In this document: positions 1-64,000 of the stretch, piece by piece
Numbering within the stretch: the stretch's first letter is position 1
Layout of the letters: every line of letters begins with the position of its first letter
From: an uncultured Bacilli bacterium
GTDB taxonomy: Bacteria > Bacillota_I > Bacilli_A > RF39 > UBA660
Direction of reading: 5' to 3'
Assembly: GCA_910580185.1 (NCBI GenBank)
Contig: CAJTWC010000003.1
Coordinates: 103,093 to 167,092, forward strand
Length of the DNA: 64,000 nt
Program-made: the position numbers and the translations under genes
The notes under the pieces: generated by a model
The model's input: only the letters and a program-made list of their open reading frames with translations
What the model was told of the DNA's origin: nothing
The model's database searches: none

Positions 1-467
1 CCATCTAAGTTTTGCACACCAAATCCATCTGCTATAATAGCAATCATAGAATTTAATTGTTCCTCTGTTATATCAACACACATATCAATACTTGTAATGT
101 TTTCATTATTTTTACTATCAGAAATAGACATAAACTCATTTCCAATATAAGGAGAAATTCCATAAGAACTTATAACAGCATTATAAAAGCTTAAATCAGT
201 AAATCCATAATCATGTAATCCTAAAGGATTAGTTGCTTCGTCATACGGTTTATATTTGTCTGGGATGAATGGGCAAGTAATTATCGCTTGACCTTTTACT
301 TTATTTAAATTAATTATATTTAGTTTAAATGCACCAGTTAAAGCAAGCGTTATTACCAACACTAACGCTATACATACTGAAATAATCGCCTTTTTCTTCG
401 TTTCAGTGTCAGCTATTCTTGGTCTTCCTACCTTTAATTTTTCCTCTTTTTTATTAAATAGCTTCAT
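1..467 (-). CDS. hypothetical membrane-anchored protein, 3' part runs off the window (N-terminal TM segment after MKLFNKKEEKLKVGRPR...)
   Basis: Open minus-strand frame from the ATG at 467 to the window edge; GGTGA RBS 8 nt upstream; N-terminal hydrophobic segment; no family recognised. Confidence 0.45.
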   Translation of the reverse strand, partial: MKLFNKKEEKLKVGRPRIADTETKKKAIISVCIALVLVITLALTGAFKLNIINLNKVKGQAIITCPFIPDKYKPYDEATNPLGLHDYGFTDLSFYNAVISSYGISPYIGNEFMSISDSKNNENITSIDMCVDITEEQLNSMIAIIADGFGVQNLD

Positions 468-528
468 GATATCATCACCTGTTTATAACCCTTCTATTAT
501 CTTATTTTATATGTTGATAATATCATAA

Positions 529-539
529 TCCCCCCCCCC
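529..539. repeat. homopolymeric poly(C)11 / poly(G)11 tract in the divergent intergenic region
   Basis: Eleven consecutive C directly visible in a roughly 25% GC background, lying between the divergent starts at 467 and 559/592. Confidence 0.9.
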
Positions 540-558
540 GTCAAGTTCTAAAAATAGC

Positions 559-1467
559 TTGTTGAAAATAAAATATACAATAGGAAAAAATATGAAAGAT
601 AAAAAAAACATAATTTTAATTTATATACTTCTTATATTAGAATTTCTATTATTATTTAACTCTAAAACAATAATAGAAAGTGTTAAAGAATCATCTTTGA
701 TGTTTGTTTTAAAAATACTTCCATCACTATTTCCAACCATGGTACTTGGTAGCCTGTTAATTAAAAATAACATACACATAATAATTCCAAATTTTATAAA
801 ACGTTTTTTTAATAATGTTTTTAACTTTAGCGATATAGCAACTAGTATATTTATAATTTCAATGTTAACCGGAACTCCAAGTAACGCATTATACATAAAT
901 GAATACGTCGATAAAAAACTTATATCTGAAAAAGAAGCTGAGTGCCTTATTTGTTCAACTCATTTTATAAATCCATTATTCGTAATTGGTGGCGTTGGTG
1001 TTGGCGTCTTTAATAGTACTAAAATAGGATTTTTACTACTAATACTTTTATGGACAAATAATTTTTTCAAAGCATACCTAAATAGAAATAATTTACATAA
1101 AACAAATAATAATCATATTCATATAGAGCAAAAAAACATAATAAAAACATTAATAGAATCAATTAAAAACAATATTAATTCATTATTAATGATATTTGGT
1201 ATAGTAACTACGTTTAATATATTAGTAACCTTAATATCAAATATTTTTAATTTATCATACCTAGCTAATTGTATAATTAATGGCTTTTTAGAAATGACTG
1301 GTGGAATAATTAAATTATCATCTTTAAATATAAATCTCATACCAAAATTTATTTTAGCATACATATTTTTAAATTTTGGTGGGATATGTATTCATATGCA
1401 AACTTTTGGGATGTTAGAAAATAAAAAAATAAGATATAGTAAATACCTTATTTTTAGATTATTTTAA
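559..1467 (+). CDS. YlbJ-like integral membrane protein with nucleoside-recognition (Gate) domains; real start probably the ATG at 592
   Basis: Polytopic membrane protein; LMFVLKILPSLFPTMVLGSLL and a second Gate-like segment resemble the sporulation integral membrane protein YlbJ family. Confidence 0.55.
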   Translation: MLKIKYTIGKNMKDKKNIILIYILLILEFLLLFNSKTIIESVKESSLMFVLKILPSLFPTMVLGSLLIKNNIHIIIPNFIKRFFNNVFNFSDIATSIFIISMLTGTPSNALYINEYVDKKLISEKEAECLICSTHFINPLFVIGGVGVGVFNSTKIGFLLLILLWTNNFFKAYLNRNNLHKTNNNHIHIEQKNIIKTLIESIKNNINSLLMIFGIVTTFNILVTLISNIFNLSYLANCIINGFLEMTGGIIKLSSLNINLIPKFILAYIFLNFGGICIHMQTFGMLENKKIRYSKYLIFRLF

Positions 1468-3266
1468 TTATTTTTACCAGTATCACCTACGTAAGATTTA
1501 CCTTTTTTATTACCTGAGATATAAACGTAAGGCGCTATTACATTTTTACCATATATAGGATATCCATTATTATCATACCTGTTATAAGACATTCCAACGT
1601 GTAGATGTGGGCCACTTGAATTTCCAGTATTTCCCGACGTTCCTATTTTTTGCCCTTGTTTTACTTTATCTCCAACTTTTACTGAAATACTATTTAAATG
1701 TCCATAGACAGTATAATACTTTTTACTATCTATTACATGTTTTAATAATACAAATTTACCAAAATGAACATATCCTTCACTTTTACAATTACTATTTGAA
1801 GAACATTTGTTAGTAGTAGTATCGGCTTTTATAACTTCACCACCATCCATTGCAACAACGGAAGTGCCTTTGCTAACTGATATATCGTTTCCACCGTGCC
1901 AAGCGCCACCATACGACGTACTATAATGCAAATGATCACTAGATGTTCTAGTACCTTCTGACCAACTACCTGTATTTTTAGTTGGATGAGCTAACTTACC
2001 AGTTACATATGCTAGCGTTTGATCTATTTTATATTTATCAGTATAGCAAACTTTATGGTTACCAGCCTCATCATAAACAACTATTTTTCCTTGCCTTGTC
2101 CTAGCACCATCATCACCAAGCGATTTATTTCTTGAGCCGGTGTTATTATTAGTCCATAAATACCAACTACCATCTTTTTTATTGGTATACCATTCCCATT
2201 TTGCCGTATCACTAGTAGGTTTTATATTTAATGTTACAGCTGTTTTATACCAAGTACCATCAGCTTTTGTACCACTTGCAGTTATAGTAGGACACTTTGG
2301 CGGGGTACGATCAATTTTAATTGTTTTTGAATCACAATTTTTACTCTTTTTTGTATTAGTATTAAACACTTGGGCTCTTATTACCCTGTTTCCTTCACCA
2401 CTAATATTAACAACGTGATTATTTTTTTCATAAGACTTTGAATATTTTGTAAATCCACCTTTTCCATTATCAGCGTACCAATACCATTTATTATACAAAT
2501 ATTTTTTCTCATCCATTGATATTTTTACATAGACTTTAGATGAATTATACACACTAGCCGGATTAGCGGTAAATGTTTTATTATCCTTAGAATAAGTAAA
2601 GGTTGGACATACTATGTCCGTTTTTGCACTATTTTTAGTTGTAGACTTCTTTTTGGTAGTTTCGGTTGTCAAAACTTTGGCAGTTGTACTAGTAGTAGTT
2701 GCAGCATTATTTGAACTAGTAGTTGTACCTATAGAAGATGTGGAATCATCTGATTCTTCATCTTCATCTATCGGATCATTTGGAATAGAGCTACTAGGCG
2801 TAATATTACGCTCCGAATAAGATAAAATATTTAGAGTACAAGAGCCAATTCCCGAAGGTATTTCCTTATTAGTATATTCATATAAAGTCCTGTGATATGT
2901 TTTAGACTCATCTTGATTATAAAAATCAAAATGAAGTGCAATTATACCATCACTAACCCTGCAAATTCCTGTATTTGTTGGAGTACTAACATCAATATTT
3001 ATTATGTTCTCAATATCATCAAAAATATTATCCTTATTTAAATCATCTAAGTTTTCACCATCATTTGTTAAATCTTTATATTTAGCATCAACTATTCTAT
3101 AAGCATAATCAACATCAATAAATTTTTGAGTTTCATCATTTGCTTTCTTATAAATATCTTGAACGGTTCTTAAAGTTTGAAAAAAATAAAGCATTGCTAC
3201 TGATACTATCAAAAAACTTACTATTAATTCTACTAAAGTCATACCTTTATTATTTAATTTTTTCAT
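1464..3266 (-). CDS. prepilin-type N-terminal cleavage/methylation domain protein fused to a C-terminal M23 (LytM-type) peptidase domain
   Basis: N-terminus KG|MTLVELIV with Glu at +5 and a hydrophobic helix (class III signal); Ser/Thr-rich linker; Ig-like DxAGN segment; C-terminal HxxxD (HGGNDI) and HLH (GPHLHVG) M23 motifs. Confidence 0.75.
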   Translation of the reverse strand: MKKLNNKGMTLVELIVSFLIVSVAMLYFFQTLRTVQDIYKKANDETQKFIDVDYAYRIVDAKYKDLTNDGENLDDLNKDNIFDDIENIINIDVSTPTNTGICRVSDGIIALHFDFYNQDESKTYHRTLYEYTNKEIPSGIGSCTLNILSYSERNITPSSSIPNDPIDEDEESDDSTSSIGTTTSSNNAATTTSTTAKVLTTETTKKKSTTKNSAKTDIVCPTFTYSKDNKTFTANPASVYNSSKVYVKISMDEKKYLYNKWYWYADNGKGGFTKYSKSYEKNNHVVNISGEGNRVIRAQVFNTNTKKSKNCDSKTIKIDRTPPKCPTITASGTKADGTWYKTAVTLNIKPTSDTAKWEWYTNKKDGSWYLWTNNNTGSRNKSLGDDGARTRQGKIVVYDEAGNHKVCYTDKYKIDQTLAYVTGKLAHPTKNTGSWSEGTRTSSDHLHYSTSYGGAWHGGNDISVSKGTSVVAMDGGEVIKADTTTNKCSSNSNCKSEGYVHFGKFVLLKHVIDSKKYYTVYGHLNSISVKVGDKVKQGQKIGTSGNTGNSSGPHLHVGMSYNRYDNNGYPIYGKNVIAPYVYISGNKKGKSYVGDTGKNN

Positions 3267-3270
3267 ACTC

Positions 3271-3837
3271 TTATCCTCCTAAATTGCAATGTCTATTTGG
3301 ATTAGGATTATCTATTTTAATTGATGCATATCTAGTTTCAGTAACATTTCCACGTGAATCTTTTTTTTCAAATTTTCCTATTAATCTATAAGATGCCTTA
3401 TCATTGGTGGTTTTTTTAAGTCTTAGTAAATACCTGTTAAAATTATAATCGCTAACCCTTGGGTCTGCCATATAGCCAGTAATATATAACTCTTCTAACT
3501 CGCCAAATTTATTGCTAGATGATAGTGTTATTTCATCTAAAACATTACCAGTGATTTCTCTTGCACCAACCTCGGTTTCAGTATATCCTGTACATATGCC
3601 ACTTATTTTTGATTCAACATTACTCTTTAATGTATCATCACTAAAAATTAAATCATTATACGCCCTTAACGTATATAGATCCTCTGTTTGATCATAATAT
3701 TTAGATCTTTTTACGAAATTATCATATAATTTAGACACATTTGGGTAAACATAAGCCATCACAATAGTTACTAAGGCAATAATAACAATAGCCTCAACTA
3801 AAAAGAAACCTTTATTATTCTTTTTCATTTTTACCAC
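3271..3837 (-). CDS. type IV pilin / pseudopilin-like protein
   Basis: N-terminus KG|FFLVEAIVIIALV (G-1, F+1, E+5) followed by a hydrophobic helix; 188 aa. Confidence 0.65.
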   Translation of the reverse strand: MVKMKKNNKGFFLVEAIVIIALVTIVMAYVYPNVSKLYDNFVKRSKYYDQTEDLYTLRAYNDLIFSDDTLKSNVESKISGICTGYTETEVGAREITGNVLDEITLSSSNKFGELEELYITGYMADPRVSDYNFNRYLLRLKKTTNDKASYRLIGKFEKKDSRGNVTETRYASIKIDNPNPNRHCNLGG

Positions 3838-3925
3838 CTTTTCTTTGCTTGCTATCTTCTAAAATATATTATATAATATTATTAGCATAAAATCTAGGGG
3901 TAGATAAAAGAATATAAAGGGAGAG

Positions 3926-5251
3926 ATGTATATGTTAAAGCAGATAGACTTTACTAAATTGCCTATTACAGAAATAGTAAATGAAATTATTTATACAGGT
4001 GCTCAAGCTGGAGCAAGTGACATACATTTCGATCCAAGTGGAAAAACAATTAAAGTTAGGTTTAGAATAGATGGTATTTTAATAGATTATACGGTTATAC
4101 CTGAAGCGATAAGAAAAAATTTAATAGCAAGATTAAAAATAATTTCAGGAATGGATATAACTGAATCTAGGCTACCTCAAGATGGAGCTATTAAAACGAT
4201 TATTAAAGATATTAAATTAGATATGCGTGTTTCTTCTTTGCCTACTAATATTGGTGAGAAAATAGTTATAAGAATACTTGATTATTCTGCATCGTTAAAC
4301 GGATTAGAAAGTCTTGGGTTTTCTCCTAATAATTTAAAAAAGATGAAAGAGTTAATAAAAGAACCAAACGGAATTATATTGGTAACGGGTGCAACAGGTT
4401 CTGGTAAATCAACAACTGTTTACTCATTACTGCAAATATTAAATACACCCGAAGTTAACTTAGTAACCGTTGAAGACCCAGTTGAAATGGGAATTGATGG
4501 AATAAATCAAATACAAGTAAATAGTGAAATTGGTCTTACCTTTGCCGAGGTTTTAAGATCTATCTTGCGTCAAGACCCAGACATTATAATGATTGGAGAA
4601 ATACGTGATGATGAGACAGCTAAAATAGCCGTTAGAGCATCTATTACAGGGCACTTAGTATTATCTACAATACATACTAATAACGCTCTTGCAACTATAG
4701 AACGTTTAACAGATATGGACGTTGAAACTTATCTTTTAGCAACATCTTTAAATGGTATTGTATCTCAAAAACTTGCTAGAAGAATATGTCCACATTGCAT
4801 AAAAAAAAGACCTGCTATTGAGTATGAAAAGAAATTAATAAAAGCACAACTAGGTGTTGATATTAATGAACTTTCTTACTCTGAAGGCTGCGATAAATGT
4901 GTTGGAGGTTATAAAGGAAGAATCGCTATACACGAGGTTTTAGTAATAACTCAAGAAATAAGAGATGCTATTTCAAATGGTATTTCTAAAGACGAATTAA
5001 GAAAATTAGTATATAAAGGTGATACCACTACCCTTTTACAAGATGGATTACAAAAAGTTTTACAAGGAACAACAACGATTGAAGAAATATTAAGACTAGT
5101 AGAACTTGATGATGAATCGGCAAAGATACTTATGCATAAAGATGATTCAGTAAGTAACACATCTAATAAAAATTTAACTAACAATACTCAAGATACAACT
5201 ATAGTTCAAAATAATACACCTAAAGATGATTTTGAAATGCTTGATATATAA
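3926..5251 (+). CDS. type IV pilus / competence assembly ATPase (GspE/PilB/ComGA family); start possibly at 3932 given the AAGGGAG RBS
   Basis: Walker A GATGSGKSTT, Asp box DPDIIMIGEIRD, His box, and the C-terminal tetracysteine motif CPHC...CDKC typical of GspE/PilB. Confidence 0.85.
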   Translation: MYMLKQIDFTKLPITEIVNEIIYTGAQAGASDIHFDPSGKTIKVRFRIDGILIDYTVIPEAIRKNLIARLKIISGMDITESRLPQDGAIKTIIKDIKLDMRVSSLPTNIGEKIVIRILDYSASLNGLESLGFSPNNLKKMKELIKEPNGIILVTGATGSGKSTTVYSLLQILNTPEVNLVTVEDPVEMGIDGINQIQVNSEIGLTFAEVLRSILRQDPDIIMIGEIRDDETAKIAVRASITGHLVLSTIHTNNALATIERLTDMDVETYLLATSLNGIVSQKLARRICPHCIKKRPAIEYEKKLIKAQLGVDINELSYSEGCDKCVGGYKGRIAIHEVLVITQEIRDAISNGISKDELRKLVYKGDTTTLLQDGLQKVLQGTTTIEEILRLVELDDESAKILMHKDDSVSNTSNKNLTNNTQDTTIVQNNTPKDDFEMLDI

Positions 5252-5253
5252 TA

Positions 5254-5285
5254 AAGACCTAATATAAAATTTTATATTAGGTCTT
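5254..5285. terminator. bidirectional intrinsic terminator between the convergent ATPase gene and the 193-aa gene
   Basis: Perfect inverted repeat AAGACCTAATATAAAATTTTATATTAGGTCTT flanked by T/A runs. Confidence 0.5.
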
Positions 5286-5853
5286 TTACTTCACGTTTAA
5301 TTTTCCTTTTAAATCTTTTTGGTATTCCATTATCATTTTCAACAACTGGTTTTGGAATAATTAAATTTAGCTTTCTAGAATTTATGTTTTTTTGTGTTTT
5401 TTTAAATAAGTCTCTTGATTTTATCTCAATAAGTAAATTATTTAATACATTAATAAAATCATTTATCTTAATTTCATAATTAGTATCATCAAACCAAAAA
5501 CCATCATGAATTTCTTTTTCACATAATTCTTCATTATTACTATTTAAAAATCTTGATACAAAATCAATCCAAACTTTTTCTCCAGTTTTTACTGGCATAA
5601 GATCTTCTAAATATCTAATAACTGTTTCAACATAACCGACTTCAATTCCTTCAAGAAAACTCTTTTTAACATTTCTTATTCCAATTGGAAATTCAAATTT
5701 ACTACCATAACCTGTTGGTACAGAAGAAGTTCTATTATTTTTGTCGTATTTTTCAATTATAATATAATCTATGATTTTAAATACATCTTTATAATCTTCC
5801 CTATTTAACATAACTTTAAATTTATCATCAATATATCTAATGTCTATATTCAT
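5272..5853 (-). CDS. hypothetical protein (193 aa), last gene of the pilC-pilD operon
   Basis: Intact ORF 78 nt downstream of the prepilin peptidase gene; no recognisable motif. Confidence 0.45.
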   Translation of the reverse strand: MNIDIRYIDDKFKVMLNREDYKDVFKIIDYIIIEKYDKNNRTSSVPTGYGSKFEFPIGIRNVKKSFLEGIEVGYVETVIRYLEDLMPVKTGEKVWIDFVSRFLNSNNEELCEKEIHDGFWFDDTNYEIKINDFINVLNNLLIEIKSRDLFKKTQKNINSRKLNLIIPKPVVENDNGIPKRFKRKIKREVKDLI

Positions 5854-5930
5854 TTTCTATTCCTCACATCTCGTGTAGTATTATAGTACTTAAATATCTA
5901 AAATGCAATAAAAACGTCAAAAAGACGTCT

Positions 5931-6764
5931 TTATCTAGTTAAAAATTCCAAAATCATGCTTAAATTTAAGCTGGTTAATAATACTATAACACTAGAGACC
6001 GAAAGATATGGTCCAAATGCTAAAACGTTATTATTATTTTTTACTAGGCTATAAACTGATAGTGGAAGCGCTATAAAAGCAGCCATAAAAATAACTACCA
6101 TTGACATATCAAAGCCTAATACTAAACCTATAATAAACATTAATTTTATATCTCCGCCGCCTAAACTTTCTTTCTTAAATAAAATATCTCCTAACACTTT
6201 AAATAAATAAAGAATTGCAAAAGCTCCAGCACCATTAAGAATCGGTATAGCAACATCAGTTAAAATATTCATCCTGTTCATTAAAGATTTTATAATCATT
6301 TCTAGAACAATTAATATTCCGCCTATTATTAGCACCTCATCGGGTATTATATAACATCTTAAATCACTTATTGTTATAATTATTAATACTGAAATAAACG
6401 TTATTGCAATAAGAAAATCAATATTCATCCCAAATACTAAGTACGACATTAAAAATAACACTCCAGTAATTAATTCAAACAACGGATATATAATAGATAT
6501 TTTATTTTTACACGATTTACACTTACCTCTTAAAAAGATGTAAGATATAACTGGTATAAGTTCATAAAACTTTAATTTATGATTACAATTAACACAGTGT
6601 GATGGTGGAAAAGCAATGGATAATTTGTTTGGTAATCTATAACCTACAACGTTATAAAAGGATCCAAATACTAATCCAAAAATAAATACTATAATTCCAA
6701 TAAAAACTTCGTTATCCACTCGTATCTTCCTTTCATTATTGTTGCATTGAAGTATACATACCAA
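5931..6764 (-). CDS. prepilin peptidase (A24 family, PilD/ComC)
   Basis: N-terminal CxxC...CxxC zinc tetrad (CVNCNHKL...CKSCKNKI), GSFYNVVGYRLP motif, polytopic membrane protein; 29-nt overlap with the upstream pilC so the start may be internal. Confidence 0.8.
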   Translation of the reverse strand: MVCILQCNNNERKIRVDNEVFIGIIVFIFGLVFGSFYNVVGYRLPNKLSIAFPPSHCVNCNHKLKFYELIPVISYIFLRGKCKSCKNKISIIYPLFELITGVLFLMSYLVFGMNIDFLIAITFISVLIIITISDLRCYIIPDEVLIIGGILIVLEMIIKSLMNRMNILTDVAIPILNGAGAFAILYLFKVLGDILFKKESLGGGDIKLMFIIGLVLGFDMSMVVIFMAAFIALPLSVYSLVKNNNNVLAFGPYLSVSSVIVLLTSLNLSMILEFLTR

Positions 6765-8589
6765 ACATTGGAATAATAACCGCTAGTAATATACCACCAA
6801 CTATAACCGCTAAAAATACTATTATAATAGGCTCAATAAGTGCTTTCATTTGGTTAATAATAGCTCTATGTTGTTCTTGGTAATAATCAGAAACCCTTTC
6901 CATCATAGGTCCTAGTCTACCTGTTTTTTCACCAGTAAGCAGCATTTGATATGCAATAATTGGAAAAGCCCAATGATCTTTAAACGCCTTTGAAATTGAA
7001 TCACCTTTATTTAGGTTTTTAGCAGTTTCATATATAAGTTTTTTATAAACTTCATTATTTGTAATTTTACTTAATACTTCCATTGAGTCGGTTATAAATA
7101 TATTATGATTTATTAAGTTTGCAAAAGTTTTAGCAAAAATAGTAATCTCATTATATATAATAATATCACCAAACACTGGTATATGCATCGTTAATTCTTG
7201 AACGTTTTTTCTAAATGTACGCGAGTTTTTAAAAGCATATATAAATACCGCGCAAATTGCAATTATAATAAAAAGTATTATATAAACGTTTGCTTGTAAA
7301 AAGTCTGATGCATTTAATATAAACTTAGTTATTGCAGGAAGTTCAGCATCCATCTCATTATATATTCCAGCAAATGACGGAATTGTAAATAACAATATAT
7401 ATACAACTACAATAATAGCAAAAACTAATATAACAATTGGATATGTTAGCGCTGATTTCATTTGTTTTCTATTTGTTTCAGATTCGCTATAATACTCAAC
7501 CATGTCATCTAACGTTTCAGTTAAATTACCAGTCATTTCAGCGGTTTTAATCATGTTTATTAATAATTTAGGAAAGGTATCTTTTCTTTTTTCCATAGCA
7601 ACACTTAAAACATCACCCATAGATAAGTCATAATATACTGCTTTCCATACGTTTTTATCATTGCCTTTTTTAGTTTGTTCTTCTAGTATTTTAACAGCCT
7701 CAGCTAGTGCTATACCAGATTTTAAATAAGCTGATAATTGCGATAGGTAAAAAATTAGTTTACTTTTCTTCATTTTATAAGTGATAATATCTCTTTTCGG
7801 TTTAGCAGCGGTAATTTCATATACCTCATATCCTTCTGCCAACAAAAATGAATGAACATCTACTCTTGATAAAGCCTCTATCGTACTTTTTTCTAACTCG
7901 CCTTTAGAATTTCTCGCTATATATTGAAATAATATAGGTTTTGCAAGTCTTGATGCGGTTTTACTATCTTTATCCTTAAACTGTTCATCTAAAACGGCTT
8001 TTTTAGCTTCTAATTCTACTTCTTCTTTTGGATTATAAGTTAGCTTTTTATAAAATCTTTTTAATTTATCTGAAAAAGTAACAGGTTCACCCTTTGCTTT
8101 TAAAGCTTCCTCTTTTTTATCCCTTTCAGCTTCAATAGCATCTTCTTTCTTTTGTTTTTCTAATTCTCTTTGCTTGCGTTCTTTTTCTCTTTTTTCATTT
8201 TCTATTCTTAATTTTTCTTGTTCTTCTATTCTTTTAAGTTCCTCTTGCCTTGCCTTTTTAACCATCTTATCAAAATACTTTTGGCGTTTTTTTATGTTTT
8301 CTTGACGCTCTTTTTTTAACTTTTCGGGATCTGTTTCTACTTGAGGAGTTTTTGGCGTATCATATGCTGATCTTACCCCTTTAACCACTTTTATTTTTTC
8401 ACCTTTTTTTATTTCAGGAATGGTAGCTTTCTTATTACTACTAGATATGTTTTGACTAATACCCTGCTTATTTTTAGTATCATTTTTTTTCATGATCCCA
8501 GATACAATATAATATGGAATAAGTAAAATAGACATAAATCCTCTATATATAAAAACGAATGGTAATAATAAAATATCTATCAAATTCAT
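6736..8589 (-). CDS. type II secretion system F family platform protein (PilC/ComGB-like) with a roughly 230-aa N-terminal extension (TM segment plus K/E-rich coiled-coil)
   Basis: C-terminal two-thirds match T2SSF-domain architecture (…ALTYPIVILVFAIIVVVYILLFTIPSFAGIY…, three TM segments); N-terminal region is charged low-complexity. Confidence 0.75.
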   Translation of the reverse strand: MNLIDILLLPFVFIYRGFMSILLIPYYIVSGIMKKNDTKNKQGISQNISSSNKKATIPEIKKGEKIKVVKGVRSAYDTPKTPQVETDPEKLKKERQENIKKRQKYFDKMVKKARQEELKRIEEQEKLRIENEKREKERKQRELEKQKKEDAIEAERDKKEEALKAKGEPVTFSDKLKRFYKKLTYNPKEEVELEAKKAVLDEQFKDKDSKTASRLAKPILFQYIARNSKGELEKSTIEALSRVDVHSFLLAEGYEVYEITAAKPKRDIITYKMKKSKLIFYLSQLSAYLKSGIALAEAVKILEEQTKKGNDKNVWKAVYYDLSMGDVLSVAMEKRKDTFPKLLINMIKTAEMTGNLTETLDDMVEYYSESETNRKQMKSALTYPIVILVFAIIVVVYILLFTIPSFAGIYNEMDAELPAITKFILNASDFLQANVYIILFIIIAICAVFIYAFKNSRTFRKNVQELTMHIPVFGDIIIYNEITIFAKTFANLINHNIFITDSMEVLSKITNNEVYKKLIYETAKNLNKGDSISKAFKDHWAFPIIAYQMLLTGEKTGRLGPMMERVSDYYQEQHRAIINQMKALIEPIIIVFLAVIVGGILLAVIIPMFGMYTSMQQ

Positions 8590-8708
8590 AAATACACCTT
8601 CCTATTCTATAGATAATTATAACATAAAATTTTATATATTTACCTATTAAATAATTATTTTTATAACATTTTAGGATATAAATCATATATTATATTAGAG
8701 GTGATTAT

Positions 8709-9092
8709 ATGTACGGAGCAATGCCTTTTATGATGCCTAATGCAATACCGGGTGCAACTGCTGCGGCAAGTGCGGCAAATTCCTTAGGAAGTGCAAGTAC
8801 TGCTACATCTTTTTTAGGAAAAATAAATTGGTCTTCACTACTATCGAACACCCAAAAAGTTTTAAACGTTGCAAATCAAGCAATACCGCTTTATTATCAA
8901 GCAAAGCCAATGTTTCAAAACCTAAAAGCGCTGGGACGAATCGGTAAAGAATTTAGTAAGATGGGAAATCAAAATAATACACAAAATAATACTCAAAATA
9001 ACATTGTCAACAACACGATGAATAGTGCACCTAGCACGCAAAACGATACTTCTTTTGAAGAAGATTTACCAACGCCAAAATTCTTTTTATAA
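8709..9092 (+). CDS. small Ala/Asn/Gln-rich hypothetical protein (possibly YqfQ-like, by position next to trmK-sigA-dnaG)
   Basis: 127-aa ORF with AGGTGA RBS; contains an NNTQNNTQNN peptide repeat; the family assignment is from synteny only. Confidence 0.4.
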   Translation: MYGAMPFMMPNAIPGATAAASAANSLGSASTATSFLGKINWSSLLSNTQKVLNVANQAIPLYYQAKPMFQNLKALGRIGKEFSKMGNQNNTQNNTQNNIVNNTMNSAPSTQNDTSFEEDLPTPKFFL

Positions 9093-9093
9093 A

Positions 9094-9127
9094 AACAGCT
9101 GAAACAAAATAAAGTTTCAACTGTTTT
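9094..9127. terminator. bidirectional terminator hairpin between the convergent 8709..9092 and trmK genes
   Basis: AACAGCTGAAAC-N8-GTTTCAACTGTT stem with T runs on both sides. Confidence 0.4.
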
Positions 9128-9798
9128 TATTTTAATATTCTTTTGACGTTTTTGTTTTTTAATCTTAATTTTATTTTTTTAATAAATTTAGATTTTGGTA
9201 TTTTATCTATTACTCGCTCGTTTGTTTTTATTAAATTAGTTAATAATTCATTAAATAACTCATTTTTATTATTTAAAAGAATTGGACCATACTCTAATTC
9301 TGTTTTATTATATTTTTTACTTCCTTTTTTAAATTTTATAACCGTGTAAATAATATTTCTTTCTTTTATTAGTTTTTCATCAAAGATAAAGTAACCAACA
9401 CTAGTTAAGTACTTTCTTATTTTATCTACTCCTACGTTAGACTGAATTATTATTGTATCTACGTTTTTTAACTTGTCTTTATCTTTTTCTAATATGTTTA
9501 TTATCTTGGTATCACCTAAGCCTGACATAACAATTAAATTTATATTATCTTCTTTTTTTATGTCACTTAGGCCATCGGCTAGTCTAAGATCAATGTTTTT
9601 TACATTATTTAACATGACGTTTTTCATAGCTTGATTTAAAGCTCCCTCAGTTATATCACACGCTACCGCTTTTTTTATTTTTTTACTTTGAAGTAAATAT
9701 ATATCTAAAAGCGCATGATCACATCCTATATCAGCTAATATAGAATCATCATCTACCATATCGGCTATACACTTTAATCTTTTTGATAAATTAATCAC
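9127..9798 (-). CDS. trmK: tRNA (adenine22-N1)-methyltransferase TrmK (YqfN family)
   Basis: N-terminal [19 protein letters not shown]-binding fold typical of TrmK; lies downstream of sigA as in Bacillus. Confidence 0.7.
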
Positions 9799-10879
9799 TT
9801 AAATAATCCTTTAACTTTCTAGATCTAGATGGATGTCTTAATTTTCTAAGTGCTTTAGCTTCTATTTGTCTTATACGTTCACGTGTTACACCAAACATGT
9901 TACCAACTTCTTCTAATGTATGACAAGTACCACCATGAAGACCAAATCTTAATTTTAAAACTTCTTCTTCTCTTGGAGTTAAAGTACATAACACTTCTTC
10001 TATTTCATCTTTCAATACTTCGTTTATTGCATATTCTTCAGGTGACATTGAACTTTCATCTTTTAGAAAATCTCCTAAGTGAGAATCATCTTCTTCACCA
10101 ATTGGTGTTTCTAAAGATAGCGGATCTTGTGATATTTTAAATATTTCTCTTACCTTTTCCTCTGTTGTTCCCATCTTCTTAGCAAGTTCTGTTTCGGTTG
10201 GCTCTCTATTTAATTCTAGTGTCATTTGTCTTTGAATTCTCTTTAATTTATTAATTGTTTCAACCATGTGAACTGGAACACGAATTGTTTTAGCTTGGTC
10301 TGCAATAGCACGTGTTATAGCTTGTCTTATCCACCAAGTTGCATAAGTCGAAAATTTATAACCTTTAGATGCATCAAATTTATCTACTGCCTTCATTAAA
10401 CCAATGTTTCCTTCTTGAATTAAATCTAGGAAAGATAGATTCCTTCCAACGTATCTTTTAGCAATTGAAACAACAAGTCTTAAGTTAGATTCAGCAAGAA
10501 TTCTTTTAGCTTCCTCATCACCTTCTTCTACCCTTTTTGATAAAGCAAGTTCTTCTTCCAAGCTAAGTAAGCTTATCTTACCAATTTCCTTTAAATACAT
10601 CCTAACAGGATCATTTATACTTGCGTTTTTAGGTAGAGCAATATCCTCTATTGCAAGAGCATCTCCTTCATCAGATGAGTCATCTTCGTCTTCGAAATTT
10701 TCTGATATTATTTCAATGTTATTATCGTGAAATGCATTATATAATTCATCTAATGAATCAGCATCCATCTCTAATCCTTTTAAGCTTTCAGCTAGCTCTT
10801 CATAAGTTAAAGTCCCTTTTTCTTTACCTTTTTTTAATAATTCTTCTTTTCTTTGTTCAAATGTTTTTATTTCTTTCAT
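9791..10879 (-). CDS. sigA: RNA polymerase primary sigma factor (sigma-70 / SigA)
   Basis: Region 2 [18 protein letters not shown]...[15 protein letters not shown], region 3 [14 protein letters not shown], region 4 HTH; acidic N-terminus; adjacent to dnaG. Confidence 0.9.
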
Positions 10880-12618
10880 TACTTACACTCCCTTTTTTTT
10901 AAGTTACTTAATTTTTCTAATAAAACCACTTTTTTTGCAACGTTAGTTTCCGTTCTTATTTGTTCTTTTATTTTATTTATTTCATCTTTTATTATTCCAT
11001 CATCTATCGTTTTAATAAAATCCTCTATAACACCAGGTGAGACATCATCTGGTAATTTTAAATCATCTATTCTTAAAACTTCGTTAATTAACTCTTTTTT
11101 GTCCTCTAAATAAATAGTGAAATCCGTTAAATTAATATACCCATTTTTTTCATAAAATTCAAGTGTTTCCATAGCAATTCTCGACAATTTTTTATTTTTT
11201 AAATAAGAAACCTTATTTCTATATAATTCTATGGCAGTTTTATTTCTTAACATATAGTATATAAGATATTCTTCTGCTTTGTCATATTTATTTTTGCTAA
11301 TAGTTATTCTTTTATTTATTATTTTTTTCTCTTTTTTAGGTACTTTAGATACCATATCATTTATCGTATCAACATCAACACCTGTTTCTTTTGATATTTT
11401 CTTCAAGGTTAATTCATACACAACCTTATCATCAATCTTTTCTAGTTCCTTGGTGATACTTTTAATATAATTAGATACCTCGTTAAAATCATTAAAGTTT
11501 GTATTAGTTTTATTAACATCTAACCTAAATGATACAACGCTCATCAAATTATTTAAATGGTTGTTATATAAATCTATTCCTTTTTTTATTATGTAATCAT
11601 CAGGGTCTAGATTATCTTCAAGCCTTATTATTTTAGGTTCTATACCTATTTTTTCTAATGCCTCTATAGCACTTATGGTAGCTTTTTCACCTGCTTTATC
11701 CCCATCAAAACATAACACAACGTTTTTAGATAATTTTCTTATTAAATCTGCGTGCTCTTTTGTTATCGCAGTACCCATAGAAGCAACAACGTTTTTTATT
11801 CCAACGGTATATAATCTAATAACGTCCATAAATCCTTCAACGATTATTATCTGATGTTTTTCCCTTGCGTATTTCATCGCTTTATGATAATTATAAAGTA
11901 ACATTCCTTTTTTAAAGATTAAAGACTCTTTGGAGTTAACATACTTACTATCATCTTCCTCATTATATATTCTTCCAGAAAAACCAACTACTCTACCATC
12001 TAAATCATATAGTGGAAACATTATTCTGTTCCTAAAAATATCATAAGTAAAGTTTTTATTCTTGCCACATAAACCTATATCAACTAATTCATTTATATCA
12101 TAACCTTTATTAACAAGCAACTTACTTACGTTGTTATCGTTCATCGATAATCCAATTTCAAATTCTTTTATGGTTTCATCATCTAATTTTCTATCATTTA
12201 AATATTTTAACGCTTTCTTACCATATGAACTTCTAATGTTATTTTGATAATACTTATTAGTTATGTCAAACATTTTATAATATTTAATGTTTTTATCTTC
12301 TACTTTAGGTTTATCATCTACCTTTACATCAAGCATAACACCTGCTTTTTGTGCTACCTTGCTAACCGCCTCTTTAAAACTGATTTTTTCATAATTCATA
12401 ACAAAGTTAAATACGTTTCCAGATTCACCACAAACAAAGCAAGTATAGATTTGTTTTTCAGGAGAAATACTCATAGAAGGATTATGATCATCATGAAAAG
12501 GACATATAGCAAAATAATTCTTACCCTTTCTCTCAATAGGAAGGTATTCTGCAATAATATCTACAATATTTACTTTACGTTGTATATCTAAAATTATATC
12601 ATAAGGTATTTTCTCCAT
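10879..12618 (-). CDS. dnaG: DNA primase
   Basis: CHC2 zinc finger [13 protein letters not shown]...CFVCG; TOPRIM EGFMDVI...DGD; classic dnaG-sigA arrangement. Confidence 0.9.
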
Positions 12619-12675
12619 AAAACTCCTCCTATATAATTATTCGCCATTTTTTTTAAAATTCCCCTAAATTTTTTA

Positions 12676-12708
12676 AAAAAAATAAAAAAATAGCTAAAAA
12701 AGCTATTT
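12676..12708 (-). terminator. intrinsic terminator after proS
   Basis: AAATAGCT-TTTT-TAGCTATTT hairpin followed by a long T run on the minus strand; overlaps the proS stop codon. Confidence 0.45.
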
Positions 12709-14413
12709 AAATATCCATAATATCCTCTATTTTTGATATTGTATCATATAAAGATGTCTCAATTATATCTTCTTTATCACGTAGTTTTATCTCAACCATT
12801 TGGTCTTTAATCTTGTTGCCAACCGTTATTCTTATTGGAATTCCTATTAAATCCATATCATTAAATTTAACTCCAACACGCTCTTGCCTGTCGTCTAATA
12901 TCGTTGATACTCCCTCTCTTCTTAAATTTTCATACAAATAATTGGCAGCATCCATTTGAGCATCATCTTCCGTATTTACAACTACTATCGTCACTTTAAA
13001 CGGCGCAACTTCTAAAGGCCAAATAATACCTTTTTCATCGCTATGTTGTTCTACGATAGCAGCCATACACCTACCAAGACCAATTCCATAACACCCCATC
13101 CATACATATTCACTTTCATTATCTTGATTTAAATATGTAAGATTTAAACTTTCAGAATATTTAGTTCCTAACTTAAATGTATTACCTACTTCTATACCGT
13201 TTTTGAACTCTAAATATTTACCACACTTAGGACACGAATCTTTATCAGTAATAACTCTTATATCATCCGCTAATACATAATTAAAATCTTCTAAGTTAAC
13301 GCTTTTATAATGATAATCAGTTTTGTTTGCACCAACTATAAAGTTTTTCATACACATTATTTCATTATCTAATATAACTGGAATTTCTAGTCCTACCGGA
13401 CCTGCGAAACCTATTTTAGCACCTGTTATTTCTTCTACTTTTTCTGGGCCTGCTAAATTAATTTCATTTGCTCTTAAAAGTTTTTTTACCTTAGCTTCAT
13501 TTACTTCATGATCACCGCGAACTAAAATAGCATAATATTTTTCATCGACATTATATATTAAAGTCTTAACAAATTTACTCTTATCCTCTTCTAAACACTT
13601 TGATACTTCCTCTATCGTACCTGCACTAGGCGTCTTAACAAGTTCTCTTAGCTTTATGTTTTCATCACTTTCTTTTGTAAGAAGCGTGCATTTTGCAACA
13701 TCTACGTTTGAAGCATAACCACAGTGATCACAAATAACTAATTTATCTTCACCAATACTTGTTATGGCTTGAAATTCTTCTGATAATAATCCTCCCATAG
13801 CACCTGTATCTGACTTAACAATTTTATAATCAATACCTAGTCTTGTAAATATCTTTTTATAAGCATTATACATATTTTTATAAGAATTATCTAATCCTAT
13901 TTCATCTTTATCAAAAGAGTAAGCATCCTTCATTAAAAACTCTCTTACACGAATAAGCCCGTATCTAGGCCTTGGCTCATCCCTGAATTTACCTTGAATT
14001 TGATAAATACTAAATGGCATATCTTTATATGATTTTATTTTTAATGATGCCGCAGTGGTAAATAACTCTTCATGGGTAGGCGCTAAACAGTAACTTTTAT
14101 CAAATCTATCTTTTAGTGAAAACATATCTTTTCCAAAGGCATCGCGTCTTTTAGATTCTACATATACTTCTTCTGGTATTAAAGCTGGCATTAATAACTC
14201 ACCAGCATTAATGTTTTCCATCTCTTCTCTAATTATTTTTTCTATGTTTTTCATTACTTTATAACCAAGTGGTAAAAACATATATATACCAGAAGATGAC
14301 TTTTTAATCATTCCAGACCTAACTAATAAATTACCAGATGTAGACTCCTCGTCTTTTACATCTTCTCTTAAAGTATAAAAATAACTACTCTTAAGTTTCA
14401 TAAAACTAATCAC
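12707..14413 (-). CDS. proS: prolyl-tRNA synthetase (bacterial type with editing domain); start probably at MKLKSS (14401)
   Basis: 568 aa; class II aaRS motifs and the ProRS-specific N-terminal YFYTLREDVKDEESTSGNLLVRSGMI. Confidence 0.9.
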   Translation of the reverse strand: MISFMKLKSSYFYTLREDVKDEESTSGNLLVRSGMIKKSSSGIYMFLPLGYKVMKNIEKIIREEMENINAGELLMPALIPEEVYVESKRRDAFGKDMFSLKDRFDKSYCLAPTHEELFTTAASLKIKSYKDMPFSIYQIQGKFRDEPRPRYGLIRVREFLMKDAYSFDKDEIGLDNSYKNMYNAYKKIFTRLGIDYKIVKSDTGAMGGLLSEEFQAITSIGEDKLVICDHCGYASNVDVAKCTLLTKESDENIKLRELVKTPSAGTIEEVSKCLEEDKSKFVKTLIYNVDEKYYAILVRGDHEVNEAKVKKLLRANEINLAGPEKVEEITGAKIGFAGPVGLEIPVILDNEIMCMKNFIVGANKTDYHYKSVNLEDFNYVLADDIRVITDKDSCPKCGKYLEFKNGIEVGNTFKLGTKYSESLNLTYLNQDNESEYVWMGCYGIGLGRCMAAIVEQHSDEKGIIWPLEVAPFKVTIVVVNTEDDAQMDAANYLYENLRREGVSTILDDRQERVGVKFNDMDLIGIPIRITVGNKIKDQMVEIKLRDKEDIIETSLYDTISKIEDIMDI

Positions 14414-14467
14414 CTCTAATTAATAAAAGTATATCTTAATTTTAAATTTATAGCAAGAAAAAAGAAG

Positions 14468-14824
14468 CTAAATTCTAGCTCCTCTAGATTTTACCGCTGA
14501 TTCCAATTCTAATTCATCTTCTGCTTTATACGCTTTTTTAGCACCAGCAATTGATACAAGTTGCATATATAAATTAGGGTCCATAACTATTATATTAGAA
14601 TCTGAAGTTGCAAGATACTCAAGATATTCATCAAAAGAAGCATCATAACCAGCTTTCTTTACTCCCAAAATTGGATCAGGATTATTTCCATCTAACTGCT
14701 TAATACTTGTTAAATCTTTTATCATCAAAACCACCATCTTTCTATTAGGTTTTTTAACTCTTTTTTCATCCCACTTTTTTTGGGTGGAAATTATAATATC
14801 ATATATAAAAATGCATGTCAACAC
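14468..14824 (-). CDS. small hypothetical protein downstream of valS (true start possibly MVVLMIKDL)
   Basis: Open frame only; weak terminator hairpin follows. Confidence 0.3.
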   Translation of the reverse strand: MLTCIFIYDIIISTQKKWDEKRVKKPNRKMVVLMIKDLTSIKQLDGNNPDPILGVKKAGYDASFDEYLEYLATSDSNIIVMDPNLYMQLVSIAGAKKAYKAEDELELESAVKSRGARI

Positions 14825-14862
14825 TATATTCGAAAAAAATTAAATTTTTTAGATTCAATTTT

Positions 14863-17391
14863 TTATTTCAATAATTCTTCTAACTTCTTCTTTTCCTCAG
14901 CTAACTTATTTCTATCCATTTCAACGATGTTAATAGGTGCTTTATTTACGTAATTTTCGTTAGCTAATAGTTTTTCTCTTCTTTCGATAGATGAAGTAAG
15001 AGTCTTTATTTGCTCTTCTTTTAATTTTTTTTCAGCTTCAGTTTCTATCTTTTCAAAGAAGATTGTAGCTTTTACTTTATTAGAAAATACTTTATAAGAC
15101 TTAATTTCAAGAGGTGTTTTTACAAGTGCTTTTTCTAACTTTAATAATTTAATAATTAAATCATTATCACCATCTGTTTCAAACATAACTTTTAAGTCTT
15201 TAGTCATGTTATTTTCCGCTTTTACATTTCTAAATTGTTTAATGAAGTTTATAAAGTCATCTATTTTTATTTCATCTTCATCAAAAATATATTTTTTTTC
15301 ATATTCTGGATACTTAGATACCATTATATCTTCACTATCTTTAACCGGCATAATATTATAAATTTCGTCAGTTACATATGGCATAAATGGTTGTAACATC
15401 TTTAAAATACCTGTTAATACATAACACAATGTTGATTTAGTAGAAATAGTTTTTATACTATGCTTAGCCATTTCTATATAATAATCGCAAAAATAATTCC
15501 AAGAAAAATCATAAATAGCTGCTCCTGCATTGTTAAATTCATATTTATCCATAAACTTCTTAACCGTATGAAGCGTTTTTTCAAACTTAGTTAAAATCCA
15601 CTTATCTTCTGATTTTAAGTTTTCTAATCTTATTTCTTTTAAATCTTCTATGTTTGATAATACGAATCTTGAGGCATTCCATATTTTATTTATATAATTC
15701 CACGTTGATTTAATTTTCTCTTCATCAAATCTCATGTCTGTTCCTGGTGCTACATCAGTTGCTAAATAATACCTAAGAGCATCTGCACCATACTTTTCTA
15801 CCATATCGAATGGATCAATACCGTTACCTAATGATTTACTAAATTTTCTTCCTTCCTTATCACGAATTAAACCATGAATCAAGCAGTCCTCAAATGGTCT
15901 TTTACCTAATAATTTTTCTCCCTGGAAAGTCATTCTATTAACCCAGAATGGAATTATATCATAGCCTGTTACCAAGCAACTATTTGGGTAATACTTATTA
16001 AGTAAATCGGTATTATCTGGCCAACCAAGCGTTGCAAATGGCCATAGTGCACTTGAAAACCATGTATCTAAAACATCTTCATCTTGCACCCAACCAGAGC
16101 CTTCTGGAGCTTTCATTCCAACGTATACTTCATCGCCTTTATACCATGCTGGAATTCTATGACCCCACCATAATTGCCTTGATATGCACCAGTCGTAAGT
16201 AATAGTCATCCAGTGATTCATTATCTTTTCATACCTAGATGGGAAAAAGTTAACTTTTTCATCTTTCTTCTTTTGAGTTTTAAGCACGGTATCAGCAAGT
16301 GGTCTCATCTTAACAAACCATTGTTTTTTTACCATCGGTTCAACCATAACACCAGTTCTTTCACTGTGTCCTACTTCGTGCACCATTGGTTCTATATTAA
16401 GAAGTAAGTCTTGCTCTTTTAAATCCTCAAGCACTTTTTTTCTACATTCCTCACGAGTCATACCACAGTATTTTAAAGCATTCTCATTCATGGTAGCATC
16501 ATCATTCATAATAACTATTCTCTCTAAATTATGACGATTGCCAACTTCAAAATCGTTAGGATCATGCGCTGGAGTTATTTTAACCGCGCCTGTTCCTTTT
16601 TCCATATCAGCATGTTCATCAGTTATAACTGGTATTTTTTTACCTACTAAAGGTAATATAACGTTCTTACCAACAAAGTTTTTATATCTTTCATCTTTTT
16701 CATTAACAGCAACCGCAGTATCTCCAAATAAAGTTTCTGGTCTTGTTGTTGCAACATCTATGTATTCTTCGCTATCCTCTAATTTGTATTTTAAATGATA
16801 AAAAGCACTTTTTTCTTCGCTATAAATAACTTCTTCATTAGATAAAGCCGTTTTAGCCGCAGGATCCCAGTTGATTATTTTTTCTCCTCTATAAATTAAT
16901 CCTTCGTTATAAAAATCAACGAATACTTTTTTTACTGCTTTTTGTAATCCTTCATCAAGAGTAAATCTTTCCTTTGTATAATCAAGTGCAATTCCCATTT
17001 TAGCCCACTGCTTACGAATTATATCGCCATGTTCATGTGTCCAATCCCAGCAAGCTTCTAAGAATCTTTCCCTTCCATATTCATACTTATTAATACCTTG
17101 GTCTTTTAATCTTTTAACAACCTTAGCTTCTGTTGCAATTGCAGCATGATCCATACCAGGAAGCCATAAGCAATCATAGCCTTCCATCTTCTTATAACGA
17201 ATTATAATATCTTGAAGTGTTACGTCCCAAGCATGACCTAAGTGTAGTACTCCTGTTACGTTTGGGGGCGGAAGTACTATTGCATAAGGTTTTTTCCCTC
17301 CTTTTTCATCACATTTAAAATAATCTTTATTAAGCCACTTTTCATATTTATTTTCTTCTACTTTCTCGTGGTCATATTTTTTTTCTAACAT
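14863..17391 (-). CDS. valS: valyl-tRNA synthetase
   Basis: HIGH motif PPPNVTGVLHLGHAW, KMSKS motif KFSKSLGN, C-terminal coiled-coil; 842 aa. Confidence 0.95.
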   Translation of the reverse strand: MLEKKYDHEKVEENKYEKWLNKDYFKCDEKGGKKPYAIVLPPPNVTGVLHLGHAWDVTLQDIIIRYKKMEGYDCLWLPGMDHAAIATEAKVVKRLKDQGINKYEYGRERFLEACWDWTHEHGDIIRKQWAKMGIALDYTKERFTLDEGLQKAVKKVFVDFYNEGLIYRGEKIINWDPAAKTALSNEEVIYSEEKSAFYHLKYKLEDSEEYIDVATTRPETLFGDTAVAVNEKDERYKNFVGKNVILPLVGKKIPVITDEHADMEKGTGAVKITPAHDPNDFEVGNRHNLERIVIMNDDATMNENALKYCGMTREECRKKVLEDLKEQDLLLNIEPMVHEVGHSERTGVMVEPMVKKQWFVKMRPLADTVLKTQKKKDEKVNFFPSRYEKIMNHWMTITYDWCISRQLWWGHRIPAWYKGDEVYVGMKAPEGSGWVQDEDVLDTWFSSALWPFATLGWPDNTDLLNKYYPNSCLVTGYDIIPFWVNRMTFQGEKLLGKRPFEDCLIHGLIRDKEGRKFSKSLGNGIDPFDMVEKYGADALRYYLATDVAPGTDMRFDEEKIKSTWNYINKIWNASRFVLSNIEDLKEIRLENLKSEDKWILTKFEKTLHTVKKFMDKYEFNNAGAAIYDFSWNYFCDYYIEMAKHSIKTISTKSTLCYVLTGILKMLQPFMPYVTDEIYNIMPVKDSEDIMVSKYPEYEKKYIFDEDEIKIDDFINFIKQFRNVKAENNMTKDLKVMFETDGDNDLIIKLLKLEKALVKTPLEIKSYKVFSNKVKATIFFEKIETEAEKKLKEEQIKTLTSSIERREKLLANENYVNKAPINIVEMDRNKLAEEKKKLEELLK

Positions 17392-17392
17392 A

Positions 17393-18145
17393 TTATCTAC
17401 CTAACCTTTCTTTTAATATATCACATATTTTTATTATTGTTTTTTCCTCTATAGGATTACTTTTTATATATGATTCCTTTATTTTATCTATTAATCTATC
17501 TTCTTTTATTTTATTTTTTGTATAATTAAAATTTATATCATTAAATAATCCTAATTTAACAAGTGATTTATCACATAAATCAGGATACTTACCAACATCC
17601 AAAACTTTACCCTCTATAATATCACTTACCGCTAATTTACTATATCTAGAATTAAAGTTCCCGAGTTTTATCTTCTCTTTAGCATCAGGATTAGTTCCTT
17701 TTATTACTAAATTTAGTATATCTAATTTGTCTGCATCTCTTATTATTTTACAAAATAATATTTCCTTATCAGTAAGATCGTCTTCTACCTTTAATTTATT
17801 ATGATTTTTTATTGCAACATAAACTATGTCTTTATATTCATATCCATCTAAAAAGCCAAACTCTTTTAGAATATCGACACTAAGATTCGCATGATCTATA
17901 GTTTCATAGTCTCTAAACTTACCATAAACTTCATATTGCTTAAATCTTCCTATATCATGAAATAAACCAATTAAGCACGCAAGCAAGACATTTTTATCAG
18001 ATAAATGTATGCTTTTAGCGATAAGTTTGCAATTATCCATTACCCTCATAGTATGATTTTTCTTTCTATCTAATGCTTCTATTTTCAAATCATATTTTGA
18101 GATATAATCATTAAAGAAATTAATATATTTATCCACTTTAATCAT
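17393..18145 (-). CDS. HD-domain phosphohydrolase, co-transcribed with valS
   Basis: H...HD motif (LIGLFHDIGRF); its stop abuts the valS start. Confidence 0.7.
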   Translation of the reverse strand: MIKVDKYINFFNDYISKYDLKIEALDRKKNHTMRVMDNCKLIAKSIHLSDKNVLLACLIGLFHDIGRFKQYEVYGKFRDYETIDHANLSVDILKEFGFLDGYEYKDIVYVAIKNHNKLKVEDDLTDKEILFCKIIRDADKLDILNLVIKGTNPDAKEKIKLGNFNSRYSKLAVSDIIEGKVLDVGKYPDLCDKSLVKLGLFNDINFNYTKNKIKEDRLIDKIKESYIKSNPIEEKTIIKICDILKERLGR

Positions 18146-18154
18146 CTCCCAAAA

Positions 18155-18390
18155 ATAAAAAGTTCATCCTAATAAAGGATGAACTTAATTAGTCCACGGT
18201 ACCACCTTAATTCATATCTTAATGATATGCATCTTAAAATCCCTAACGCGGACTAAACGTAATTATTTACTATCATTTCTATAATTAAGCTCCCAAGCTA
18301 CCTTCAGCTATTATTCATACAAGTTTACACCATACACTTGCTCTCTTTAATAAATAAATAACCTACTCCTCTTGTTCCTTGCTTTTTTTA
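18155..18390 (-). promoter_or_regulatory. T-box riboswitch leader of the HD-valS operon
   Basis: Minus strand reads AATTAAGGTGGTACCGTGGACT (T-box consensus AATTAGGGTGGTACCGCGG) overlapping the terminator hairpin GTTCATCC-N7-GGATGAAC plus U run (18156..18194); AGAGA element further 5'. A GUA-A triplet is a candidate Val specifier but is not verified. Confidence 0.75.
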
Positions 18391-18394
18391 TATG

Positions 18395-18425
18395 CTATTA
18401 GTATAACAACATTTAAAAATGTTTG
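18395..18425 (-). promoter_or_regulatory. sigma-A-type promoter for the valS T-box leader
   Basis: Minus strand TTGCAA-N17-TATACT. Confidence 0.4.
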
Positions 18426-18431
18426 CAAGTA

Positions 18432-19475
18432 TTATTCACAAATATCGTATAAACCAAAATCTTCTTTAGTACTTCCCGTTTTTACATCAGTTATTTTTAA
18501 TTTTTGATCAGTTGTAACAGTAGTTGTGGAATCTAAATTATTAATAGAGGAATTTAATCTTTCGCGTTGATATGTAAATAATTTATCATTATCAAAATAA
18601 AAATCTAAATTATTGGTTGAATTTCCAATAAGATTTTTTATTGATTCATTTTCTTCCATTAGAACAATATATGTATAAAAGATCTTATTTACTTTTCCAG
18701 TATTAAATTCATTAGTCTCTTCATTTTTATAAGTGAATGAAATTGAATCTTCCAAATCCCATTCATAAACTCTCCATTCTGAAGAAATTCCAAAAACACT
18801 TATTTTACCATTCTTAATTGTTTTAGTTAAACCACGGTCATCAAATAATTTTTTACAATAATCAAAATTGTTATAAGTCATTGTTGAACATGAAAGGTTA
18901 GGTGTCTCAATGTTTTTAATTTTATTAAAAATTTCTATTAATTTTTCAACATCATCGCCATTTATTGTAACAACACCACCATTATAATTATATGTTGATG
19001 AAGTTGATGATGTTAAGTTAAGGTCTAATTTTTTATCAACATATGTAACATTAAATATATTTTTTCCCACACAATTAGAACCATCTAAACAAGAAACATC
19101 AATATTTTTATATTGGTGATAACTACCAGATATATTGCCTGAAGAATCCACTTTAAGGCCAAAATCTTTTGGCCAATACATAGTACCATATCTACTTTTT
19201 ATTCTAACCAATAATTCCCCATTTCCAGACTCATACCAGTAAATATCATTAGGTTGTTTACTATCACCATATTTAATGCATCGCTTATTAGAATCCTTTA
19301 TCTGCATTACCTCAAACTTTGACCCATTAATTAAATCATCGTTTGCTTTACCAATTACCGATGTTGAACTTGTAAATTGCGCTAACATTAACATTAAAAA
19401 CATCAAAAACGCAACTAATAAAAGATATAAAACAGATGATATTGCAAAACCTTTATTATTAAGCACATCAACCAC
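18432..19475 (-). CDS. secreted/membrane-anchored hypothetical protein with a prepilin-like N-terminus lacking Glu+5 (ComGG-like?)
   Basis: N-terminus NNKG|FAISSVLYLLLVAFLMFL resembles class III signal peptides but without E5; Cys-containing extracellular domain. Confidence 0.4.
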   Translation of the reverse strand: MVDVLNNKGFAISSVLYLLLVAFLMFLMLMLAQFTSSTSVIGKANDDLINGSKFEVMQIKDSNKRCIKYGDSKQPNDIYWYESGNGELLVRIKSRYGTMYWPKDFGLKVDSSGNISGSYHQYKNIDVSCLDGSNCVGKNIFNVTYVDKKLDLNLTSSTSSTYNYNGGVVTINGDDVEKLIEIFNKIKNIETPNLSCSTMTYNNFDYCKKLFDDRGLTKTIKNGKISVFGISSEWRVYEWDLEDSISFTYKNEETNEFNTGKVNKIFYTYIVLMEENESIKNLIGNSTNNLDFYFDNDKLFTYQRERLNSSINNLDSTTTVTTDQKLKITDVKTGSTKEDFGLYDICE

Positions 19476-19584
19476 TCCTATTCTTTATATATAATAACAT
19501 CTTTTAATTAAAAAAACCATATTTTTTATTAATATGGTTAGCAATTATATGGATTTTACATACAATATAGTAAAGGTGATCATT

Positions 19585-19773
19585 ATGCGTCCAAACAACT
19601 TTTTTTCTGGGAAAATGACTATATATGTAATATTGGTATTTGCATTTTGCTTTATTACTTTTTACCAAGCTATACTAGCTTTAATATTATGCGCTAGATT
19701 TCATGTATTCTTGTTATTCATCGACCTCATGATTCTGTTTTTCGGTATTTTTTGCCTCATTTTCCATAAATAA
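19585..19773 (+). CDS. possible small membrane protein (62 aa)
   Basis: AAAGGTGA RBS 5 nt before the ATG at 19585; two hydrophobic helices; overlaps the 3' end of the convergent 19714..20640 gene, so uncertain. Confidence 0.3.
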   Translation: MRPNNFFSGKMTIYVILVFAFCFITFYQAILALILCARFHVFLLFIDLMILFFGIFCLIFHK

Positions 19774-20640
19774 CTTATCGGTTATTACCAAATAATTACA
19801 TAATCTTGATACTTCGTTAGTATTAAGTAGTTCATTTTCTTGATAATTTATTTTTTCTGGTAAAAAAAGCATTATAAACAAAAGTTTTCTTTCTTCATCA
19901 AGAAGAGGAAACTTTTTTAAATATTCCTTATATAATTCATTAAAATCATATTTATCATAGTTTCTTTTATAAAAACTTATAAAATCATATATAGGTAATC
20001 CCCTTTTCGATTTATTCCAACTAATTAATACATTACCATCATTTCGTATTATATGATTAGTATCTAAATTGTTATGAAGAAAAACAATTCTTTGTTTTGT
20101 TTTTTTCTTCATCATTTCATACCAATCATCTAAATTACTTTTACAAAAATTCAAGCAAGAAAATATGACAGAACAATTTCTAGCTAACATATACTCACTA
20201 GGTGACATATAAATCCTTGATTCAATAGATGTTAAAATATCATCATAATAGTTAAAGGTATTTGTTATTACATTATCTATGTTTTCGTAAAATTCTTTTA
20301 ATTCATCTAACGATATATCTTTATAATAAACCGTTTTATTGTGCAGTAGCGCATCTAATTTAATCAAATCAGATGCCCTCTGCTCCTTTGGGGTTGGAGT
20401 GTCATTTACATATTCATATACGTATACATTATTATCACAATATTCAAGTTTGGGAACATAATCAAATCCTCTTGAATTTAAGTAATTATATATTTCTATA
20501 ATGTTGTTTTCCTCTAAGTCTTTTAATACCCATTTTTTATCATTACCATCTTTATATATTACCGAGTTTTTATATAACTTTATTTTCTTTACACTTGGGC
20601 ATATTTTTTTTATTATTTCTTTATTATACGAATTATTCAT
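19714..20640 (-). CDS. CotS/YutH-like protein-kinase-fold phosphotransferase (spore-coat kinase family)
   Basis: APH/kinase-like catalytic segment HNNLDTNHIIRNDGNVLISWNKSKRGLPIYDF (HxDxxxxN...D). Confidence 0.55.
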   Translation of the reverse strand: MNNSYNKEIIKKICPSVKKIKLYKNSVIYKDGNDKKWVLKDLEENNIIEIYNYLNSRGFDYVPKLEYCDNNVYVYEYVNDTPTPKEQRASDLIKLDALLHNKTVYYKDISLDELKEFYENIDNVITNTFNYYDDILTSIESRIYMSPSEYMLARNCSVIFSCLNFCKSNLDDWYEMMKKKTKQRIVFLHNNLDTNHIIRNDGNVLISWNKSKRGLPIYDFISFYKRNYDKYDFNELYKEYLKKFPLLDEERKLLFIMLFLPEKINYQENELLNTNEVSRLCNYLVITDKLFMENEAKNTEKQNHEVDE

Positions 20641-21481
20641 TTAGTGCTGGTATAATTATCTTAGATCCTACGGTAATATTTGAAATATCATTATATTTTT
20701 CTATTTCTTCTTTTGTGGTTTTATAAGTAGAAATAACTTCTTCAATCGTTTGGTCTTCTCTAATTATATGTACTTTATAAGTTACGTAATTATCATCATC
20801 TGCTAAAAAATTGCTAGTTAAATTATTAGTTATTTCTTCTGGGTTTATTTCTCTTTCATTTGTATTTTCTTCTTTATCACAGTCTTTATTTAAAATCACA
20901 TCATCTTCGCTTTTAGTAACTGCAATAACATCTTCCTTATTCATGCTATCATCTCTCCTTACATCATCTTTAATTATCTCTGCTTCATCAAAAGGTATTT
21001 TTGATTCGTCTTCTGAAGAAGAACTTACATCAATTATTTCACTTCTTAATTCCTCTTTTTTTATATAAACTAAATTATTTATTAAAACATCAATATGAAC
21101 ACGTAATACTTCCTCATTAATTATTTCATAGTAAAAATCATCTATATCAATTTGAACCTTAGTACTATCGTATTTATCATCTAAGGTAATATCAAAAGGT
21201 ACGGTAATATCAAAGTCTTCTTCGTTGATACTTACGTTATTAATTTTATATTTACCACTTACAATAAAATTACCCACTATTGAATCAGCATTTTCCATAG
21301 AAAGATTATGTTCAAGCGCTATACTTGTCACATCAGATATTTTAGTTTGAAAACTAAGGTCCTTTATAAACGGTATTATCTTTTTCATACTTTCATCTCC
21401 ATTCAATAAATGTTTATGCAAAAAAAAGAAGAAAATGTTAATTTTTCTTCTTTTTACTAAATATTTTATTATATATATCAC
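20633..21481 (-). CDS. C-terminal LysM-domain protein (possibly SpoVID/SipL-like); start probably MKKIIPFIKD
   Basis: C-terminus YKVHIIREDQTIEEVISTYKTTKEEIEKYNDISNITVGSKIIIP is a LysM domain; acidic middle region. Confidence 0.5.
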   Translation of the reverse strand: MIYIIKYLVKRRKINIFFFFLHKHLLNGDESMKKIIPFIKDLSFQTKISDVTSIALEHNLSMENADSIVGNFIVSGKYKINNVSINEEDFDITVPFDITLDDKYDSTKVQIDIDDFYYEIINEEVLRVHIDVLINNLVYIKKEELRSEIIDVSSSSEDESKIPFDEAEIIKDDVRRDDSMNKEDVIAVTKSEDDVILNKDCDKEENTNEREINPEEITNNLTSNFLADDDNYVTYKVHIIREDQTIEEVISTYKTTKEEIEKYNDISNITVGSKIIIPALNE

Positions 21482-23798
21482 TATAACTATCTACTAATAT
21501 AATTTCTAGATTACTTTTTACTTCTTTTGGAATATCATCTATATCCCTCTCATTCTTACTTGGAATAAAAATAGTTTTAACACCCGCTGTATAAGCACCT
21601 ATAGCTTTTTCTTTTAATCCGCCAATAGGAAGAACTTTACCAGTTAATGTCATCTCACCTGTCATTGCAATGGAAGATGGTACACATTTGTTAGTTAGAC
21701 TACTTATTATTGCGGTTGTAAGTGCTACTCCTGCAGATGGACCATCCTTTGGAATACCGCCTTCTATTGCATTAATATGGATGCAAACATCATTTAACTT
21801 AGATAAATCAACTCCATAGACTTTCGCATGGCTTTTAATGTGTCCTAGTGCAATAGATACACTTTCTTTCATTACATCACCTAAATTACCAGTTAGGTTA
21901 ATATTATCTTTAGATGGATATGTAACAACTTCAAGTGGTAATATATCTCCTCCGAAAGAAGTATATGCAAGTCCGTTTACAACGCCCACGTTTTCGTCTA
22001 AAACATCAGTATTTTCATACTTTATTTTTCCTAAAAATTCTTCTATTTTCTTTTCTGTAACTTTAGCACTAATAGTATCTTTTCCATCTTCTAACATATT
22101 CTTAACATATTTTCTAACGATTTTGTTAATTACCCTTTCAAGTTCACGAACACCTGCTTCTTTTGTATAATTCTTAATTATCTTAAGAATTATTTCATCT
22201 TGGAATTTAACGTTCTTAGAATCAAGACCATATTCTTCTAATGCTAATTTTATTAAATGTTTTTTAGCAATAAATAGTTTTTCATATTCTGTATAGCAAG
22301 ATAAATTTATTATTTCTAACCTATCTTTTAACTCTGATGGTATCTGTTCTATATAGTTTGCGGTTAATATAAACATTATTTTAGATAGATCATATGCCTC
22401 TTCAACATAATTATCATAAAATTTATCATTTTGTTCTGGATCTAATACTTCAAGTAAGCTACTTGCTGGATCTCCTTTAATATCCTTAGTCATCTTGTCT
22501 ACTTCATCAATTAAAAATACCGGATTATTAGAGCCACATTTTTTTAAAGCATTAATTATTCTACCTGGATTTGCTCCCATATAAGTTCTTCTATGACCAA
22601 TTATCTCTGCTGGGTCATTTACACCACCTACTGATACTTTGACAAATTTTCTGTTCATTGCATTTGCAATTGACTTAGCAAGTGAGGTTTTACCTACTCC
22701 TGGTGGACCTACTAAACATATAATTGGAGCTTTATTAGATACGCTTCTTTTTTTAACCGCTAGATATTCAACAATTCTTTCTTTTATATCTTCTAGGCCA
22801 TAATGACTTTCATCTAATACTTCTTTTACTTTCTTTAAATCCGTATTATCTTTAGTATATGTGTTCCAAGGTAAATTAATAAGCACGTCAATATAATTTC
22901 TTATTATTCCAATTTCTGGAGATGCAGAAGGGGTTGACTCATACTTTTTAATTTCTTTTTCTATTTTTTTAATGATGTTTTTAGGAGCTTTCAACTTGTT
23001 TAATTTTTCTCTTATTTCTTCTATTTCATCATCTTTAGATGATATATCTCCTAATTCTTCTTTTATTAATTTTATTTTTTCTCTTAAAATGAACTCTTTT
23101 TGAGAATTATCAAGTTCTTTTTTTAATTTAGAATCAAGTCTTTTTTCTATTTCAAATACATCTAATTCATTTTGAATATCCTCTAAGTTCATCATTACCC
23201 TAGTATGAGGATTAATGGTCGTTAAAAACTCATATTTGCGCTCGAATGACGTTGGCATATAATTTGCAACAACATCTGCCAAATGACTTACCGTATTTAT
23301 TTCATCAATTTGACCTAATATACTATTAGAAGAATATGGCACTACGTTTATATAATTTTCTAATTCTTGTTTTAATTTTCTAACTAAAGCATTTTCATCA
23401 GCTTGATCTATAGCATATCTAGTAGGCGCTTTTATAACACCTGCAAAAACATCCTCTTCATTATCATAAGGAATATAATTCGTTATCATAGTTCTTTTCT
23501 CGCCAACGATGGTTATTCTAATGCAACCATTTGGAAGAGTCGTTTTTTTAGTAATCTTACCTACTATACCTAAATCTGGTAATTTGCTAATTTCTATTTT
23601 TTCTTCTAAATAATTTGATGGAGATACAAGTAAAACATACCCATCATGATTATTAGAAGCAAGTTCTATAATTTTAGTATCTAACTCATCTATTAAATCT
23701 ATTTTAAGTTCCGCGTAAGGAAGAACGATAATCCCTCTTAATAATATAACTGGTAAATCTTTTTTATTCATAATACTTCTCCCTTCAAACAAACACAA
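21438..23798 (-). CDS. lon: ATP-dependent Lon protease
   Basis: LON N-domain, AAA+ Walker A GPPGVGKTSLAKSIA, protease-domain catalytic Ser in PKDGPSAGVA. Confidence 0.95.
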   Translation of the reverse strand: MCLFEGRSIMNKKDLPVILLRGIIVLPYAELKIDLIDELDTKIIELASNNHDGYVLLVSPSNYLEEKIEISKLPDLGIVGKITKKTTLPNGCIRITIVGEKRTMITNYIPYDNEEDVFAGVIKAPTRYAIDQADENALVRKLKQELENYINVVPYSSNSILGQIDEINTVSHLADVVANYMPTSFERKYEFLTTINPHTRVMMNLEDIQNELDVFEIEKRLDSKLKKELDNSQKEFILREKIKLIKEELGDISSKDDEIEEIREKLNKLKAPKNIIKKIEKEIKKYESTPSASPEIGIIRNYIDVLINLPWNTYTKDNTDLKKVKEVLDESHYGLEDIKERIVEYLAVKKRSVSNKAPIICLVGPPGVGKTSLAKSIANAMNRKFVKVSVGGVNDPAEIIGHRRTYMGANPGRIINALKKCGSNNPVFLIDEVDKMTKDIKGDPASSLLEVLDPEQNDKFYDNYVEEAYDLSKIMFILTANYIEQIPSELKDRLEIINLSCYTEYEKLFIAKKHLIKLALEEYGLDSKNVKFQDEIILKIIKNYTKEAGVRELERVINKIVRKYVKNMLEDGKDTISAKVTEKKIEEFLGKIKYENTDVLDENVGVVNGLAYTSFGGDILPLEVVTYPSKDNINLTGNLGDVMKESVSIALGHIKSHAKVYGVDLSKLNDVCIHINAIEGGIPKDGPSAGVALTTAIISSLTNKCVPSSIAMTGEMTLTGKVLPIGGLKEKAIGAYTAGVKTIFIPSKNERDIDDIPKEVKSNLEIILVDSYSDIYNKIFSKKKKN

Positions 23799-23810
23799 AT
23801 TTTATCTTTT

Positions 23811-23838
23811 ATTATAAACTAAGCTACATAAAAGTCAA
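23811..23838 (-). promoter_or_regulatory. sigma-A-type promoter upstream of lon
   Basis: Minus strand TTGACT-N16-TATAAT. Confidence 0.4.
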
Positions 23839-23917
23839 GGTCTAATCTTAAATAAAAAAACGTAAAATTTTGGTAAATTAATAAATAATTATACACTATT
23901 AAAATCGTTAAATTAAC

Positions 23918-24496
23918 TTATTTTAATTTTTCTGCCGCTAAATAAAACAAATCACAGTCTTCACAAAGATTTATTGTGTCATCTACCAAAACAACAGATT
24001 TATCACAAGTATCTGATATTTCTCTTGAAATAGCTAAAACTTCCAAAATACGTTTATTAATATCTAAAAGGCTTTTTTTATCATATCCATCGCAATTTTC
24101 TAAAAAGAAACATAAATTCATAAGAATTTTAGATAAACTAATTAATTTATATTTCAATAATTTTATATGTGCTTTTTCATAATTAAGATTTTTAGAATCA
24201 CTTTCAAGCATCCCACATCTTAGCTCTAGAGGAATTTTTGCTACATCAACTTTTAACGATTTTGTTTCATAACTTTCAGGTACTGAATCATCATTTAGAT
24301 AATCGCTCATATTTTTTCCAATTGTTTTACAAAATAGTACATATTCATCATACATATTATTAAAACACTTAATTTTTTTAAGATTATTATCTAATTCAGC
24401 AAAAATTTGTTGGTGAAAGAATAATATATAGTTACATAACACATCAGTAATAGATTCTAAATTTACATTATCATTAATTTTCATAGTATCCCCCAA
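23918..24496 (-). CDS. hypothetical Cys-rich protein (192 aa)
   Basis: Intact ORF with multiple CxxC-like pairs (CEDCD, CDGY, DTCDKS); no family recognised. Confidence 0.4.
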   Translation of the reverse strand: MGDTMKINDNVNLESITDVLCNYILFFHQQIFAELDNNLKKIKCFNNMYDEYVLFCKTIGKNMSDYLNDDSVPESYETKSLKVDVAKIPLELRCGMLESDSKNLNYEKAHIKLLKYKLISLSKILMNLCFFLENCDGYDKKSLLDINKRILEVLAISREISDTCDKSVVLVDDTINLCEDCDLFYLAAEKLK

Positions 24497-24554
24497 TCCA
24501 ATATGAAATTTATAATATCATAATAAATTAGATCAATCAATATAAAAGAGTCAT

Positions 24555-25166
24555 TTAAAACGACCCTTTATTAGTACTATTAATATTAAACTTTTGATAC
24601 ATTGTTTTAACATAATCTTCAAATGAAATGTTTTTTGTCATTACTAAATCATCATCTGTATAAAAAGATAACTCATTATTACTAGAATTATAACAAAAGC
24701 ACCTATAGTAATTTTCTTTATCATCTTTATATGATTCTAAAATACCACCAGTACCACTGATAGTTAATTTATCTAAAGTAGTTATAATATCATCCATATA
24801 ACCAATCGAAGATATTTTTTCCAACGTCAAAATACCAATTCTAAGTAAATTATACCTTTTAACAATGGGATTTATAGGTTCAGGAGCTAACGTTAATACA
24901 TTACTAAATTCATCATTAAATTGATTTACTTTAACAACGTTATTATCATCAATATTCACTTCTAAAATACTTGATGTACGTTTACCATCTAAACAAGAGT
25001 ATATTTGATTATATTTCCCGCTTCTTGGAGTATATTCTCTTTTAGGATCATTAACACAACAATTTTTATAAAAAGCGGTTAATATTTGTTCATAAGGATT
25101 ACATATCTTTTCTAAACCAACTCTTTTAATTCCTTCTTCTACCACGTTTAATACCGTTCTTGACAT
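24555..25166 (-). CDS. hypothetical protein (203 aa)
   Basis: Intact ORF between tig and lon; no family recognised. Confidence 0.4.
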   Translation of the reverse strand: MSRTVLNVVEEGIKRVGLEKICNPYEQILTAFYKNCCVNDPKREYTPRSGKYNQIYSCLDGKRTSSILEVNIDDNNVVKVNQFNDEFSNVLTLAPEPINPIVKRYNLLRIGILTLEKISSIGYMDDIITTLDKLTISGTGGILESYKDDKENYYRCFCYNSSNNELSFYTDDDLVMTKNISFEDYVKTMYQKFNINSTNKGSF

Positions 25167-25205
25167 AATTACCTCACAAAAAGAGCAACTTCTGTTGCCC
25201 TATTA

Positions 25206-26471
25206 TTATTTTTTTAAAATTTCTAGTACTTTTTGTACCATTAAATCATATTTAAGCATTTCAATTCCACCAAATGCTTTAATAAATTCATCTTTATCCA
25301 TATTATGCTTTTTAGCTTTTTCTTCTGCATCTTTTTCTGCTTCTTCATCAGTTGCTGAAATCTTTTCTTTTTCAATTATTTCATCAATAGCAAATCTAAG
25401 TTTAATTCTTTTTTCAGCTTCATCATGCATTTGTGCTTTTAAAGCATCCTCTGATGAGTTAGTGAATTTGTAGAATTGTTCTAATGAGATTCCCTGCATT
25501 TGTAGTCTTTGTCCATATTCAGCAATCATTCTATCTAATTCTTCATGAACTAATGCATGTGGAACTTCTACTTCTGTTTCTTTTAACAATGCTTCAAATA
25601 AATCATCAACATATTTGTTCTCAGCTTGATAATCCATTTGTTCTTTCATAGATTCTTTAACAGTTTTTTCTAAATCTTCTTTAGTTTTAACACCTTCTAA
25701 ACCTAAATCTAGAAAGAAGTCTTCGTTTAATTCTGGATAAACTTTTGTTTTAACTTCGTGTACAGTAACCTTAAATACTACTGGTTTTCCTTTTAAATCT
25801 TCAGCATGATAATCCTCTGGGAAAGTTACGTTAACATCTTTTTTATCCCCTGCTTTAGTACCTATTAAAGCTTCTTCAAAACCAGGTATAAATGAGTGAC
25901 TTCCTAATTCTAAAGCATGGTTTTCAGCCTTTCCACCTTCGAAAGCTTTATCACCATCAAAACCTTCAAAGTCGATTATAACAGTATCACCTTCTTCAGC
26001 AACACCTTCTTTTACTTGTAAGTCAGCATATTCTTTTCTCATTTTTTCGATTTCAGCATCAACGTCTTTTTTAGTTATTTTAACATCATCTTTTTTTACA
26101 CCTAAATCAGTATATTTTTTTATTTTTACTTCTGGTTTAGTAGTAAATGTAAATACGTAAGTAACGCCTTCTTCATCTGCTTTTTCAATAGCAACCGTTG
26201 GTTGAACAATTGGATTTCCTTTAAATTCTTCTAATGCTTTAGTATATGCATCTTGCATATTATTATCTACTGCTTCTGCAACCAAAGATGCTTTACCATA
26301 TTTTTGTTCATATATATTTCTTGGTGCTTTACCAGGTCTAAAACCATCTATCTTTACGGTTTTAATTACTTTCTTAAATGCTTCATCAATTTTCTTAGAC
26401 CATTCATCACCAGTTATTTCAATTTTAACTTCATGAATGTTTTTAGCTTTCTTTTCTTTTTTTTCTGCCAT
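25206..26471 (-). CDS. tig: trigger factor
   Basis: N-terminal ribosome-binding signature GFRPGKAPR, FKBP-type PPIase middle domain; 421 aa. Confidence 0.85.
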   Translation of the reverse strand: MAEKKEKKAKNIHEVKIEITGDEWSKKIDEAFKKVIKTVKIDGFRPGKAPRNIYEQKYGKASLVAEAVDNNMQDAYTKALEEFKGNPIVQPTVAIEKADEEGVTYVFTFTTKPEVKIKKYTDLGVKKDDVKITKKDVDAEIEKMRKEYADLQVKEGVAEEGDTVIIDFEGFDGDKAFEGGKAENHALELGSHSFIPGFEEALIGTKAGDKKDVNVTFPEDYHAEDLKGKPVVFKVTVHEVKTKVYPELNEDFFLDLGLEGVKTKEDLEKTVKESMKEQMDYQAENKYVDDLFEALLKETEVEVPHALVHEELDRMIAEYGQRLQMQGISLEQFYKFTNSSEDALKAQMHDEAEKRIKLRFAIDEIIEKEKISATDEEAEKDAEEKAKKHNMDKDEFIKAFGGIEMLKYDLMVQKVLEILKK

Positions 26472-26569
26472 AAATTTAATTCCTCCCTAAATCACTAGTA
26501 TTATAACTTATTTATATTTCTTTATCAAGTATTTGTTAAGTAAAGTGTTAAGAAAAACAATAGCAACTA

Positions 26570-27763
26570 CTAATTACTATTGTTTTTATTTTTTTTGATA
26601 CTAAATACAGAATCAGGTAAAACATTAACATCATCATTTTCGGCAACATAAAGTTTAGCATTAAATAAAATTTTATCCATATCATCGTAATTTTCTGTAT
26701 TTCCAAATAGTAACATATTAGAAAAAGAAACAGCTTCTTTATCAGTTAAATTACTTATTTTTTTCATTCTTTCTAATTGATATCCAGATAATATAGATTC
26801 TAAATGAAACATAACATTAACCAGGCAATCAGAGATAATATCACTTTTAGCATTTGCTATATACTTAATACATTCTAGTTTATTAATTTCATATTCTTTG
26901 TTATCTTTAAAATCATTGTCAAATCTATTAATTGCATTTAAAAGATTATCAGAAATATGTTCAGAATTTGCCATACCAGTTAATTTTGCTAACTCAAATA
27001 TTTCGTCTTGATTCTCGAAAGTCAATCTGGATAATAATTCTAAACTATTATCTAATATTTTAGATGGAATATCGCCATCAAGCAAAATTTTCAAACAATT
27101 TATGTAGTTTTTATAATTTTTTTGATTAATAGAAACATTAAAGTCAATAATAAAGTCTCTTACTTTCTTACAATTTTTTTCATTTTTTGAATCATACAAC
27201 AATTGCATAACTTCCTGATGTAGTTTTTTTTGTTTTAATAAATTACTATTCATAGCAATATCACACATATATAACATAATATTAAGTTCAGCGTTAACAG
27301 TATCTAGATTTACTAAATTTTCATCATACGACTTAAGTAAAACGTCAAACTTTTTTAAAATAAGTTCAACATTTTTAGTTACTGTATCCTTATTTTTACT
27401 GTACCCTGATAATATAATATTAGTTAAAGAATTTGATAATTCACATAAAGGATACATTATTACAACACCTGCATCCATTAAATCTATTTTTGTTTCAGAA
27501 CAGCAACGTTTTCTAATAGTATAATATCTTTCTAATACACAAATTAAATAGTTAAGTTCATTTAATGGTAACTTAACCCATTCCTCAAAAATTTTAGTAT
27601 ATTCACTAGATGGTAATTCTATACTTCCTATATTCATTGATATTATGTTTTCTATTTCATGATCAGATAAATTTTTAAAATATAAATCTGGTTTCTTTAT
27701 TTTGTTTCTTAAATTGCATTTCGTTAATTTTTTTATTACTTTTTCAAGTTGTTCTAATGTCAT
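26570..27763 (-). CDS. hypothetical all-alpha protein (397 aa)
   Basis: Intact ORF followed by a terminator hairpin (AACAATAG...CTATTGTT); no family recognised. Confidence 0.4.
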   Translation of the reverse strand: MTLEQLEKVIKKLTKCNLRNKIKKPDLYFKNLSDHEIENIISMNIGSIELPSSEYTKIFEEWVKLPLNELNYLICVLERYYTIRKRCCSETKIDLMDAGVVIMYPLCELSNSLTNIILSGYSKNKDTVTKNVELILKKFDVLLKSYDENLVNLDTVNAELNIMLYMCDIAMNSNLLKQKKLHQEVMQLLYDSKNEKNCKKVRDFIIDFNVSINQKNYKNYINCLKILLDGDIPSKILDNSLELLSRLTFENQDEIFELAKLTGMANSEHISDNLLNAINRFDNDFKDNKEYEINKLECIKYIANAKSDIISDCLVNVMFHLESILSGYQLERMKKISNLTDKEAVSFSNMLLFGNTENYDDMDKILFNAKLYVAENDDVNVLPDSVFSIKKNKNNSN

Positions 27764-27827
27764 ATCGAACCCCCCTATGTATGATATTATATATCGTTAT
27801 ATAACTAAATTCAACAAAAAAGATAGC

Positions 27828-28307
27828 TTATGCTACCTTTACTATTTCTATATCAAAACTTCCGTTAGGAGATTCAACTGAAACTTTATCTCCAACTTTT
27901 TTTCCCATAACGGCTTGTGCAATAGGAGATTCATTAGAAATCTTATTTTCAAATGGATCTGCTTCGTTAGTTCCAACTATTGAATATTCTTCATCTTCAT
28001 CATCTTCTAAATATTTAATAGTTATAACAGAACCAACCCTAACTTTACCATCATTATTATTTTCAATAATGGTTGCGTGCTCTAATGTATATTCAATTTC
28101 TTTAATTCTAGCTTCTAGTTTTCCTTGACGTTCTCTAGCTGATGAATACTCAGCGTTTTCAGATAAGTCACCTAATGCTCTAGCTTCTTTTATAGCTTCT
28201 ATAACTTCTGGCCTTTCTACTTTTTTTAAGTGATCTAATTCTTCTTCTAATTTAAGGAATCCTTCACTAGTTAAATAAATTTCTTTTTCTTTTTTCATAT
28301 GTATCAC
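27828..28307 (-). CDS. greA: transcription elongation factor GreA
   Basis: N-terminal coiled-coil and C-terminal FKBP-like domain; LTSEGF…ARALGDLSENAEYSSARERQ signature. Confidence 0.9.
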   Translation of the reverse strand: MIHMKKEKEIYLTSEGFLKLEEELDHLKKVERPEVIEAIKEARALGDLSENAEYSSARERQGKLEARIKEIEYTLEHATIIENNNDGKVRVGSVITIKYLEDDEDEEYSIVGTNEADPFENKISNESPIAQAVMGKKVGDKVSVESPNGSFDIEIVKVA

Positions 28308-28497
28308 CTCTATAAATCAATACGGCACTAATAGTACCATAAAAAAACTTTTCTGTCAATCTAAATAGTTGACAGGGTTATTTAAATTATTATCACAAAG
28401 AGTTTCAATAACTCTATAATAACCATTTTCCAATATTTTACCTTTATCATCCATATATGAGAAAATAGAATTCTTAAATACAGTGATCATATTAATA

Positions 28498-29709
28498 TCA
28501 ATCAAAAAAGTCTATTCTAAGTAAATCATTTTTATTAACTTTTATATCACAGTTTATTCTAACTACTTCTCTTGGATGTCTTGCGGCATCTATATCGTTT
28601 CCATCTTCATCAGTAAGTTTATTAATAACAAATGAGTAATCTTCTTTTCCTGGTCCAAAAATAGTTACTTTATCACCAAGTTTAAAATGGTTTCTCTGCT
28701 CTATAATAGCTTCTTTTGCCTCTTCATCATAATCTAATACTACACCTAAGAAATCTTGGTTAGAATCTTCCTGTCTTGCGGCATAGTATTGTTCTTCATA
28801 CCCTGCTTTTTTATTATAGAATTGTGGTGCTACATCTCGGTTTGCACACCTATATAAAACTCTCATTACCCTTTTAATATATTCTTCATCATTCATGTTG
28901 TTACTATAAAAATCAATTAATTTTCTAAAGCAAGAAATGGTGGTTGCAATGTAATAAATAGAACGCATTCTGCCTTCCAATTTAAATGACGATACACCTA
29001 TTTCCATCATGTCATTTACGTAAGAGGAAAGTGATAAATCTTTAGGGGCGATAGTAAAGTTATCAGTATCAGATATTTTATTTTTATCCTCATCATATAA
29101 GTTAAAATTAAACCTACATACTTGACAACATCCGCCACGGTTAGCATCCCTATTTGTAAAGTAATTAGACAAAACACATCTACCTGATATATTAGTGCAC
29201 ATTGCGCCATGCACGAAACATTCTACTTCAGTGCCTGTTTCATCTATTATGTTTTTAATATCATTTCTTGAACATTCTCTTGCCAGAACTATTCTTGATA
29301 CACCTTGTTTTATATAATATTTAGCAGCATCTTTGTTTAATATAGATGCTTGGGTACTTAAATGAAGTTCTAACTTTAAATTATTTTTCTTTACAATATC
29401 TAATACTAATGGATCACTAAAGATTACAGCGTCTACACCTATTTTTTCTAATTCTATTAAATATTCCGTTAGATCCTTTACATCATCATTATGAAATACT
29501 ATGTTAACCGTAACGTAAAGTTTAGCGCTATTATAATGACAATACTTTACTCCCTCTTTAATTTCTTTTAGTGTAAAGTTTTTTGCATTAGCACGCAGAC
29601 TATAATTTACGCCACCTAAGTAAACGGCATCTGCTCCGTAGTCTATTGCCCATTTTAATTTTTCTATATTACCTGCTGGCGCAAGTAACTCTACTTTTTT
29701 ATCTTTCAT
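28498..29709 (-). CDS. peptidase U32 family protein (YrrO/RlhA-like)
   Basis: N-terminal MKDKKVELLAPAGN...AIDYGADAVYLGG TIM-barrel signature of U32 collagenase-like proteins; position matches B. subtilis yrrO. Confidence 0.75.
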   Translation of the reverse strand: MKDKKVELLAPAGNIEKLKWAIDYGADAVYLGGVNYSLRANAKNFTLKEIKEGVKYCHYNSAKLYVTVNIVFHNDDVKDLTEYLIELEKIGVDAVIFSDPLVLDIVKKNNLKLELHLSTQASILNKDAAKYYIKQGVSRIVLARECSRNDIKNIIDETGTEVECFVHGAMCTNISGRCVLSNYFTNRDANRGGCCQVCRFNFNLYDEDKNKISDTDNFTIAPKDLSLSSYVNDMMEIGVSSFKLEGRMRSIYYIATTISCFRKLIDFYSNNMNDEEYIKRVMRVLYRCANRDVAPQFYNKKAGYEEQYYAARQEDSNQDFLGVVLDYDEEAKEAIIEQRNHFKLGDKVTIFGPGKEDYSFVINKLTDEDGNDIDAARHPREVVRINCDIKVNKNDLLRIDFFD

Positions 29710-30556
29710 CTTTCTTCACCCTGTAAATGGTTTTTGTATTTATAAATCCAGCTGTTGCATTATATTTATTATCTAAATACTCTTTTTTTTCTATATTACC
29801 ACTTATAAATACATCTAACACTTCTTTTATATCATCTATTTTAAATCCATCAATAATAAGATAATCTACGTTTAAATTATAGCCCAATAAATTAAGTGGT
29901 TTATCACCTAATATATGAGTTCCAAAATCATCTTCTATTATTTTATAATAATCCTGACTCTTATCTTCTTTTATCTCATATATAGAAGCTTTATTATCAA
30001 TTTTAAAACCTTCTAAGTAATTTGATACTAAACGTCTTCTTGAAGTAGATAAATGAGGATAACCAAATACTTGCTTAAATAGTGTACATTTAGTATTATT
30101 GCTTATTTCATTTATTTCATCAAGCGTTATGTCATTAGTTAAAACCATACCACTAACGCCATTATTATAATAATGATTAATGCTATAATAACTATTATTA
30201 AGATGCATTTGATCTAAAATAATATTAGTATCTAAATTATAAGTTAAAGGTGCTATATCACCTACGATAATACCATTTATTTTTAATTTATCTATTTCTT
30301 GTAATAATTTTTTATATTCTTCTAATTCATCATTAAATATAATCCTGTTAAAAGATACATATATTTCTTTATCTATTTTATTCTTAATTTCCCTTATTTC
30401 TTCTACATTGTAAGTTTTATCAAAGATTTGAGAAAAACCTTCTATACCTAAAACATACCCATCAGCTGGGTACGTTAGTTCTTCATCTTTATTAATTTTT
30501 AATAATATTTTACTCATCTTTTTTCTTCCTTCTTCTAGAAATAGCAACGCCATCAC
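29699..30556 (-). CDS. peptidase U32-family small subunit-like protein (YrrN-like); start probably MSKILLK at about 30517
   Basis: Position and size match B. subtilis yrrN; STSRRRLVSNY segment. Confidence 0.5.
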   Translation of the reverse strand: MMALLFLEEGRKKMSKILLKINKDEELTYPADGYVLGIEGFSQIFDKTYNVEEIREIKNKIDKEIYVSFNRIIFNDELEEYKKLLQEIDKLKINGIIVGDIAPLTYNLDTNIILDQMHLNNSYYSINHYYNNGVSGMVLTNDITLDEINEISNNTKCTLFKQVFGYPHLSTSRRRLVSNYLEGFKIDNKASIYEIKEDKSQDYYKIIEDDFGTHILGDKPLNLLGYNLNVDYLIIDGFKIDDIKEVLDVFISGNIEKKEYLDNKYNATAGFINTKTIYRVKKDER

Positions 30557-31112
30557 CTATCTCAAAAAACCTGGTTTTAAATTCATCATTATTCTTTAAA
30601 AAATCAATGTATCTTTCAAGTTTAGTAATTAGCTGTCTTAAGTTTCTAGACATCTTGGTTTTATCAGAATTGGTAAGTCCATGAAAATTAATATTATCAG
30701 TTACTATGTACCCTTTAGTCTTTAAATTAGTAGCAAATTTATTAAAAAACTTAATGTACTGACTTTTAGCAGCATCTATAAAGATAAGATCATATTCTTC
30801 AGATGTATTAAAATCTAATGCATCTGCTAGTATCAATGTAATCCTAGAATCAAGTCCTAGGTTTTTTATGTTTTTTACCGCTTGTATGTATCTATCTTTA
30901 TCTCTTTCTATACTAGTTACGGTAATATCATCATCTACTAAAGCCATGTTTATAGCAGAATATCCTATTGCAGTACCTACTTCCAAAATGTTTTTAACTT
31001 TATTTAATTTAATGAATTCCGTTAAAAAATTCATACCTTCTTTTTCCATTATAGGAATTCCTTTTTCATCAGCATATTTTTCCATCTTTCTAATAAAAAA
31101 TTCCTGATCCAT
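30510..31112 (-). CDS. class I SAM-dependent O-methyltransferase (YrrM/TrmR-like)
   Basis: SAM-binding motif ILEVGTAIGYSAI plus acidic loop; synteny with yrrM. Confidence 0.7.
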   Translation of the reverse strand: MDQEFFIRKMEKYADEKGIPIMEKEGMNFLTEFIKLNKVKNILEVGTAIGYSAINMALVDDDITVTSIERDKDRYIQAVKNIKNLGLDSRITLILADALDFNTSEEYDLIFIDAAKSQYIKFFNKFATNLKTKGYIVTDNINFHGLTNSDKTKMSRNLRQLITKLERYIDFLKNNDEFKTRFFEIGDGVAISRRRKKKDE

Positions 31113-31215
31113 AGTAACACCACCTAAAACTACTTATAATTATATATAAAAATGTAATAAAAATCAATTTATTATCGCCTTAAAATATAATATACCAACA
31201 AAAAACAGCAAAATA

Positions 31216-31515
31216 CTATTCTGCTGTTTCTTTGTTTTCTTCTGGCTGTGAAAGTGAATTTAAAATACCTTCAATAAGTTTCCATTCTTCTTCAGTTTCA
31301 ATTGGAAGAAGTACTGGATTTTCTTCATTAGGATTAAAGATAGAAGCATAAACTTTAGTATTTCCATCTTCATCCGTTGTATTATCTGTATATGCAATAT
31401 AGTTTTTCTTTGTTTTTTCATCTTCATAAGTAAATAATATCTCGCATTTTACTTCTTTACCTTCATCATTTACGATTGTAAATGTATTATCTTGTGTTTG
31501 TTCTTGATTATTCAT
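31216..31515 (-). CDS. DUF1292 family protein (YrzB-like)
   Basis: 99 aa; ...CEILFTYEDE…YIAY pattern and synteny with yrzB. Confidence 0.55.
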   Translation of the reverse strand: MNNQEQTQDNTFTIVNDEGKEVKCEILFTYEDEKTKKNYIAYTDNTTDEDGNTKVYASIFNPNEENPVLLPIETEEEWKLIEGILNSLSQPEENKETAE

Positions 31516-31940
31516 TATTTTCTTTCCTTTCTTTTATCTAAATAACTTTGTAATATTATCGTAGCTGCTATGGTGTCGACTTTCTTTTTTCTTTTTTTTC
31601 TAGATATATCAGCACTAATAAGTATGTTATTAGCACTAACAGAAGAAAGCCTTTCATCTTGCTCTACTACTTTTATATCAAAATTATTATTTAGTACTTT
31701 TATAAATTCTCTGGTTCTAGTAACAGCATCACCTAAAGTATTATTCATGTTTTTAGGAAGTCCTATGACTATCAAACCAGCATTATAATAATTGATAATT
31801 TCTTTTAAATCATCAATTATCATACTAGGTTTATTTTCTTCAAACCTAAGTGTAGTAAGTCCAGTTGATATGGTCTCGGTATTATCACTTACCGCAACAC
31901 CAAGTGTCTTAGTACCTAAATCTAAACCTATTATCCTCAT
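31515..31940 (-). CDS. ruvX: putative pre-16S rRNA nuclease / Holliday-junction resolvase-like protein RuvX (YqgF)
   Basis: N-terminus MRIIGLDLGTKTLGVAVSD is the YqgF/RuvX RNase H-fold signature. Confidence 0.8.
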   Translation of the reverse strand: MRIIGLDLGTKTLGVAVSDNTETISTGLTTLRFEENKPSMIIDDLKEIINYYNAGLIVIGLPKNMNNTLGDAVTRTREFIKVLNNNFDIKVVEQDERLSSVSANNILISADISRKKRKKKVDTIAATIILQSYLDKRKERK

Positions 31941-32224
31941 TAATTTAAGTATTCCTTAATTAATAATTCTAAAATCTTACTACGATCTATTTTTAGTATT
32001 TTATTTCTAGCTTCTTTATGATTTGAAATATATCCAGGATCCCCACTCATTAGGTATCCTACTAATTGGTTAACCGGATTATATCCTCTTTCTTCTAAAG
32101 CCTCACATACTTCTTTTATTGTTTCTTTTACTAATGCTTCGTTAATATTTTCAATATTAAACAAATACGTTGTAGATGACATAACACCACTCCTATCATT
32201 ACTAAGATACTTATATTTTATCAT
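31940..32224 (-). CDS. IreB/DUF965 family regulatory protein (YrzL-like)
   Basis: 94 aa; conserved NPVNQLVGYLMSGDPGYI segment; synteny. Confidence 0.6.
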   Translation of the reverse strand: MIKYKYLSNDRSGVMSSTTYLFNIENINEALVKETIKEVCEALEERGYNPVNQLVGYLMSGDPGYISNHKEARNKILKIDRSKILELLIKEYLN

Positions 32225-32506
32225 TAATTAAAAGAAATAGCAAGAAGGCTATTTCCAAAATGGTTTTGATTTAAGCATATTATCTTCCTTACCGGGATTA
32301 TCAAAGTCTTTATAGTATTGTCTTAAAAAACAATACTTATCAAAATCACTATTAAATATTAAATCTACAAGAATAAAAGCTAAATTATCATCTTCTAATT
32401 TATCTTTATTAATTACTTTTCTATATAAATGGTCTACTAATTCGGCATCATAATTTTCACTTTTACACGCTAATAAAAATTTAGTGAAAAAATTTAAGTT
32501 ATTTTG

Positions 32507-33238
32507 TCAAATTACTTCATTTAAAGTACCATTAGGACTTCTAAATTCTATTGTATTTTCCACACCACTTCTAAACTTATTACTATGTTTAATAATCATA
32601 TCTAATGTACATTGGTTTATATTTACACAATACTTTTTATTTAAAACAAGCGTTTTTTTTGCAGAATTTGATATATTATATTTAGTAATTAAATTATCAA
32701 AACAAGTTCTTACAGATTTAGAACTATCCTGGAAGTTAAAACGCCTATTATAAGTTTCACCATTAGTAAATTTAAAAATCACATCTTCAAAAATATTCCA
32801 TATTTTGAAAAAATTTAGCCAAGATTCTTCATCTTTGCCAAGCAAGTGCATTCCTATGTGAACATGAGCGCCACATTTTCCAGAATAATAAGCACCATTT
32901 TCTTTTATGTTATTTAATATATTATGTAAATCTTTCCAAGTTTTGCTTTCATCTATTAATATTGGACTTACTATTTCAATATGATCATTTTCCTCAGGAC
33001 AAACATCCCAAATTCCATTATAATTATGTTCTTCCATAAATGTCATAGCAGCAATATCTTGACAGGAAAAATTACTTCTATATTTCCAATTATAATCAGG
33101 CATTTTAAATTCTATTTCCAATCCAAATGTAGCATCAGAAGGTAGTTTTAAAGATTTTCTATAGGGAACATAAAAATCTTTTAATTCCTGAATTACACGT
33201 TCTTTATCAGATAAAGAACTAAGCATAGTTGTACTCAT
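32507..33238 (-). CDS. putative amidoligase-family enzyme (Amidoligase_2-like)
   Basis: FGLEIEF motif, E...E and CGAHVHIG His motif as in glutamine-synthetase-like amidoligases; inserted inside an otherwise conserved gene cluster. Confidence 0.45.
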   Translation of the reverse strand: MSTTMLSSLSDKERVIQELKDFYVPYRKSLKLPSDATFGLEIEFKMPDYNWKYRSNFSCQDIAAMTFMEEHNYNGIWDVCPEENDHIEIVSPILIDESKTWKDLHNILNNIKENGAYYSGKCGAHVHIGMHLLGKDEESWLNFFKIWNIFEDVIFKFTNGETYNRRFNFQDSSKSVRTCFDNLITKYNISNSAKKTLVLNKKYCVNINQCTLDMIIKHSNKFRSGVENTIEFRSPNGTLNEVI

Positions 33239-33424
33239 AAAATCACTTCCCGGTTTTCTACTATATCATAATCTTACATAAAATACTAGAAGGAATTATT
33301 AATATTTAATTGAATAAAAATACCAATTATTGTATAATATAAATGAAGGAAACAGCTTACTAGTTGTTTTCCATTGGTTTTTTTGTTGAAAAACAGAGCT
33401 AGCTTGTCACTAACTCTGTTTTTC

Positions 33425-33514
33425 TTATATACTAAAAATAATAACTAGTACTATTATAAGTATTAAAATGATAATTATTTTTGGACTAAATTTTACTTCA
33501 AATCTAAACCTCAT
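33425..33514 (-). CDS. 29-aa small hydrophobic peptide (MRFRFEVKFSPKIIIILILIIVLVIIFSI)
   Basis: Strong RBS GAAGGTGGTGA 6-7 nt before the ATG; immediately followed by an intrinsic terminator (AACAGAG...CTCTGTT + T run); lies upstream of the amidoligase gene. Confidence 0.4.
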   Translation of the reverse strand: MRFRFEVKFSPKIIIILILIIVLVIIFSI

Positions 33515-33649
33515 AAGTATCACCACCTTCCTATTCTTCATAAAAAGATGGAAAACAAAGCTAGTTTTTACTGCTTCCTAATTAATTGTTAGCTATGAAT
33601 TTTAAAATTCCCCTATAAAAAGAAAAAAAGTTCATTATTTTGAACTTTT

Positions 33650-34771
33650 TTACAATTCTATCCAGTTTCCTGCTTCTTTTAATTCTTTAATAACCTTTTG
33701 ATGTTCTTCATAAGTTTTGGTAAAGTGTGTCTTTCCAGATTTATCAGCAACAAAATAATAGTAATTATTACTTTTAGGATTTACTACTGCCTCTAATGAT
33801 TTTTCTCCAAAATTACACACTGGCCCAACAGGTAACTTACCAGCCATATTTGATGTTCTGGTGTTATATGGGTTAATAGTGTTAAATTCTGCCTTTGTTA
33901 AATCACGTTCTCCTAACTCAACTTTCAAAGCGTAATAGGTTGTAACATCACTGCCCAAGGACATACCGGCTTTTAACCTATTATAAAATACTCCAGCTAT
34001 TTCTTTTCTATCATTATCATATATGCCTTCAGCTTCTACTACCGAAGCTAACGTAACAAGTTCATGAATAGAATAAGAACTCTTATCAATTAATGACTTA
34101 TACTTACTAAATATTTTATCTGATTGTTTAAGCATATCATCTATTATTTCTTTAGCGGTTACATTTTCTTTAAATTGATAAGTATCAGGAAATAAATAAC
34201 CCTCTAACGAATAATATATATCTTTATTTTTTATGTCATCGGTTAAAAACCAATATTTTTCAATTAAACTATCTATGTACTGGGTATCTTCTAAAGCATT
34301 ATAAAACTCGCTTGTTGTAATATTGGTGTTTTTCGAAATCGTCTTAGCAATGTTTCTTATTGTCTTACCTTCTTTAAAAGTAATATAAGCACCTTTTTCT
34401 TTATACGTATTACCTGTTAAGATGGAAATTATGTCTTTAGTATTATAACTTTTATCTAATTTATAAATACCTGCTTTATATCCATTTATATTATTTAATT
34501 TAACATATATTTTATAGGCTAAAGAACTTCTTATAATACCTTCTTTTTTTAGTTTATCACCTACGTTATAAACCGATGAACCAGTATCAATGGTAAATTC
34601 TATAACTTCACTTTTTGTTTTAACAGGAGTTAAAAGATAACTATAAGTTATTATACTAAACAATATTATTAGTACTATCAAAATTAATAACTTAACCCAT
34701 AATTTTAATTTTCTTTTTACTTTTTTATTATCTGGTTTATCATCAAGTGTTAATGTTTCTACTTCTTTCAT
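33650..34771 (-). CDS. mltG: endolytic murein transglycosylase MltG (YceG family)
   Basis: N-terminal TM anchor and YceG domain; adjacent to alaS as in Bacilli. Confidence 0.8.
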   Translation of the reverse strand: MKEVETLTLDDKPDNKKVKRKLKLWVKLLILIVLIILFSIITYSYLLTPVKTKSEVIEFTIDTGSSVYNVGDKLKKEGIIRSSLAYKIYVKLNNINGYKAGIYKLDKSYNTKDIISILTGNTYKEKGAYITFKEGKTIRNIAKTISKNTNITTSEFYNALEDTQYIDSLIEKYWFLTDDIKNKDIYYSLEGYLFPDTYQFKENVTAKEIIDDMLKQSDKIFSKYKSLIDKSSYSIHELVTLASVVEAEGIYDNDRKEIAGVFYNRLKAGMSLGSDVTTYYALKVELGERDLTKAEFNTINPYNTRTSNMAGKLPVGPVCNFGEKSLEAVVNPKSNNYYYFVADKSGKTHFTKTYEEHQKVIKELKEAGNWIEL

Positions 34772-34785
34772 AATAACCTACCTTT

Positions 34786-37470
34786 TTATCCTTTTAATAT
34801 TTTAGATTCCACGTATGCTAAAATCATATCTAACTTTTGTACGTTAGTTCCACCGCCTTGTGCAAATAAAGGTGATCCGCCACCATTTCCCTCGGCTATT
34901 TTAGCAACTTCTTTAATAAGAATACCCAAATTCATTTTATCCTTTAAGTTAGCATTTTCCTTCGCAACAAAGTTAAGTGCACCATCTTTTTTATTAATTA
35001 AAAATACAATACCATCATTTAATTTTGACTCTAGTGCTCCAGCAAGTGATTTTAAAATATTAATATCATTATTTTCAAATACTTTTATGATTACATCCCC
35101 ATACATTCCGTCTTTTTTCTCACTAATATATTTATCGGTGTTTTCTAATACTTTATTAGTTAATTTTTCTTGATATTCTTTTTCTAAATCAGCTATTTTC
35201 TTTCTTAATGTTTCTACTTCTAATTTGTTTTCTAATATGTCTTTATAACACGTTGGTTTTTCATTTGAAATATTAACATCAAAATTAAGTATAATTCCTT
35301 TATCATTAGCTTCTTCTACTTTTCTTTTTGCTTTTTTAAGTAACATAATCATTTCGTCGTTGTATGGTTTAATCATGCTAAATACTTCTCTTTCAAGATT
35401 AGTATCACAAACAGCTTCAATTCTATATACATTAAGTCCTTTAGATTCAAGTGACTTAATTGCAAAGCGCCTTATATTACCTGTATTAGTAACGTGGGTC
35501 CCACCACAAAGTTCGATTGAATCACCAAACTTTACAACACGAACAACATCACCATATTTTTCACCAAACAAAGCCATTGCACCCATTTTCCTAGCTTCTT
35601 CTATGCTCGTTTCTGTAATTATTGCAGGTAAACATGAATCAATCATATCATTTACAATGTTTTCTGCTTCTATGATTTTTTCATCTGTTATTTTTCCAGT
35701 ATAATTAAAATCAAATCTTAAAGTTTCATTATTTACAAAGCTTCCTGCTTGATGAACTTCATCTCCTAATACTTTTTGAAGAGCTTTTTGAAGCAGATGA
35801 GTTGCAGAATGGTTTTGACAAGTGGTAAACCTATATTCCTTATCAACCGTTAAAGTAACTTTATCTCCTACACTTACGCTTCCATTAATAAGTCTTACAT
35901 AGTGCATTGTTTGACCATTAGGAGCTTTTTCAGTTTTAAATACTTCAGCTTTCATATTTTCATTAGCAATTATACCAATATCACCTACTTGACCACCCAT
36001 GGTTGCATAAAATGGTGTTTCTTTGGTAATTACTATTCCTTCTGAATAAAAATCAGAAACATTACCCTCTAGGTCTGCAACATAGATAATTTCAGAATCA
36101 CAAGTTAAACTATCATATCCAGTAAATGTTGTTTCTTCTTTAAAATTAACAATATCGCCCTGAGCGCTCATGCCAGATGCTTTTTTAGCAGCATCTCTTG
36201 CCATTGTTCTTTGATGCTGCATACATTTATCAAAATCTTCTTTGTTTATAATAATACCTTGTTCTTCTAGTATTTCAGATGTTAATTCATAAGGAAAACC
36301 ATATGTATCATATAATTTAAACACATCTTCTCCAGTTATTTTCTTACCACTATTAACTAGTTCTTCTAATCTTTTTTCACCAGAAGATAAGGTCTTTAAG
36401 AAAGCTTCTTCTTCCTTTTTAATTTGTCTATCTACTAATTCTTTATGTTCTAAAAGGTAAGGATAAGCATCTTTCATTATTTCTATAACACTATCGGTTA
36501 ATTTATACATGAATGGCTCACTTATTCCTAAGTTCCTTCCAAATCTAGATGCACGCCTTAGTATTCTTCTTAAAACATATCCTCTTCCTTCATTAGAAAA
36601 TGATGCTCCATCTGATAACGAAAAAGTTAGTGTTCTAATATGATCAGCAATAGATCTAATTTCTTTTTGATCAGTATACTTTACACCTGTCATTTCCTCT
36701 ACTTTTTTTATAATTGGCATAAATAAATCAGTATCATAATTTGTTTTACAATTTTGCAAAGTACAAACTAATCTTTCAAGCCCCATACCAGTATCTATAT
36801 TTTTATGAGGAAGTTCTGGGAAGTCTTTTCTATCTAATCCGTCAACATGATTAAATTGACTAAATACGTTATTCCAAATTTCAATATATCTATCATTATC
36901 AATCTCATCTCTTATTAGTTCAGGACCTCTTTTATCATATTCTTCTCCTCTATCATAAAAGATTTCAGAATCAGGACCACATGGCCCAGGACCTATATCC
37001 CAAAAGTTACCCTCGCATGGAATAATATGAGATTTATCTAATCCTAAAGATATCCATCTATTAAAGGTATCCATATCATCCGGATAAACGGTTACATATA
37101 ATTTTTCTTTATCTATGTCAAACCATTCTGGGCTAGTAAGCAATTCCCATGCATAACCAAGTGCTTCATCTCTAAAATAATCACCTATAGAAAAGTTTCC
37201 TAACATTTCGAAAAACGTATGATGATAAGTATCTCCAACCGATTCTATATCATTAGTACGAATACATTTCTGAGCGTTAGTAAGCCTTCTTTTAGGTGGA
37301 ATTTCTCTTCCATCAAAGTACTTTTTAAGTGGTGCAACACCAGCGTTAATCCATAATAAAGACGGATCATTATCAGGCACTAATGATGCTGATGGAACAA
37401 CTAAATGTCCTTTACTTTCAAAGAAGTCTAAAAACATCTTTCTTATTTGTGTACTTGTTAACTGTTTCAT
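34786..37470 (-). CDS. alaS: alanyl-tRNA synthetase
   Basis: 894 aa; class II core, editing domain with HxxxH...CGGTH zinc motif, C-terminal DHHA1. Confidence 0.95.
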   Translation of the reverse strand: MKQLTSTQIRKMFLDFFESKGHLVVPSASLVPDNDPSLLWINAGVAPLKKYFDGREIPPKRRLTNAQKCIRTNDIESVGDTYHHTFFEMLGNFSIGDYFRDEALGYAWELLTSPEWFDIDKEKLYVTVYPDDMDTFNRWISLGLDKSHIIPCEGNFWDIGPGPCGPDSEIFYDRGEEYDKRGPELIRDEIDNDRYIEIWNNVFSQFNHVDGLDRKDFPELPHKNIDTGMGLERLVCTLQNCKTNYDTDLFMPIIKKVEEMTGVKYTDQKEIRSIADHIRTLTFSLSDGASFSNEGRGYVLRRILRRASRFGRNLGISEPFMYKLTDSVIEIMKDAYPYLLEHKELVDRQIKKEEEAFLKTLSSGEKRLEELVNSGKKITGEDVFKLYDTYGFPYELTSEILEEQGIIINKEDFDKCMQHQRTMARDAAKKASGMSAQGDIVNFKEETTFTGYDSLTCDSEIIYVADLEGNVSDFYSEGIVITKETPFYATMGGQVGDIGIIANENMKAEVFKTEKAPNGQTMHYVRLINGSVSVGDKVTLTVDKEYRFTTCQNHSATHLLQKALQKVLGDEVHQAGSFVNNETLRFDFNYTGKITDEKIIEAENIVNDMIDSCLPAIITETSIEEARKMGAMALFGEKYGDVVRVVKFGDSIELCGGTHVTNTGNIRRFAIKSLESKGLNVYRIEAVCDTNLEREVFSMIKPYNDEMIMLLKKAKRKVEEANDKGIILNFDVNISNEKPTCYKDILENKLEVETLRKKIADLEKEYQEKLTNKVLENTDKYISEKKDGMYGDVIIKVFENNDINILKSLAGALESKLNDGIVFLINKKDGALNFVAKENANLKDKMNLGILIKEVAKIAEGNGGGSPLFAQGGGTNVQKLDMILAYVESKILKG

Positions 37471-38058
37471 TTATAACACCTCATTTACTAAGTTTTCTAT
37501 TTTTTTATTTAAATCTTCCAAAGATCCATCATTTACTATTACGTAATCATAATTATTATAACCATCTAGACCTATTTCAGTACGATGTTTTTTTTCTTTA
37601 CTATTTAAGTTATTATCAAAATTAGGTCTTTCTACGTTTATTCTAATTACATTATTAAAGTTTTCATATATAGAATCAATTTCTTCTGGAAGTCTTGCAT
37701 CGCTTATTGTAATTGCATCACAATAATATGAATAAACCTTAATGTCTCCAATTATTCTTTTTATAAAAAACTCATTATCAATTTTATCTCTTATAACTCC
37801 AGTTCCTATTTCTTGAAGTAAGCTTCTAGGTTTAGTATCTTCCTCACCATTCCAACCTGAAATAACTTTAGCATACATTTTTATGTATGATGAAAATTGT
37901 AAATTTACACTTGTTAATTCTTTTAATTTTATAAAGTTATTTATAAGTTCACAAGTAGTATCCTTTCCTGAATTTGCTTTACCAGATACAATAAATATCT
38001 TTGGGTTTCTTTTTTTTAATTCCATAATTATCCTCCTTCTATTAAAAAGAGGTACCAA
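37471..38058 (-). CDS. P-loop dNMP-kinase-like protein (phage T4 gp1 family); start probably MELKKRNPK
   Basis: KIFIVSGKANSGKDTT matches the T4 dNMP kinase start LIFLSGVKRSGKDTT; C-terminal HRTEIGL...VIVNDGSLEDL matches HITEAGL...VITNDGSLEEL. Confidence 0.65.
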   Translation of the reverse strand: MVPLFNRRRIIMELKKRNPKIFIVSGKANSGKDTTCELINNFIKLKELTSVNLQFSSYIKMYAKVISGWNGEEDTKPRSLLQEIGTGVIRDKIDNEFFIKRIIGDIKVYSYYCDAITISDARLPEEIDSIYENFNNVIRINVERPNFDNNLNSKEKKHRTEIGLDGYNNYDYVIVNDGSLEDLNKKIENLVNEVL

Positions 38059-38215
38059 GGCTATCGCTAGGAACGATTATGCCGTGGTACCATCCTATTT
38101 TGTTCTTAATTTTAATAACGGCTTTAAACCGGTAGTGATTAACTACTCTCCGAAAATAGCTTCAGTAACATTAAATATTAGCTTCCACCAACCGCTAACT
38201 CTCTTTAAATTAATA
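38046..38215 (-). promoter_or_regulatory. T-box riboswitch leader of the dNMP-kinase-like-alaS operon
   Basis: Minus strand AAATAGGATGGTACCACGGCATAA (T-box consensus) overlapping the terminator GGTACCACGGC...GCCTTGGTACC plus U run, directly before the GGAGG RBS; AGAGAG element; GCU-A candidate Ala specifier (unverified). Confidence 0.7.
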
Positions 38216-38284
38216 ATTACTTACTAATTTTTCATCAACAAATTAAATATATATATATTATATCAGATTATATATATAAAGTCA

Positions 38285-40303
38285 TTAATAACTTCTAAAA
38301 TATTTTGTATATATAGCAAGTTTATTTGAATTTATATTGCCGTAGCTCAAATAATATACGTGTTTTGTTAAGTTTGGAGAATCCTTATCCCATCTTCCAC
38401 AATCCTCTGCTTTATATCCATCAGCTAAATCTGATTCTCTACAATCTCTAAGTTGCAAATAAGAATTATCTTCATTTATCTTTATCTGTATGCCACCGTC
38501 AGCTCTTCTAGTAAATAATTTTGATGTATAATCTGAAGTATCAAATCCTTCTTTTACTTTTGTGTAAATATAATCACTTACAGTATCATCAGACCATTTT
38601 ATCTTATAAACTAGTCTTCTTTCGAAATCTCCTACATACATACACGCAGAACCAGCATATGTCATCCAATTATTATTCCAAGCGACATTCCATTTCTGGG
38701 CATGAGTATAATTTTCACCAACGTTTAAAATGATTGAATTAATTCCCCTTTTATATCTATTATCATAGTCATATGTACCTGAACAAGCAAATATACCCTT
38801 ACCAGAATTTGTTCCAATAGGGCCAGCGCCACTCATACCGCCATCTTTAACGTCCCTTTCGTCAAGCATTACTGCTATATCAGATATAGAACAATCTTCT
38901 TTAGCGTCACAACTGCCACCTGTATACTTATCTACTTTGGCTCTATAACCACTATTAGCGCAAGAACCACTAAGTTTAGTTTCGGAGCATTCGCTGTATA
39001 ATTTAACTGTTGTTGAACAAGTTCCTGTATTTCCTGCAATGTCGGTCATATTAATTGTCACTGTCCTGTTACCCGCTGCAGTAACATAAAATTTATCAAT
39101 ATCATTTGGTTTTGTTTGACTAAATTCATAAGTAGGTGCTTCATCCCATTTATCAGTTTTCCAGGTCCAAGTATTAACATCATCAGAAATACTATTTGTC
39201 ATAAAGTAAGCTGGCCCTTTAAACCACCCATTTTTCATTTTATTAGTAGTTTTTGGTTCTATACTACAACTAGGAGAGGTATTATCATAGCCATATTTTG
39301 AACCGCATCTTCTTTGATTACCCGCCTTATCTTTAACCACTGCATTATAATATCCAGACCTAGATGTAATATTTTCAGAATACGTGTTAGCACTACTTTT
39401 TCTAACTAACTCCGATTCCTTATACTGATAAATACCATCAACACCGCTATTAACGGTTCCCTCATCGTTTCCTGTATATGTTATTCTAGGTTGATTACCT
39501 TTCTTATACCACTGTATATCTCCAACTTTATTACCGATTGTTCCTCCACTGACATTATAGGAACAACTTGGATATTTAGTATCCTTTCTAATTGTAGGTT
39601 TTGCAATCCACTTTTTCCCTGATATGTTTTCTAACTCCACATCAACACTTTTATTAATATCATTTTCTATAGTAGTGCAATATCCATTAGCTTCTTTAGT
39701 GGAAATAACTATTCCATCTATTTTAGCACTTGCAATTGCACCATTACCTTTTGTATCGGGCTTTATACAAACCTTTAATTTTCCTCTTTCTCCTAATTTG
39801 GTAATATTAAACCAACCATCATTAGATAATTTTGTTGTACCATTTTCTTTATAATAATTAACTTCTCCAGATGGTCCACCAACATCTTTTGTTTCTACTA
39901 AATTTTTATTTTCACATTTACCATCTACTTTAGCAACTTTAGTATTACCATTAAAAGAAGCAATATATTTACTTCCTTCTTTTGTTACACTGACTTCTGA
40001 GCATTCATCTAAAGAAGTCCCATCTCTTGGGTCAATTACCTTGCCTAAATAATCCTCTTGTACTAATTTTCCAACCGTAATTGATCCAGAAGACCTATCT
40101 GATAATCCTTCAAATAAATATTCATTAGCTATAAAGTAATCCGTTGCTGCCGCTTCTACTTGAAGTTTTACCGTTTTCCATGATTCATCTTTTTTGTTTT
40201 TGCTAACCTTATTAAAACTTATTATTGCAAGTACAAGTATAGTTAGCATTAATGTTATTGTTATTAGTAATTCTACTAATGTAAAACCGTTTTTCTTTTT
40301 CAT
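38285..40303 (-). CDS. giant prepilin-type protein (672 aa) with a Cys-rich extracellular region
   Basis: N-terminus NG|FTLVELLITITLML (E+5), a roughly 110-aa conserved pilin-like head shared with the next gene, Ig-like DKAGN segment, many Cys and NxS/T sites. Confidence 0.65.
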   Translation of the reverse strand: MKKKNGFTLVELLITITLMLTILVLAIISFNKVSKNKKDESWKTVKLQVEAAATDYFIANEYLFEGLSDRSSGSITVGKLVQEDYLGKVIDPRDGTSLDECSEVSVTKEGSKYIASFNGNTKVAKVDGKCENKNLVETKDVGGPSGEVNYYKENGTTKLSNDGWFNITKLGERGKLKVCIKPDTKGNGAIASAKIDGIVISTKEANGYCTTIENDINKSVDVELENISGKKWIAKPTIRKDTKYPSCSYNVSGGTIGNKVGDIQWYKKGNQPRITYTGNDEGTVNSGVDGIYQYKESELVRKSSANTYSENITSRSGYYNAVVKDKAGNQRRCGSKYGYDNTSPSCSIEPKTTNKMKNGWFKGPAYFMTNSISDDVNTWTWKTDKWDEAPTYEFSQTKPNDIDKFYVTAAGNRTVTINMTDIAGNTGTCSTTVKLYSECSETKLSGSCANSGYRAKVDKYTGGSCDAKEDCSISDIAVMLDERDVKDGGMSGAGPIGTNSGKGIFACSGTYDYDNRYKRGINSIILNVGENYTHAQKWNVAWNNNWMTYAGSACMYVGDFERRLVYKIKWSDDTVSDYIYTKVKEGFDTSDYTSKLFTRRADGGIQIKINEDNSYLQLRDCRESDLADGYKAEDCGRWDKDSPNLTKHVYYLSYGNINSNKLAIYTKYFRSY

Positions 40304-40420
40304 AACGCACTCCTTTATTCTAAATAAATATTATCATATTAACACGTTTTTTTCAATATTAGTTTGGTTATATATAGCCTAATTATGTAAAAAGAGTAAA
40401 TAAATTACGCCTTTTACATA

Positions 40421-42178
40421 CTAATCAATTTCAATGTCACTATATGTCCAAGTATCATAGTTTCTACCTCTACATATAGTAACTTTTTCTTTAGAACACT
40501 TGCTTGAATCATCTATTTTTACAACAGCACATACTGTCACATATCTATTTTTAGATGGGTTACATTTGCTTGAACCTGTCATATAAGCACTACAACCTGT
40601 TCTTTTATAAAATGTTTTGTTATCTATTGCAGTACTGTGCCAAGAAATATGATGATTAGTTTTATTAAAGCTACTTCCCCATTCTCCTGCAAATCCTTCT
40701 AAAGTAAAACTATTCTTCGTTTTTAATATTGCGCATGCTTGTTCACCATTGGTTTTATTATCAGCGTAAGTCCAAGGCCCTATTCCATTGCAAGAAACAT
40801 TAACGCCTAAATTAATATCAAAACTATCAATCATCCCATATATATCATTACTTTTAGTTATCTCACAAGTAGTACAGTTTTTTGTATCTTTTTCAGTATC
40901 ACTTGAGCAAACACTTCCGTCATATGTAGATATTTTTTTTACGGTTCTAGTCCTAGTTTTTATGCCCCCTTTGCACTTTCCATATTCTGACCAAGAACCT
41001 TTTTGGGTTTTTATACCACCACAATCGGAATATCTAGTCGTTTTATTAGAACAGTTATTATTAGAATTTTTATCTTTAGTATTACTTTCTTGCAATATTT
41101 TTCCATTACCACACTTATTACTACACGTTGCGTCGCTTTTATTATACCAATTTCCATCTGTTACTCTATTTTGCACTTCACATTCTTTATACAAAGTATA
41201 CTGATTACTAATAGTATTTTCATTTCCGGCTTTATCTTTTATTTTAACTAAGACATTTTTTGTAGAGCCATCATATTTAATATTATTTTCAAAACTGTAG
41301 TCAACATTATTTTTAGTCCATTTTAATTTTCCTACATTCTTATTTTCAAGATAATTTGTATTTCCTATTTTAACAAATTCTATTCCACTTAAATTATCAT
41401 TTACATCAAAGTTTAATTTAACATTCCTTGATGGCCATGTATCTTTACTTTTAATTGATATGTTCCCATCAGGCAAAGTAACATCCCTACGGTAGCTTAT
41501 TTGCGTCATATATTTTTTTCCAGATGAATTAGTAACTATAATATTCAATGTTTTTCCGCTTGTTTCATCAATTATTTTATATTCTGTACCAGTTATATTA
41601 CCAATTATAGTTGATATAATAGGGCCATTACCATTAGTTTTTGGGTATACAACAACACTCGGATCTTTATGTTGAACATTAAGCCATGATGGAAAATTAT
41701 TATATTCTTTATTGCCATATTTTGCTTTAACCACAGCGGTAGGACCACCTGGTTCTATCATAGCAACGGAATCAATAATATCACAATTTTTATTTTCGGA
41801 GTATTTTGAACTTTCATCAAATTTAACATCATACTTATTTTTAACTTTTGTTACGTTTACTATTGCACACTTCGATATTGATTTACCCGTAACTGGATCA
41901 ATTACTTTATTTAAATAATCCTCTTTCACCAATTTTCCTACAGAAATATTTCCATTACTACCATTTATTAATCCTTCAAACAAATATTCATTATTAGTAA
42001 AATATTCTTGCGCTGCATCTTCTATTTCTTTTTCTACGAGTTTCCATGAATCTTCCTTTTTAGCTTTACTTACCCTATTAAAATTTATTATTGCAAGTAC
42101 AAGTATTAATAACATTAATGATATTGTTATTATCAATTCAACTAATGTAAAACCATTTTGCTTTTTCATAAAAACCAC
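40421..42178 (-). CDS. giant prepilin-type protein paralog (585 aa), Cys-rich
   Basis: N-terminus NG|FTLVELIITISLML; the first roughly 110 aa are near-identical in pattern to 38285..40303, then divergent; KDKAGNEN Ig-like segment. Confidence 0.65.
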   Translation of the reverse strand: MVFMKKQNGFTLVELIITISLMLLILVLAIINFNRVSKAKKEDSWKLVEKEIEDAAQEYFTNNEYLFEGLINGSNGNISVGKLVKEDYLNKVIDPVTGKSISKCAIVNVTKVKNKYDVKFDESSKYSENKNCDIIDSVAMIEPGGPTAVVKAKYGNKEYNNFPSWLNVQHKDPSVVVYPKTNGNGPIISTIIGNITGTEYKIIDETSGKTLNIIVTNSSGKKYMTQISYRRDVTLPDGNISIKSKDTWPSRNVKLNFDVNDNLSGIEFVKIGNTNYLENKNVGKLKWTKNNVDYSFENNIKYDGSTKNVLVKIKDKAGNENTISNQYTLYKECEVQNRVTDGNWYNKSDATCSNKCGNGKILQESNTKDKNSNNNCSNKTTRYSDCGGIKTQKGSWSEYGKCKGGIKTRTRTVKKISTYDGSVCSSDTEKDTKNCTTCEITKSNDIYGMIDSFDINLGVNVSCNGIGPWTYADNKTNGEQACAILKTKNSFTLEGFAGEWGSSFNKTNHHISWHSTAIDNKTFYKRTGCSAYMTGSSKCNPSKNRYVTVCAVVKIDDSSKCSKEKVTICRGRNYDTWTYSDIEID

Positions 42179-42253
42179 CTTCTTATTATATATTTATATA
42201 TTAACACATCAAAACTTCTAATTCAATTAAATAAACCTTACTTTACGTAAGGC

Positions 42254-42814
42254 TTATTTCTTTTTAATATAAATTGCATTTATCTCTTCTTCATTTCTTT
42301 TTAATATAAAATTATCAATTATATCTAAAACAGCATAAATAATAATAAATATACCTATTACCTGAGTTATCACTAAAACACTTTCAAGTGGATTAATTAA
42401 AAGTATAATACCCCAAGCAAAAGTTAAAAACGATATTAATAACGTGTATTTCCAATCTGTTTTATCTAGTTTTTTTAACACTAAAGCATATTGGAATTTA
42501 GTAACTGAATTAACTATAATCCATATTCCTAATATAATTGGAAATATGGTTGCAAGCATAGTAGGATTAAATATCAAATACAATCCTGCAATTATAACAA
42601 GCACTCCATATACTAAATCAAAATCAAGTGCATTAATACCATAATCTGATCTAAAGTACCTTATTATTGATAATGATCCTAATACTAATAATACTCCTCC
42701 TATTATATATGAGATAGTTGTTATCGTAGCATCAGGTCTAATAAATAAAAATAATCCTAATACTACAAATATAATTGATGTTACAAGTGATAAACTAAAA
42801 TTTTTCTTTTTCAT
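42254..42814 (-). CDS. HdeD/DUF308-family small membrane protein
   Basis: Repeated short TM helices with the DUF308 pattern (IIFVVLGLFLFIRP...GVLLVLGSLSII). Confidence 0.5.
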   Translation of the reverse strand: MKKKNFSLSLVTSIIFVVLGLFLFIRPDATITTISYIIGGVLLVLGSLSIIRYFRSDYGINALDFDLVYGVLVIIAGLYLIFNPTMLATIFPIILGIWIIVNSVTKFQYALVLKKLDKTDWKYTLLISFLTFAWGIILLINPLESVLVITQVIGIFIIIYAVLDIIDNFILKRNEEEINAIYIKKK

Positions 42815-42879
42815 TCTTTTCCTCCCATATTTTTATTATAACACTTAATTAGACAAAAAAATGGTAAATTTACCATTTT

Positions 42880-44355
42880 TTATCTTAATAATTTTTCACC
42901 ATCAAGGTCATATGTAACTGTCTTATCATCAATATATTTTACATGATAATCAGCAAGTATATAAGACGTAGGAACATTTTCATATGATATATTATTACAA
43001 ATTTCACTAATACTTTGTTTACTTATCTTTCCGCTTAATACATCTTCTTCAGAACAATATTTTTCAAAAGATCTTTCTGTCATTAAATTATTTTTTTCCT
43101 TATTAGTTAAATTAATTTTTTCACCTGTTATAACATCATCAAAATACATTCCATTGCTATCATAAGTAATATAACCACATGAACAAGCTTTTTCGTGTTC
43201 ATATAAATCATAATCGTATAATATTCTTAAACGTGCTCCATCTTCTCTTATAAATAAAGCTTCATCGCTATTAGCTGTTAATCTTGTGCCTACTCTTACT
43301 TTGCTTGTTAAATCAAATTTATGTGGGCTATCTATAGCAATTAAGTTTTGCATTAATTCTTCAATTTTTATTTTAGATACTACAGCATTAATATTTTTCT
43401 TACACACTTCTTTAACATCATAGCTAGATAATTTTAATTCCATACCATCCATAGTATCTTCTATAAAAGCTTTAGAAATAATACCATTAATCGCAGCTTC
43501 AGTACTAATAACTGAACAAAATGGAACTGCCCTAAAATCACAAGAATTAAATTTTGAATCATCATTCAATTCAATAGTTACCCCAGTTATAGCATTTTCA
43601 AAATATACTCCAAAAGCACTATATGTAATATAACCACAACTAAAAGTATCTTCGTATGTAGATGAGTTACTAGTAACTAAAAGTTGTAAAACAGCACCAT
43701 CTTCTCTTTTTAATAAAATATCATCTTGATTAATAAGTTCTATATCATTATTTTTAGTATTATTCGTTTTATTTTTATCAACAATACTTGAGTCTAATAA
43801 ATTATAAGTACACTCGCTACCTTCTACACTTTTAATTTTAAATTCTGTATCTAATTCAGTTAATTCTGCATTTACATCCTTTTTAACAGCAAGATTAGTG
43901 TACGTTGGATAACCCTTATTAGTCAATTTTAATTTTTTCATATTTTTTCTTACTAAATCAATATCAATAATTCCATCTAAAACATCATCTTGCTTACATA
44001 CAGATGAAAAACTAGTATAATAAATTTCACAATCATTAAACATAGATATATCTGATAAATTAAACCTTGTCTTTGATAAAGCATCTTCAAAATATACACC
44101 ATATTTATCATAAGTTGCATAACCTGCATAAAACTTTGTTTCATCAAGACTTACTTTATCAATACATAGTAAGGTAAGTAAAGAACCATCTTCCCTTTTA
44201 AATAATATATCTTCCATTTCATCTAAAGACTCTGTAGCTACTATAGATTGTGTTTCGGATTTAGTTTGATTAGCATTACATCCTACAAAAGTAAAGGCTA
44301 TTGTACCAGCCAAAAGCATTGATAAAAACTTATTATTCACTTTTAATTTTCCCAT
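42880..44355 (-). CDS. lipoprotein with three tandem roughly 100-aa repeat domains
   Basis: Lipobox FTFVGC; repeats LFKREDGSLLTLL.../LLKREDGAVLQLL.../LFIREDGARLRIL... each with CGY(I/A)TY...GVYF(E/D). Confidence 0.55.
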   Translation of the reverse strand: MGKLKVNNKFLSMLLAGTIAFTFVGCNANQTKSETQSIVATESLDEMEDILFKREDGSLLTLLCIDKVSLDETKFYAGYATYDKYGVYFEDALSKTRFNLSDISMFNDCEIYYTSFSSVCKQDDVLDGIIDIDLVRKNMKKLKLTNKGYPTYTNLAVKKDVNAELTELDTEFKIKSVEGSECTYNLLDSSIVDKNKTNNTKNNDIELINQDDILLKREDGAVLQLLVTSNSSTYEDTFSCGYITYSAFGVYFENAITGVTIELNDDSKFNSCDFRAVPFCSVISTEAAINGIISKAFIEDTMDGMELKLSSYDVKEVCKKNINAVVSKIKIEELMQNLIAIDSPHKFDLTSKVRVGTRLTANSDEALFIREDGARLRILYDYDLYEHEKACSCGYITYDSNGMYFDDVITGEKINLTNKEKNNLMTERSFEKYCSEEDVLSGKISKQSISEICNNISYENVPTSYILADYHVKYIDDKTVTYDLDGEKLLR

Positions 44356-44489
44356 TCAAATATCTCCTTCTTCATTTAAATATGTATTATAATAGCATAT
44401 CTTTCCTTCAATTATCAAGTATATTTTGTGGGGAAAATCAAAAAGAAATAGACAATTTGCCTATTTCTAAAGTGTTTCCATAAAAGAAA

Positions 44490-44654
44490 CTACTGTTCCA
44501 TCATATTTTCTAACTTTTTACTTGCGTTTTTCTTAACCTTATTTATTGTTTGCTTAATACCACCATTGCAAGAACATTCATTATAACAATAAAATGCACC
44601 TGATCCTACGGCAACACCTAAAAGCATCCATCCAAGATTATTTAGTGCTTTCAT
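44490..44654 (-). CDS. small (54 aa) membrane protein with a CxC motif
   Basis: GGAAGGTGA RBS 6 nt upstream of the ATG; one TM helix, NECSCNGG, basic C-tail; coordinates approximate to within a few nt. Confidence 0.4.
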   Translation of the reverse strand: MKALNNLGWMLLGVAVGSGAFYCYNECSCNGGIKQTINKVKKNASKKLENMMEQ

Positions 44655-44739
44655 TTACTATCACCTTCCATTTAAAAAATATGAAATTGGCATATTTGAT
44701 CATGCCATTATTAGTATGTAACTTTTATTTTTTCATATA

Positions 44740-46929
44740 CTATAAAATGTTCTCGGTTAATATTTTTTTTAAATTAGTTTTTCTTTCTTTATTTCCTTGA
44801 TTATAAACAGCTTTTGCAAATGATGCTGGATCACCAAGCAAAATAAGAGATCTTTTTGCTCTCGTTATTCCCGTATATACAAGTTTACGATAAAGCATTA
44901 GCCTATAATCATTTATAATTGGCATTATAACTATTTCAAATTCACTTCCTTGTGCTTTATGAACACTAATTGCATAACCGTGCTTTATAGCTTTATAATC
45001 CTTTGGTTTATACTTTACTTTATTACCATCAAAATCAACCGTTATTTCAGTGCCACTAATTTTTTCAATGAAACCTATATCACCATTAAACACGTTATCA
45101 TCAGGCATGTTTTCTAACTGAAGAATTTTATCTCCTTCTCTATAAATAACATCTGCATCATAAGTTTCATTTTTTGAATCATTTTTTGGATTAAATATTT
45201 TTTGTAAAACATGATTTAAGTTATCAATTCCATTTATTCCTTTATACATAGGCGCTAAAACTTGTACGTTTTTTAAATCATAACCTTTGTTTACCGCCAT
45301 CATACAAACGTCCGCCGCTGCCTTTAACACGTCATTTGTATCGCACTTGATAAAATTATAATCATCTTTTTTCTCTAAAAAGCTTTCAGTAAGCTCTCCT
45401 TTGTTTACTTCATATGCAAGTTCTGTTATAAAAGAGTTTTGATCCTGTCTGTATATTTCTTTTAAAAATATCGTATTAATCATATCCGATTCAATGAAAT
45501 CTTTTAAAACTTTACCAGGTCCTACACTTTCTAATTGATTATAATCCCCTATAAACACAAGCTTTACGTTTCTTGGCATCGCTTTAAAAAAGTTAGCCAT
45601 TAAATCTATATCTATCATACTTGTTTCATCCACTATTATAAATTCAGCATGTACTTTATTACGCTCATTATATTGAAACTCCCCTGTTTCCTTATTCCAC
45701 TTTAGATATCTATGAATGGTTGAGGCCGGATATGAACAAGACTCACTCATTCTTTTAGCAGCGCGCCCGGTTGGTGCAAGTAAAATCATTTTTTCCTGTA
45801 ATTTATCAAATGAATAACCGGAAATCATTTTAAAAACTTGCGTTATACCTTTTATTATAGTTGTTTTACCCGTTCCAGGCCCACCTGTTATAATAGAAAA
45901 ATTTTTAATTAAGGCCTGTTTTATCGCACGCTTTTGCTCGTCATTGTACTCTATATCAAAAAAGTTCTCTAATTTTTCTATTTTTATATCTATATCTTTT
46001 ATTTTTGTATCTTCTTTATTTGATAAATCATATACGGAAGATGCAACATAATGCTCATTTTTATAATAATTGGTTAAAATAAACTTATCATCTTCTATAA
46101 TTATTTTACCCAAACTATTTAATTCTACTAAATAAAAATTCAATTGATCTTCACTAATATCTTCTTCGTATACGCTTTTAACGGCATTATATATTGTTTC
46201 TAATTTTAAGTATGTATCACCAGACATAAAGCATACGTTTTTCATAACATAAATAATAAGAGCAAATAATCTTCTTTCATCATCCAAATCGATATTAGTT
46301 TTTTCTCTTAATTCATCGATTTTAGAAAAAGTAATACCATCTATAGTATCTATTAGTTCATATGGATTATTTTCTAATACTCTTATTGTATCTTCTAAAT
46401 AATGATTATATATTTTAAGTGCGTCTTTCATATTAAAACCAAAGTTAGTTAAATAAACAACAATTTCAAAGCTTTCGTTATACTTAATTAATTTATTTTG
46501 AATATCCTTTGCTTTTTTAACAGTTATTTTGGGTACTTTAAGCAAGCATTCATAATCATCTGTTATTAATTTCAAACAATCTTCTCCCAAAACATCAACT
46601 ATTTGTTTAGCTGTTTTCTCACCAACACCTGGAAATATATCACTAGATAAAAAAATGATTAAACCATCTTTATCTTCTGGCATTATTTTTTCATATTTAT
46701 CTACCTTATACTGTATTCCATATTTAGGATTATCAATTACTTCTCCATAGAAAACGTAATCTTCATCTATTAATAATTCTGCAAATAAACCAGTAAAAGT
46801 AAATTGTTTTCCTTTATAATCTAGAAGATCCCCGTCATCAGTTTCTTTTATTTTTATAAGTCCTACCGTAAATCCATCATTAGAAGAAAAAATTGTTCTT
46901 TTAAACGTACCTTTTATATATGTTCCCAT
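44740..46929 (-). CDS. recD2: ATP-dependent RecD-like DNA helicase (RecD2/YrrC)
   Basis: N-terminal OB/HhH region, SF1 Walker A ITGGPGTGKTT, C-terminal helicase motifs; 729 aa. Confidence 0.85.
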   Translation of the reverse strand: MGTYIKGTFKRTIFSSNDGFTVGLIKIKETDDGDLLDYKGKQFTFTGLFAELLIDEDYVFYGEVIDNPKYGIQYKVDKYEKIMPEDKDGLIIFLSSDIFPGVGEKTAKQIVDVLGEDCLKLITDDYECLLKVPKITVKKAKDIQNKLIKYNESFEIVVYLTNFGFNMKDALKIYNHYLEDTIRVLENNPYELIDTIDGITFSKIDELREKTNIDLDDERRLFALIIYVMKNVCFMSGDTYLKLETIYNAVKSVYEEDISEDQLNFYLVELNSLGKIIIEDDKFILTNYYKNEHYVASSVYDLSNKEDTKIKDIDIKIEKLENFFDIEYNDEQKRAIKQALIKNFSIITGGPGTGKTTIIKGITQVFKMISGYSFDKLQEKMILLAPTGRAAKRMSESCSYPASTIHRYLKWNKETGEFQYNERNKVHAEFIIVDETSMIDIDLMANFFKAMPRNVKLVFIGDYNQLESVGPGKVLKDFIESDMINTIFLKEIYRQDQNSFITELAYEVNKGELTESFLEKKDDYNFIKCDTNDVLKAAADVCMMAVNKGYDLKNVQVLAPMYKGINGIDNLNHVLQKIFNPKNDSKNETYDADVIYREGDKILQLENMPDDNVFNGDIGFIEKISGTEITVDFDGNKVKYKPKDYKAIKHGYAISVHKAQGSEFEIVIMPIINDYRLMLYRKLVYTGITRAKRSLILLGDPASFAKAVYNQGNKERKTNLKKILTENIL

Positions 46930-46978
46930 ACTTTTTCCTCCTAACCTTGCAATATGATTTTATCATAAATAAATGATT

Positions 46979-47923
46979 TTAACTAGCGCTAACTTTTTCT
47001 TTTACTTTATTCAACTTATAAGTAGTTAGAAAAATGTCTAAGTCACTTACGTATTCTAATATTAACTTATTATTCTTTCTTGATATTATTATACCCATCG
47101 TTTTATTATGATAAGGTCCTTTTAATGTTTTATCTATTACTTTCATATAATTAAGTGTTTAACCAATGTCTTTAGCAGTTACTTCATCCTTTTTTAGTTC
47201 ACACGCCATGAATCTATTTAACTTATAATTGAAGAATAATAAGTCTATAAAATAATTCTTATCGTTATACGTTACTTTGTATTCACTTCCAACAAAAGTA
47301 AATCCTGTTCCTAATTCTAAGAATACTTTTTCTAATTCTCTTAATATGTATTTTTTAAGTACCTTCTCGCTTAACTTTTCTTCTTCATCTATATTTATAA
47401 TTATTGGGTCATGTAACATATCCTCTATTCTTAACTCATTATTTTCTCTTTCACCTATTAACTTTATATTCTTTTTATCAGCGTATGACAATCTATTAAA
47501 AGAATCTGTTTTAATTTCATTTAATAATCCTCTTACTGATAAGTTATTTTCTATACACCTATTTATATAGTAATTTCTTTCATTTTCGTTACCAAAAGAA
47601 AGAATATAATTCCAATGAGACCAACTCAATTGGGTCAACAGCGTTGACCTTTTCTTATCTTTAAAATAACTATAAAATTTTCTCATTCTTTTCAAATTTT
47701 TCTGACTATAGCCTTTACCATATTGTTCTACTAATTTTTTAGACCATTCCTTAATCAAATTATCTCCATATTTTGCCCTTGTTTCTCCACCTTGAGCTTC
47801 TATTAATAATCTACCTATCTCAAAGTATGTTTTTATCGTTTCCTTATTACTTTCTAAATATCTTACCCTATCATTTACTTCTTTTTCTTCTATTATATTT
47901 TTTATCTCATTAAAATAATTCAT
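46979..47923 (-). pseudogene. DUF1016/YhcG-family PD-(D/E)xK nuclease gene interrupted by a frameshift/stop near 47159
   Basis: ORF 47159..47923 carries the DUF1016 N-domain and GFTFVGSEY...IDLLFFN...ELK nuclease core, then stops. The conserved C-terminal end (…NKTMGIIISRKNNKLILEYVSDL…) continues in another frame at 46979..47146. Confidence 0.6.
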
Positions 47924-47970
47924 ATATTAGCTTCCTTTCTTTTTAGCCATCTATTATATGAACTTCTTTT

Positions 47971-48003
47971 ATAAATTTTGTCGAAATAAAAAAAATACTA
48001 TAA
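47971..48003 (-). terminator. intrinsic terminator after mtaB
   Basis: AAAGTACTATAA-TT-TTATAGTATTT hairpin followed by a T run on the minus strand. Confidence 0.4.
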
Positions 48004-48005
48004 AA

Positions 48006-49304
48006 TTATAGTACTTTTCCAATTAAAATTTTATCTATATATTCTTCTATATATATTTTTATTGTTTTACCAATTAACTCCTCGCAGCCTTCAAACTTAA
48101 CTTTTAAATAGTTATCAGTATGACCAGTTAAATATCCATCAGAATATACCTCTGGTATTACAACTACTTCTTTGCCAACGTACTTTTTATAGTATTTTTC
48201 TTCTTGTGCATCTAATAATACTATTAATTTTTTACATCTACTATGTTTTTCTTCTTTAGTTAATTGTCCACTCATCTTAGCTGCTGGTGTTCCGTTTCTG
48301 GAAGAAAATGGGAATACATGACCACCTGCAAAATCTACTTCTTTTACAAATTCTAAATTTTCGTTAAAATCTTCTTCTGTTTCGTTTGGAAAACCAACTA
48401 TTATATCCGTTGTAATAGCAATATCTGGTCTTATCATTTTTATTTTCTTTATTCTTTCTAAATAAAATGCTTTATCATATCTTCTATTCATTAATTTTAA
48501 AATATGATTACTTCCTGCTTGAAGTGGTATATGTATATGATTAACTATCTTTTCAGATTTTTTTAATACTTCTAAAAACTTATCATTTAGTTCAACTATT
48601 TCAATTGAAGAAATTCTTATTCTTTCTAATCCATCTATTTTTTCTAACTCAGTTAATAAATCACTAAAGTCATAATTAGCTAAATCTGCACCATAATGAC
48701 CCGTATGAATACCAGTTAAAACAATTTCTTTATAACCGTTTGAAACCAATTTTTTAACTTCTTCTATCACCTTTTCAGGTTTCTTACTTCTTACTTTACC
48801 TCTTACGTATGGAATAATACAATATGAGCAGAAGTTCTCACAACCATCTTCTATTTTAACTAAAGCCCTTGTTCTTGTATTAAAATTGCTTATTTCCATA
48901 TCATCAAAATCAGTATTAACAACATCATTTATGTTTAATATCTTCTTCTTTGTTCTTATAGCCTCTTCTATCAAATCTACTATTTTACTTTTATCGGTAT
49001 TACCTATAACGACATCTACATAATCCATTACCCCGTTGTCATTATCCCTTATTTGAGTAAAGCATCCCATTGCCGCAACTATTGCTTTAGCGTTTTTCTT
49101 TCTAGCTTGCCTTATCATTTTTCTTGATTTTTGATCACTAGTATTAGTTACGGTGCACGTATTTATTAAATAAATATCTGCGGTGTCATCAGAAAAGTCA
49201 GTTATTTCATATCCTTTCTTAATAAACTCTTTTATTGCATACTCACTTTCATAAGTATTCACCTTACAACCTAATGTATATACTGCTACTTTCATATAAT
49301 CCAC
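48006..49304 (-). CDS. MiaB-like tRNA methylthiotransferase (probably MtaB/YqeV)
   Basis: MTTase N-terminal GCKVN, radical-SAM CENFCSYCIIP, C-terminal TRAM; lies next to rsmE as in B. subtilis yqeU-yqeV. Confidence 0.7.
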   Translation of the reverse strand: MDYMKVAVYTLGCKVNTYESEYAIKEFIKKGYEITDFSDDTADIYLINTCTVTNTSDQKSRKMIRQARKKNAKAIVAAMGCFTQIRDNDNGVMDYVDVVIGNTDKSKIVDLIEEAIRTKKKILNINDVVNTDFDDMEISNFNTRTRALVKIEDGCENFCSYCIIPYVRGKVRSKKPEKVIEEVKKLVSNGYKEIVLTGIHTGHYGADLANYDFSDLLTELEKIDGLERIRISSIEIVELNDKFLEVLKKSEKIVNHIHIPLQAGSNHILKLMNRRYDKAFYLERIKKIKMIRPDIAITTDIIVGFPNETEEDFNENLEFVKEVDFAGGHVFPFSSRNGTPAAKMSGQLTKEEKHSRCKKLIVLLDAQEEKYYKKYVGKEVVVIPEVYSDGYLTGHTDNYLKVKFEGCEELIGKTIKIYIEEYIDKILIGKVL

Positions 49305-49331
49305 ATCCTTAAAAATAAAAAGCTTAAAAGA

Positions 49332-49949
49332 TTAAGCTTCCTTGTCATTTAATATATCTTTTTTAACACCATATATTGGAGATATAACTTGCGATACCTT
49401 AAACGCCTTTACCTCTTTATCTTTTCCTACATTTATGGTATTTGATACTGCTGCTTCTACTTCGGCAGGCTCTAAATTATATTTTTCTAAATAATTAACA
49501 TTACCATGTTCTTCATCATCAATTAACTCTAATTCCTTAGCCTTTTTCATTAATTCATCGATTGATATAATAGCTGTTTTTTCTTGATCTTCTTCAAAAT
49601 TCGTAAGCGTTATTGGTTTTTCTTCTTCAAGCGCATTTGATATTGCACTTGCAATATCTTCTATTTCTGTTTTTTCATTCGTGTATAATGGTTCACGTTC
49701 TTCTTTTTTTTCTATAGTAACTTCTTGTTTTTCTAATTCAATATTTTGTTTTGATTCTTCTCTTATTTTTTTTAATTTCGATTTATTTTGAATACCTTGA
49801 ATAACATAGGTCATTAAAAGAATCATACATAATATAAGTATAAGTGCCATTATTAGTGTAAAAACCATTTGCCCCTGCGTATTTAAATTGTTGTAAAAAT
49901 TATTAAACGAATAAGACGCTGACGCAAACAATTTTTTCATACTACTCAC
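49332..49949 (-). CDS. hypothetical single-pass membrane protein with an acidic/charged tail
   Basis: Intact ORF; TM segment after 25 aa; E/K-rich. Confidence 0.4.
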   Translation of the reverse strand: MSSMKKLFASASYSFNNFYNNLNTQGQMVFTLIMALILILCMILLMTYVIQGIQNKSKLKKIREESKQNIELEKQEVTIEKKEEREPLYTNEKTEIEDIASAISNALEEEKPITLTNFEEDQEKTAIISIDELMKKAKELELIDDEEHGNVNYLEKYNLEPAEVEAAVSNTINVGKDKEVKAFKVSQVISPIYGVKKDILNDKEA

Positions 49950-50650
49950 CTCATAAACTCATACTTAATCATACTAAGTGCCGCAACTGGTGCTGTTTCA
50001 GCTCTTAAAACATTACACCCAAGAGAAACACTTACAAAATTATTCTCTAATAAATATTCTTCTTCCTTCGGATCAAATCCACCCTCAGGACCAACGACTA
50101 GTAATATTTTAACACACTTATTATTTTTTTGAAGCACTTTTTTGATATTTTTTGTATTTTTATTTAAAGAACATAAAAGTTTTAAATCATAATCTAAATT
50201 TACTATGTCCTTTATATTACTTATTTCCATAACTTTTGGAATATTATTTCTAAATGCTTGTTCTGATGCTTCCTTACATATTTTATTCCATCTTTCAATT
50301 TTAGATTTTTCTTTTTTATCATCTATTTTAACAACACTTCTTTTGGTATTAAGAGGAATTACCTTATCTACCCCTAGCTCCGTTGTTTTTTGAAGCAAAT
50401 AATTTAGTTTTTGTTCTTTTATTAAAGAAAAGGCAATATCTATTACTAAAGTTTTTTCTTCTTTTTTATTTTCAGAGATTACCTCAAATGAGGACTTATT
50501 TGATATGTTAGTTAATTTGCAGTCATATGTAATACCATCGTATACAACTTTGATAATATCTCCTTTTTTCATTCGCATTACATTTTTTATGTGGTGGTAA
50601 TCGCTTTCTTCTAATTCTAAATTTTCATTTTTAGCGAAATACTGTTGCAT
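49946..50650 (-). CDS. rsmE: 16S rRNA (uracil1498-N3)-methyltransferase
   Basis: PUA-like N-terminus and C-terminal SPOUT signature LVVGPEGGF...RAETA. Confidence 0.8.
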   Translation of the reverse strand: MQQYFAKNENLELEESDYHHIKNVMRMKKGDIIKVVYDGITYDCKLTNISNKSSFEVISENKKEEKTLVIDIAFSLIKEQKLNYLLQKTTELGVDKVIPLNTKRSVVKIDDKKEKSKIERWNKICKEASEQAFRNNIPKVMEISNIKDIVNLDYDLKLLCSLNKNTKNIKKVLQKNNKCVKILLVVGPEGGFDPKEEEYLLENNFVSVSLGCNVLRAETAPVAALSMIKYEFMR

Positions 50651-51270
50651 TATAACCCCATTTTCTTAACATAATCATTACATTCTTTGATGATTAAATC
50701 ATATATTTGTTTGTCTGTATAATTACTAGCTTTATCTAAACTACAGCCTGTATAAGTTAATCCTTTTTCATAGTCTGACAACCAAACCAAGCCGCCAAAC
50801 ACATTAAATAATTCACTTCCAAAAAATCTTATTGTTTCTTCTTGTGCTTCCTTTAAATTACCCGAACCATGAGCAGCATTTTTATATACTTTTTCTCTAT
50901 CGCCAAACTTACCTCTTATTGTATTCGGTGAAGCCTCCCAACTATTAGTACAACCTAAAATATCTCGATATTTTTTTATCGCATTTCCTTCTGGATCATA
51001 TATAAGCATCATTAACACTGGACCACTTTTTAAACTTTTCTTTAAGAATTTAAAATCTTCTGGGTATTTTTCTTTTACATGAGAATAATTTTCATCAATT
51101 AATTCGTCAGTTAACATATCACATTTGTAATAGCGTATTTTAAGTCCTGAACTTAAAATCATTTTAACAATTTCTTCTTTATTCTCCATACCATCTGGTT
51201 TTATCATACCATAAGTATAATAAGAGTTTTCTTTTGAATTAAATTCAATTGTTTCGTTTATCTTAAACAT
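50650..51270 (-). CDS. divergent nucleoside-diphosphate-kinase-like protein
   Basis: YGMIKPDG, GPVLMMLI, PNTIRGKFG, NAAHGSGN align with NDK motifs (TF.MIKPDG, GPVVAMV, PGTIRGDF, NVIHGSD catalytic His) but with extensions at both termini. Confidence 0.5.
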   Translation of the reverse strand: MFKINETIEFNSKENSYYTYGMIKPDGMENKEEIVKMILSSGLKIRYYKCDMLTDELIDENYSHVKEKYPEDFKFLKKSLKSGPVLMMLIYDPEGNAIKKYRDILGCTNSWEASPNTIRGKFGDREKVYKNAAHGSGNLKEAQEETIRFFGSELFNVFGGLVWLSDYEKGLTYTGCSLDKASNYTDKQIYDLIIKECNDYVKKMGL

Positions 51271-51434
51271 TTTAAATTCCTCCCATTCATTAATAATTAC
51301 TATAACAAAAATGATAAGAATAGTAAATAAATTTGTAAAAAATAAAACTTTATCATGTGCGTGTTAGTAAAATTAAGTTTTTTTTGATATAATAATAAAA
51401 GAATTATAGTAATTCCTAGAAAGAAGGTTTAATA

Positions 51435-52445
51435 ATGGATGAATTATTTGACATTGTTGAAGATGAAACATTATCTTTAGATGATGAAACTGAAAATACT
51501 AAAAATAATGATATTATAGATAAAACTAAAAATGACAGTATGTTAGAAAAATATGGTGAAAATTTAAGTGTAAAAACATACGTAACAAATCCTGCTATCG
51601 CAAGAGAAAAAGAAATAGAAAAAACCATTCTTACAATACTAACACCAGATAAATCAGCAATATTAGTTGGTAAGGCTGGTATTGGTAAAACTGCAATTGT
51701 TGAAGGTATTGCATATAGAGTTCAAAATGATAACGTACCTGATGCTTTAAAAGGTTATAATATAATTAAGGTTAATACCTCTTCTTTACTAGGAACGTAC
51801 ATAACAGAAACTGGAATTGAAGAGCTTAGAATAAACGTATTATTAAAAGAAGTAGAAAAAGAAGAAAAAATCATATTATTTATAGATGAAATTCATACCC
51901 TTGTTATTGAATCTAGAAATTCTGGAGTAGACTTTGTAAATGCTATGAAGCCAGCATTATCAAGAGGCGATGTAAAGGTAATTGGCGCAACAACACTTGA
52001 TGAATATAATCAGTATTTAATTAGAGATAAAGCTTTTTTAAGGCGTTTTGAAAAAATAGACGTAGCAGAGCCTAGTGCAGAAACCACCGTTCAAATATTA
52101 ATGGGATCTTATCCAAAGATAGAAAAACAAACAGGTGTTAAACTTGCCTACTCTAGTTTCGTTATCGAAAACATAATGAAATTTATTGTAAATATGACAA
52201 GTGAATATAAAAGAGTTTATGAGCTTGGATCGAGGTATCCAGATAATGCTTTATCATTACTTTCTAAAGCATTTAGTTATGCAAAGTTTGATAATAGCCA
52301 GTTTGTTACGTTTAAGCATATATATAAAGCTATTATGAATTGCCAAAGTGTATATTCTGACGTAATAAAAAAAGAAGCAGAAGCTTTTAAAGAAGAATTT
52401 AAAGATTTTCTAGAAAAAGAAAACGTAGATTTAAATGATTATTAA
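51435..52445 (+). CDS. standalone Clp ATPase D1-like AAA+ domain protein (no N-domain, M-domain or D2)
   Basis: [57 protein letters not shown]...ILFIDEIHT...[31 protein letters not shown] parallels ClpB/ClpC D1 (FGRDLT...[18 protein letters not shown]...FIDELHT...[23 protein letters not shown]) but is only 336 aa. Confidence 0.6.
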   Translation: [336 protein letters not shown]

Positions 52446-52458
52446 AAAGAAGATAAAA

Positions 52459-52974
52459 TTATTTATTTATCTTCCTTTTCTTATATGAAACAAATTTATA
52501 TGCTGGTTTTTCATCTAAGTGTTCTTCTATTATGGTTTTATCGTATAAATCATGATTTATCGTTGGAAAATATACGTCTGCTGAAGGACACTCATCATCT
52601 ATTTCGGTTAATATAAGTTCATCTGCAAGTGGTGCAAATTGTGAATATACAAAAGCTCCTCCTATTACGTATATATCATCATCTATTTCTCTTGCTTTTT
52701 CGAAAAATTCATCTAAGCTTCTAAGCACTATAACACCCTTTGGAAATTCATAATCATCATCATTTAGGACCATATGAGTTCTATTGGGTAACATCTTAGG
52801 TAAAGATAAAAAAGTATTTTTACCCATTACTACGTGATGACCGGTTGTATTTTCCCTAAAAAAGCGTAAATCTTCTTTAATGTGCCATATTAAATCATTG
52901 TTTTTTCCAAGTTCGTTATTTTTACCTATCGCTGCTATTACAATTAATCTTTTCATAACTCTCCTACTGCGCAA
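52459..52974 (-). CDS. folA: dihydrofolate reductase
   Basis: IAAIGKNNELGKNNDLIWHIKEDLRFF plus GKNTF motif; paired with thyA. Confidence 0.85.
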   Translation of the reverse strand: MRSRRVMKRLIVIAAIGKNNELGKNNDLIWHIKEDLRFFRENTTGHHVVMGKNTFLSLPKMLPNRTHMVLNDDDYEFPKGVIVLRSLDEFFEKAREIDDDIYVIGGAFVYSQFAPLADELILTEIDDECPSADVYFPTINHDLYDKTIIEEHLDEKPAYKFVSYKKRKINK

Positions 52975-53866
52975 TTGGGAATTTAATTGGTCCCATATGC
53001 TTATAATTTCTTATTTCAACGTCTTTTATATCTCTTGAATTATCATATTCTTTAAAATCCTTAACCTCTGGGTTAAGCCATAATGTAGGTGCTTCATAAT
53101 CACCATTCTCATCAAATCTTCTTATTTGTTCTTTAATACCATCTACTTGATTAACATATATATGAGCATCTTTTATGCTCCAATCAAGGGTACCAGGTTC
53201 TAATCCTGTTGTTTTAGCAATCATGCATAAAAGTGTTGCATACTGCGTTACGTTAAAAGGAAGGCCTAATGGGACATCACAACTTCTTTGGTGTACTAAG
53301 GCATTTAGTTTGCCATCAGTAACGTCCCACTCTGATGACCAAACACAAGATGGCAATACCGCGGTATCTAAATAATCATCTTGCCATAAGCTTAACACGC
53401 ATCTTCTATCAGTTGGATTATTTTTAATCATACCGATTAACTTGTCAATAAGTCCAAACTTATTGACAATGTAACCATATGCAGTTCCAATGGTATGAGC
53501 TTTATCTTTGCCAAAATGTTTAACTACTTCTTTCTTGGTTAATTTACCATCTTCTCCTATAACATTTTGGATTGCTTTCCAGTTACCCTCTTCGTTTATT
53601 TCCCATTCGTCCCAAATATGAACATCTCTTTCTTGTAACCATCTAACATCATTAGATTTAACTTGATAAATCCAAAGCATTTCAAGTATTGCCTGTCTAA
53701 AATATAGCTGTTTCGTAGTTAATACCGGAAACTCTTTTCCCAAATCAAAATGAAAATGCCATGAAGGAATTTTAATAGTATTTATTCCAGTTCTATTTTC
53801 TACTTCTGTTCCATTTTCTAATATTTCTTTACATAGTTTTATATAATCTTTATCCCACTTAGTCAT
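52964..53866 (-). CDS. thyA: thymidylate synthase (ThyA)
   Basis: LW(I/Q)YQ...SND, HIWDEW, catalytic region PSCVWSSEWDV...HQRSCDVPLGLPFN. Confidence 0.9.
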   Translation of the reverse strand: MTKWDKDYIKLCKEILENGTEVENRTGINTIKIPSWHFHFDLGKEFPVLTTKQLYFRQAILEMLWIYQVKSNDVRWLQERDVHIWDEWEINEEGNWKAIQNVIGEDGKLTKKEVVKHFGKDKAHTIGTAYGYIVNKFGLIDKLIGMIKNNPTDRRCVLSLWQDDYLDTAVLPSCVWSSEWDVTDGKLNALVHQRSCDVPLGLPFNVTQYATLLCMIAKTTGLEPGTLDWSIKDAHIYVNQVDGIKEQIRRFDENGDYEAPTLWLNPEVKDFKEYDNSRDIKDVEIRNYKHMGPIKFPIAQ

Positions 53867-53923
53867 AAGTACCTCCTATTGTTATCATATCTAATATAAT
53901 TATATCAAAGAGGTATCTTTATT

Positions 53924-55252
53924 TCAATTAATTTCATTAATTATTTTGTTAGCAACTTCGAAGTCAGAAAAATGATTTTTTGTATCTCCTATTATTTGGT
54001 AGTTTTCATGACCTTTTCCCAAAATCATAAGTATCATATTATCTTTTAACAATTCAAGACCTTTTTTTATTGCATCATACCTATCATATATCACTTCATA
54101 TTTTCCTTTTGCACCTTTTAGAATATCTTTCATTATTTTTCTTTCATCCTCACTTCTAGGGTTATCATTAGTAAATATAACATAATTAGAATATTTACAA
54201 GAAATAGAAGCCATAATTGGTCTTTTTTCTCTATCTCTATTACCACCACAACCTATGATTGTTATAATCCCTTTATTCTTAATCTTATTAACCGTTTTTA
54301 ACACCTTTAAAACCGCATCCGGTGTATGAGCATAATCAATAAATATAACGTTAGAATTGTATTTTATTTTTTGCATTCTACCAGGTGGCTCAGATAATAT
54401 ATAAAATTTATCCTTTATTTTACTTAAATCATATCCTAATTTATTTATTATGTAATATGCATATAAAAAATTGTATACGTTAAAATAACCAACCATTGAT
54501 AAAATTAACCCATGTTTTATTTTATCTTTTATAACAATACTTGTTTTATCCAAATAGTTTTTTACCGAAGTTATTTTTACATCTTTACCAATAATATAAT
54601 TGTTATTTCGTCTATTTTTAAACCTTTTATAGTATTTATCTTTTTTATTTAATATACATATTTTTTTGTTCTTTAACATATTTATAATTTTCTTTTTACT
54701 TTTTATATAATCTTTCATGTTTTTATGATAATCTAAATGATCTTGTGTTATGTTAGTAACACCAACCGCATCAAAAAGTAATCCATATAATCTTTCTTGC
54801 TTTAGTGCATGAGAAGATGCTTCCATAACTATTACATCACAGCCTTTTTCTTTAGCATCTAAAATCAAATTATATAGTATATCAATACTTGGTGTAGTAT
54901 TATCTAATTCTTTAACTAAACCATCTATATAAAAACCAATGGTTCCAATATAAGCAGTTTTAACACCAATATAGTTTAACATTTGATATATAAGATAACA
55001 AGTAGTTGTTTTTCCGTTAGTGCCCGTTATTCCTATTAATTTCATATCATTTATTTTATCATTATAAAAATCCTTTATGTAATCATTAATACTTTCTACT
55101 TTAATGGTTTTTATATCATATGTTTCATCAAGCTCCGTAATTATCTTTACCGCACCATTTTCTATTGCACTTGTTATATATTTTTCATTATCTTTACAGA
55201 CTAAAAAGTAATCACCATCTTTTACATATTTAGAATTTTTCCATAAACGCAT
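53924..55252 (-). CDS. murE: Mur ligase, most likely UDP-N-acetylmuramoyl-L-alanyl-D-glutamate-2,6-diaminopimelate/L-lysine ligase
   Basis: ITGTNGKTTT P-loop, DNTTP, DYAHTPDA, GCGGNRDREKRP, TNDNPRSEDE (MurE-type signatures); somewhat short at 442 aa. Confidence 0.65.
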   Translation of the reverse strand: MRLWKNSKYVKDGDYFLVCKDNEKYITSAIENGAVKIITELDETYDIKTIKVESINDYIKDFYNDKINDMKLIGITGTNGKTTTCYLIYQMLNYIGVKTAYIGTIGFYIDGLVKELDNTTPSIDILYNLILDAKEKGCDVIVMEASSHALKQERLYGLLFDAVGVTNITQDHLDYHKNMKDYIKSKKKIINMLKNKKICILNKKDKYYKRFKNRRNNNYIIGKDVKITSVKNYLDKTSIVIKDKIKHGLILSMVGYFNVYNFLYAYYIINKLGYDLSKIKDKFYILSEPPGRMQKIKYNSNVIFIDYAHTPDAVLKVLKTVNKIKNKGIITIIGCGGNRDREKRPIMASISCKYSNYVIFTNDNPRSEDERKIMKDILKGAKGKYEVIYDRYDAIKKGLELLKDNMILMILGKGHENYQIIGDTKNHFSDFEVANKIINEIN

Positions 55253-55297
55253 TTTATCACCTTCTATATTTGTTTATGAAATTATGTAAAAATGGGT

Positions 55298-55330
55298 ACA
55301 AAAAAAGAATAAACTATTATATTTATTCTT
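55298..55330. terminator. bidirectional terminator between murE start region and the retron RT 3' end
   Basis: AAGAATAAA-N9-TTATTCTT hairpin followed by T runs. Confidence 0.45.
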
Positions 55331-55337
55331 AAAAAAT

Positions 55338-56294
55338 TTATTTTAATTTATTTTGAATACTATTTTTAACTTTTTCCTTATAATTTATAAATTCCATGCT
55401 ATTTTTTTCTATTTGCAAAACAAAATTTATTCTACCAAGTAATTTTCTTAAATATAAATCTTTATCTTTTATTCCGATTCTATTTAAATGACTATCTATA
55501 CCATATTTTTTTATGTAGTATATTTCTTGTCTTATTTTCCTTTTATAACTTTTTCTTATATTTAGTTTTTCATTTACGACAATACCAGTTACTTGCTGCC
55601 TTGTTTTGTTACTTACTACTTTTATTTTTTCTTTATTTAACCTAAATCCTTCATTAAATAAACATTCATTAACATGTCTTATAATTTCTTTTACATTAAA
55701 ATCACCAGAAAACGTCATGTCATCAGAATACCTGGTATAAGAGATATTTCTTTTGCTGCAATAACGTCCAACATGTTCATCAAAATCTCTTAAAACCAAA
55801 TTAGATATGTACCCGCTGGTAGGAGCTCCCTGTGGTAACTTATTATTATAAACACATAAATTTGTAAGTAACATCCCTAGTTTTTTGGGATATAATGATT
55901 CATTAAAGCATGCGTTATAAACTTTATTAAACGTAATATTATCAAAGAAGTTTTTAATATCTAATTTTAATATTGTTTTTTGGTTTATATGCGGTATTGC
56001 ATTATTAGCCAAAGAAGTTTTCTTTTTATAAGCAGTAGCATACTTTGATATTATTCTTTCTTCTAATACGTTAGTTAAAATATTTTTTTGTATTTGTTTT
56101 AATGCTTTAGAAGATTCATTTAAAAATCTTAAACCACCTTTTTTCTTATGAATAATTATTTCTTCATAGTTAGAATCTATATTATTACTGATACCATATA
56201 AAATCTTATTAACTTTTTTGATATCAGATGAATTAACCAAATTAAAAGATAATAATAGTTCGTTATATTTATCAATCGTTAAATACTTAAACAT
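55338..56294 (-). CDS. retron-type reverse transcriptase
   Basis: RT motifs LDIKNFFDNI (1/2), LPQGAPTSG (4), YTRYSDDMTF (5, YxDD); retron hallmarks NAIPH (NAxxH) and RQQVTGIV (VTG); 318 aa; GGAGA RBS; flanked upstream by an msr-msd-like ncRNA. Confidence 0.8.
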   Translation of the reverse strand: MFKYLTIDKYNELLLSFNLVNSSDIKKVNKILYGISNNIDSNYEEIIIHKKKGGLRFLNESSKALKQIQKNILTNVLEERIISKYATAYKKKTSLANNAIPHINQKTILKLDIKNFFDNITFNKVYNACFNESLYPKKLGMLLTNLCVYNNKLPQGAPTSGYISNLVLRDFDEHVGRYCSKRNISYTRYSDDMTFSGDFNVKEIIRHVNECLFNEGFRLNKEKIKVVSNKTRQQVTGIVVNEKLNIRKSYKRKIRQEIYYIKKYGIDSHLNRIGIKDKDLYLRKLLGRINFVLQIEKNSMEFINYKEKVKNSIQNKLK

Positions 56295-56304
56295 ATTATC
56301 ATCT

Positions 56305-56495
56305 CCTTGTTGTAAGCAAAATACTATAATATACTTTAATTAGCGAAGTGTACTTTTAACTACATGAAATGTAGAATAGTACACTGAGCATTACAAGTAT
56401 AATATTTATATTTAGTTTTTCTTGTTTTAGCGACTCGCTAAAGAGACTTTTATATAAATAAAAATCAAACGCTATTTTGTGCTTACATGGTTATT
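56305..56495 (-). ncRNA. retron msr-msd non-coding RNA with a1/a2 inverted repeats
   Basis: Inverted repeats TGTAAGCAAAATACT (56311..56325) and TATTTTGTGCTTACA (56474..56489) bracket a roughly 150-nt region. It contains an msr-type hairpin TTTAGCGA-CT-CGCTAAA and a long msd-type hairpin GTGTACT..CTACAT-GAA-ATGTAG..AGTACAC. A conserved G follows a2 (AUAGCG). Sits immediately 5' of the RT start. Confidence 0.65.
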
Positions 56496-56691
56496 ATATA
56501 TTAAAATTATATTTTTTTAAACTAGTATTTCATTATTTCACATATGTTTTAAGTTTTGAAAATTTAAAAAAACACGCAAATCACTTGAATAAATGACTTC
56601 GTGTTTTTATAATACGTGTATTTTTTACTTTGAAACTAAAATATAACAGTTAATACTCAATCTTGCTTGATAACAAGTTATTAACACTTTA

Positions 56692-57207
56692 TTATGAATG
56701 TATCAACTCTTTATTATATTCTATACATTTTTCTTCTAATAATTTAAAGTTACAACATCTGTTAGATATTACCCTGTTTAGTTTTTTCGAAATATATAAA
56801 TCATATAATTTTTTACTTTTCTTTCTAACTTGTAAATTATGTTCATTAAGCCATGATAACTGATCTAGTAACAAATTATAATATTTAACATCGTCTAGTT
56901 TATTAGAATCATCCATATCAATCAGATAGTAATTATTATCTGATACCGGAATCATATTATTAAAGTTTAATGCACCAAGCTTACCATCTTCTATTTTTAA
57001 AAAGTCCATCATATTACGCATCACTTTATGTTTTTCTTTTGGACTTAATAATGGAGTGAAATATTTAATTTTATCTATTTCAAATAAAACACCAATGAAT
57101 GGTCTATTTTCTTTTTTAGAAAAATTATAAGGAACTCTTTTATCAAACTTTCTTAAATAGTCACAATATTTACTATCAACAATAACTAATTTCATTTTTT
57201 TATTCAT
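56692..57207 (-). CDS. ToxN/AbiQ-family type III toxin-like endoribonuclease
   Basis: 171 aa. KLVIVDSKYCDYLRKFDKRVP...FIGVLFEIDKIKYFTPLLSPKEKH...CCNFKLLEEK parallels ToxN/AbiQ (KYIEYLKEFDDKVP...FIGIVLEI..KYLAPLTSPKKWH...CNFSLLEEK). GGGGTGA RBS; own terminator downstream at about 56565..56610. Confidence 0.7.
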   Translation of the reverse strand: MNKKMKLVIVDSKYCDYLRKFDKRVPYNFSKKENRPFIGVLFEIDKIKYFTPLLSPKEKHKVMRNMMDFLKIEDGKLGALNFNNMIPVSDNNYYLIDMDDSNKLDDVKYYNLLLDQLSWLNEHNLQVRKKSKKLYDLYISKKLNRVISNRCCNFKLLEEKCIEYNKELIHS

Positions 57208-57261
57208 ATTATCACCCCTTTCTTCTTTGAATACAAATGTTCGTTATATATAGTAAAATAA

Positions 57262-57442
57262 AAAGCTAGCGTAAAATTAATTACTGCTAGCTAACTTTTT
57301 TAATTCCCAATTTAATGGCTGGGTTCACCGCTTTTTTCTGCTACCAAATAGTAGCATTAATATTATATGCAAATAAATTGCATAACATAATTTCTTATGT
57401 ACCTAAATATTACTATATATAAATTCATAAGTCAATGAATTT
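57262..57442 (-). promoter_or_regulatory. promoter (TTGACT-N17-TAATAT, 57414..57442) plus structured 5' leader of four short hairpins and a terminator-like hairpin (57272..57298) upstream of the ToxN-like gene
   Basis: Consecutive non-identical palindromes ACATAA/TTATGT, ATGCAA/TTGCAT, GCTAC/GTAGC, CCCA/TGGG, then GCTAGC-N15-GCTAGC plus T run; no tandem direct repeats found. Confidence 0.35.
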
Positions 57443-57499
57443 TAATAATTTTATATAAACAGAAATTTCTAACACAAAAAAGGAAAATAGTTTAAACTA

Positions 57500-59047
57500 C
57501 TATCTTCCTTCTATTTCTTTTAATTTCTTTTCTTTATCAATTCTTGCAAATAATACCTCTGGTTTCATATCACTATAAGTATTATTTTCGTTAAAGCAGT
57601 CTGTTTCATCTTTGATATTCAACTGTTTAAATATTTCATCAGAAGTCTTAGTTAAGAATGGTCTTAAGAAATATGCACACACTCTAATAGATTCTAATAA
57701 GTTATATAAAACAGTTTCTAACCTATCTTGTTTATTTTCTTCTTTAGCTAAGCTCCAAGGCATAGTTTCATCTATGTATTTATTACTACGTCTTAATAGG
57801 TCAAATATTTCATCAAGTGCAAAGCCAATTTCTAACCTTTCCATTCTTTTTTCTACTTTTGAATCTAAGTTATTAATCATAGAAATAAGTTCGTTATCCA
57901 CTTCTTCAGTTACTTTCTTATTAATAACTGTACCATTAAAGTATTTATTAGCCATCGATATTGTTCTATTAACTAAGTTACCTAATGTGTTAGCTAAATC
58001 AGTGTTTGTTCTTTCAATCAATAATTCATAAGTTAAATTACCATCGTTTGCAAAAGGTATTTCATGTAAAACATAATATCTTACCGCGTCTACTCCAAAT
58101 AAATCCACTAAGTCATCTGCGTATATGGTGTTTCCTTTACTCTTACTCATCTTATCAGAGTTAGTTAAAAGCCAAGGATGACCAAATACTTGTTTTGGCA
58201 GTTCAAGATCTAAACTCCATAAAAAACATGGCCAATATATGGTATGAAATCTTATAATATCTTTACCAATTAAATGAAGGTCAGCTGGCCACCATTTATC
58301 AAATTCTTCAGAAGATCCTTCTGGATCATAACCAATGTTTGTTATATAGTTAGTTAAAGCATCAAGCCACACGTATACAACGTGTTTTGGATCAATGTCT
58401 ACCGTTATTCCCCAATCAAACGAAGTTCTAGACACGCATAAATCTTGTAATCCCGGTTTAATAAAGTTATTTAACATTTCATTCTTTCTTGATTCAGGTT
58501 GTATAAATTCTGGATGAGATTCAATGTATTCTACTAATTTATCTTGATATTTAGATAATTTAAAGAAGTAAGCTTCTTCTTTTTTTTCTTCTACGTTCCT
58601 TCCGCAATCAGGACATTTACCATCTACAAGCTGCGATTCAGTCCAAAAAGATTCACAAGGAGTACAATAAAGTCCAGAATATTCACCTTTATAAATATCG
58701 CCTTTTTCATACATCTTATTAAATATTTTTTGAACTATTCGTTCATGCTTTGGATCAGTTGTCCTAACGAATTTATCATAAGATGTATTCATAACATCCC
58801 ATATTCTTTTTATTTCTGTAGCTACTTCATCTACAAATGCTTGTGGTGTAACACCTTTATCTTTTGCCTTAAGTTCTATTTTTTCTCCATGCTCATCAGT
58901 TCCGGTTTGAAAATATACATCATAACCTTTACTTCTTTTGTACCTTGCAATAGCATCTGCAAGTACTATCTCATAAGTATTTCCTATATGAGGTTTACCT
59001 GAAGTATAAGCTATTGCAGTTGAAATATAATATTTTTTATTATTCAT
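57500..59047 (-). CDS. metG: methionyl-tRNA synthetase (short form without C-terminal tRNA-binding domain)
   Basis: HIGH-type motif AYTSGKPHIGNTYE, zinc knuckle CPDCG, KMSKS motif KMSKSKGN; 515 aa. Confidence 0.95.
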   Translation of the reverse strand: MNNKKYYISTAIAYTSGKPHIGNTYEIVLADAIARYKRSKGYDVYFQTGTDEHGEKIELKAKDKGVTPQAFVDEVATEIKRIWDVMNTSYDKFVRTTDPKHERIVQKIFNKMYEKGDIYKGEYSGLYCTPCESFWTESQLVDGKCPDCGRNVEEKKEEAYFFKLSKYQDKLVEYIESHPEFIQPESRKNEMLNNFIKPGLQDLCVSRTSFDWGITVDIDPKHVVYVWLDALTNYITNIGYDPEGSSEEFDKWWPADLHLIGKDIIRFHTIYWPCFLWSLDLELPKQVFGHPWLLTNSDKMSKSKGNTIYADDLVDLFGVDAVRYYVLHEIPFANDGNLTYELLIERTNTDLANTLGNLVNRTISMANKYFNGTVINKKVTEEVDNELISMINNLDSKVEKRMERLEIGFALDEIFDLLRRSNKYIDETMPWSLAKEENKQDRLETVLYNLLESIRVCAYFLRPFLTKTSDEIFKQLNIKDETDCFNENNTYSDMKPEVLFARIDKEKKLKEIEGR

Positions 59048-59513
59048 TATTATCAGCTCCTTTATATATAATATTATTTTTATAATTATTAACTATGTTT
59101 TTTGATGGCATACATAAGTTTTCTGGTAAATCATTTATATCAAAAAACTTATAATCTACGTGTTCTTCTGAATTACCAAGTGATATATTTCCTTTATAAC
59201 CTTTTGAGGCAAGACCAATGGTAACAAAATGAGCATAATCATTTATATCATCCGCGATGGATATTATTTTAGGGCTTTCAATATCGAGGTTAGTCTCTTG
59301 CTTAACCTTTCTTATCGCTGCTTCTATTATCGTTTCTCCATGCTTCACTTTTCCTGCAGGAAAAGTCCATGTTCCTTCTAAACGCATATCACTATCGGCT
59401 TTTTTAGCATCATCATTTCTTAATATTAAAAGTACTTTACCTTCTTTATTAAATATCATAACTCCAATTCCAACGCCTGGCATTATATCACCTTCTTTTA
59501 TTCTTCTTGCCAC
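59040..59513 (-). CDS. NUDIX hydrolase, co-transcribed with metG; start probably MPGVGIGV
   Basis: NUDIX box GKVKHGETIIEAAIRKVKQETNL. Confidence 0.75.
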   Translation of the reverse strand: MARRIKEGDIMPGVGIGVMIFNKEGKVLLILRNDDAKKADSDMRLEGTWTFPAGKVKHGETIIEAAIRKVKQETNLDIESPKIISIADDINDYAHFVTIGLASKGYKGNISLGNSEEHVDYKFFDINDLPENLCMPSKNIVNNYKNNIIYKGADNNE

Positions 59514-59674
59514 CCTCTAAATTTATTCTTATTACCTTAACTTCGTTTTTTAATGGAAAAAGACTTTCCTTTTCAACATAAGTTACGCCTTTTGGGTAAA
59601 CAACTAAATTATTTTTTTCATGCTTACTTAAAAACGTCCTAAATTTAAAATTCAAAATAATCCCTCCAATAAAA

Positions 59675-59895
59675 GTAAAAAGTCCATCCTAATTAAAGGA
59701 TGAACTTGTAAAGTCCACGGTACCACCTTTGTTCTAGATATTAATCTAGCACTCAAATCTCGTAACGTGAGATAACGTTTTAACCTAACAATTCAATTAA
59801 ACAGCTCCAGAACCATCTATATAGGTTTTGCTATGTATGCTTTCACCTAATCATACTCTCTTTTAATAGTTTTACCTATACTCTTTCCTTCATTG
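59675..59895 (-). promoter_or_regulatory. T-box riboswitch leader of the NUDIX-metG operon
   Basis: Minus strand CAAAGGTGGTACCGTGGACT T-box sequence overlapping terminator GTTCATCC-N8-GGATGGAC plus U run (59682..59706); AGAGAG box; AUG-A candidate Met specifier (unverified). Confidence 0.75.
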
Positions 59896-59904
59896 CTTTT
59901 AACA

Positions 59905-59935
59905 AGAAAATTATATCATATTAATTATAATAATT
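59905..59935 (-). promoter_or_regulatory. sigma-A-type promoter for the metG T-box leader
   Basis: Minus strand TTGAAT-N17-TATAAT. Confidence 0.4.
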
Positions 59936-59963
59936 CAAATATTTATTTTTAAAAAACCATCTA

Positions 59964-62294
59964 TTAAATAAACCAATTACTCTTCTTTTTTATTACTATG
60001 TTAAGTAAATTACTTAAAAGCTTAAATAATCTAGTTGATATATACATAAGTGGTAATAATATTAATAATGAATTAGGCGTTAACCACTCAAGAGAAAATA
60101 TACTTCTACCAATAGGGGTTAATATCATAACTAAGAATATTCCTGTTAATAATACTAAAAGTGATTTTCTAAGTAAATTAAGTGGTTTGCTTATCCTATA
60201 TATTAAAAGGATTGCTGTATACGCTGTTATTATTACTGCAATTGTTGAGGTTTGTTCATTTGGAATGTTAAGTAGACTTGCAACAAATACAAGTAATAAT
60301 ATGTTTACAACGGTAGTTATACCACTTGGAATAGCTTTACTAATTACGTTTATGAAAAATCTTCCTTTTACCCTTGATTTATTTGGTTCAAGTGCGAGTA
60401 TAAACGCAGGTATTCCAATTGTTAGACTATTAATTAACGTCATTTGTATTGGTATAAAAGGATATGTATAGTTAATAAATAAGAATAATAGCGCGAGTAA
60501 TGATGCATATATCGTCTTTGATAAGAATAGTGTAGCAGATCTTTCAACATTATTTATGGTTCTTCTTCCCTCTTTTACTATTTTTGGCATAGAATCAAAG
60601 TTTGAATCTAATAAAACTAATTCTGATACGTTTCTTGCAGCATCTGATCCATCATTCATTGCAACGCCACAATCTGATTCTTTAAGTGCTAAAACATCGT
60701 TTACACCATCTCCTGTCATTGCAACAACATGACCATTACTTTTAAGAGCACTTATAAGCATTCTTTTTTGTTCTGGTCTAACACGTCCAAAAACGGTATT
60801 TTCTTCAACTACTAAATTAAGGTCCGTTTCTTCAGTTATTTCTCTTGCATCAAATGCCCCAATAACATCTATTCCAACCGCGCGAGCAACATTAGACACG
60901 GTAGATACACTATCTCCTGATATGACTTTTATGTTAACGTCATTATCCATAAAATATCTAAGCGTATTGATAGCTTCTTTTCTTACCTTATCACGTATTA
61001 AGATAAGTGCCATTGGTATCATATTAAGGTTAAGTTTATTATCTTTTAAAGCTTCTGTTTTAACCAGTATTAAAACCCTATTTTCTTCTGATAATTCATC
61101 TATTTTCTTTTGATATTTTTTTATGTTATCACCAAGCACAAACTCAGGTGCACCCATTATATAAGATTCGTTTTTTAATGTTACACCGGAATACTTTCTA
61201 TCTGATGAGAATGGTATTTTTTTAAGTGCTTTTACGTTTGATTCATTACCATACTTATCATTTATTGCATTAAATGTTGGATTTTTATCATCAAGGTTAG
61301 TAGAAATTATTTCAAGAGCTTCATCTATTTCGTTAATGGTGTGATTATCAAGAGGAATAACGTCTATTACTTCCATCTTGCCTTCTGTTATAGTACCAGT
61401 CTTATCAAGGCACAAAGTATCTACTCTTGCAAGTGTTTCTAACGCATATAAATCTTGTACTAAAACATTATATTTAGAAAGTCTTAAAACACTTATCGCA
61501 AGCACCGTAGACACAAGTAATATAAGTCCTTCTGGTATCATACCTACTACTGCAGCAACTACCGTTACAACCGCATTTTGGGTAGTATTTCCGTCTATCG
61601 AAAACTGTCTTAATAAAAGTAATATTCCAATTGGAACTAATGCAATAGATACATATTTTACTATTTTATTCAAAGATTTCATTATCTCTGAATTAATTTC
61701 TTTTTTCATTTGCTTAGCATCATGAGAAATAATAGAAGTATAATTATCTAATCCAACATGGATAACCTTAGCTTTTACACTTCCGCTTACAATGAAACTA
61801 CCAGATAAAATGGTATCTCCTTCTTTTTTATATATGGTTTTAGCCTCACCTGTTATAAACGATTCATTAACCTCACACTCACCAAGTAATATTTTAGAAT
61901 CGGTTACAATTTGATTTCCAAGGTTATAGACTATAACGTCATCTAATACAATTTCATTTAAATTTACTTCTTTTTCTTTACCATCTCTTATGACCTTAGC
62001 TTTGGAGGCTGATATAACCGATAATTTATCTACTATTTTCTTTGCTCTTATTTCTTGAATCGTACTAATTAAAGTGTTACATATTACAACTCCTAAAAAC
62101 AATAAGTTTTTATATGATCCTACTATAATAATAGCAACTCCTAATATAACATTTATAAAATTAAATAAAGTAAATGTATTTTCTATTAATATCTGTTTAA
62201 CACTTTTACTAGGAGTCGTAGTATCATAGTTTACTTTTCCCTCTTTTATTCGTATGTTTACTTCACTACTAGATAATCCATTTATTTCTTTCAT
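59964..62294 (-). CDS. cation-transporting P-type ATPase (P2/P3-like, Ca2+/Mg2+ family)
   Basis: Phosphorylation motif DKTGTIT, hinge TGDGVNDVLALKESDCGVAM, roughly 10 TM segments; 776 aa. Confidence 0.85.
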   Translation of the reverse strand: MKEINGLSSSEVNIRIKEGKVNYDTTTPSKSVKQILIENTFTLFNFINVILGVAIIIVGSYKNLLFLGVVICNTLISTIQEIRAKKIVDKLSVISASKAKVIRDGKEKEVNLNEIVLDDVIVYNLGNQIVTDSKILLGECEVNESFITGEAKTIYKKEGDTILSGSFIVSGSVKAKVIHVGLDNYTSIISHDAKQMKKEINSEIMKSLNKIVKYVSIALVPIGILLLLRQFSIDGNTTQNAVVTVVAAVVGMIPEGLILLVSTVLAISVLRLSKYNVLVQDLYALETLARVDTLCLDKTGTITEGKMEVIDVIPLDNHTINEIDEALEIISTNLDDKNPTFNAINDKYGNESNVKALKKIPFSSDRKYSGVTLKNESYIMGAPEFVLGDNIKKYQKKIDELSEENRVLILVKTEALKDNKLNLNMIPMALILIRDKVRKEAINTLRYFMDNDVNIKVISGDSVSTVSNVARAVGIDVIGAFDAREITEETDLNLVVEENTVFGRVRPEQKRMLISALKSNGHVVAMTGDGVNDVLALKESDCGVAMNDGSDAARNVSELVLLDSNFDSMPKIVKEGRRTINNVERSATLFLSKTIYASLLALLFLFINYTYPFIPIQMTLINSLTIGIPAFILALEPNKSRVKGRFFINVISKAIPSGITTVVNILLLVFVASLLNIPNEQTSTIAVIITAYTAILLIYRISKPLNLLRKSLLVLLTGIFLVMILTPIGRSIFSLEWLTPNSLLILLPLMYISTRLFKLLSNLLNIVIKKKSNWFI

Positions 62295-62381
62295 AGTATC
62301 AATCTCTTTCTATTTTATATAAATTATTATACCACCATTTACATAATTTAAAAAATAGAAACAAAAAAAGACAATATGATT

Positions 62382-64000
62382 TTACATATTATCTTTCTTA
62401 TAAGTCAATTCTTCTTTTTTCTCATCTGTTATTCCAAACGCTTCATTTATTAAAGTATTCATAACTTCTTTTAATTCATGGGTGCCATTTTTAAAAACTT
62501 CTTCTATTTTATTTTTATCTATACCCGTAAAACTAGATATTTCAGAAATACTTTTATCTGGATAATTCATTTTTAAAAATAAAAGTTTATAATCCCTAGG
62601 ATCAATTTTTTTCATTACTTCTAAAAAATATGGCATATTAAATAATTCATATAATTTTAAATATTCTAAATTTTCGTCTATGTTTGGTTTGGCTTCTTGG
62701 GCGTTAACATTATTGATGCCAGTATCAGGTGTAGTTGCCTTAGAATTTTCTTTGTCAATAGGTATATCAACTGGCGTATCTAATTTTTTTGCCTTACTTT
62801 CATCAATATTTTCTTCTATCTTAGTTTTTGGAACTTGTTTTTTTCTTCCTCTTTTCCTTGGTGGAGATACAAGAAAATTTTTTATATTTCTTATAGCAAG
62901 CGAATAAGTTTGGTTTTCTCTTTCTGTAAAACCACCACGAACTTTTTCTCCCTTTTCTAAATCATTGTTCCATTTTCTTAACACCATTTCTTTTTGTGAT
63001 GCGCACAAAACATTATTTATTATTTCATCTACTCTTTCTTTTGGTGCATCAAACATAGCATAAAAAGCTTTTTCTTCTGTATTTTCCATTTTTTCTTCCT
63101 CCTTAATTTCTGCTTTTCTTAAATTTTCTTTAAATTTATTGCTATAACTACTACCTCTCCTTTCATTTATATCACTAACCTTTTTATTAGATTTTGGAAT
63201 TGTATGAGTACCTGTACTAATGAAACTTGATTCTTTAATTATGGCTGGTTTTGTTTCATCTTTTGCTTTTTCTTTATTCTTTTTATATTCGTTATATTGC
63301 TCTACTATTTTTTTACAAGTTTTATCTTCCTCTTTTAAAATAAGTCCCATATTATCAGCAAACCAAGAACCCATCGACGTATTATCTTCAAACTTAGGTT
63401 TTATCCTACTAGGATCAAATTTATTAAAATCTGCGCAAGCTGCAAAACTTAATAATTTTTCTTCATCTATCATTGGATTTTCACTAGATTCATATTTTCT
63501 TTGTTCTTTTATATATGCATTTCTTAATTTTCTTAACGCCTTACATTCAATTTGTCTTATTCTTTCTCTAGTGACATTATATATACTGCCTACTTCTTCT
63601 AATGTACGAGGAATACCATCCTTAATACCAAATCTTAAAAACAAAATATCTTTTTCTCTAGTAGTAATAGAAGTCTTTTTTATTATATTTTCTATAACAT
63701 CAATGGATAAATTTTCAAATACAGTCTCTTCAAGATTACTATTTTCATCAGCGACAAAGCTAAGTAATTCTGTATCTTCATCATCCCCAACGAACGTATT
63801 AAGGCTCGTAGTATTAGCATTCATATTTAAAATTAAAATTTCTTCTAACTTTTCAAGTGGCATTTCTATTTCATTAGCTAACTCTAAATTAGTAGGCTCT
63901 CTCCCTAATCTTTTATATAATATATTTTTAGCTTTCTTAATATCATTTAACTTTCCTTGCATATGAACAGGTATTCTAATAGTACCTTTAAAATCTTCAA
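62382..64000 (-). CDS. sigma-70-family (RpoD-like) paralog with a roughly 350-aa C-terminal extension; 5' end beyond the window
   Basis: In-window part begins in region 3 (TIRIPVHM, cf. sigA TIRVPVHM) and contains region 4 [41 protein letters not shown]. It then continues in frame for roughly 350 aa of K/E-rich sequence ending with a second region-4-like HTH (LLFLKMNYPDKSISEISSFTGIDKNKI). Confidence 0.65.
   Translation of the reverse strand, partial: EDFKGTIRIPVHMQGKLNDIKKAKNILYKRLGREPTNLELANEIEMPLEKLEEILILNMNANTTSLNTFVGDDEDTELLSFVADENSNLEETVFENLSIDVIENIIKKTSITTREKDILFLRFGIKDGIPRTLEEVGSIYNVTRERIRQIECKALRKLRNAYIKEQRKYESSENPMIDEEKLLSFAACADFNKFDPSRIKPKFEDNTSMGSWFADNMGLILKEEDKTCKKIVEQYNEYKKNKEKAKDETKPAIIKESSFISTGTHTIPKSNKKVSDINERRGSSYSNKFKENLRKAEIKEEEKMENTEEKAFYAMFDAPKERVDEIINNVLCASQKEMVLRKWNNDLEKGEKVRGGFTERENQTYSLAIRNIKNFLVSPPRKRGRKKQVPKTKIEENIDESKAKKLDTPVDIPIDKENSKATTPDTGINNVNAQEAKPNIDENLEYLKLYELFNMPYFLEVMKKIDPRDYKLLFLKMNYPDKSISEISSFTGIDKNKIEEVFKNGTHELKEVMNTLINEAFGITDEKKEELTYKKDNM

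Follow-up and report, generated by a model that had tools for sequence, protein, structure and literature searches.

The known functions of type 4 filaments are adhesion, pulling, DNA uptake and protein secretion. In Pseudomonas aeruginosa, the Xcp type II secretion system exports the M23 bacteriolysin LasA (staphylolysin) as a free substrate pushed out by the pseudopilus. In Gram-positive conjugation, hydrolases such as PrgK, CwlT and TcpG open the wall for the channel. Other bacteriolytic M23 enzymes, among them lysostaphin, LytM, zoocin A and EnpA, are Sec-secreted or phage-encoded and carry SH3b-type or other wall-targeting domains, and the archaeal bindosome consists of sugar-binding proteins with class III signals. 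In Neisseria gonorrhoeae, expression of the type IV pilus is modulated by Mpg (NGO1686), an M23B peptidase of the periplasm (PMC11980366). Modular pilins, which join an N-terminal pilin module to a C-terminal domain that is not pilus-specific, are an established design (PMC8179133), and the closest described examples are PilB and PilC of Streptococcus sanguinis, carrying a vWA and a lectin module, respectively (Raynaud et al. 2021, PMC8179133; PMC9934059). The 2021 InterPro catalogue of modular pilins holds 264 architectures, none of them with M23, and names S74 and M26 peptidase modules (PMC8179133).

In the window, the 64-kb stretch of DNA from an uncultured gut bacterium analysed here, we found a gene for a 600-aa protein in which a prepilin signal is followed by a pilin module of approximately 125 aa, an S/T-rich linker, two Ig-like beta-sandwiches and an M23 domain. 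The gene has an AGGAGG Shine-Dalgarno sequence 8 nt 5' of its ATG, and its parts are the following:

1464..3266, minus strand: complete gene for the 600-aa modular prepilin that ends in an M23 endopeptidase (open reading frame with ATG start; Pfam N_methyl and Peptidase_M23)
3243..3266, minus strand: class III (prepilin) leader MKKLNNKG, residues 1-8 (N_methyl match; invariance of G8 and E13)
2871..3242, minus strand: pilin module, residues 9-132 (AlphaFold model; homology to stand-alone pilins of about 115 aa)
2622..2870, minus strand: S/T-rich linker of about 80 aa, predicted to be disordered, residues 133-215 (composition and pLDDT)
2007..2621, minus strand: two tandem Ig-like beta-sandwich domains, residues 216-420 (pLDDT above 90; structural match to SiiE BIg)
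1497..1952, minus strand: M23/LytM metallopeptidase domain, residues 439-590 (Pfam, lysostaphin alignment, Foldseek)

The N-terminus shows the features of a class III signal, a short positive leader with Gly at −1 and Glu at +5 inside a hydrophobic tract of about 20 residues, and cleavage by PilD would fall after Gly8 to give a mature protein starting with MTLVELIV. Pfam N_methyl (PF07963) matched residues 5-26 with 23.1 bits against a cutoff of 21.2, TIGR02532 reached 14.6 bits and stayed under its cutoff of 16.3, and G8 (−1) and E13 (+5) were invariant among 32 aligned members of the pilin family. The prepilin signal KG/MTLVELIV proposed in the initial annotation is thus upheld. In the AlphaFold model (mean pLDDT 79), the module is predicted to form a long alpha-1 helix (residues 6-68), a short helix (78-89) and a three-stranded sheet (100-131). 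Foldseek gave no significant match for the module in the PDB, and a profile of the pilin family matched the sequences of solved pilins weakly and at the signal motif only (E=0.68, geopilin). At the same syntenic position, relatives encode ordinary stand-alone pilins of 115-116 aa that are orthologous to the module, and 109-135-aa members of the family are small pilins of the typical kind. The N_methyl match, the invariant Gly and Glu, the predicted alpha-1 helix and sheet, the small orthologues and the synteny with assembly machinery argue together that the N-terminal module is a pilin, and the combination with a C-terminal domain that is not pilus-specific makes the protein a modular pilin as defined in PMC8179133. 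It resembles PilB and PilC of S. sanguinis in its class III signal, small pilin module and C-terminal non-pilus domain, in coming from a monoderm and in the location of its gene beside the machinery. The S. sanguinis modules, however, are adhesins joined by a short loop, whereas this protein carries a peptidoglycan hydrolase on a disordered linker and two Ig domains.

Serine and threonine make up 40% of the linker over residues 133-215 and 48% over residues 166-215, and pLDDT is below 50 over residues 129-212. The predicted structure places the two Ig-like domains at approximately 216-322 and 323-420, and they structurally resemble the BIg repeats of SiiE. The region had no sequence match in the PDB, Pfam or NCBIfam, and its sequence relatives lie mostly within other large proteins bearing prepilin signals. 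An Ig-like DxAGN segment had been noted before; the Ig-like character holds, but what was taken for a single segment is two tandem beta-sandwiches, with the motif, DEAGN, in the second. With this amendment, the order of prepilin signal, S/T linker, Ig-like region and M23 domain that had been read from the sequence was borne out.

Pfam Peptidase_M23 (PF01551) matched residues 457-562 with 80.3 bits (cutoff 28.7), so that both Pfam families of the proposed fusion score above their cutoffs. None of the zinc ligands is missing: H457xxxD461, H523 and H554xH556 pair with the zinc-binding and catalytic positions of lysostaphin in an alignment, and five homologues keep all of them unchanged. The predicted fold matched lysostaphin 4qpb (TM 0.69, rmsd 2.6 Å), LytM (TM 0.73-0.78) and EnpA (TM 0.72-0.75) in Foldseek, and the domain is predicted to be a catalytically intact peptidoglycan endopeptidase. 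While the fold and the HxxxD, H and HxH active site are those of lysostaphin, LytM, zoocin A and EnpA, the protein has a pilin module in the place of a signal peptide, no recognisable wall-binding domain, and a 16-residue Cys-containing insertion, TTTNKCSSNSNCKSEG, inside the domain in the lysostaphin alignment. The insertion is subfamily-specific and common to conjugation-hydrolase relatives. Outside the family, the nearest relatives are the C-terminal M23 domains of multi-hydrolases of 1100-1330 aa (68-71% identity), and the closest sequence similarity of the domain is to wall hydrolases that belong to conjugative type IV secretion systems (T4SS). One of these relatives (locus L014) sits among genes for VirB4-like, VirB6-like and coupling proteins, and two others (L011 and L012) have the same pattern of ORF sizes as that conjugative cluster, their genes being judged by ORF size. 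These proteins share the insertion and, like the pilin studied here, place a hydrolase on an envelope-spanning machine; unlike it, they combine M23 with SpoIID and/or NlpC/P60 domains and are encoded in T4SS clusters. Among the window ORFs scanned with Pfam, we found no T4SS genes near the pilin gene.

The gene is the second of a two-pilin operon, 4 nt downstream of the first pilin gene, and lies near genes for PilB, PilD and PilC:

3271..3828, minus strand: 185-aa pilin encoded by the first gene of the operon, leader MKKNNKG/FFLVE (open reading frame; N_methyl 15.8 bits, under cutoff)
3926..5251, plus strand: assembly ATPase of PilB/GspE type, 441 aa, transcribed divergently from the pilin operon (Pfam T2SSE, 427 bits)
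5272..5853, minus strand: 193-aa protein within the cluster (no Pfam or NCBIfam family match)
5931..6764, minus strand: prepilin peptidase PilD, A24 family, with an N-terminal Cys-rich domain (Pfam A24_N_bact 121 bits, Peptidase_A24 50 bits)
6736..8589, minus strand: PilC/GspF platform protein, 617 aa (two Pfam T2SSF matches; NCBIfam GspF 261 bits)
38285..42178, minus strand: two more large proteins, of 672 and 585 aa, that bear prepilin signals (motif scan; N_methyl 25.3 and 27.3 bits)

The genes for PilD, the PilB-type ATPase and PilC lie within 5.5 kb, and their synteny is kept in four related loci (L003, L004, L005 and L008). The link to a prepilin peptidase and a pilus, suggested earlier from the signal, is therefore backed by this machinery and a second pilin, which adjoin the gene in conserved synteny. 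The 185-aa pilin gene, preceded by AAGGTGG before its ATG at 3828, is also found in L003, L004, L005, L008 and L010. Its product is the presumed major pilin; the cluster has only two pilins, and gene order and variability point to this one as the major subunit. PilC has a Lys/Glu-rich N-terminal extension of approximately 220 aa. The 672- and 585-aa proteins are possible additional substrates of PilD.

The cluster has neither PilM/N/O nor PilT, a further difference from the S. sanguinis system, and is best read as a minimal type 4 filament system of core components only. The NCBIfam scores of the ATPase (GspE 484, PilB 478 and ComGA 271 bits) are all under the equivalog cutoffs. We rejected a Com pilus, as ComGA (cutoff 300) and ComGB (157 vs. 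240 bits) fell short and the cluster has only two pilin genes, whose ComGC and ComGE scores are far under the cutoffs. A type II secretion system was rejected on the scores of GspE (cutoff 630) and GspF (261 vs. 424 bits), and the cluster proteins scanned gave no match to its secretin or to GspC/L/M. The cluster is flanked by ylbJ and yqfQ; a sporulation role was rejected, adjacency being the sole link.

Comparison with locus L005 delimited the part of the gene that varies between strains:

1470..3075, minus strand: strain-variable cassette of pilin head, linker, two Ig domains and M23 (blastn break points vs. L005)

In blastn, the DNA of L005 was 93% identical from PilC through approximately codon 63 of the gene and 91% identical over ylbJ, and the flanking proteins were 94-98% identical to those of the window. 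The break points coincide with the end of alpha-1 and with the stop codon; between them, L005 has 160 bp encoding a small pilin head where the window has 1.6 kb, and its product at this slot is a 115-aa pilin without M23. The two loci form a natural experiment, near-identical machinery with and without the enzyme. In the more distant L003 (PilD 71% and YlbJ 61% identical), the Ig domains are still 86% and the M23 domain 90% identical, and further members of the pilin family bear modules that are BspA-like (DUF285 or LRR_5) or unknown. At the level of sequence, these comparisons show the M23 module to be an accessory, strain-variable part of a modular pilin, and suggest that the pilin position is a slot for the swapping of cargo. 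No silent cassettes or paralogues of the modules were found elsewhere in the 64-kb window.

The fusion of a pilin and M23 is as unusual as first supposed. Of the best 150 matches from 1.84 billion representatives, three protein clusters contain it, and it occurs in one further MAG locus (L010), a count that would not take in fusions with distant M23 or pilin sequences; it is absent from the 2021 catalogue. The full-length query was dominated by the low-complexity linker and returned eight matches, and searches with separate modules and an exhaustive HMMER run were more informative.

The reading that we favour, with fair though far from full confidence, is that the protein is a minor, modular pilin in a type 4 filament built of core components alone and displays an M23 peptidoglycan endopeptidase. 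The class III signal would insert the protein into the membrane, the neighbouring PilD would cut after Gly8, and the PilB ATPase and PilC platform would build the mature subunit into the filament. The 185-aa pilin would make up the shaft and the M23 subunit would probably be of low abundance and likely at the tip, from where the filament could carry the enzyme, on a flexible stalk with a length of tens of nanometres, across the wall and past it. Such a protein would share with LasA the dependence of an M23 bacteriolysin on a type 4 filament machine for export, but as an enzyme covalently part of the pilin; with Mpg the functional tie of an M23 peptidase to type IV pili, although Mpg is a separate protein of a diderm and not fused to a pilin; and with the bindosome the prepilin-type signal on a large functional protein, whereas the bindosome is archaeal with solute-binding cargo and the N-terminus here is a complete bacterial pilin module.

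All sequences are metagenomic or from MAGs, which counts in favour of an artefact in which assembly or gene calling joined two separate genes, one for a pilin and one for a hydrolase. The probability of such an artefact is next to nil, given that the homologous fusions looked for in related genomes recur as a continuous ORF in the same gene neighbourhood in several independent assemblies: a nine-member cluster, a four-member cluster, P0005 and an NCBI MAG, with one contig of 186 kb. It is also very improbable that the N-terminus is an ordinary Sec signal or transmembrane anchor beside pilus genes by coincidence. The N_methyl score is barely over its cutoff and residue +1 is Met where the classical one is Phe; against this stand the Gly at −1 and the Glu within the hydrophobic stretch, both kept in every one of the 32 homologues, the existence of small pilins in the family, and the place beside PilD, PilC, PilB and a further pilin, which is kept in at least five loci. 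A third alternative accepts the signal, but as a mere means, after processing by PilD, of anchoring in the membrane or sorting a tethered wall-remodelling hydrolase that never polymerises. An Ig-Ig-M23 cassette of 75-86% identity occurs on proteins with an ordinary N-terminal transmembrane anchor, in a context without pilus genes, so that simple tethering to the membrane can suffice for the enzyme to work, which counts against the favoured reading, and the two other very large proteins with prepilin signals in the window look poorly suited as shaft subunits. We nevertheless regard a mere anchor as quite unlikely, as the module goes beyond a signal in being a complete pilin with a predicted alpha-1 helix and beta-sheet head, is orthologous to small stand-alone pilins, and is co-transcribed 4 nt downstream of another pilin.

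If the enzyme is displayed on a filament, it may act on the producer's own wall or on those of others. The initial annotation had proposed that the hydrolase lets the pilus traverse a thick Gram-positive wall, and a subunit that locally cuts the producer's own peptidoglycan for the passage of the filament would parallel the conjugation hydrolases. Own-wall action fits the relation to these enzymes equally, as they open the donor's own wall, and the long tether would let a membrane-anchored subunit span the wall. To our knowledge, however, no dedicated hydrolase is required by the Gram-positive type 4 pili and Com pili characterised so far. The word "peptidoglycan" is absent from a 2023 review of filament assembly. 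Most directly, L005 combines its near-identical flanking and machinery proteins with a plain 115-aa pilin, so that this filament system does without the M23 module, unless an unlinked hydrolase substitutes for it, and in other relatives LRR-type or unknown modules take its place. We accordingly consider the use of the module for crossing the producer's wall unlikely. An accessory, strain-variable module would rather favour an outward-facing lytic role, and that the displayed enzyme cleaves the peptidoglycan of touched cells, for antagonism or the release of nutrients or DNA, is the role that we prefer for it, at somewhat short of an even chance. The antibacterial or adhesive tip that had been put forward as the other option would fit better, given the variable position and the LRR/BspA-like modules on the same pilin in other relatives.

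A more specific form of the outward-facing role, which we advance tentatively and hold to be rather unlikely as a whole, is a contact-dependent lytic device whose tethered M23 breaches the walls of neighbours, for killing or predation or for the release of DNA or nutrients taken up by the same low-GC bacterium, with the C-terminus as a swappable effector slot. By analogy, the constant alpha-1 with its exchangeable head and cargo would recall polymorphic toxin systems. No immunity gene is evident near the gene, a point against the favoured reading. If true, a filament subunit that is itself a wall hydrolase would add enzymatic attack on peptidoglycan to the functions of type 4 filaments and widen the idea of modular pilins from adhesins to lytic effectors. 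With core components and two pilins only, the system is a possible compact model for the loading of bulky cargo onto a type 4 filament in a single-membrane bacterium.

The 193-aa protein has detectable similarity only to its copy in L005 (70%); L005 and L003 have an ORF at its position, whereas L004 and L008 do not. Scans for promoters and terminators did no better than on shuffled sequence. A terminator-like hairpin lies between pilB and the gene of the 193-aa protein.

The M23 pilin gene lies on the minus strand, a point on which the initial annotation erred, and is the second gene of a two-gene operon within a pilus gene cluster laid out as follows:

1464..3266, minus strand: M23 pilin, 600 aa
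ATG 3828 (likely start), minus strand: first pilin-like gene, 185 aa, ending 4 nt 5' of the M23 pilin gene
3926..5251, divergent from the pilin operon: PilB/GspE-type ATPase (profile matches)
between the PilB-type ATPase and PilD genes: 193-aa protein without assigned function
5931..6764: prepilin peptidase PilD (profile matches)
6736..8589, minus strand: platform protein PilC (profile matches)

The mechanical ORF call for the first pilin (3271..3837, minus strand) begins at GTG 3837; ATG 3828, preceded by AAGGTGG, is likely the true start and gives the leader MKKNNKG/FFLVE (a slash marks the predicted cleavage site).

The M23 pilin gene has a strong ribosome-binding site (AGGAGG, 8 nt 5' of the ATG), and its product begins with MKKLNNKG/MTLVELIVSFLIVSVAMLYFF, comprising an 8-residue basic leader with Gly at −1, Glu at +5 and a hydrophobic tract of ~20 residues. 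A Pfam domain search, the check suggested in the initial annotation, placed both N_methyl (residues 5–26, 23.1 bits vs. cutoff 21.2) and Peptidase_M23 (residues 457–562, 80.3 bits vs. cutoff 28.7) above their thresholds, in agreement with the proposed prepilin signal and LytM/M23 domain. The M23 set of H457xxxD461, H523 and H554xH556 is complete, aligns with the residues that serve lysostaphin as zinc ligands and catalytic histidines, and does not vary in five homologues. The catalytic set is intact, and the loss of zinc ligands that had been raised as a possible objection was not seen in the alignment. The S/T-rich linker was likewise recovered (Ser and Thr make up 40% of residues 133–215). 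A full-length AlphaFold model (57-sequence alignment, mean pLDDT 72) predicts a long helix and a small sheet of three strands at the N terminus, disorder at residues 129–212, two beta-sandwich domains at 216–420 (pLDDT >90) and a C-terminal M23 domain. The Ig-like DxAGN segment of the initial annotation stands as to fold and motif, DEAGN lying in the second sandwich, but comprises two domains. In Foldseek searches, the M23 domain matched lysostaphin (TM 0.69, rmsd 2.6 Å), LytM (0.73–0.78) and EnpA, and the tandem sandwiches matched the BIg repeats of SiiE.

A search with residues 1–157 alone, combined with an exhaustive HMMER run over 1.84 billion representatives, gave a family of ~75 proteins with the common pattern MKKLNNKG[MVLI]TL[VI]ELIVSF...YF[FY]QT. 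Many members have 109–135 aa, the size range of ordinary small pilins, with a conserved LYxY strand at the end. The AlphaFold model of residues 1–165, resting on 32 family members, contains helices at 6–68 and 78–89 and three strands at 100–131 (pLDDT 79). No fold match between the module and solved pilins was obtained; the model is consistent with a pilin fold, and the N-terminal module is probably a real pilin.

No PilM/N/O, PilT or secretin genes are present in the pilus cluster, and every ATPase and platform match to the ComGA, ComGB, GspE, GspF and PilB equivalog models fell below cutoff. Because of this, the cluster reads as a divergent, core-only type 4 filament system. The system is similar in simplicity to the Com pilus (PMC10191384); membership of the Com family was rejected as the ComGA and ComGB matches were below cutoffs. 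PilC residues 1–220 form an N-terminal extension (~220 residues), unusual among PilC/GspF proteins, that comprises a transmembrane segment together with a Lys/Glu-rich stretch of high charge (EELKRIEEQEKLRIENEKREKERKQRELEKQKKE...); the PilC length of 602–617 aa is conserved in the related loci L004, L005 and L008. A perfect 15-bp AT-rich hairpin (5253..5286) separates pilB from the convergent 193-aa gene and is plausibly a bidirectional terminator. The neighboring genes are of housekeeping type (rpoD, dnaG, tRNA synthetases, Lon, trigger factor, MltG/YceG), which together with three T-box leaders and a GC content of 27% indicates the chromosome of a low-GC Firmicutes-type bacterium. The T-box leaders score above the Rfam gathering threshold (18172..18388, 38066..38247 and 59693..59902, all minus strand) and stand 5' of valS-like, dNMP-kinase/alaS and metG-side operons.

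Relatives keep the gene order PilC, PilD, the unknown gene, opposite-strand PilB, a ~186-aa pilin, this pilin and opposite-strand ylbJ, and the genomic association of the M23 pilin gene with PilD, PilB and PilC is conserved. The protein at the M23 pilin position varies:

L005 (near-identical relative): 115 aa
L007: 116 aa
L008: 274 aa
L004 and L010 (a MAG): 432–437 aa, pilin-linker-M23 without Ig domains
L003 (more distant relative) and the window: 594–600 aa

L005 provides the decisive comparison: its DNA matches the window at 93% identity over 9200..3076 (PilC to codon ~63 of the M23 pilin gene) and at 91% over ylbJ (1469..510), its flanking proteins are 94–98% identical, and it has 160 bp encoding a small pilin head in place of the intervening 1.6 kb. 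L003 differs more in machinery and flank (PilD 71%, first pilin 59%, YlbJ 61% identity) than in the cassette (Ig domains 86%, M23 90%). The Ig-Ig-M23 cassette is not confined to pilins: P0003 and P0004, encoded in a neighborhood without pilus genes, have it (75–86% identity) attached to an ordinary transmembrane anchor. Within the pilin family, further long proteins bear DUF285 or LRR_5 (BspA-like) modules, or modules of unassigned type. The M23 cassette is therefore accessory and recombining, and its strain-level polymorphism is well documented. Taken together, the comparisons show the enzyme as a graft at a variable slot: the alpha-1 helix stays the same, head and cargo can be swapped, and the M23 cassette passes from one carrier to another. 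On the contig of the low-GC Ig-Ig-M23 protein P0004 (CAYVPV010000009.1; L001/L009) lie further genes of Firmicutes type, among them those for a PolC-type polymerase and EzrA; the contig's bin label, "uncultured Muribaculaceae bacterium", is probably wrong.

The initial annotation had proposed a search for homologous fusions, and these exist but are rare: among the best 150 of 30,322 HMMER hits, a class III signal combined with M23 occurred in only three 50%-identity clusters (9, 4 and 1 sequences at the 90% level). The L010 locus is a fourth occurrence, its exact sequence being absent from the protein collection scanned, and a separate search limited to the M23 domain yielded just one more fragment. 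The fusion is real and, among pilin and M23 sequences close enough to be matched, rare. The 264 architectures in a 2021 InterPro survey of modular pilins (PMC8179133) include S74 and M26 peptidase modules but not IPR016047 preceded by an N-terminal IPR012902. In literature searches, we found no description of a pilin-M23 fusion. The protein is best filed as a known modular-pilin design with a peptidoglycan-hydrolase cargo as the new feature.

Beyond the pilin fusions, the M23 domain finds its best matches (61–71% identity) in the C termini of 1100–1330-aa proteins that also carry SpoIID and/or NlpC/P60 domains and share with the pilin M23 a subfamily-specific insertion after the KADTTTNK motif. 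In L014, one such multi-hydrolase (10001..13435) lies between VirB6-like, TraC-like, VirB4-like and coupling-protein genes; L011 (4542..8516) and L012 (4353..8357) match it in ORF sizes, T4SS genes being annotated in L014 only. The multi-hydrolases (1144–1334 aa across the three loci) look like wall hydrolases of a conjugative element. Very similar clusters recur in a Paratractidigestivibacter (Coriobacteriia) genome, in a Mycoplasmatota MAG and on one contig that is unassigned, which suggests a single mobile element whose hosts belong to different phyla.

We envisage that PilD would cleave the M23 pilin after Gly8 and that the protein would be built into the filament as a minor subunit, probably tipping a shaft formed by the upstream 185-aa pilin, so that the enzyme would project on a flexible stalk. 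The favored role faces outward, with the enzyme cleaving the walls of cells that the filament contacts or peptidoglycan elsewhere outside the producer. Two observations underlie this preference: the enzyme is missing from a near-identical strain whose machinery is the same, and adhesin-type modules are found on sister alleles. In their light, the filament seems less likely to depend on the enzyme for drilling through the wall of the producer itself; action on that wall nonetheless draws support from the kinship of the M23 domain with conjugation hydrolases. The existence of a membrane-anchored version of the cassette likewise keeps alive the reading that the prepilin N terminus serves as an anchor only.

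At a distance of 35 kb from the pilus cluster, flanked by a T-box/dNMP-kinase/alaS block and a DUF308 gene, two adjacent genes encode very large proteins of 672 and 585 aa (38285..40303 and 40421..42178, both minus strand) with canonical prepilin signals (KNG/FTLVEL; N_methyl 25–27 bits) and Cys-rich C-terminal regions with "DKAGN"-type motifs. Their relatives P0027, P0038 and P0087 have an Ig-like domain in common with the M23 pilin, and the two proteins may be further cargo-bearing PilD substrates. A small set of defense genes stands among the housekeeping genes (55338..56294, 56692..57207 and 47159..47923, all minus strand): a retron-type reverse transcriptase (PADLOC RT_Ec107-like, 411 bits), an AbiQ homologue (132 bits) and, farther from these two, a YhcG/PDC-S02 PD-(D/E)xK nuclease (218 bits). 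A predicted lipoprotein of 491 aa (42880..44355, minus strand; signal ending ...FVGC) has no match in Pfam and is built from a ~130-aa unit (REDGxxLxLL...GYxTYxxxGxYFxDxxxG) that occurs three times.

Follow-up and report, generated by a model that had tools for sequence, protein, structure and literature searches.

Modular type IV pilins were catalogued in a 2021 survey, which lists 264 architectures, one of them with two thrombospondin repeats (Raynaud et al., PMC8179133), and since the catalogued proteins reach 860 aa, pilins of about 600 aa, regarded as atypical in an earlier note on the DNA studied here, have precedent (PMC8179133). The concept has been established experimentally for the modular minor pilins PilB and PilC of Streptococcus sanguinis, which carry a vWA and a lectin module, respectively (PMC8179133; Shahin et al. 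2023, PMC9934059). The type IVb systems possess large minor pilins, CofB in ETEC and TcpB in Vibrio cholerae, for which a tip location and a role in binding or initiation have been proposed, and the PilY1/PilC tip adhesins of type IVa pili follow the same "tinkering" logic (PMC8179133). The PilV adhesin of the IncI thin pilus is diversified by a shufflon, i.e. by in-cell inversion of neighbouring silent segments, for which the Rci recombinase acts site-specifically on sfx repeats, and its C-terminal segments set the binding specificity (PMC5430464, PMC9045228).

The window (the whole 64-kb stretch of DNA that was analysed) comes from an uncultured, low-GC bacterium of the Gram-positive type. 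As claimed in the earlier note, it contains two adjacent pilin genes, termed here A and B; they lie on the same strand, and both are real open reading frames with the coordinates proposed. Their products are not a new class, but additions to the known modular type IV pilins of the S. sanguinis PilB/PilC type. We estimate at roughly 0.65 the probability that A and B are modular minor type IV pilins, which as such would be cleaved, incorporated into a filament, located at its tip, provided with disulfides and active in adhesion.

With S. sanguinis PilB and PilC they share a host with a single membrane, a short class III leader, Glu5, a small pilin module joined to a bulky non-pilin module that is presumably presented by the filament, and the presence of two different modular pilins encoded by adjacent genes. 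They differ in having two to three Ig-like domains between the pilin and the end module, in the lack of a vWA or lectin signature in the end modules, in being paralogues with a common head and first Ig domain, encoded 30 kb from the pil genes, and in the strain-level replacement of the end module documented for A. As in CofB and TcpB, the pilin domain is followed by beta-rich extra domains; however, the latter proteins belong to bacteria with two membranes, are encoded in the pilus operon and comprise a beta-repeat plus a beta-sandwich, and we found no sequence similarity between them and A or B. To our knowledge, CofB and TcpB do not undergo module exchange. PilV resembles A and B, as interpreted here, in being a minor pilin of the type IV class whose N-terminal part is constant while its C-terminal segment has alternatives; in A and B, however, the variation is found between strains and arises by homologous recombination, and the window lacks silent segments. 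In Neisseria, gene conversion transfers sequence from silent pilS copies into the small major pilin PilE. A and B resemble it in the conserved pilin N-terminus and in the variable C-terminal sequence exchanged by recombination, but the differences between strains here affect entire domains of large pilins of the minor type, and silent copies are absent from the 64-kb window. PilY1/PilC likewise combine a carrier for tip presentation with diverse effector modules, but in PilY1, which does not belong to the pilins and lacks a class III signal, the carrier is a beta-propeller, whereas A and B bear their own pilin module. Finally, tandem Ig-like domains are also used by SiiE from Salmonella, RTX adhesins and GhpA from Aureispira to keep a distal binding region at a distance from the cell; unlike A and B, these are giant proteins with long runs of Ig domains, none of them with a pilin module.

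Gene starts, signal peptides and pilin modules

38066-38247, minus strand: T-box leader belonging to the DNMK-like/alaS operon downstream, at which the pilin locus ends on the right (Rfam RF00230, 98 bits versus a cut-off of 93)
38285-40303, minus strand: gene A, modular prepilin of 672 aa (open reading frame; N_methyl above cut-off; identical protein in three assemblies)
40421-42169, minus strand: gene B, modular prepilin of 582 aa from ATG 42169 (open reading frame; N_methyl above cut-off)
40286-40303, minus strand: leader peptide of A, MKKKNG, preceding G/FTLVEL (sequence; TIGR02532, 19.6 bits versus 16.3)
42152-42169, minus strand: leader peptide of B, MKKQNG, whose last Gly precedes the predicted prepilin peptidase cut (G/FTLVEL, Glu at +5; sequence; TIGR02532, 20.7 bits versus 16.3)
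39914-40285, minus strand: pilin module of A, residues 7-130, alpha1 helix 9-59 and a small head (AF2; invariant columns; profile matches in the PDB)
41780-42151, minus strand: pilin module of B, residues 7-130, alpha1 helix 9-59 and a small beta head (AF2; invariant columns; alpha1 profile against solved pilins)
40028-40357, minus strand: 5' end of A with about 50 nt upstream, direct repeat of 41894-42227 (5' end of B with upstream region; about 75% DNA identity)

The locus is flanked by a DUF308 gene and the alaS T-box leader, and A and B are surrounded by housekeeping genes. The length of 672 aa proposed for A is correct, while B, originally given 585 aa, is likelier to have 582, as the GTG at 42178 adds three codons. 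Because the ATG at 42169 is preceded by a ribosome-binding site (AAGAAGGTGG) and a promoter-like site, and gene callers report 582 aa in three assemblies, B most likely starts there (MKKQNG/F...). Each gene has its own promoter-like site and ribosome-binding site and is apparently served by its own predicted promoter, promoter-like sites in the scan being no commoner than in shuffled sequence. The direct repeat is a duplication of the promoter, the ribosome-binding site and the alpha1 part. The host organism is represented solely by metagenome assemblies.

The identity of A and B as pilins is well supported. Both begin with a class III signal peptide, i.e. a short basic leader ending in Gly, followed by a hydrophobic stretch with Glu5, and the prepilin motif noted earlier in both of them scores above the cut-offs not only of TIGR02532 but also of Pfam N_methyl (25.3 bits for A, 27.3 for B; cut-off 21.2). 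Residues G6, F7, T8, L9, E11 and L12 are invariant in all 45 aligned relatives (45/45). In the AF2 models of both proteins helix 9-59 is followed by strands up to residue ~117, which corresponds to a long alpha1 on a predicted beta head, the latter being minimal (~70 residues). An invariant pair of Cys residues is found in each protein (Cys101/Cys130 in A, Cys101/Cys129 in B), and in B it is a possible head disulfide. The head profile matches the alpha1 of pilins solved in filaments, namely Geobacter PilA-N (9.4e-8) and Myxococcus PilA (8tj2, 4.9e-6), as well as S. sanguinis PilE1 (8pfb, 1.7e-5) and MshA (3.6e-5).

The segments NEYLFEGL and VGKLV.EDYL.KVIDP..G are indeed present in both proteins, but the heads of about 110 aa, described as near-identical, share only 72 of 110 residues (65%). 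The divergence after the head is not as complete as proposed: the pairwise alignment (43% identity over 246 aa, E 5e-51) extends to residue ~245 and thus includes the first Ig-like domain, and only beyond this point is no similarity detectable.

Assembly machinery and the proposed fate of the prepilins

5931-6764, minus strand: prepilin peptidase, A24 N-terminal domain and Peptidase_A24 (Pfam, 2.1e-35 and 3.6e-13)
6736-8589, minus strand: PilC/GspF-type platform protein of 617 aa with an N-terminal extension of ~220 aa (Pfam T2SSF, 1.4e-50)
3926-5251, plus strand: PilB/GspE-type assembly ATPase of 441 aa (Pfam T2SSE, 5.9e-128)
3271-3837, minus strand: small prepilin of 188 aa, G/FFLVEA, the sole candidate for a major pilin within the window (motif scan; weak NCBIfam pilin matches)
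1464-3266, minus strand: third large modular prepilin, 600 aa, G/MTLVEL (Pfam N_methyl, 23.1 bits; Peptidase_M23, 1.2e-22)

A prepilin peptidase, an assembly ATPase and a platform protein are thus all encoded within the window, and their distance of 30 kb from A and B given in the earlier note is accurate, as ~29.7 kb separate gene A from the end of the assembly genes at 8589. In the platform protein residues ~220-613 match the NCBIfam GspF and PilC models. The motif scan revealed just four open reading frames with a prepilin motif across the 64 kb. The third large modular prepilin contains a Ser/Thr-rich linker, Ig-like domains (45% identical in this part to P0056, a member of the family) and a C-terminal M23 peptidase.

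The peptidase is the predicted enzyme expected to process A and B. The prepilins would be anchored in the membrane via the hydrophobic alpha1 helix, the peptidase (5931-6764) would cut the 6-residue leader after Gly and probably methylate Phe1, and the PilB-type ATPase together with the PilC-type platform protein would use alpha1 to insert the pilin module into a type IV filament. Given the 450-540 extra residues per subunit, A and B would most likely occupy the tip of the filament or be scattered sparsely over its length. In the first 25 residues of the mature proteins, the alpha1N of A and B is only 24-32% identical to that of the small pilin of the window, and therefore the partner major pilin may be encoded elsewhere.

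This dissimilarity to the small pilin of the machinery cluster, the distance of 30 kb from the assembly genes and the separate promoter-like sites would be expected also if A and B were processed surface proteins that never polymerise, with a class III signal for export and anchoring and an Ig-like stalk that spans the wall and exposes the terminal module at the cell surface in the absence of any pilus. Two to three Ig-like domains could cross a Gram-positive wall, as in wall-spanning adhesins, and in the sugar-binding proteins of the archaeal "bindosome" a class III signal peptide has just this role in export and anchoring. We nevertheless consider this explanation unlikely, since strict conservation of Glu5 and of alpha1 over its full 50 residues is seen in 45/45 aligned relatives and alpha1N is matched within each genome (over the first 30 mature residues, paralogues of one genome exhibit 80-100% identity versus 50-60% between genomes), which is expected of a polymerisation interface and not of a simple anchor. 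Moreover, those bacterial modular pilins that have been studied experimentally do enter pili (PMC8179133).

We assign a slightly lower likelihood still to the possibility that A and B are minor pseudopilins of a short T2SS-like or Com-like pseudopilus, in which the bulky modules cap the structure or bind a substrate that is secreted or taken up. Capping of the pseudopilus is a function of GspK; no T2SSK match was found, however, in A or B in the scans of Pfam (E <= 1) and NCBIfam (E <= 0.01). The top model for the ATPase is GspE (484 bits), closely followed by PilB (478), whereas ComGA scores only 271. The window contains neither PilM/N/O nor a retraction ATPase, and the M23 peptidase pilin of the cluster could breach the wall to let a short pseudopilus through. 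A and B also show weak matches to the NCBIfam equivalog models ComGC/GD/GE/GF, but these are confined to the N-terminal helix and fall far below the cut-offs (17-22 bits versus 49-80), and a ComG pseudopilin was rejected. Furthermore, hypervariable end modules exchanged between strains are easier to reconcile with a surface exposed for ligand binding than with a cap conserved for secretion.

The least probable explanation, to which we give very little credence, is that a thick filament is built of A or B as its major subunit and has its surface fully covered by Ig-like stalks and terminal modules. The dissimilar alpha1N of the sole small pilin in the window and the promoter-like and ribosome-binding sites of the individual genes agree with it, but subunits of 60-70 kDa, each with a stiff stalk of several domains, would be sterically demanding if they filled all helical positions, the head is minimal, and the occurrence of several different paralogues per genome suggests accessory and not structural roles. 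We know of no solved type IV filament with a large stalked subunit at each helical position.

Ig-like stalks and end modules

38996-39898, minus strand: stalk of A, three Ig-like domains, residues 136-240, 246-340 and 347-436 (AF2 pLDDT mostly 85-95; Foldseek)
41195-41764, minus strand: Ig-like domains 1 (residues 136-230) and 2 (residues 234-325, containing DKAGN) of B (AF2 pLDDT 85-96)
40874-41182, minus strand: thrombospondin type-1-repeat-like hairpins of B, residues ~330-432, CSNKCGNG..., WSEYGKC...TRTRT... (AF2 pLDDT ~85)
38288-38995, minus strand: C-terminal module of A, residues 437-672, ~235 aa with 8 Cys, ending ...LYTKYF (AF2 pLDDT <50)
40424-40873, minus strand: C-terminal module of B, residues 433-582, 150 aa with 7 Cys (AF2 pLDDT <50)

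In both A and B the pilin module is followed by domains outside the pilin fold, as in other modular pilins. The DKAGN segments, assigned to Ig-like regions in the earlier note, are located within beta-sandwiches of the Ig type predicted with confidence by AF2, and the Ig-like domains of A end with the linker motifs D.AGN ... D(N/K)T.P.C. Foldseek matched the stalk of A to SiiE (2yn5, E 5.7e-9), RTX adhesin repeats and GhpA, and the stalk of B to tandem-Ig adhesin stalks; SiiE, RTX adhesins and GhpA are the best structural matches, at the level of the fold only (9-16% identity). The second Ig-like domain of B additionally shows a weak match to Pfam DUF7743 (E 4.6e-4, below the cut-off).

Residues 330-432 of B fail the curated Pfam cut-offs (TSP1_spondin, 17.8 bits versus 41; TSP_1, 14.7 versus 21.6), while its relatives P0016 and P0031 pass them for TSP1_ADAMTS (31.6 and 31.7 bits versus 23.8) and TSP_1 (24.4 and 24.2 versus 21.6). 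We therefore term this region of B "TSR-like" and do not regard it as a demonstrated member of the family. P0031 can be aligned to B across B residues 4-477.

The end modules display no recognisable binding fold, no Pfam or PDB relative and no vWA or lectin signature. Homologs of the module of A comprise 11 proteins at E <= 0.001 among 1.84 billion cluster representatives; of eight sequences fetched, six have a pilin N-terminus and two are missing theirs, and the module is seen solely at the C-terminus of proteins from the A/B pilin family. Homologs of the module of B are confined to P0015, P0022 and its own 90% cluster. With its two or three Ig-like domains, the rigid stalk would present the Cys-rich terminal module for binding of a ligand, which could be located on the host, another cell or a surface. 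A and B are probably adhesins displayed at the tip.

With respect to composition, the C-terminal regions are not of low complexity (median entropy of 3.3 bits in 20-aa windows) and are conserved in relatives. They were previously described as rich in both Cys and NxS/T. The enrichment in Cys is moderate (16 residues or 2.4% in A, 18 or 3.1% in B, versus 1.39% in the long minus-strand open reading frames of the window), whereas the 11 and 15 sequons in A and B do not stand out from the 8.6 and 11.0 obtained in shuffled sequences (P = 0.23 and 0.11), and their number is an outcome of the Asn/Ser/Thr composition only.

Exchange of end modules between strains

38242-39202, minus strand: exchanged segment of gene A, residues 368-672 and the 3' UTR (replaced in strain L007, which is identical otherwise)

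The proposal that the C-terminal modules are swapped gains strong support from strain variants of the same locus, the comparison suggested in the earlier note, and from the incongruence of heads and tails among relatives. The DNA of strain L007 is ~100% identical to the window over 47102-39203 and 38242-33546, with the exception of a diverged patch (87-97%) within recD2; between these regions it is ~20% diverged over 39202-39001 and then unrelated down to 38268. The 3' ~960 bp of gene A are cleanly replaced, and from residue 368 on the L007 protein has an unrelated end module. The genome L009 matches the window at 95-100% identity between ~39200 and ~36150 and at 65-87% in the remaining parts, and the end module of A is found at 98% identity in this much more divergent genome. 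The left breakpoint (~39200) is common to L007 and L009 and corresponds to A residue ~367/368, i.e. the start of the third Ig-like domain, not the boundary between the head and the variable region where the junction had been suggested. We also found 18 protein pairs with heads at least 90% identical and non-homologous tails, and 4 pairs with tails 85-98% identical and heads at most 75% identical; in total, ~19 types of tails are distributed on conserved heads in 84 related proteins.

While module swapping is thus borne out, a dedicated cassette mechanism, implied by the term "cassette-like diversification", is not. A tblastn search of the 64-kb window with A and B returned the two genes and chance matches (E 0.25-0.47) and no silent pilin copies. 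The inverted-repeat pairs in the region 37900-44500 are just AT-rich (16-37 nt, 70-94% complementary), and the neighbors of A and B encode a DUF308 protein, a lipoprotein and a kinase-like protein, with no extra tail-like segments and no recombinase. Switching of the shufflon type known from IncI PilV was therefore rejected, as flanking inverted repeats of note, a site-specific recombinase and alternative segments are all absent. Given the lack of silent cassettes in the window and of shufflon repeats, we infer that the exchange proceeds by ordinary homologous recombination, and module swapping, as judged from the sequences, is an evolutionary pattern that results from such recombination between lineages. 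The locus would diversify by duplication and by homologous recombination inside the conserved Ig-like and linker sequence, which would move units of "Ig domain + terminal module" between alleles and even lineages, while alpha1 stays matched in each genome.

A more far-reaching scenario, which we offer only tentatively, is that the DUF308-alaS locus may be a dedicated hotspot of diversity with a fixed junction at A residue ~367, across which strains and even species-level lineages trade "Ig domain + terminal module" units on a conserved carrier ("pilin + Ig stalk"), that the ~235-aa ...LYTKYF module may represent a new, pilin-only ligand-binding fold, and that the thrombospondin-like repeats may be the bacterial counterpart of an adhesion domain of animals and serve attachment to the host. 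If this were true, populations of one bacterium would show differing specificities of the pilus tip. A syntenic locus with 2-3 tandem paralogues is present in L010 and L012.

Genomic context of the two prepilin genes

Genes A and B, which encode two large prepilins, are arranged head to tail on the minus strand, which carries nearly all genes of the window, most of them housekeeping ones. The features of the locus and its surroundings are as follows:

38285-40303, minus strand: gene A, ORF of 672 aa
40421-42178, minus strand: gene B, ORF of 585 aa counted from GTG
38066-38247, minus strand: T-box leader preceding a DNMK-like kinase gene and alaS
18172-18388, minus strand: T-box leader
59693-59902, minus strand: T-box leader
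42880-44355, minus strand: gene for a 491-aa predicted lipoprotein

Directly downstream of the pilin genes, behind the T-box leader, lies alaS, while recD2 is located upstream and dnaG, sigA, proS, valS and lon are found elsewhere in the window (G+C ~28%). The T-box leaders, together with ylbJ/spoVID-like sporulation genes encoded in the window, suggest a spore-forming bacterium from the Bacillota. In a tblastn search of PLSDB, AlaRS had its best matches (~45%) in Bacilli chromosomes wrongly filed there as plasmids. A contig 100% identical to the window is present in the metagenome-assembled genome GCA_949956995.1. A plasmid origin of gene A was rejected, as a tblastn search of PLSDB returned no match. 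The lipoprotein encoded just upstream of the pilin locus (signal ending in FVGC) contains three internal repeats (REDG..L.LL ... GY.TY...G.YF), has no family match, and varies across syntenic loci: the version in L010 (a related locus from another assembly) has 243 aa, and L012 (another such locus) lacks it.

Translation of B most probably starts three codons past the GTG, at the ATG at 42169, yielding a 582-aa product that begins with MKKQNG/FTLVEL, since this ATG is preceded by the ribosome-binding site AAGAAGGTGG and by a promoter-like TTGATG-16-TATAAT (consensus match only), and 582 aa is also the length called in three independent assemblies. Gene A has an AAAGGAG ribosome-binding site of its own, and the 117-nt A/B spacer holds a promoter-like site for it, both being consensus matches only; shuffled sequence yields as many promoter-like sites in the same scan.

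Architecture of A and B

Both proteins score above the curated thresholds of the N_methyl (Pfam) and TIGR02532 models, in agreement with the pilin-like N-terminus recognized in the earlier note, and the motifs quoted there are present in A and B. The shared head, described in that note as near-identical and ending at ~110 aa, is indeed homologous, but only 72 of the first 110 residues (65%) are identical, and the similarity extends further: in BLASTP the N-terminal 246 residues of A and B align at 43% identity (E 5e-51), so that one domain beyond the head is also shared, up to the conserved D..T..P motif near residue 245. Past these 246 residues BLASTP finds nothing, as expected from the divergence that had been claimed. 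Cysteine makes up 2.4% of A and 3.1% of B (16 and 18 residues, even counts) vs 1.39% in long ORFs of the window. The supposed richness in NxS/T did not hold up, as the frequency of N-x-S/T sequons does not exceed that in shuffled sequences (P = 0.23 and 0.11); it is an effect of composition, and its interpretation as glycosylation was rejected. Low complexity of the tails, a reading that the earlier note had allowed for, was likewise rejected, because the tails are not of this kind.

AlphaFold2, run on curated alignments in which the relatives had been cut down to their homologous parts, modelled the N-terminal ~435 residues of each protein with confidence. In A, the long N-terminal helix alpha1 (residues 9-59) and a small head (to ~130) are followed by Ig-like sandwiches at 136-240, 246-340 and 347-436, and residues 440-672 have pLDDT <50 in a model made before the deeper alignment of the end module. 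In B, the same helix and head precede Ig-like domains at 136-230 and 234-325 and long hairpins at 335-432 (pLDDT ~85), with pLDDT <50 for residues 433-582. Two head cysteines (C101 and C130 in A) are invariant across the family and may pair in the disulfide bond that is typical of pilin heads. A Foldseek search of the PDB retrieved tandem Ig-like stalks of large adhesins (SiiE with E 5.7e-9, RTX adhesin repeats, GhpA, and an ice-binding adhesin), and the head profile matches alpha1 of pilins whose filaments have been solved, namely Geobacter PilA-N, Myxococcus PilA, S. sanguinis PilE1, MshA, and those of Thermus and Neisseria. The hairpin region of B shows matches to thrombospondin type 1 repeats below the family threshold; the related proteins P0016 and P0031 exceed the Pfam cut-offs for these repeats, and P0031 can be aligned with B across the hairpin region.

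End modules and their exchange between strains

The homologue search identified 72 proteins, between 407 and 1142 aa long, almost all of which carry the N_methyl motif; G-F-T-L-x-E-L is kept in 45 of 45 aligned relatives. (A pattern search of genome contigs with GFTL[VI]ELL[VI][TV] was too generic, with three unrelated candidate-phylum loci among the matches listed.) For the end module of A we carried out an exhaustive HMMER search, the only one of this kind, with the terminal 237 residues against 1.84 billion cluster representatives. It returned just 11 proteins at E <= 0.001, in each of which the module is C-terminal; six of the eight carriers fetched possess the pilin N-terminus of the family, and two lack their own N-terminus. 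The module is well conserved in a ten-copy alignment, where certain Cys, His, Asp, Arg and Trp residues never vary and the sequence ends in ...SN.V.LYTKYF, and its profile detected no relative in PDB sequences or among Pfam families. Thus, as far as these data show, it is an uncharacterised domain confined to these pilins. Relatives of the last 150 residues of B are restricted to its close orthologues. In the protein P0079 (1950 aa), a ~40-residue piece of the A module (187-227 of the 237-aa query) is matched eight times and may be a repeat within this much larger protein. In GCA_013146545.1 (L011 10001-13916), a lone 851-aa family member, followed by a 446-aa membrane-anchored protein, is encoded in another context, between a polysaccharide-synthesis/MatE gene and secDF.

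The same locus, comprising recD2, a small ORF, the lipoprotein, DUF308, the pilin genes, the T-box, the DNMK-like kinase and alaS, was recovered in other samples. One of these, L007, is ~100% identical to the window over 47102-39203 and 38242-33546, except for a ~1 kb patch in recD2 (~46300-45250; 87-97% identity), a second recombination tract of the same neighbourhood. Starting at 39202 (A residue 368) L007 is ~20% diverged, and from 39001 (A residue 435) until 17 nt beyond the stop codon no similarity is detectable; the encoded 615-aa protein (P0003) has a single mismatch to A up to residue 367, beyond which its tail is a different one, with a CSETCGGG thrombospondin-like motif. L009 comes from a much more distant genome, whose DNA is 65-85% identical to the window in yceG and the 3' half of alaS, and 73-87% identical where gene A begins (its 5' part). 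It is nevertheless 95-100% identical to the window over ~39200 to ~36150, a tract that runs from the third Ig-like domain through the end module, T-box and kinase gene into the 5' part of alaS. Its protein (P0002) and A are 72% identical in their heads, compared with 98% over the 200 C-terminal residues. Both events have a common left junction at A residue ~367, within the conserved NGWF.GPAYF and right behind the YDNTSPSC inter-domain linker. A third allele, P0087, differs from A solely in a short patch (~316-365) resembling P0002.

When the 84 full-length family proteins are grouped by their 200 C-terminal residues, ~19 unrelated types can be distinguished; 18 protein pairs carry non-homologous tails on heads at least 90% identical, and four pairs combine heads at most 75% identical with tails 85-98% identical. 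Tandem paralogues occupy the same place in related genomes, two in L012 (574 and 561 aa) and three in L010 (692, 730 and 694 aa); in the latter, a 155-aa ORF with a hydrophobic N-terminal segment and without family match is inserted between pilin genes 2 and 3 (L010 12204-12671). In the few genomes compared, the first 30 mature residues of paralogues are 80-100% identical within a genome vs 50-60% between genomes, which would be expected if the polymerisation helix must match the filament, or under gene conversion.

The replacement of C-terminal modules suspected in the earlier note was found among strain variants, with its junction at A residue ~367, but without signs of a programmed switch in the window. 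Neither silent partial pilin copies in the 64-kb window, nor shufflon-like inverted repeats in the A/B region, nor a recombinase gene nearby were detected, and the sole real repeat consists of the ~300-nt 5' ends of A and B with upstream sequence (75% identity). Tests for shufflon-type switching were negative, and a silent-cassette mechanism gained no support from the window, which has no such copies; the variation appears to be allelic, via homologous recombination. The closest analogues for the variable C-terminus, the PilV shufflon and Neisseria pilE/pilS, thus differ from A/B in mechanism. Comparison of these alleles gives clear evidence for module replacement between near-identical strains and for sharing across divergent lineages, at one junction, which we regard as new; it is direct population-level evidence that the presumably displayed module is swapped by recombination with the assembly interface retained.

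Filament machinery and the probable role of A and B

Gene A is 29.7 kb away from the assembly genes, as had been noticed before. These form a compact type IV filament cluster spanning 1464-8589:

6736-8589, minus strand: PilC/GspF-type platform protein, 617 aa
5931-6764: prepilin peptidase with both A24 domains
5272-5853, minus strand: 193-aa protein without Pfam or NCBIfam match, between the prepilin peptidase and ATPase genes
strand opposite to the other cluster genes: PilB/GspE-type ATPase
3271-3837: small pilin, 188 aa
1464-3266, minus strand: M23-peptidase pilin, 600 aa, last gene of the cluster

No PilM/N/O or PilT was found in the 64-kb window. The platform protein has an N-terminal extension of ~220 residues (hydrophobic at its start, with a long stretch rich in Lys and Glu) that might substitute for the missing alignment proteins, and the 193-aa protein may belong to the machinery as a so far unrecognised part. 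A six-frame regular-expression scan of the 64 kb revealed only four prepilin-type N-termini, those of A, B and the 188-aa and 600-aa proteins.

A and B carry all the features of type IV pilins and of modular pilins that can be assessed from sequence, and we consider them to be modular minor type IV pilins, with a probability of about 0.65. The prepilin peptidase would process them, the ATPase and platform machine would insert them into the filament via alpha1, their bulk would favour placement at the tip, and the Ig-like stalk would present a variable binding module, probably stabilised by disulfides. Against this reading stand the start of alpha1, only 24-32% identical to that of the cluster's single small pilin, the lack of a retraction ATPase and alignment proteins in the window, and end modules without a recognisable binding fold. 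A mismatch of this kind could also be seen in surface proteins that are processed and stay unpolymerised, a rather unlikely alternative. Slightly less likely still, A and B could cap a secretion or DNA-uptake pseudopilus; tests for ComG pseudopilins and for GspK were negative. That they are the major subunits of a decorated filament is very improbable, given their bulk.

Modular pilins are the current explanation for many functions of simple type IV filaments; to our knowledge, only two of them, both from Streptococcus sanguinis, have been studied in depth. The closest functional analogues of A/B are S. sanguinis PilB/PilC and, likewise, CofB/TcpB, and PilB works by the same steps as proposed here (processing, insertion, tip location, module presentation). 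The authors of the S. sanguinis PilB study argue that modular pilins are likely tip-exposed, and their 2021 survey counts >1,200 modular pilins in 264 architectures, among them a pilin that bears two thrombospondin repeats (Raynaud et al., PMC8179133). The combination of pilin head, Ig-like stalk and uncharacterised end module is absent from the ~15 commonest architectures quoted from this survey, and term searches of its dataset gave no match. The Ig-stalk architecture and the pilin-only terminal domain are new details, and to a specialist the A/B family would be less a surprise than a good natural illustration of the 'tinkering' model. Should the end modules prove to be adhesins, strain-level differences in what this uncultured bacterium adheres to would be marked by the locus. 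The conserved carrier with its fixed junction would also make a natural scaffold for showing foreign modules on pili.

The 600-aa prepilin of the cluster starts with MKKLNNKG/MTLVEL and contains a Ser/Thr-rich linker and Ig-like domains (a part 45% identical to the family member P0056), and it ends in an M23 peptidoglycan endopeptidase domain (Pfam 1.2e-22). A simple pilin+M23 architecture was not found by term search in the 2021 survey dataset. This protein could cut the cell wall for passage of the pilus or attack other cells, and it hints that pilins can serve as carriers of wall-cutting enzymes too.

Follow-up and report, generated by a model that had tools for sequence, protein, structure and literature searches.

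A probable msr-msd gene of a stand-alone, Ec107-type retron in an uncultured gut Bacilli genome

The reverse transcriptase gene and the element upstream of it

The window, by which we mean the whole stretch of 64,000 nt of DNA that was analysed, carries on its minus strand a retron reverse transcriptase (RT) gene (55338..56294) encoding a protein of 318 aa with the motifs NNAIPH (region X), YSDD (catalytic) and QVTGIVV (region Y). The protein matched Pfam RVT_1 (2.6e-23), and Pfam identified no extra, fused domain along its 318 aa. Its top PADLOC matches were all retron RT models, RT_Ec107-like being the best (5.4e-124, 411 bits) and RT_III-A the next (344 bits, 1.9e-103), and the nearest solved structure was that of the Ec86 RT (2e-36), with which the NAxxH, YxDD and VTG motifs could be aligned. 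The score against NCBIfam retron_St85_RT was 216 bits, just below the cutoff of 235. The catalytic box is YSDD, versus the usual YADD; that of the Ec107 RT is YCDD (PMC6868368).

Directly upstream of the RT gene lies a structured element that an earlier note on this DNA had described as a retron ncRNA. Because the RT gene is on the minus strand, the ncRNA is to be read on the minus strand as well, co-directionally with the RT gene, and the strand of the earlier account is corrected accordingly; all features of the element given below are on this strand. In the 5′ to 3′ direction it comprises a TATAAT box, the repeat a2, a G, two msr hairpins, a three-part msd hairpin, the repeat a1, an AAGGAG and the ATG of the RT. 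The promoter-like site (56521..56493) consists of TTTAAA (56521..56516), a 17-nt spacer and TATAAT (56498..56493), with 10 out of 12 consensus matches. In the alignment of homologues, the TATAAT forms a conserved block a few nucleotides upstream of a2, and the site would set the transcript start around the 5′ end of a2.

The 5′ inverted repeat a2, TGTAAGCACAAAATA (56487..56473), pairs with the 3′ inverted repeat a1, TATTTTGCTTACA (56323..56311), in a stem of 13 bp with one bulged C; both repeats had been recognized before, with coordinates that were off by 1–2 nt. The G noted right after a2 is G56472, the candidate branching (priming) G, which stands in the context AAUA-G-CG, is invariant in 55 out of 55 aligned loci and is aligned to the G of GGCAAUA-G-CG in the E. 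coli retron Ec107; by analogy with retron biology, its 2′-OH could act as the primer. At the other end of the element, the G immediately 5′ of a1 and opposite the branching G (56324) is likewise invariant in 55 out of 55 loci and is found in Ec107 too (G before TATTGCC).

Two hairpins make up the msr. Between the branch G and the conserved hairpin, the minimum-free-energy fold contains the AU-rich msr hairpin 1, GAUUUUUAU-UUAU-AUAAAAGUC (56466..56445), which varies in sequence and length among relatives. The conserved msr hairpin 2, UUUAGCG-AGU-CGCUAAA (56442..56426), has a covarying stem and a GAGU run (56436..56433) that is invariant, with GAGT in 55 out of 55 loci, and it is likely the recognition element of the RT. 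The earlier note had proposed a single short msr-like hairpin, which is hairpin 2, and had overlooked the variable AU hairpin.

An A-rich linker separates the msr hairpins from the msd. The long imperfect msd-like hairpin that had been pointed out corresponds to a stem-loop at 56401..56330, which fold and covariation resolve into three covarying helices: a lower stem UAUACUU/AAGUAUA (56401..56395 / 56336..56330), a middle stem GUGUACU/AGUACAC (56384..56378 / 56354..56348) and an upper stem CUACAU-UUC-AUGUAG (56374..56369 / 56365..56360). The internal-loop sequences beside the middle stem (UCA.UG / A.UU.C) are also conserved. The predicted msd, the putative template for an msDNA of ~92 nt, spans 56416..56325 with bounds of plus or minus a few nt, and these boundaries and this length, like the branch point, are predictions from homology. 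The template was taken to start just 5′ of the G preceding a1, and its far boundary is approximate because it was set by alignment with Ec107 and by counting 107 nt back in the latter from the base before the a1-proximal G. The msd boundaries of Ec107 itself are our assumption, taken from its name (107 nt). The DNA complementary to the predicted msd (plus strand) folds as a hairpin (-13.9 kcal/mol, z = -4.7).

The RT is preceded by the ribosome-binding site (RBS) AAGGAG (56308..56303), 8 nt before its ATG (56294), and a GGAG-type motif occurs at the same position in nearly all the related loci. The repeat a1 ends 2 nt before this RBS and 16 nt before the ATG, and not about 15 nt before the RBS as had been stated. 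Just after the RT stop codon, an AT-only hairpin of 10 bp, AAGAAUAAA...UUUAUUCUU, is followed by a U run (55300..55330, minus strand; -7.0 kcal/mol, z = -2.9); it was missed by a consensus terminator scan because that scan requires G-C pairs. It may be a weak terminator before murE, or transcription of the RT may read through into murE-thyA-folA.

Conserved RNA structure and kinship with Ec107

RNA folding, a search for compensatory changes in homologous loci and a covariance model had been proposed as checks of the element, and all of them spoke in its favour. The 191-nt RNA folds at -45.5 kcal/mol versus -27.4 +/- 3.7 kcal/mol for shuffled sequences (z = -4.9), and none of 200 shuffles was as good. 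The opposite strand folds almost equally well (z = -4.0), as hairpins do, so that folding alone cannot assign the strand; U-G pairs are frequent in the stems (26 out of 55 at one pair), which fits the strand of the RT.

A genome scan with the RT yielded 80 loci, nearly all from uncultured gut 'Bacilli/Tenericutes/Mollicutes/Clostridia' metagenome-assembled genomes (MAGs), with RT identities from 81% down to 36%. The stretch upstream of the RT was alignable in 55 loci, and a structure-blind MAFFT alignment was made. RNAalifold applied to this raw alignment recovered only 12 pairs, owing to gappy columns; therefore, a structure of 41 pairs was derived from per-sequence folds and tested against slid and shuffled controls. 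On the MAFFT alignment of the 55 loci, 88.0% of 2175 cells could pair, versus 29–45% when the 3′ partners were slid by 1–3 columns, and compensatory changes on both sides were found in 35 of the 41 pairs. The compensatory cells amounted to 267, versus 58–88 in the slid controls and 80 +/- 8 in the shuffles, none of 500 shuffles reaching 267. On the alignment fitted to the model (63 sequences, including the window and Ec107), 90.8% of the cells paired and 41 of 42 pairs were compensatory.

The individual helices contributed as follows. The a2/a1 helix was 98.5% paired with all eight pairs compensatory on the model-fitted alignment (61 distinct sequences), and 83–99% paired on the structure-blind one. 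The helix of msr hairpin 1 was 74–78% paired (4/4 pairs compensatory), and the stem of msr hairpin 2 was 96–98% paired (7/8 pairs compensatory), with variants such as GCG/CGC, ACG/CGU and GUG/CAC. The three msd helices were 81–93% paired, and compensatory changes were found in 22/22 of their pairs on the model-fitted alignment and in 19/22 on the structure-blind one.

A covariance model (R1) was built from 54 loci with the window left out. Across the 64-kb window its sole significant site was 56479..56315 on the minus strand (86 bits, E 5.6e-12); the one further match was the same site on the opposite strand (19 bits, E 0.46). In 62 of the 80 loci, eight of which had been absent from model building, R1 identified a single site, immediately in front of the RT. 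An Rfam scan of 54000..58000 at E <= 10 returned nothing at the element, only a chance snoRNA match elsewhere, and Rfam identified no intron RNA domains.

For a comparison with an experimentally verified retron, Ec107 was located via two msd fragments from a published primer table (PMC8563936 supplement). The Ec107 retron was present in 366 of 5426 complete E. coli genomes, one copy of which (L081; NZ_CP033401.1 3634631..3635887), situated between pyrE and slmA, was compared with the window. The two RTs share 43% identity over 314 aa (E 8e-90), and the genuine Ec107 RT scores 437 and 313 bits on RT_Ec107-like and RT_III-A, respectively, the same order as for the window RT (411 and 344 bits). 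R1 aligns to the Ec107 msr-msd over model positions 1–158 of 158 (L081 2451..2627; 65 bits, E 1.4e-8), and this match holds despite GC contents of 55% versus 25%. The window and Ec107 RNAs have in common the AAUAGCG of the branch site, a GCGAGUCGC hairpin and the G-UAUUGC of a1, and they adopt the same fold. The end-to-end alignment, the shared motifs and the shared fold together argue that the window element is a homologue of an experimentally characterised msr-msd, and three features do not vary from gut Bacilli to E. coli: the branch G, the GAGU loop and the G preceding a1. Short CTTCG or CGCTTCG-like motifs also recur in the msd of the window (56345..56349), of many relatives and of Ec107 (L081 2535..2605). 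In L081, the Ec107 RT is annotated merely as 'reverse transcriptase family protein', and its ncRNA carries no annotation.

The canonical retron layout put forward in the earlier note is thus borne out by four independent lines of evidence, namely covariation, the held-out R1, homology to the Ec107 RNA and the retron-type RT. These justify its further statement that the RT call has support from the RNA, irrespective of protein motifs, for which covariation, the held-out R1 and the full-length homology to the Ec107 RNA all speak. Alternatively, the region could serve the RT mRNA as an ordinary 5′ leader or attenuator, or it could be an ncRNA from some other RT system (e.g., DRT2 or a group II intron fragment): it contains hairpins with U runs behind them, a scan of the plus strand flags the conserved hairpin as terminator-like, and the RT has weak similarity to Drt2 and group II intron RTs. 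However, the RT scored only 57.5 bits against the NCBIfam Drt2 model NF041746 (cutoff 390) and 54 bits against the group II RT model (cutoff 300), and its match to the solved Drt2 structure covered a stretch of 58 residues. The Rfam result on intron domains, the retron-specific NAxxH and VTG motifs of the RT, the end-to-end homology with the Ec107 msr-msd and the a1/a2 stem with an invariant G at its end, a retron signature, likewise speak against such an origin, which we consider extremely improbable.

Judged by the RT profile scores, the 43% RT identity and the ncRNA homology, the window locus is clade 2 Ec107-like. We consider it very probable that the locus is the minus-strand msr-msd gene of a retron of the Ec107 (Retron-Eco5) type that stands alone, without an effector; the earlier note had missed that the retron is of this Ec107-like, effector-less type.

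Genomic neighbourhood and the question of an effector

The window is core chromosome, with valS, alaS, proS, lon, recD2, dnaG and rpoD, and PADLOC models of retron effectors found no match in the 53 other ORFs of the window. When ORFs within ~6 kb of the RT were clustered, no family recurred in more than 10 of the 81 loci; where families did recur near the RT (MetRS, MurE, P-type ATPase), this is due to the shared gene order of close relatives. The 125 immediate neighbours included no Pfam or PADLOC family with more than six occurrences, and these neighbours are housekeeping genes, e.g., CTP synthase, GTPases, MurE and transporters. In nearly every case ~180–260 nt separate the RT from its upstream gene, which is the length of the ncRNA. 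The co-orientation of the retron with its flanking genes, considered as a sign of insertion into an operon, is uninformative because 50 of the 54 window genes lie on one strand.

The MurE-like gene downstream of the RT was considered as an effector and rejected: it is a true MurE (434 bits, equivalog cutoff 373) and adjoins the RT only in syntenic relatives. A PADLOC match to 'RT_UG29' (3e-56), which might have indicated a second RT, proved to be the DnaG primase (10879..12618, minus strand), covering the primase part only of the 2280-position model; matches of this kind are a likely source of false defence-system calls. A normal-length rpoD follows dnaG at 9791..10879. A further RpoD-like sigma factor gene (62382..64000, minus strand) runs off the window end, and in its product, regions 3 and 4 precede a C-terminal extension of ~380 aa for which Pfam gave no match.

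Directly upstream of the retron lies a type III toxin-antitoxin locus (56692..57440, minus strand) with an AbiQ/ToxN toxin gene (56692..57207), a promoter-like site of its own (57435..57407, minus strand) and a single antitoxin-like unit of 36 nt, AAAGCGGTGAACCCAGCCATTAAATTGGGAATTAAA (about 57334..57299, minus strand); a terminator hairpin precedes the toxin too. In the syntenic relative L006, three tandem copies of the 36-nt unit occur at the same place, which suggests that the window copy has been reduced to one repeat. The idea of an AbiQ without an antitoxin was rejected on these grounds. The AbiQ/ToxN endoribonuclease could in principle be the effector of the retron, a new retron–toxin pairing, as it is encoded directly upstream on the same strand and both are defence-type genes. 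Against this, AbiQ adjoins the RT in only 3 of the 81 loci, it has its own type III antitoxin unit and terminator, a terminator-like hairpin and the promoter-like site of the retron stand between the two, and AbiQ is missing from the relative L005, where the retron occupies the same site. We hold such a pairing to be very unlikely, and the stand-alone reading is preferred.

Several relatives retain the gene order metG ... retron–murE (window 53924..59047 versus L001, L002, L005, L006 and L057) at RT identities of 63–81%, and the slot between metG and the retron varies among them, being empty or occupied by AbiQ, by an SLT-domain gene or by fragments of both. In L057, the RT is shortened to 244 aa, which indicates that the element can decay. 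The cassette in the window might accordingly be regarded as a decaying or purely selfish remnant, a retron-derived RNA and RT now idle for the host, and the lack of an effector in cis, the shortened RT of L057 and the loss of the PRTase partner suggested for this branch (Mestre 2020, PMC7736814) would all agree with that. However, nearly all of the 81 loci encode an RT of full length whose motifs are intact, the pairing of the ncRNA has been kept through many compensatory changes, which needs selection, the retron–murE arrangement persists while RT identity falls to 63–81%, and the RT has more than 5000 metagenome homologues at E <= 1e-10. Taken with this evidence, an idle remnant appears improbable, and a maintained stand-alone retron is the reading adopted here. 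In phage and plasmid collections, no relative with more than 60% identity was found.

Recurrent accessory genes were absent at the Ec107-like loci, save for one subclade of five related loci. There, an ATPase of ~290 aa (AAA_15/AAA_21, PtuA/AriA-like, with no nuclease domain) is encoded directly upstream of the Ec107-like ncRNA (L028:4884-5792, L031:4884-5792, L034:18-884, L035:4938-5807 and L046:4923-5789). The genes further out differ in four ways, and the ATPase is absent from the window. Possibly, a PtuA-like ABC ATPase is a new acquisition of this subclade and serves it as an accessory module.

Proposed function and comparison with known systems

By homology to Ec107, msDNA would be synthesized at this locus, and a working scheme could be outlined. 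A sigma-70-type promoter (TATAAT, 56498..56493) would start the transcript around a2, and the latter would run through the msr, the msd and a1 into the RT ORF, because only 16 nt lie between a1 and the ATG. Pairing of a2 with a1, which is shown by covariation, would bring G56472 to the stem end, beside the 3′ terminus of the msd template. The RT would bind the msr, most likely at the hairpin with the GAGU loop (56442..56426), prime from the 2′-OH of G56472 and copy the msd from about 56325 to about 56416. If the locus behaves as Ec107 does, RNase H would then remove the RNA template, and the product would be a branched msDNA of ~92 nt with a long hairpin. Our best guess, which is the weakest step of the scheme and is offered with low confidence, is that the complex of RT and msDNA might serve phage defence or a stress response as a sensor or guard, its partner being unlinked or absent. 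The defence tests of the Millman preprint (10.1101/2020.06.21.156273) did not include Ec107, which makes a role in defence a guess; Ec107 expression rises on starvation (PMC6868368).

A more far-reaching reading is that the Ec107-like cassette works with its RT and msDNA only, needing no toxin effector in cis or in trans. The retention of the cassette beside murE in small-genome gut Bacilli at RT identities of ~63–81% is consistent with it, as is the invariance of three features (branch G, GAGU loop, G just 5′ of a1) from Bacilli to E. coli; nonetheless, we regard this reading as rather unlikely. If true, it would imply a role other than abortive infection, for example a stress- or starvation-linked function of the msDNA.

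The lineage itself is not new. An 'orphan' clade-2 Ec107-like lineage has been described by Mestre 2020 (PMC7736814) and in the SPIRE survey of 2026 (10.64898/2026.05.14.725207). In the latter preprint, clade2_Ec107like is 93% Bacillota and 91% host-associated, is without accessory modules and is the second most abundant retron group in SPIRE genomes, and the Ec107_like covariance model is the msr/msd model detected most often. The window retron is an ordinary addition to this already catalogued and surveyed group, and one more clean example of an effector-less retron lineage, whose function is the least understood. It provides a base-by-base anatomy with which the many copies in gut MAGs that lack annotation could be annotated. 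An annotation gap is apparent here, with the NCBI retron model falling just below its cutoff and Rfam being without a family for the RNA. Because the ncRNA is homologous between E. coli and low-GC gut Bacilli, a very abundant gut lineage can be modelled on Ec107, which has been studied experimentally.

Among the known systems, DRT2 (an RT and an ncRNA, with rolling-circle cDNA synthesis) resembles the window locus in having a single RT gene after a structured ncRNA and no other protein; it differs in that the RNA here resembles that of Ec107 and has inverted repeats at its ends as well as a branch G. Type III-A retrons (an RT and a PRTase-like protein, with or without a winged-helix protein) are closer: RT_III-A is the second-best PADLOC match, and the Ec107 branch is sister to the PRTase-linked RTs (Mestre 2020, PMC7736814). 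In these retrons a PRTase-like or winged-helix gene adjoins the RT, whereas neither the window nor its relatives have one beside the RT: PADLOC found no such gene in the window, and none was present among the 125 immediate neighbours of the relatives' RTs. Retron-Eco1 (Ec86; PDB 7v9u, 7xjg, 8qbk) follows the same ncRNA plan, a2-G(branch)-CG... and G-a1, but it has an NDT-type effector (type II-A3), and the similarity of its RT to the window RT is far below that of Ec107.

The closest counterpart is Ec107 (Retron-Eco5). The differences between the two lie in the host, a gammaproteobacterium there versus an uncultured gut Bacilli-type MAG of 28% GC here; in the catalytic box (YCDD versus YSDD); in the msDNA, which is 107 nt long and demonstrated for Ec107 and ~92 nt long and predicted by homology for the window; and in the a1/a2 stem, which is 16 bp in Ec107, 13 bp in the window and 7–9 bp in most relatives. 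The likenesses extend to RT length (319 aa in Ec107, 318 aa here), to the best PADLOC RT model, to the same order of the ncRNA elements and to the layout as a whole, both being compact cassettes of ~1.2 kb without an accessory gene, set between housekeeping genes (pyrE/slmA in E. coli; metG-abiQ/murE here).

Follow-up and report, generated by a model that had tools for sequence, protein, structure and literature searches.

A chromosomal ToxIN-family locus from a low-GC gut Firmicute lineage with a probably contracted, single-unit ToxI array

Type III toxin-antitoxin loci are defined and searched for by the tandem repeat array that lies upstream of the toxin gene (PMC5086642, PMC3401426). In the ToxIN systems of B. 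thuringiensis pAW63 (4ATO) and of P. atrosepticum and E. coli (2XD0, 2XDB, 2XDD, 7D8O), a promoter is followed by ToxI, a terminator and toxN, and the units of 34-36 nt, which form pseudoknots, meet in A-rich junctions. There are 2.9 repeats in B. thuringiensis and 5.5 in P. atrosepticum, and the ToxI RNAs with solved structures are H-type pseudoknots (PMC5086642, PMC8860590). In the AbiQ/antiQ system of Lactococcus lactis (pSRQ900; 4GLK), antiQ comprises 2.8 repeats of 35-36 nt. Their number is variable and tunes the anti-phage activity, and engineered antiQ variants were viable with 1.8 repeats but not with 0.8 (PMC5086642). Two sources report 2.5 repeats of the P. atrosepticum ToxI as necessary and sufficient in one set-up and describe a single TenpI repeat as not antitoxic (PMC5086642, PMC3401426), while single ToxI repeats have been assayed as antitoxins under over-expression (PMC3475682). 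The literature brackets the case of a one-unit antitoxin without settling it.

Here, we describe such a case in the window, by which we mean the whole 64-kb stretch of DNA that was analysed. We consider it likely that it holds a chromosomal type III locus of the ToxIN family, from a low-GC gut Firmicute MAG lineage, in which the ToxI array has contracted to one 36-nt unit. Its toxin belongs to the same family as those of B. thuringiensis and P. atrosepticum, and the order of the elements, the pseudoknot unit of 34-36 nt and the A-rich junctions are shared as well. In contrast to these systems, there is only one complete ToxI unit, the toxin has Arg in place of Lys33 and Leu in place of Thr52, about 70 nt of conserved leader, including three hairpins, precede the unit, and the locus sits on the chromosome, in the stretch from metG to a Mur ligase gene. 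With AbiQ/antiQ it has in common the PADLOC name AbiQ, a P-L-L-S strand and a repeat of 35-36 nt, but the sequence similarity is only distant (E 4e-10), and the natural 1.2 copies in the window fall between the viable and the non-viable antiQ variant. The closest counterparts are orthologous loci with canonical arrays of 3.2 units in other gut Firmicute MAGs (L094, L004, L002, L102), whose ToxN is 62-94% identical to that of the window. They have the same promoter, leader hairpins, unit sequence and terminator, and the closest ones also the same chromosomal neighbourhood. However, they carry two to three complete units, whereas the window is devoid of internal units and its toxin bears the substitutions A51T and S54L. 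The PF13958 toxin, the unit of 34-36 nt, its predicted capacity to form a pseudoknot and the predicted layout of promoter and terminator are all features of the ToxIN family; a tandem array of two or more units upstream of the toxin was not found by repeat searches, and the unit profile detects one unit. The locus is a variant of ToxIN that lacks the tandem array but is otherwise ordinary and needs no new mechanism.

The toxin gene and its control elements

The product of toxN matches the Pfam model ToxN_toxin (PF13958) across the whole reading frame (residues 5-164 against profile positions 1-159 of 159, E 4.4e-47) and the PADLOC AbiQ model with an E-value of 6.6e-39, which confirms the identification as a ToxN/AbiQ-like toxin made in an earlier note on this DNA. 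No NCBIfam model matches the protein. Among the structures in the PDB, phmmer relates it to 4ATO (7e-23), 2XD0 (2e-18) and AbiQ, 4GLK (4e-10), and 7D8O is a further relative. All ten assemblies seen contain the full-length reading frame. Between the window and its closest relative there are ten synonymous and ten non-synonymous differences (dN/dS 0.20); toxN is under purifying selection. A second toxN was not found within the window. The features of the locus are collected in Table 1.

Table 1. Features of the ToxIN locus and the adjacent reverse transcriptase (RT) gene; positions are those of the window
Feature	Position	Strand	Basis or remark
Ec107-like retron RT	55338-56294	(-)	PADLOC RT_Ec107-like, E 5e-124
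Terminator-like hairpin after toxN (AAAAACACG...CGTGTTTTTTT)	56566-56608	(-)	inverted repeat I25, 13 nt, 92% complementary
toxN	56692-57207	(-)	171 aa, ToxN/AbiQ-family endoribonuclease toxin (by family)
Ribosome-binding site (AAGGGGTGA)	57211-57219	(-)	6-7 nt before toxN ATG; read from sequence
Predicted intrinsic terminator between toxI and toxN (AGCTAGC...GCTAGC stem + TTTTTATTTT)	57255-57292	(-)	RNAfold stem
AAAG, start of next unit ('0.2' copy), recreating the inter-unit junction on the 3' side	57295-57298	(-)	
Single complete ToxI unit (36 nt), AAAGCGGTGAACCCAGCCATTAAATTGGGAATTAAA	57299-57334	(-)	profile of 40 units
Pseudoknot helix S1	57327-57329 with 57317-57319	(-)	
Pseudoknot helix S2	57320-57323 with 57306-57309	(-)	
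Fourth palindrome, CCCA/TGGG	within 57306-57323		RNAfold
Leader hairpin 3, TGCTACTATTTGGTAGCA (TGCTACT/GGTAGCA)	57339-57356	(-)	hairpin by RNAfold
Conserved motif TGCATATAATATT overlapping palindrome 2	57359-57371	(-)	
Leader palindrome 2, TATGCAATTTATTTGCATA (TATGCAA/TTGCATA)	57366-57384	(-)	hairpin by RNAfold
Leader palindrome 1, ACATAAGAAATTATGT (ACATAA/TTATGT)	57385-57400	(-)	hairpin by RNAfold
Predicted sigma-70-type promoter of the toxIN operon, TTGACT-N17-TAATAT	57407-57435	(-)	consensus scan

The layout of promoter, leader, terminator and toxin, as the earlier note had described it, was recovered with every element in its place, and the positions are conserved in relatives. A TTGACA/TTGACT-N17-TA(A/T)TAT box occupies the same position in L004, L094, L102, L002 and L003; promoter-like matches as such are not enriched in this region of 28% GC (25 found, 21.9 expected). 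The loop of the terminator is too long for a simple terminator scan, and in relatives a GC-rich hairpin with a T-run, although of differing sequence, is found at its position. Both promoter and terminator are presumably active.

A ToxI unit within a conserved leader

It had been stated in the earlier note that the leader contains no recognisable ToxI repeat array, and this holds. Neither TRF (minimum score 30) nor a seed-6 direct-repeat search detects a tandem repeat in 57208-57460, and an offset scan of the leader (30-nt sliding identity, offsets 20-89) yields nothing above background. However, one of the suggestions derived from it, namely that the antitoxin is a degenerate or non-canonical RNA, has to be given up. 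The leader holds one canonical ToxI unit of 36 nt, which is matched at full length, with an E-value of 1.9e-10, by a profile HMM of 40 different units from other loci, while the runner-up in the whole 64-kb window has an E-value of 5.9. Searches with this profile and with the unit itself at up to 3 mismatches revealed no second ToxI-like sequence in the window, the retron included. With a single repeat left in the array, the repeats become invisible by eye. A search of 55200-57700 against Rfam (E up to 10) gave a chance match to JPX_2 only, and neither a ToxI nor a retron msr family. In the closest relative (L092, ToxN 94% identical), the last unit of the array has the same sequence as the unit in the window; in L094 and L004, the last unit deviates from it at 1 nt.

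The alignment of the 40 units supports two crossing helices, S1 between unit positions 6-8 and 16-18 and S2 between positions 12-15 and 26-29. Pair 7:19 is GC in 33 units and AU in seven, and in none of them unpaired; pair 9:17 occurs as UG (24 units), CG (seven) or UA (seven), and pair 13:30 as UA in 26 units and CG in 13. Overall, 86.9% of the cells are paired, and none of 500 shuffles reaches the observed pairing or the observed covariation. The order S1-5', S2-5', S1-3', S2-3' corresponds to an H-type pseudoknot, as predicted from covariation, and the unit in the window forms all seven core pairs.

All 40 aligned units begin with AAAG without exception, and in every array that we inspected AAAG comes after the last unit, too. 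A junction between two copies of the unit would read GGGAATTAAAAAAGCGG or ...GGGAATTAAAAAAGCGGTG.... The unit in the window is flanked by AAAG on both sides and preceded by an AAAAAAG run (57331-57338), and the array amounts to 1.2 copies. ToxN presumably cuts within the A-rich AAAG junction. Since AAAG flanks the unit on both sides, one complete monomer can be released, whatever the exact ToxN cut site is. The phage ΦTE, by comparison, has 1.5 DNA repeats, but their phase is such that no complete pseudo-ToxI is encoded (PMC3475682). Unlike these repeats, the unit in the window is in the right phase. Phage-borne mimics of the unit were not found in IMG/VR (0 matches).

The short palindromes of the leader, which the earlier note had counted as four different ones, are real according to RNAfold, and all of them are present. 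However, the fourth lies inside the complete ToxI unit, of which it is the inner helix, so that only the first three are leader elements in their own right. At 20 or more other loci, palindrome 1 stands in front of canonical ToxI arrays with almost no change in sequence. Since a compensatory change was found in only one of its 11 pairs, its role may lie in the DNA or in the RNA. The TGCATATA motif is conserved at the sequence level, and of 75 distinct leaders, 45 have it upstream of the array. At the position of hairpin 3, directly before the first ToxI unit, most relatives have a hairpin of different sequence. Palindromes 1-3 are conserved leader elements that precede canonical arrays, too, and are no substitute for an array.

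The leader of the window is collinear, element by element, with those of L004, L094, L102 and L002. The common order is promoter box, the ACATAAGAAATTATGT and TGCA...TGCATATAAT elements, hairpin, ToxI units, GCTAGC terminator and RBS region.

Unit number in relatives and the state of the toxin

In order to see what is usual in the clade, one genome per GTDB species was scanned with a ToxN alignment, which yielded 80 loci with 53-66% protein identity, and look-ups of closer ToxN proteins (67-100% identical) added 24 further loci. Units were counted with the unit profile at the 90 loci that have enough upstream DNA. Approximately 90% of these loci possess arrays of 34-36-nt repeats, usually in about 3.2 copies and about 60-230 nt upstream of toxN. 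Three complete units are present at 67 loci, two at nine and one at 12, whereas four and five units were each seen at one locus only. Arrays are thus nearly universal in the relatives, and the clade represents a standard ToxIN family with canonical ToxI arrays.

The relatives L004, L094, L102 and L002 have three units where the window has one. Unit number also differs between loci with the same toxin. The identical ToxN P0004 is preceded by three units in L094-L096 (megahit k141 assemblies) and by two in L097, ToxN P0006 by two units in L100 and by one in L101, and ToxN P0002 by at least two. Such close relatives with three, two or one unit imply a contraction of the array. Moreover, on its 5' side the unit in the window is flanked like a first unit, and its 3' end is that of a last unit, as expected if internal units were deleted by slippage or unequal recombination.

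One might suspect that the real genome contains about three identical ToxI units, which were collapsed by the assemblers. Indeed, tandem repeats of 36 nt exceed the k-mer length of Logan contigs, and six of these contigs (L090, L093, L098, L099, L103, L104) start exactly at a unit, so that arrays evidently disturb assemblies. One of the six, L090, encodes the same ToxN as the window, and there may be heterogeneity in copy number in that sample. Nevertheless, we regard a collapse as very unlikely. The one-unit leader is base-for-base identical, together with an identical ToxN, in nine assemblies from different runs (L081-L089), an NCBI MAG contig among them, and the window is a different and longer contig than the latter but has the same one-unit sequence. 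Logan contigs tend to break at arrays, but eight of them pass straight through the one-unit leader. In addition, the megahit k141 assemblies of relatives (L094-L097) resolve three and two units and hence show real differences in copy number, and a typical read exceeds the 115 nt of a three-unit array.

A genuine contraction might also be a sign of decay, and here the active site is of interest. According to the alignment with ToxN of P. atrosepticum and E. coli, R35 of the window corresponds to Lys33, L54 to Thr52, S55 to Ser53 and K57 to Lys55 (for the roles of these residues, see PMC8860590). Arg in place of Lys33 is known from the E. coli ToxN clusters 4 and 5 (PMC8860590). A51T and S54L are the sole deviations of the window ToxN from sites that are conserved to at least 85% among 119 relatives, and both lie within the active-site strand A-P-L-(S/T)-S-P-K. 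Position 54 is Ser or Thr in 112 of the 119 relatives and Leu in none. In ToxN, the side chain of Thr52, the equivalent of S54, helps to hold the cyclic phosphate (PMC5086642, PMC8860590). These two substitutions could have attenuated or inactivated the toxin, whereupon an array no longer under selection for dosage collapsed, with nothing left to neutralise. The locus would then be a decaying ToxIN remnant. Two other loci fit this picture to some extent: in L042, an independent one-unit locus, toxN is interrupted by an in-frame nonsense codon and an invariant site is changed (F37V), and the one-unit locus L101 carries P87L at a nearly invariant site. L042 illustrates that one-unit arrays can also mark decaying loci.

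We nevertheless consider decay of the window locus unlikely. Next to the full-length frame in all ten assemblies and the low dN/dS, the active-site Ser and Lys are retained, and promoter, unit, terminator and RBS are all intact. Lactococcal AbiQ, a proven RNase, natively has Leu at the Thr52 position, since the same strand reads P-L-L-S in the alignment. The activity of AbiQ is abolished by mutating one Ser (PMC5086642), and this Ser aligns with S55 of the window, which is retained. Neither of the two findings that the earlier note had named as refuting it has emerged: self-alignment gives no array, and the catalytic Ser and Lys are present. The association between low unit number and toxin lesions (the nonsense codon of L042, P87L of L101, A51T/S54L of the window) is suggestive but not significant, because many three-unit loci also have one or two deviations at conserved sites and P87L is present in the two-unit locus L100, too. 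As judged from its sequence, the window ToxN is probably functional and possibly attenuated; with A51T and S54L, it may be a weakened toxin instead of one that a single unit holds in check completely.

The adjacent retron and the proposed regulation

On the same strand, toxN is followed by the RT gene, which begins 397 nt further downstream. Between the two genes, at 56300-56500(-), an ncRNA fold resembling msr-msd is predicted (z = -4.1), with internal hairpins and an a1/a2 stem formed by 56473-56487 and 56311-56323. With a retron-type RT and, upstream of it, a predicted ncRNA with a1/a2 repeats and an msd hairpin, the neighbouring element has the hallmarks of a retron. Its RT scores best to RT_Ec107-like and thereby resembles the Retron-Eco5 (Ec107)-like orphan retrons, which have no known effector (PMC7736814), and there is likewise no conserved adjacent effector gene.

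The vicinity of a well-folded ncRNA and an RT of a clade without known effector is what makes a connection attractive: ToxN might be restrained by the retron, with msDNA or ncRNA as an extra antitoxin, or might itself be the missing effector, and control in trans by the retron had already been suggested in the earlier note. Several close relatives of toxN are indeed found within 0.5-3 kb of the same RT. However, a wider comparison makes such a connection highly improbable. ToxN was not found within 6 kb at any of 80 metagenomic loci of RT homologues (42-70% identity), the closest of which are ordered metG-RT-Mur ligase, and the RT is present at only two of the 80 ToxN loci from GTDB genomes. 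One and the same ToxN, P0004, is accompanied by the RT in L098 and L099 but not in L094-L097, and in relatives toxN and RT are separated by HMGL-like and SLT genes. In L085 and L086, a 1-nt deletion just after YSDD shifts the frame of the RT, but the identical ToxN and the one-unit ToxI persist, and neither the retron nor the rest of the window offers a second ToxI-like sequence. We see equally little reason to believe that the retron became functionally coupled to ToxN in this lineage, with msDNA or ncRNA as an additional restraint that let the ToxI array shrink to one unit. If this were true, an 'effector-less' retron clade would have its long-sought effector in ToxN. The spot between metG and the Mur ligase gene is shared by ToxIN and the retron, whose presence varies and which are independent of each other; the retron of the window is not part of the ToxIN system, and the adjacency reflects local synteny in one lineage.

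For the ToxIN locus with its contracted array, we propose the following mechanism by analogy with the solved ToxIN systems. The promoter (57435-57407) would drive, constitutively, a short RNA that consists of the leader, one ToxI unit and the terminator. Most transcripts would stop at the terminator, so that short ToxI transcripts are in excess, and rare read-through would give rise to the toxN mRNA. ToxN would then cut the precursor in the A-rich AAAG junctions on either side of the unit, and each transcript would free one pseudoknotted 36-nt ToxI RNA instead of three. The processed ToxI would bind ToxN and block the active site, and a loss of ToxI supply, for instance during phage infection, would free the RNase. 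We infer that one unit suffices to hold the window ToxN in check.

As long as type III loci are defined by repeats, screens will miss natural one-unit alleles, whose toxins then pass for "orphan" ToxN genes. Such alleles are recovered when units of relatives are used in a profile search. Moreover, the natural series of three, two and one units in front of near-identical toxins offers a test of how antitoxin dosage relates to the threshold at which abortive infection is triggered, and of whether one unit is the true minimum.

Conserved elements in the ToxIN leader

Many ToxIN loci carry two sequence-conserved elements, (A/G)CATAAGnnATTATG and TGC...TGCATATAAT, between the promoter and the ToxI array. 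They are conserved in 45 of the 75 distinct leaders among L001-L104 (homologous toxN loci from other genomes or assemblies). Since it is the sequence that is conserved, with almost no compensatory changes, a role at the DNA level would account for the pattern no less well than an RNA hairpin. Such a role could be, for example, that of an operator palindrome or that of a second promoter (TTATGT-N17-TATAAT). To our knowledge, no ToxIN leader with elements of this kind has been described.

Features discussed in the text
Feature	Location	Strand	Remark
Conserved leader elements	window 57359-57400	-	
Ec107-like retron	window 55338-56500	-	
Retron RT	window 55338-56294	-	
ncRNA a1/a2 stem	window 56473-56487 paired with 56311-56323	-	5' of RT
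msd hairpin of the ncRNA	window 56344-56386	-	long
metG to Mur-ligase spot	window 55252-57500		also L081-L108
One-unit ToxI locus	L042:3989-4500 and about 150 nt upstream		
Truncated RT	L085:2374-3415		
Truncated RT	L086:2270-3311		
P-loop ATPase-RT locus (example)	L119:725-1633		

Other ToxIN loci

An independent one-unit ToxI locus is present in a GenBank Clostridia MAG (L042). In its toxN, codon 106 is an in-frame stop and the exchange F37V is also present; the locus is therefore a decaying ToxIN. An unusual composite repeat lies upstream of toxN in L005 and L008, where the arrays have a period of 59 nt (3.2-3.3 copies), each period joining approximately the first 20 nt of a ToxI unit to other sequence, and where full units are confined to the array ends. 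Three further loci are tandem ToxIN loci: L009, L073 and L049 possess a second ToxN-like ORF 250-1000 nt 3' of the first, with 59%, 53% and 39% identity to the window ToxN, respectively.

The metG-Mur ligase spot and its retron

The interval between metG and a Mur-ligase gene is a variable spot: ToxIN, an HMGL-like gene, a gene with an SLT domain and the retron RT occur there in combinations that differ among related genomes. The gene orders include metG-RT-Mur, metG-ToxIN-SLT-Mur, ToxIN-HMGL-SLT-RT and ToxIN-RT-Mur. In L085 and L086, two samples of one project, a 1-nt deletion directly 3' of the YSDD motif cuts the RT product to 200 aa, and the flanking ToxIN is identical to that of the window.

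The window itself harbors a complete-looking Ec107-like retron, with two msr hairpins within the ncRNA upstream of the RT and no adjoining effector gene. Close RT homologues with 65-82% identity are very common on long contigs of the same bacterial group. In 11 of the 80 RT-homologue loci, the RT is directly preceded by a P-loop ATPase (GGNGSGKTT ... ILDEPE) that is conserved and about 300 aa long; the window RT has no such neighbor. It is possible that this ATPase serves as effector for part of the window RT's clade.
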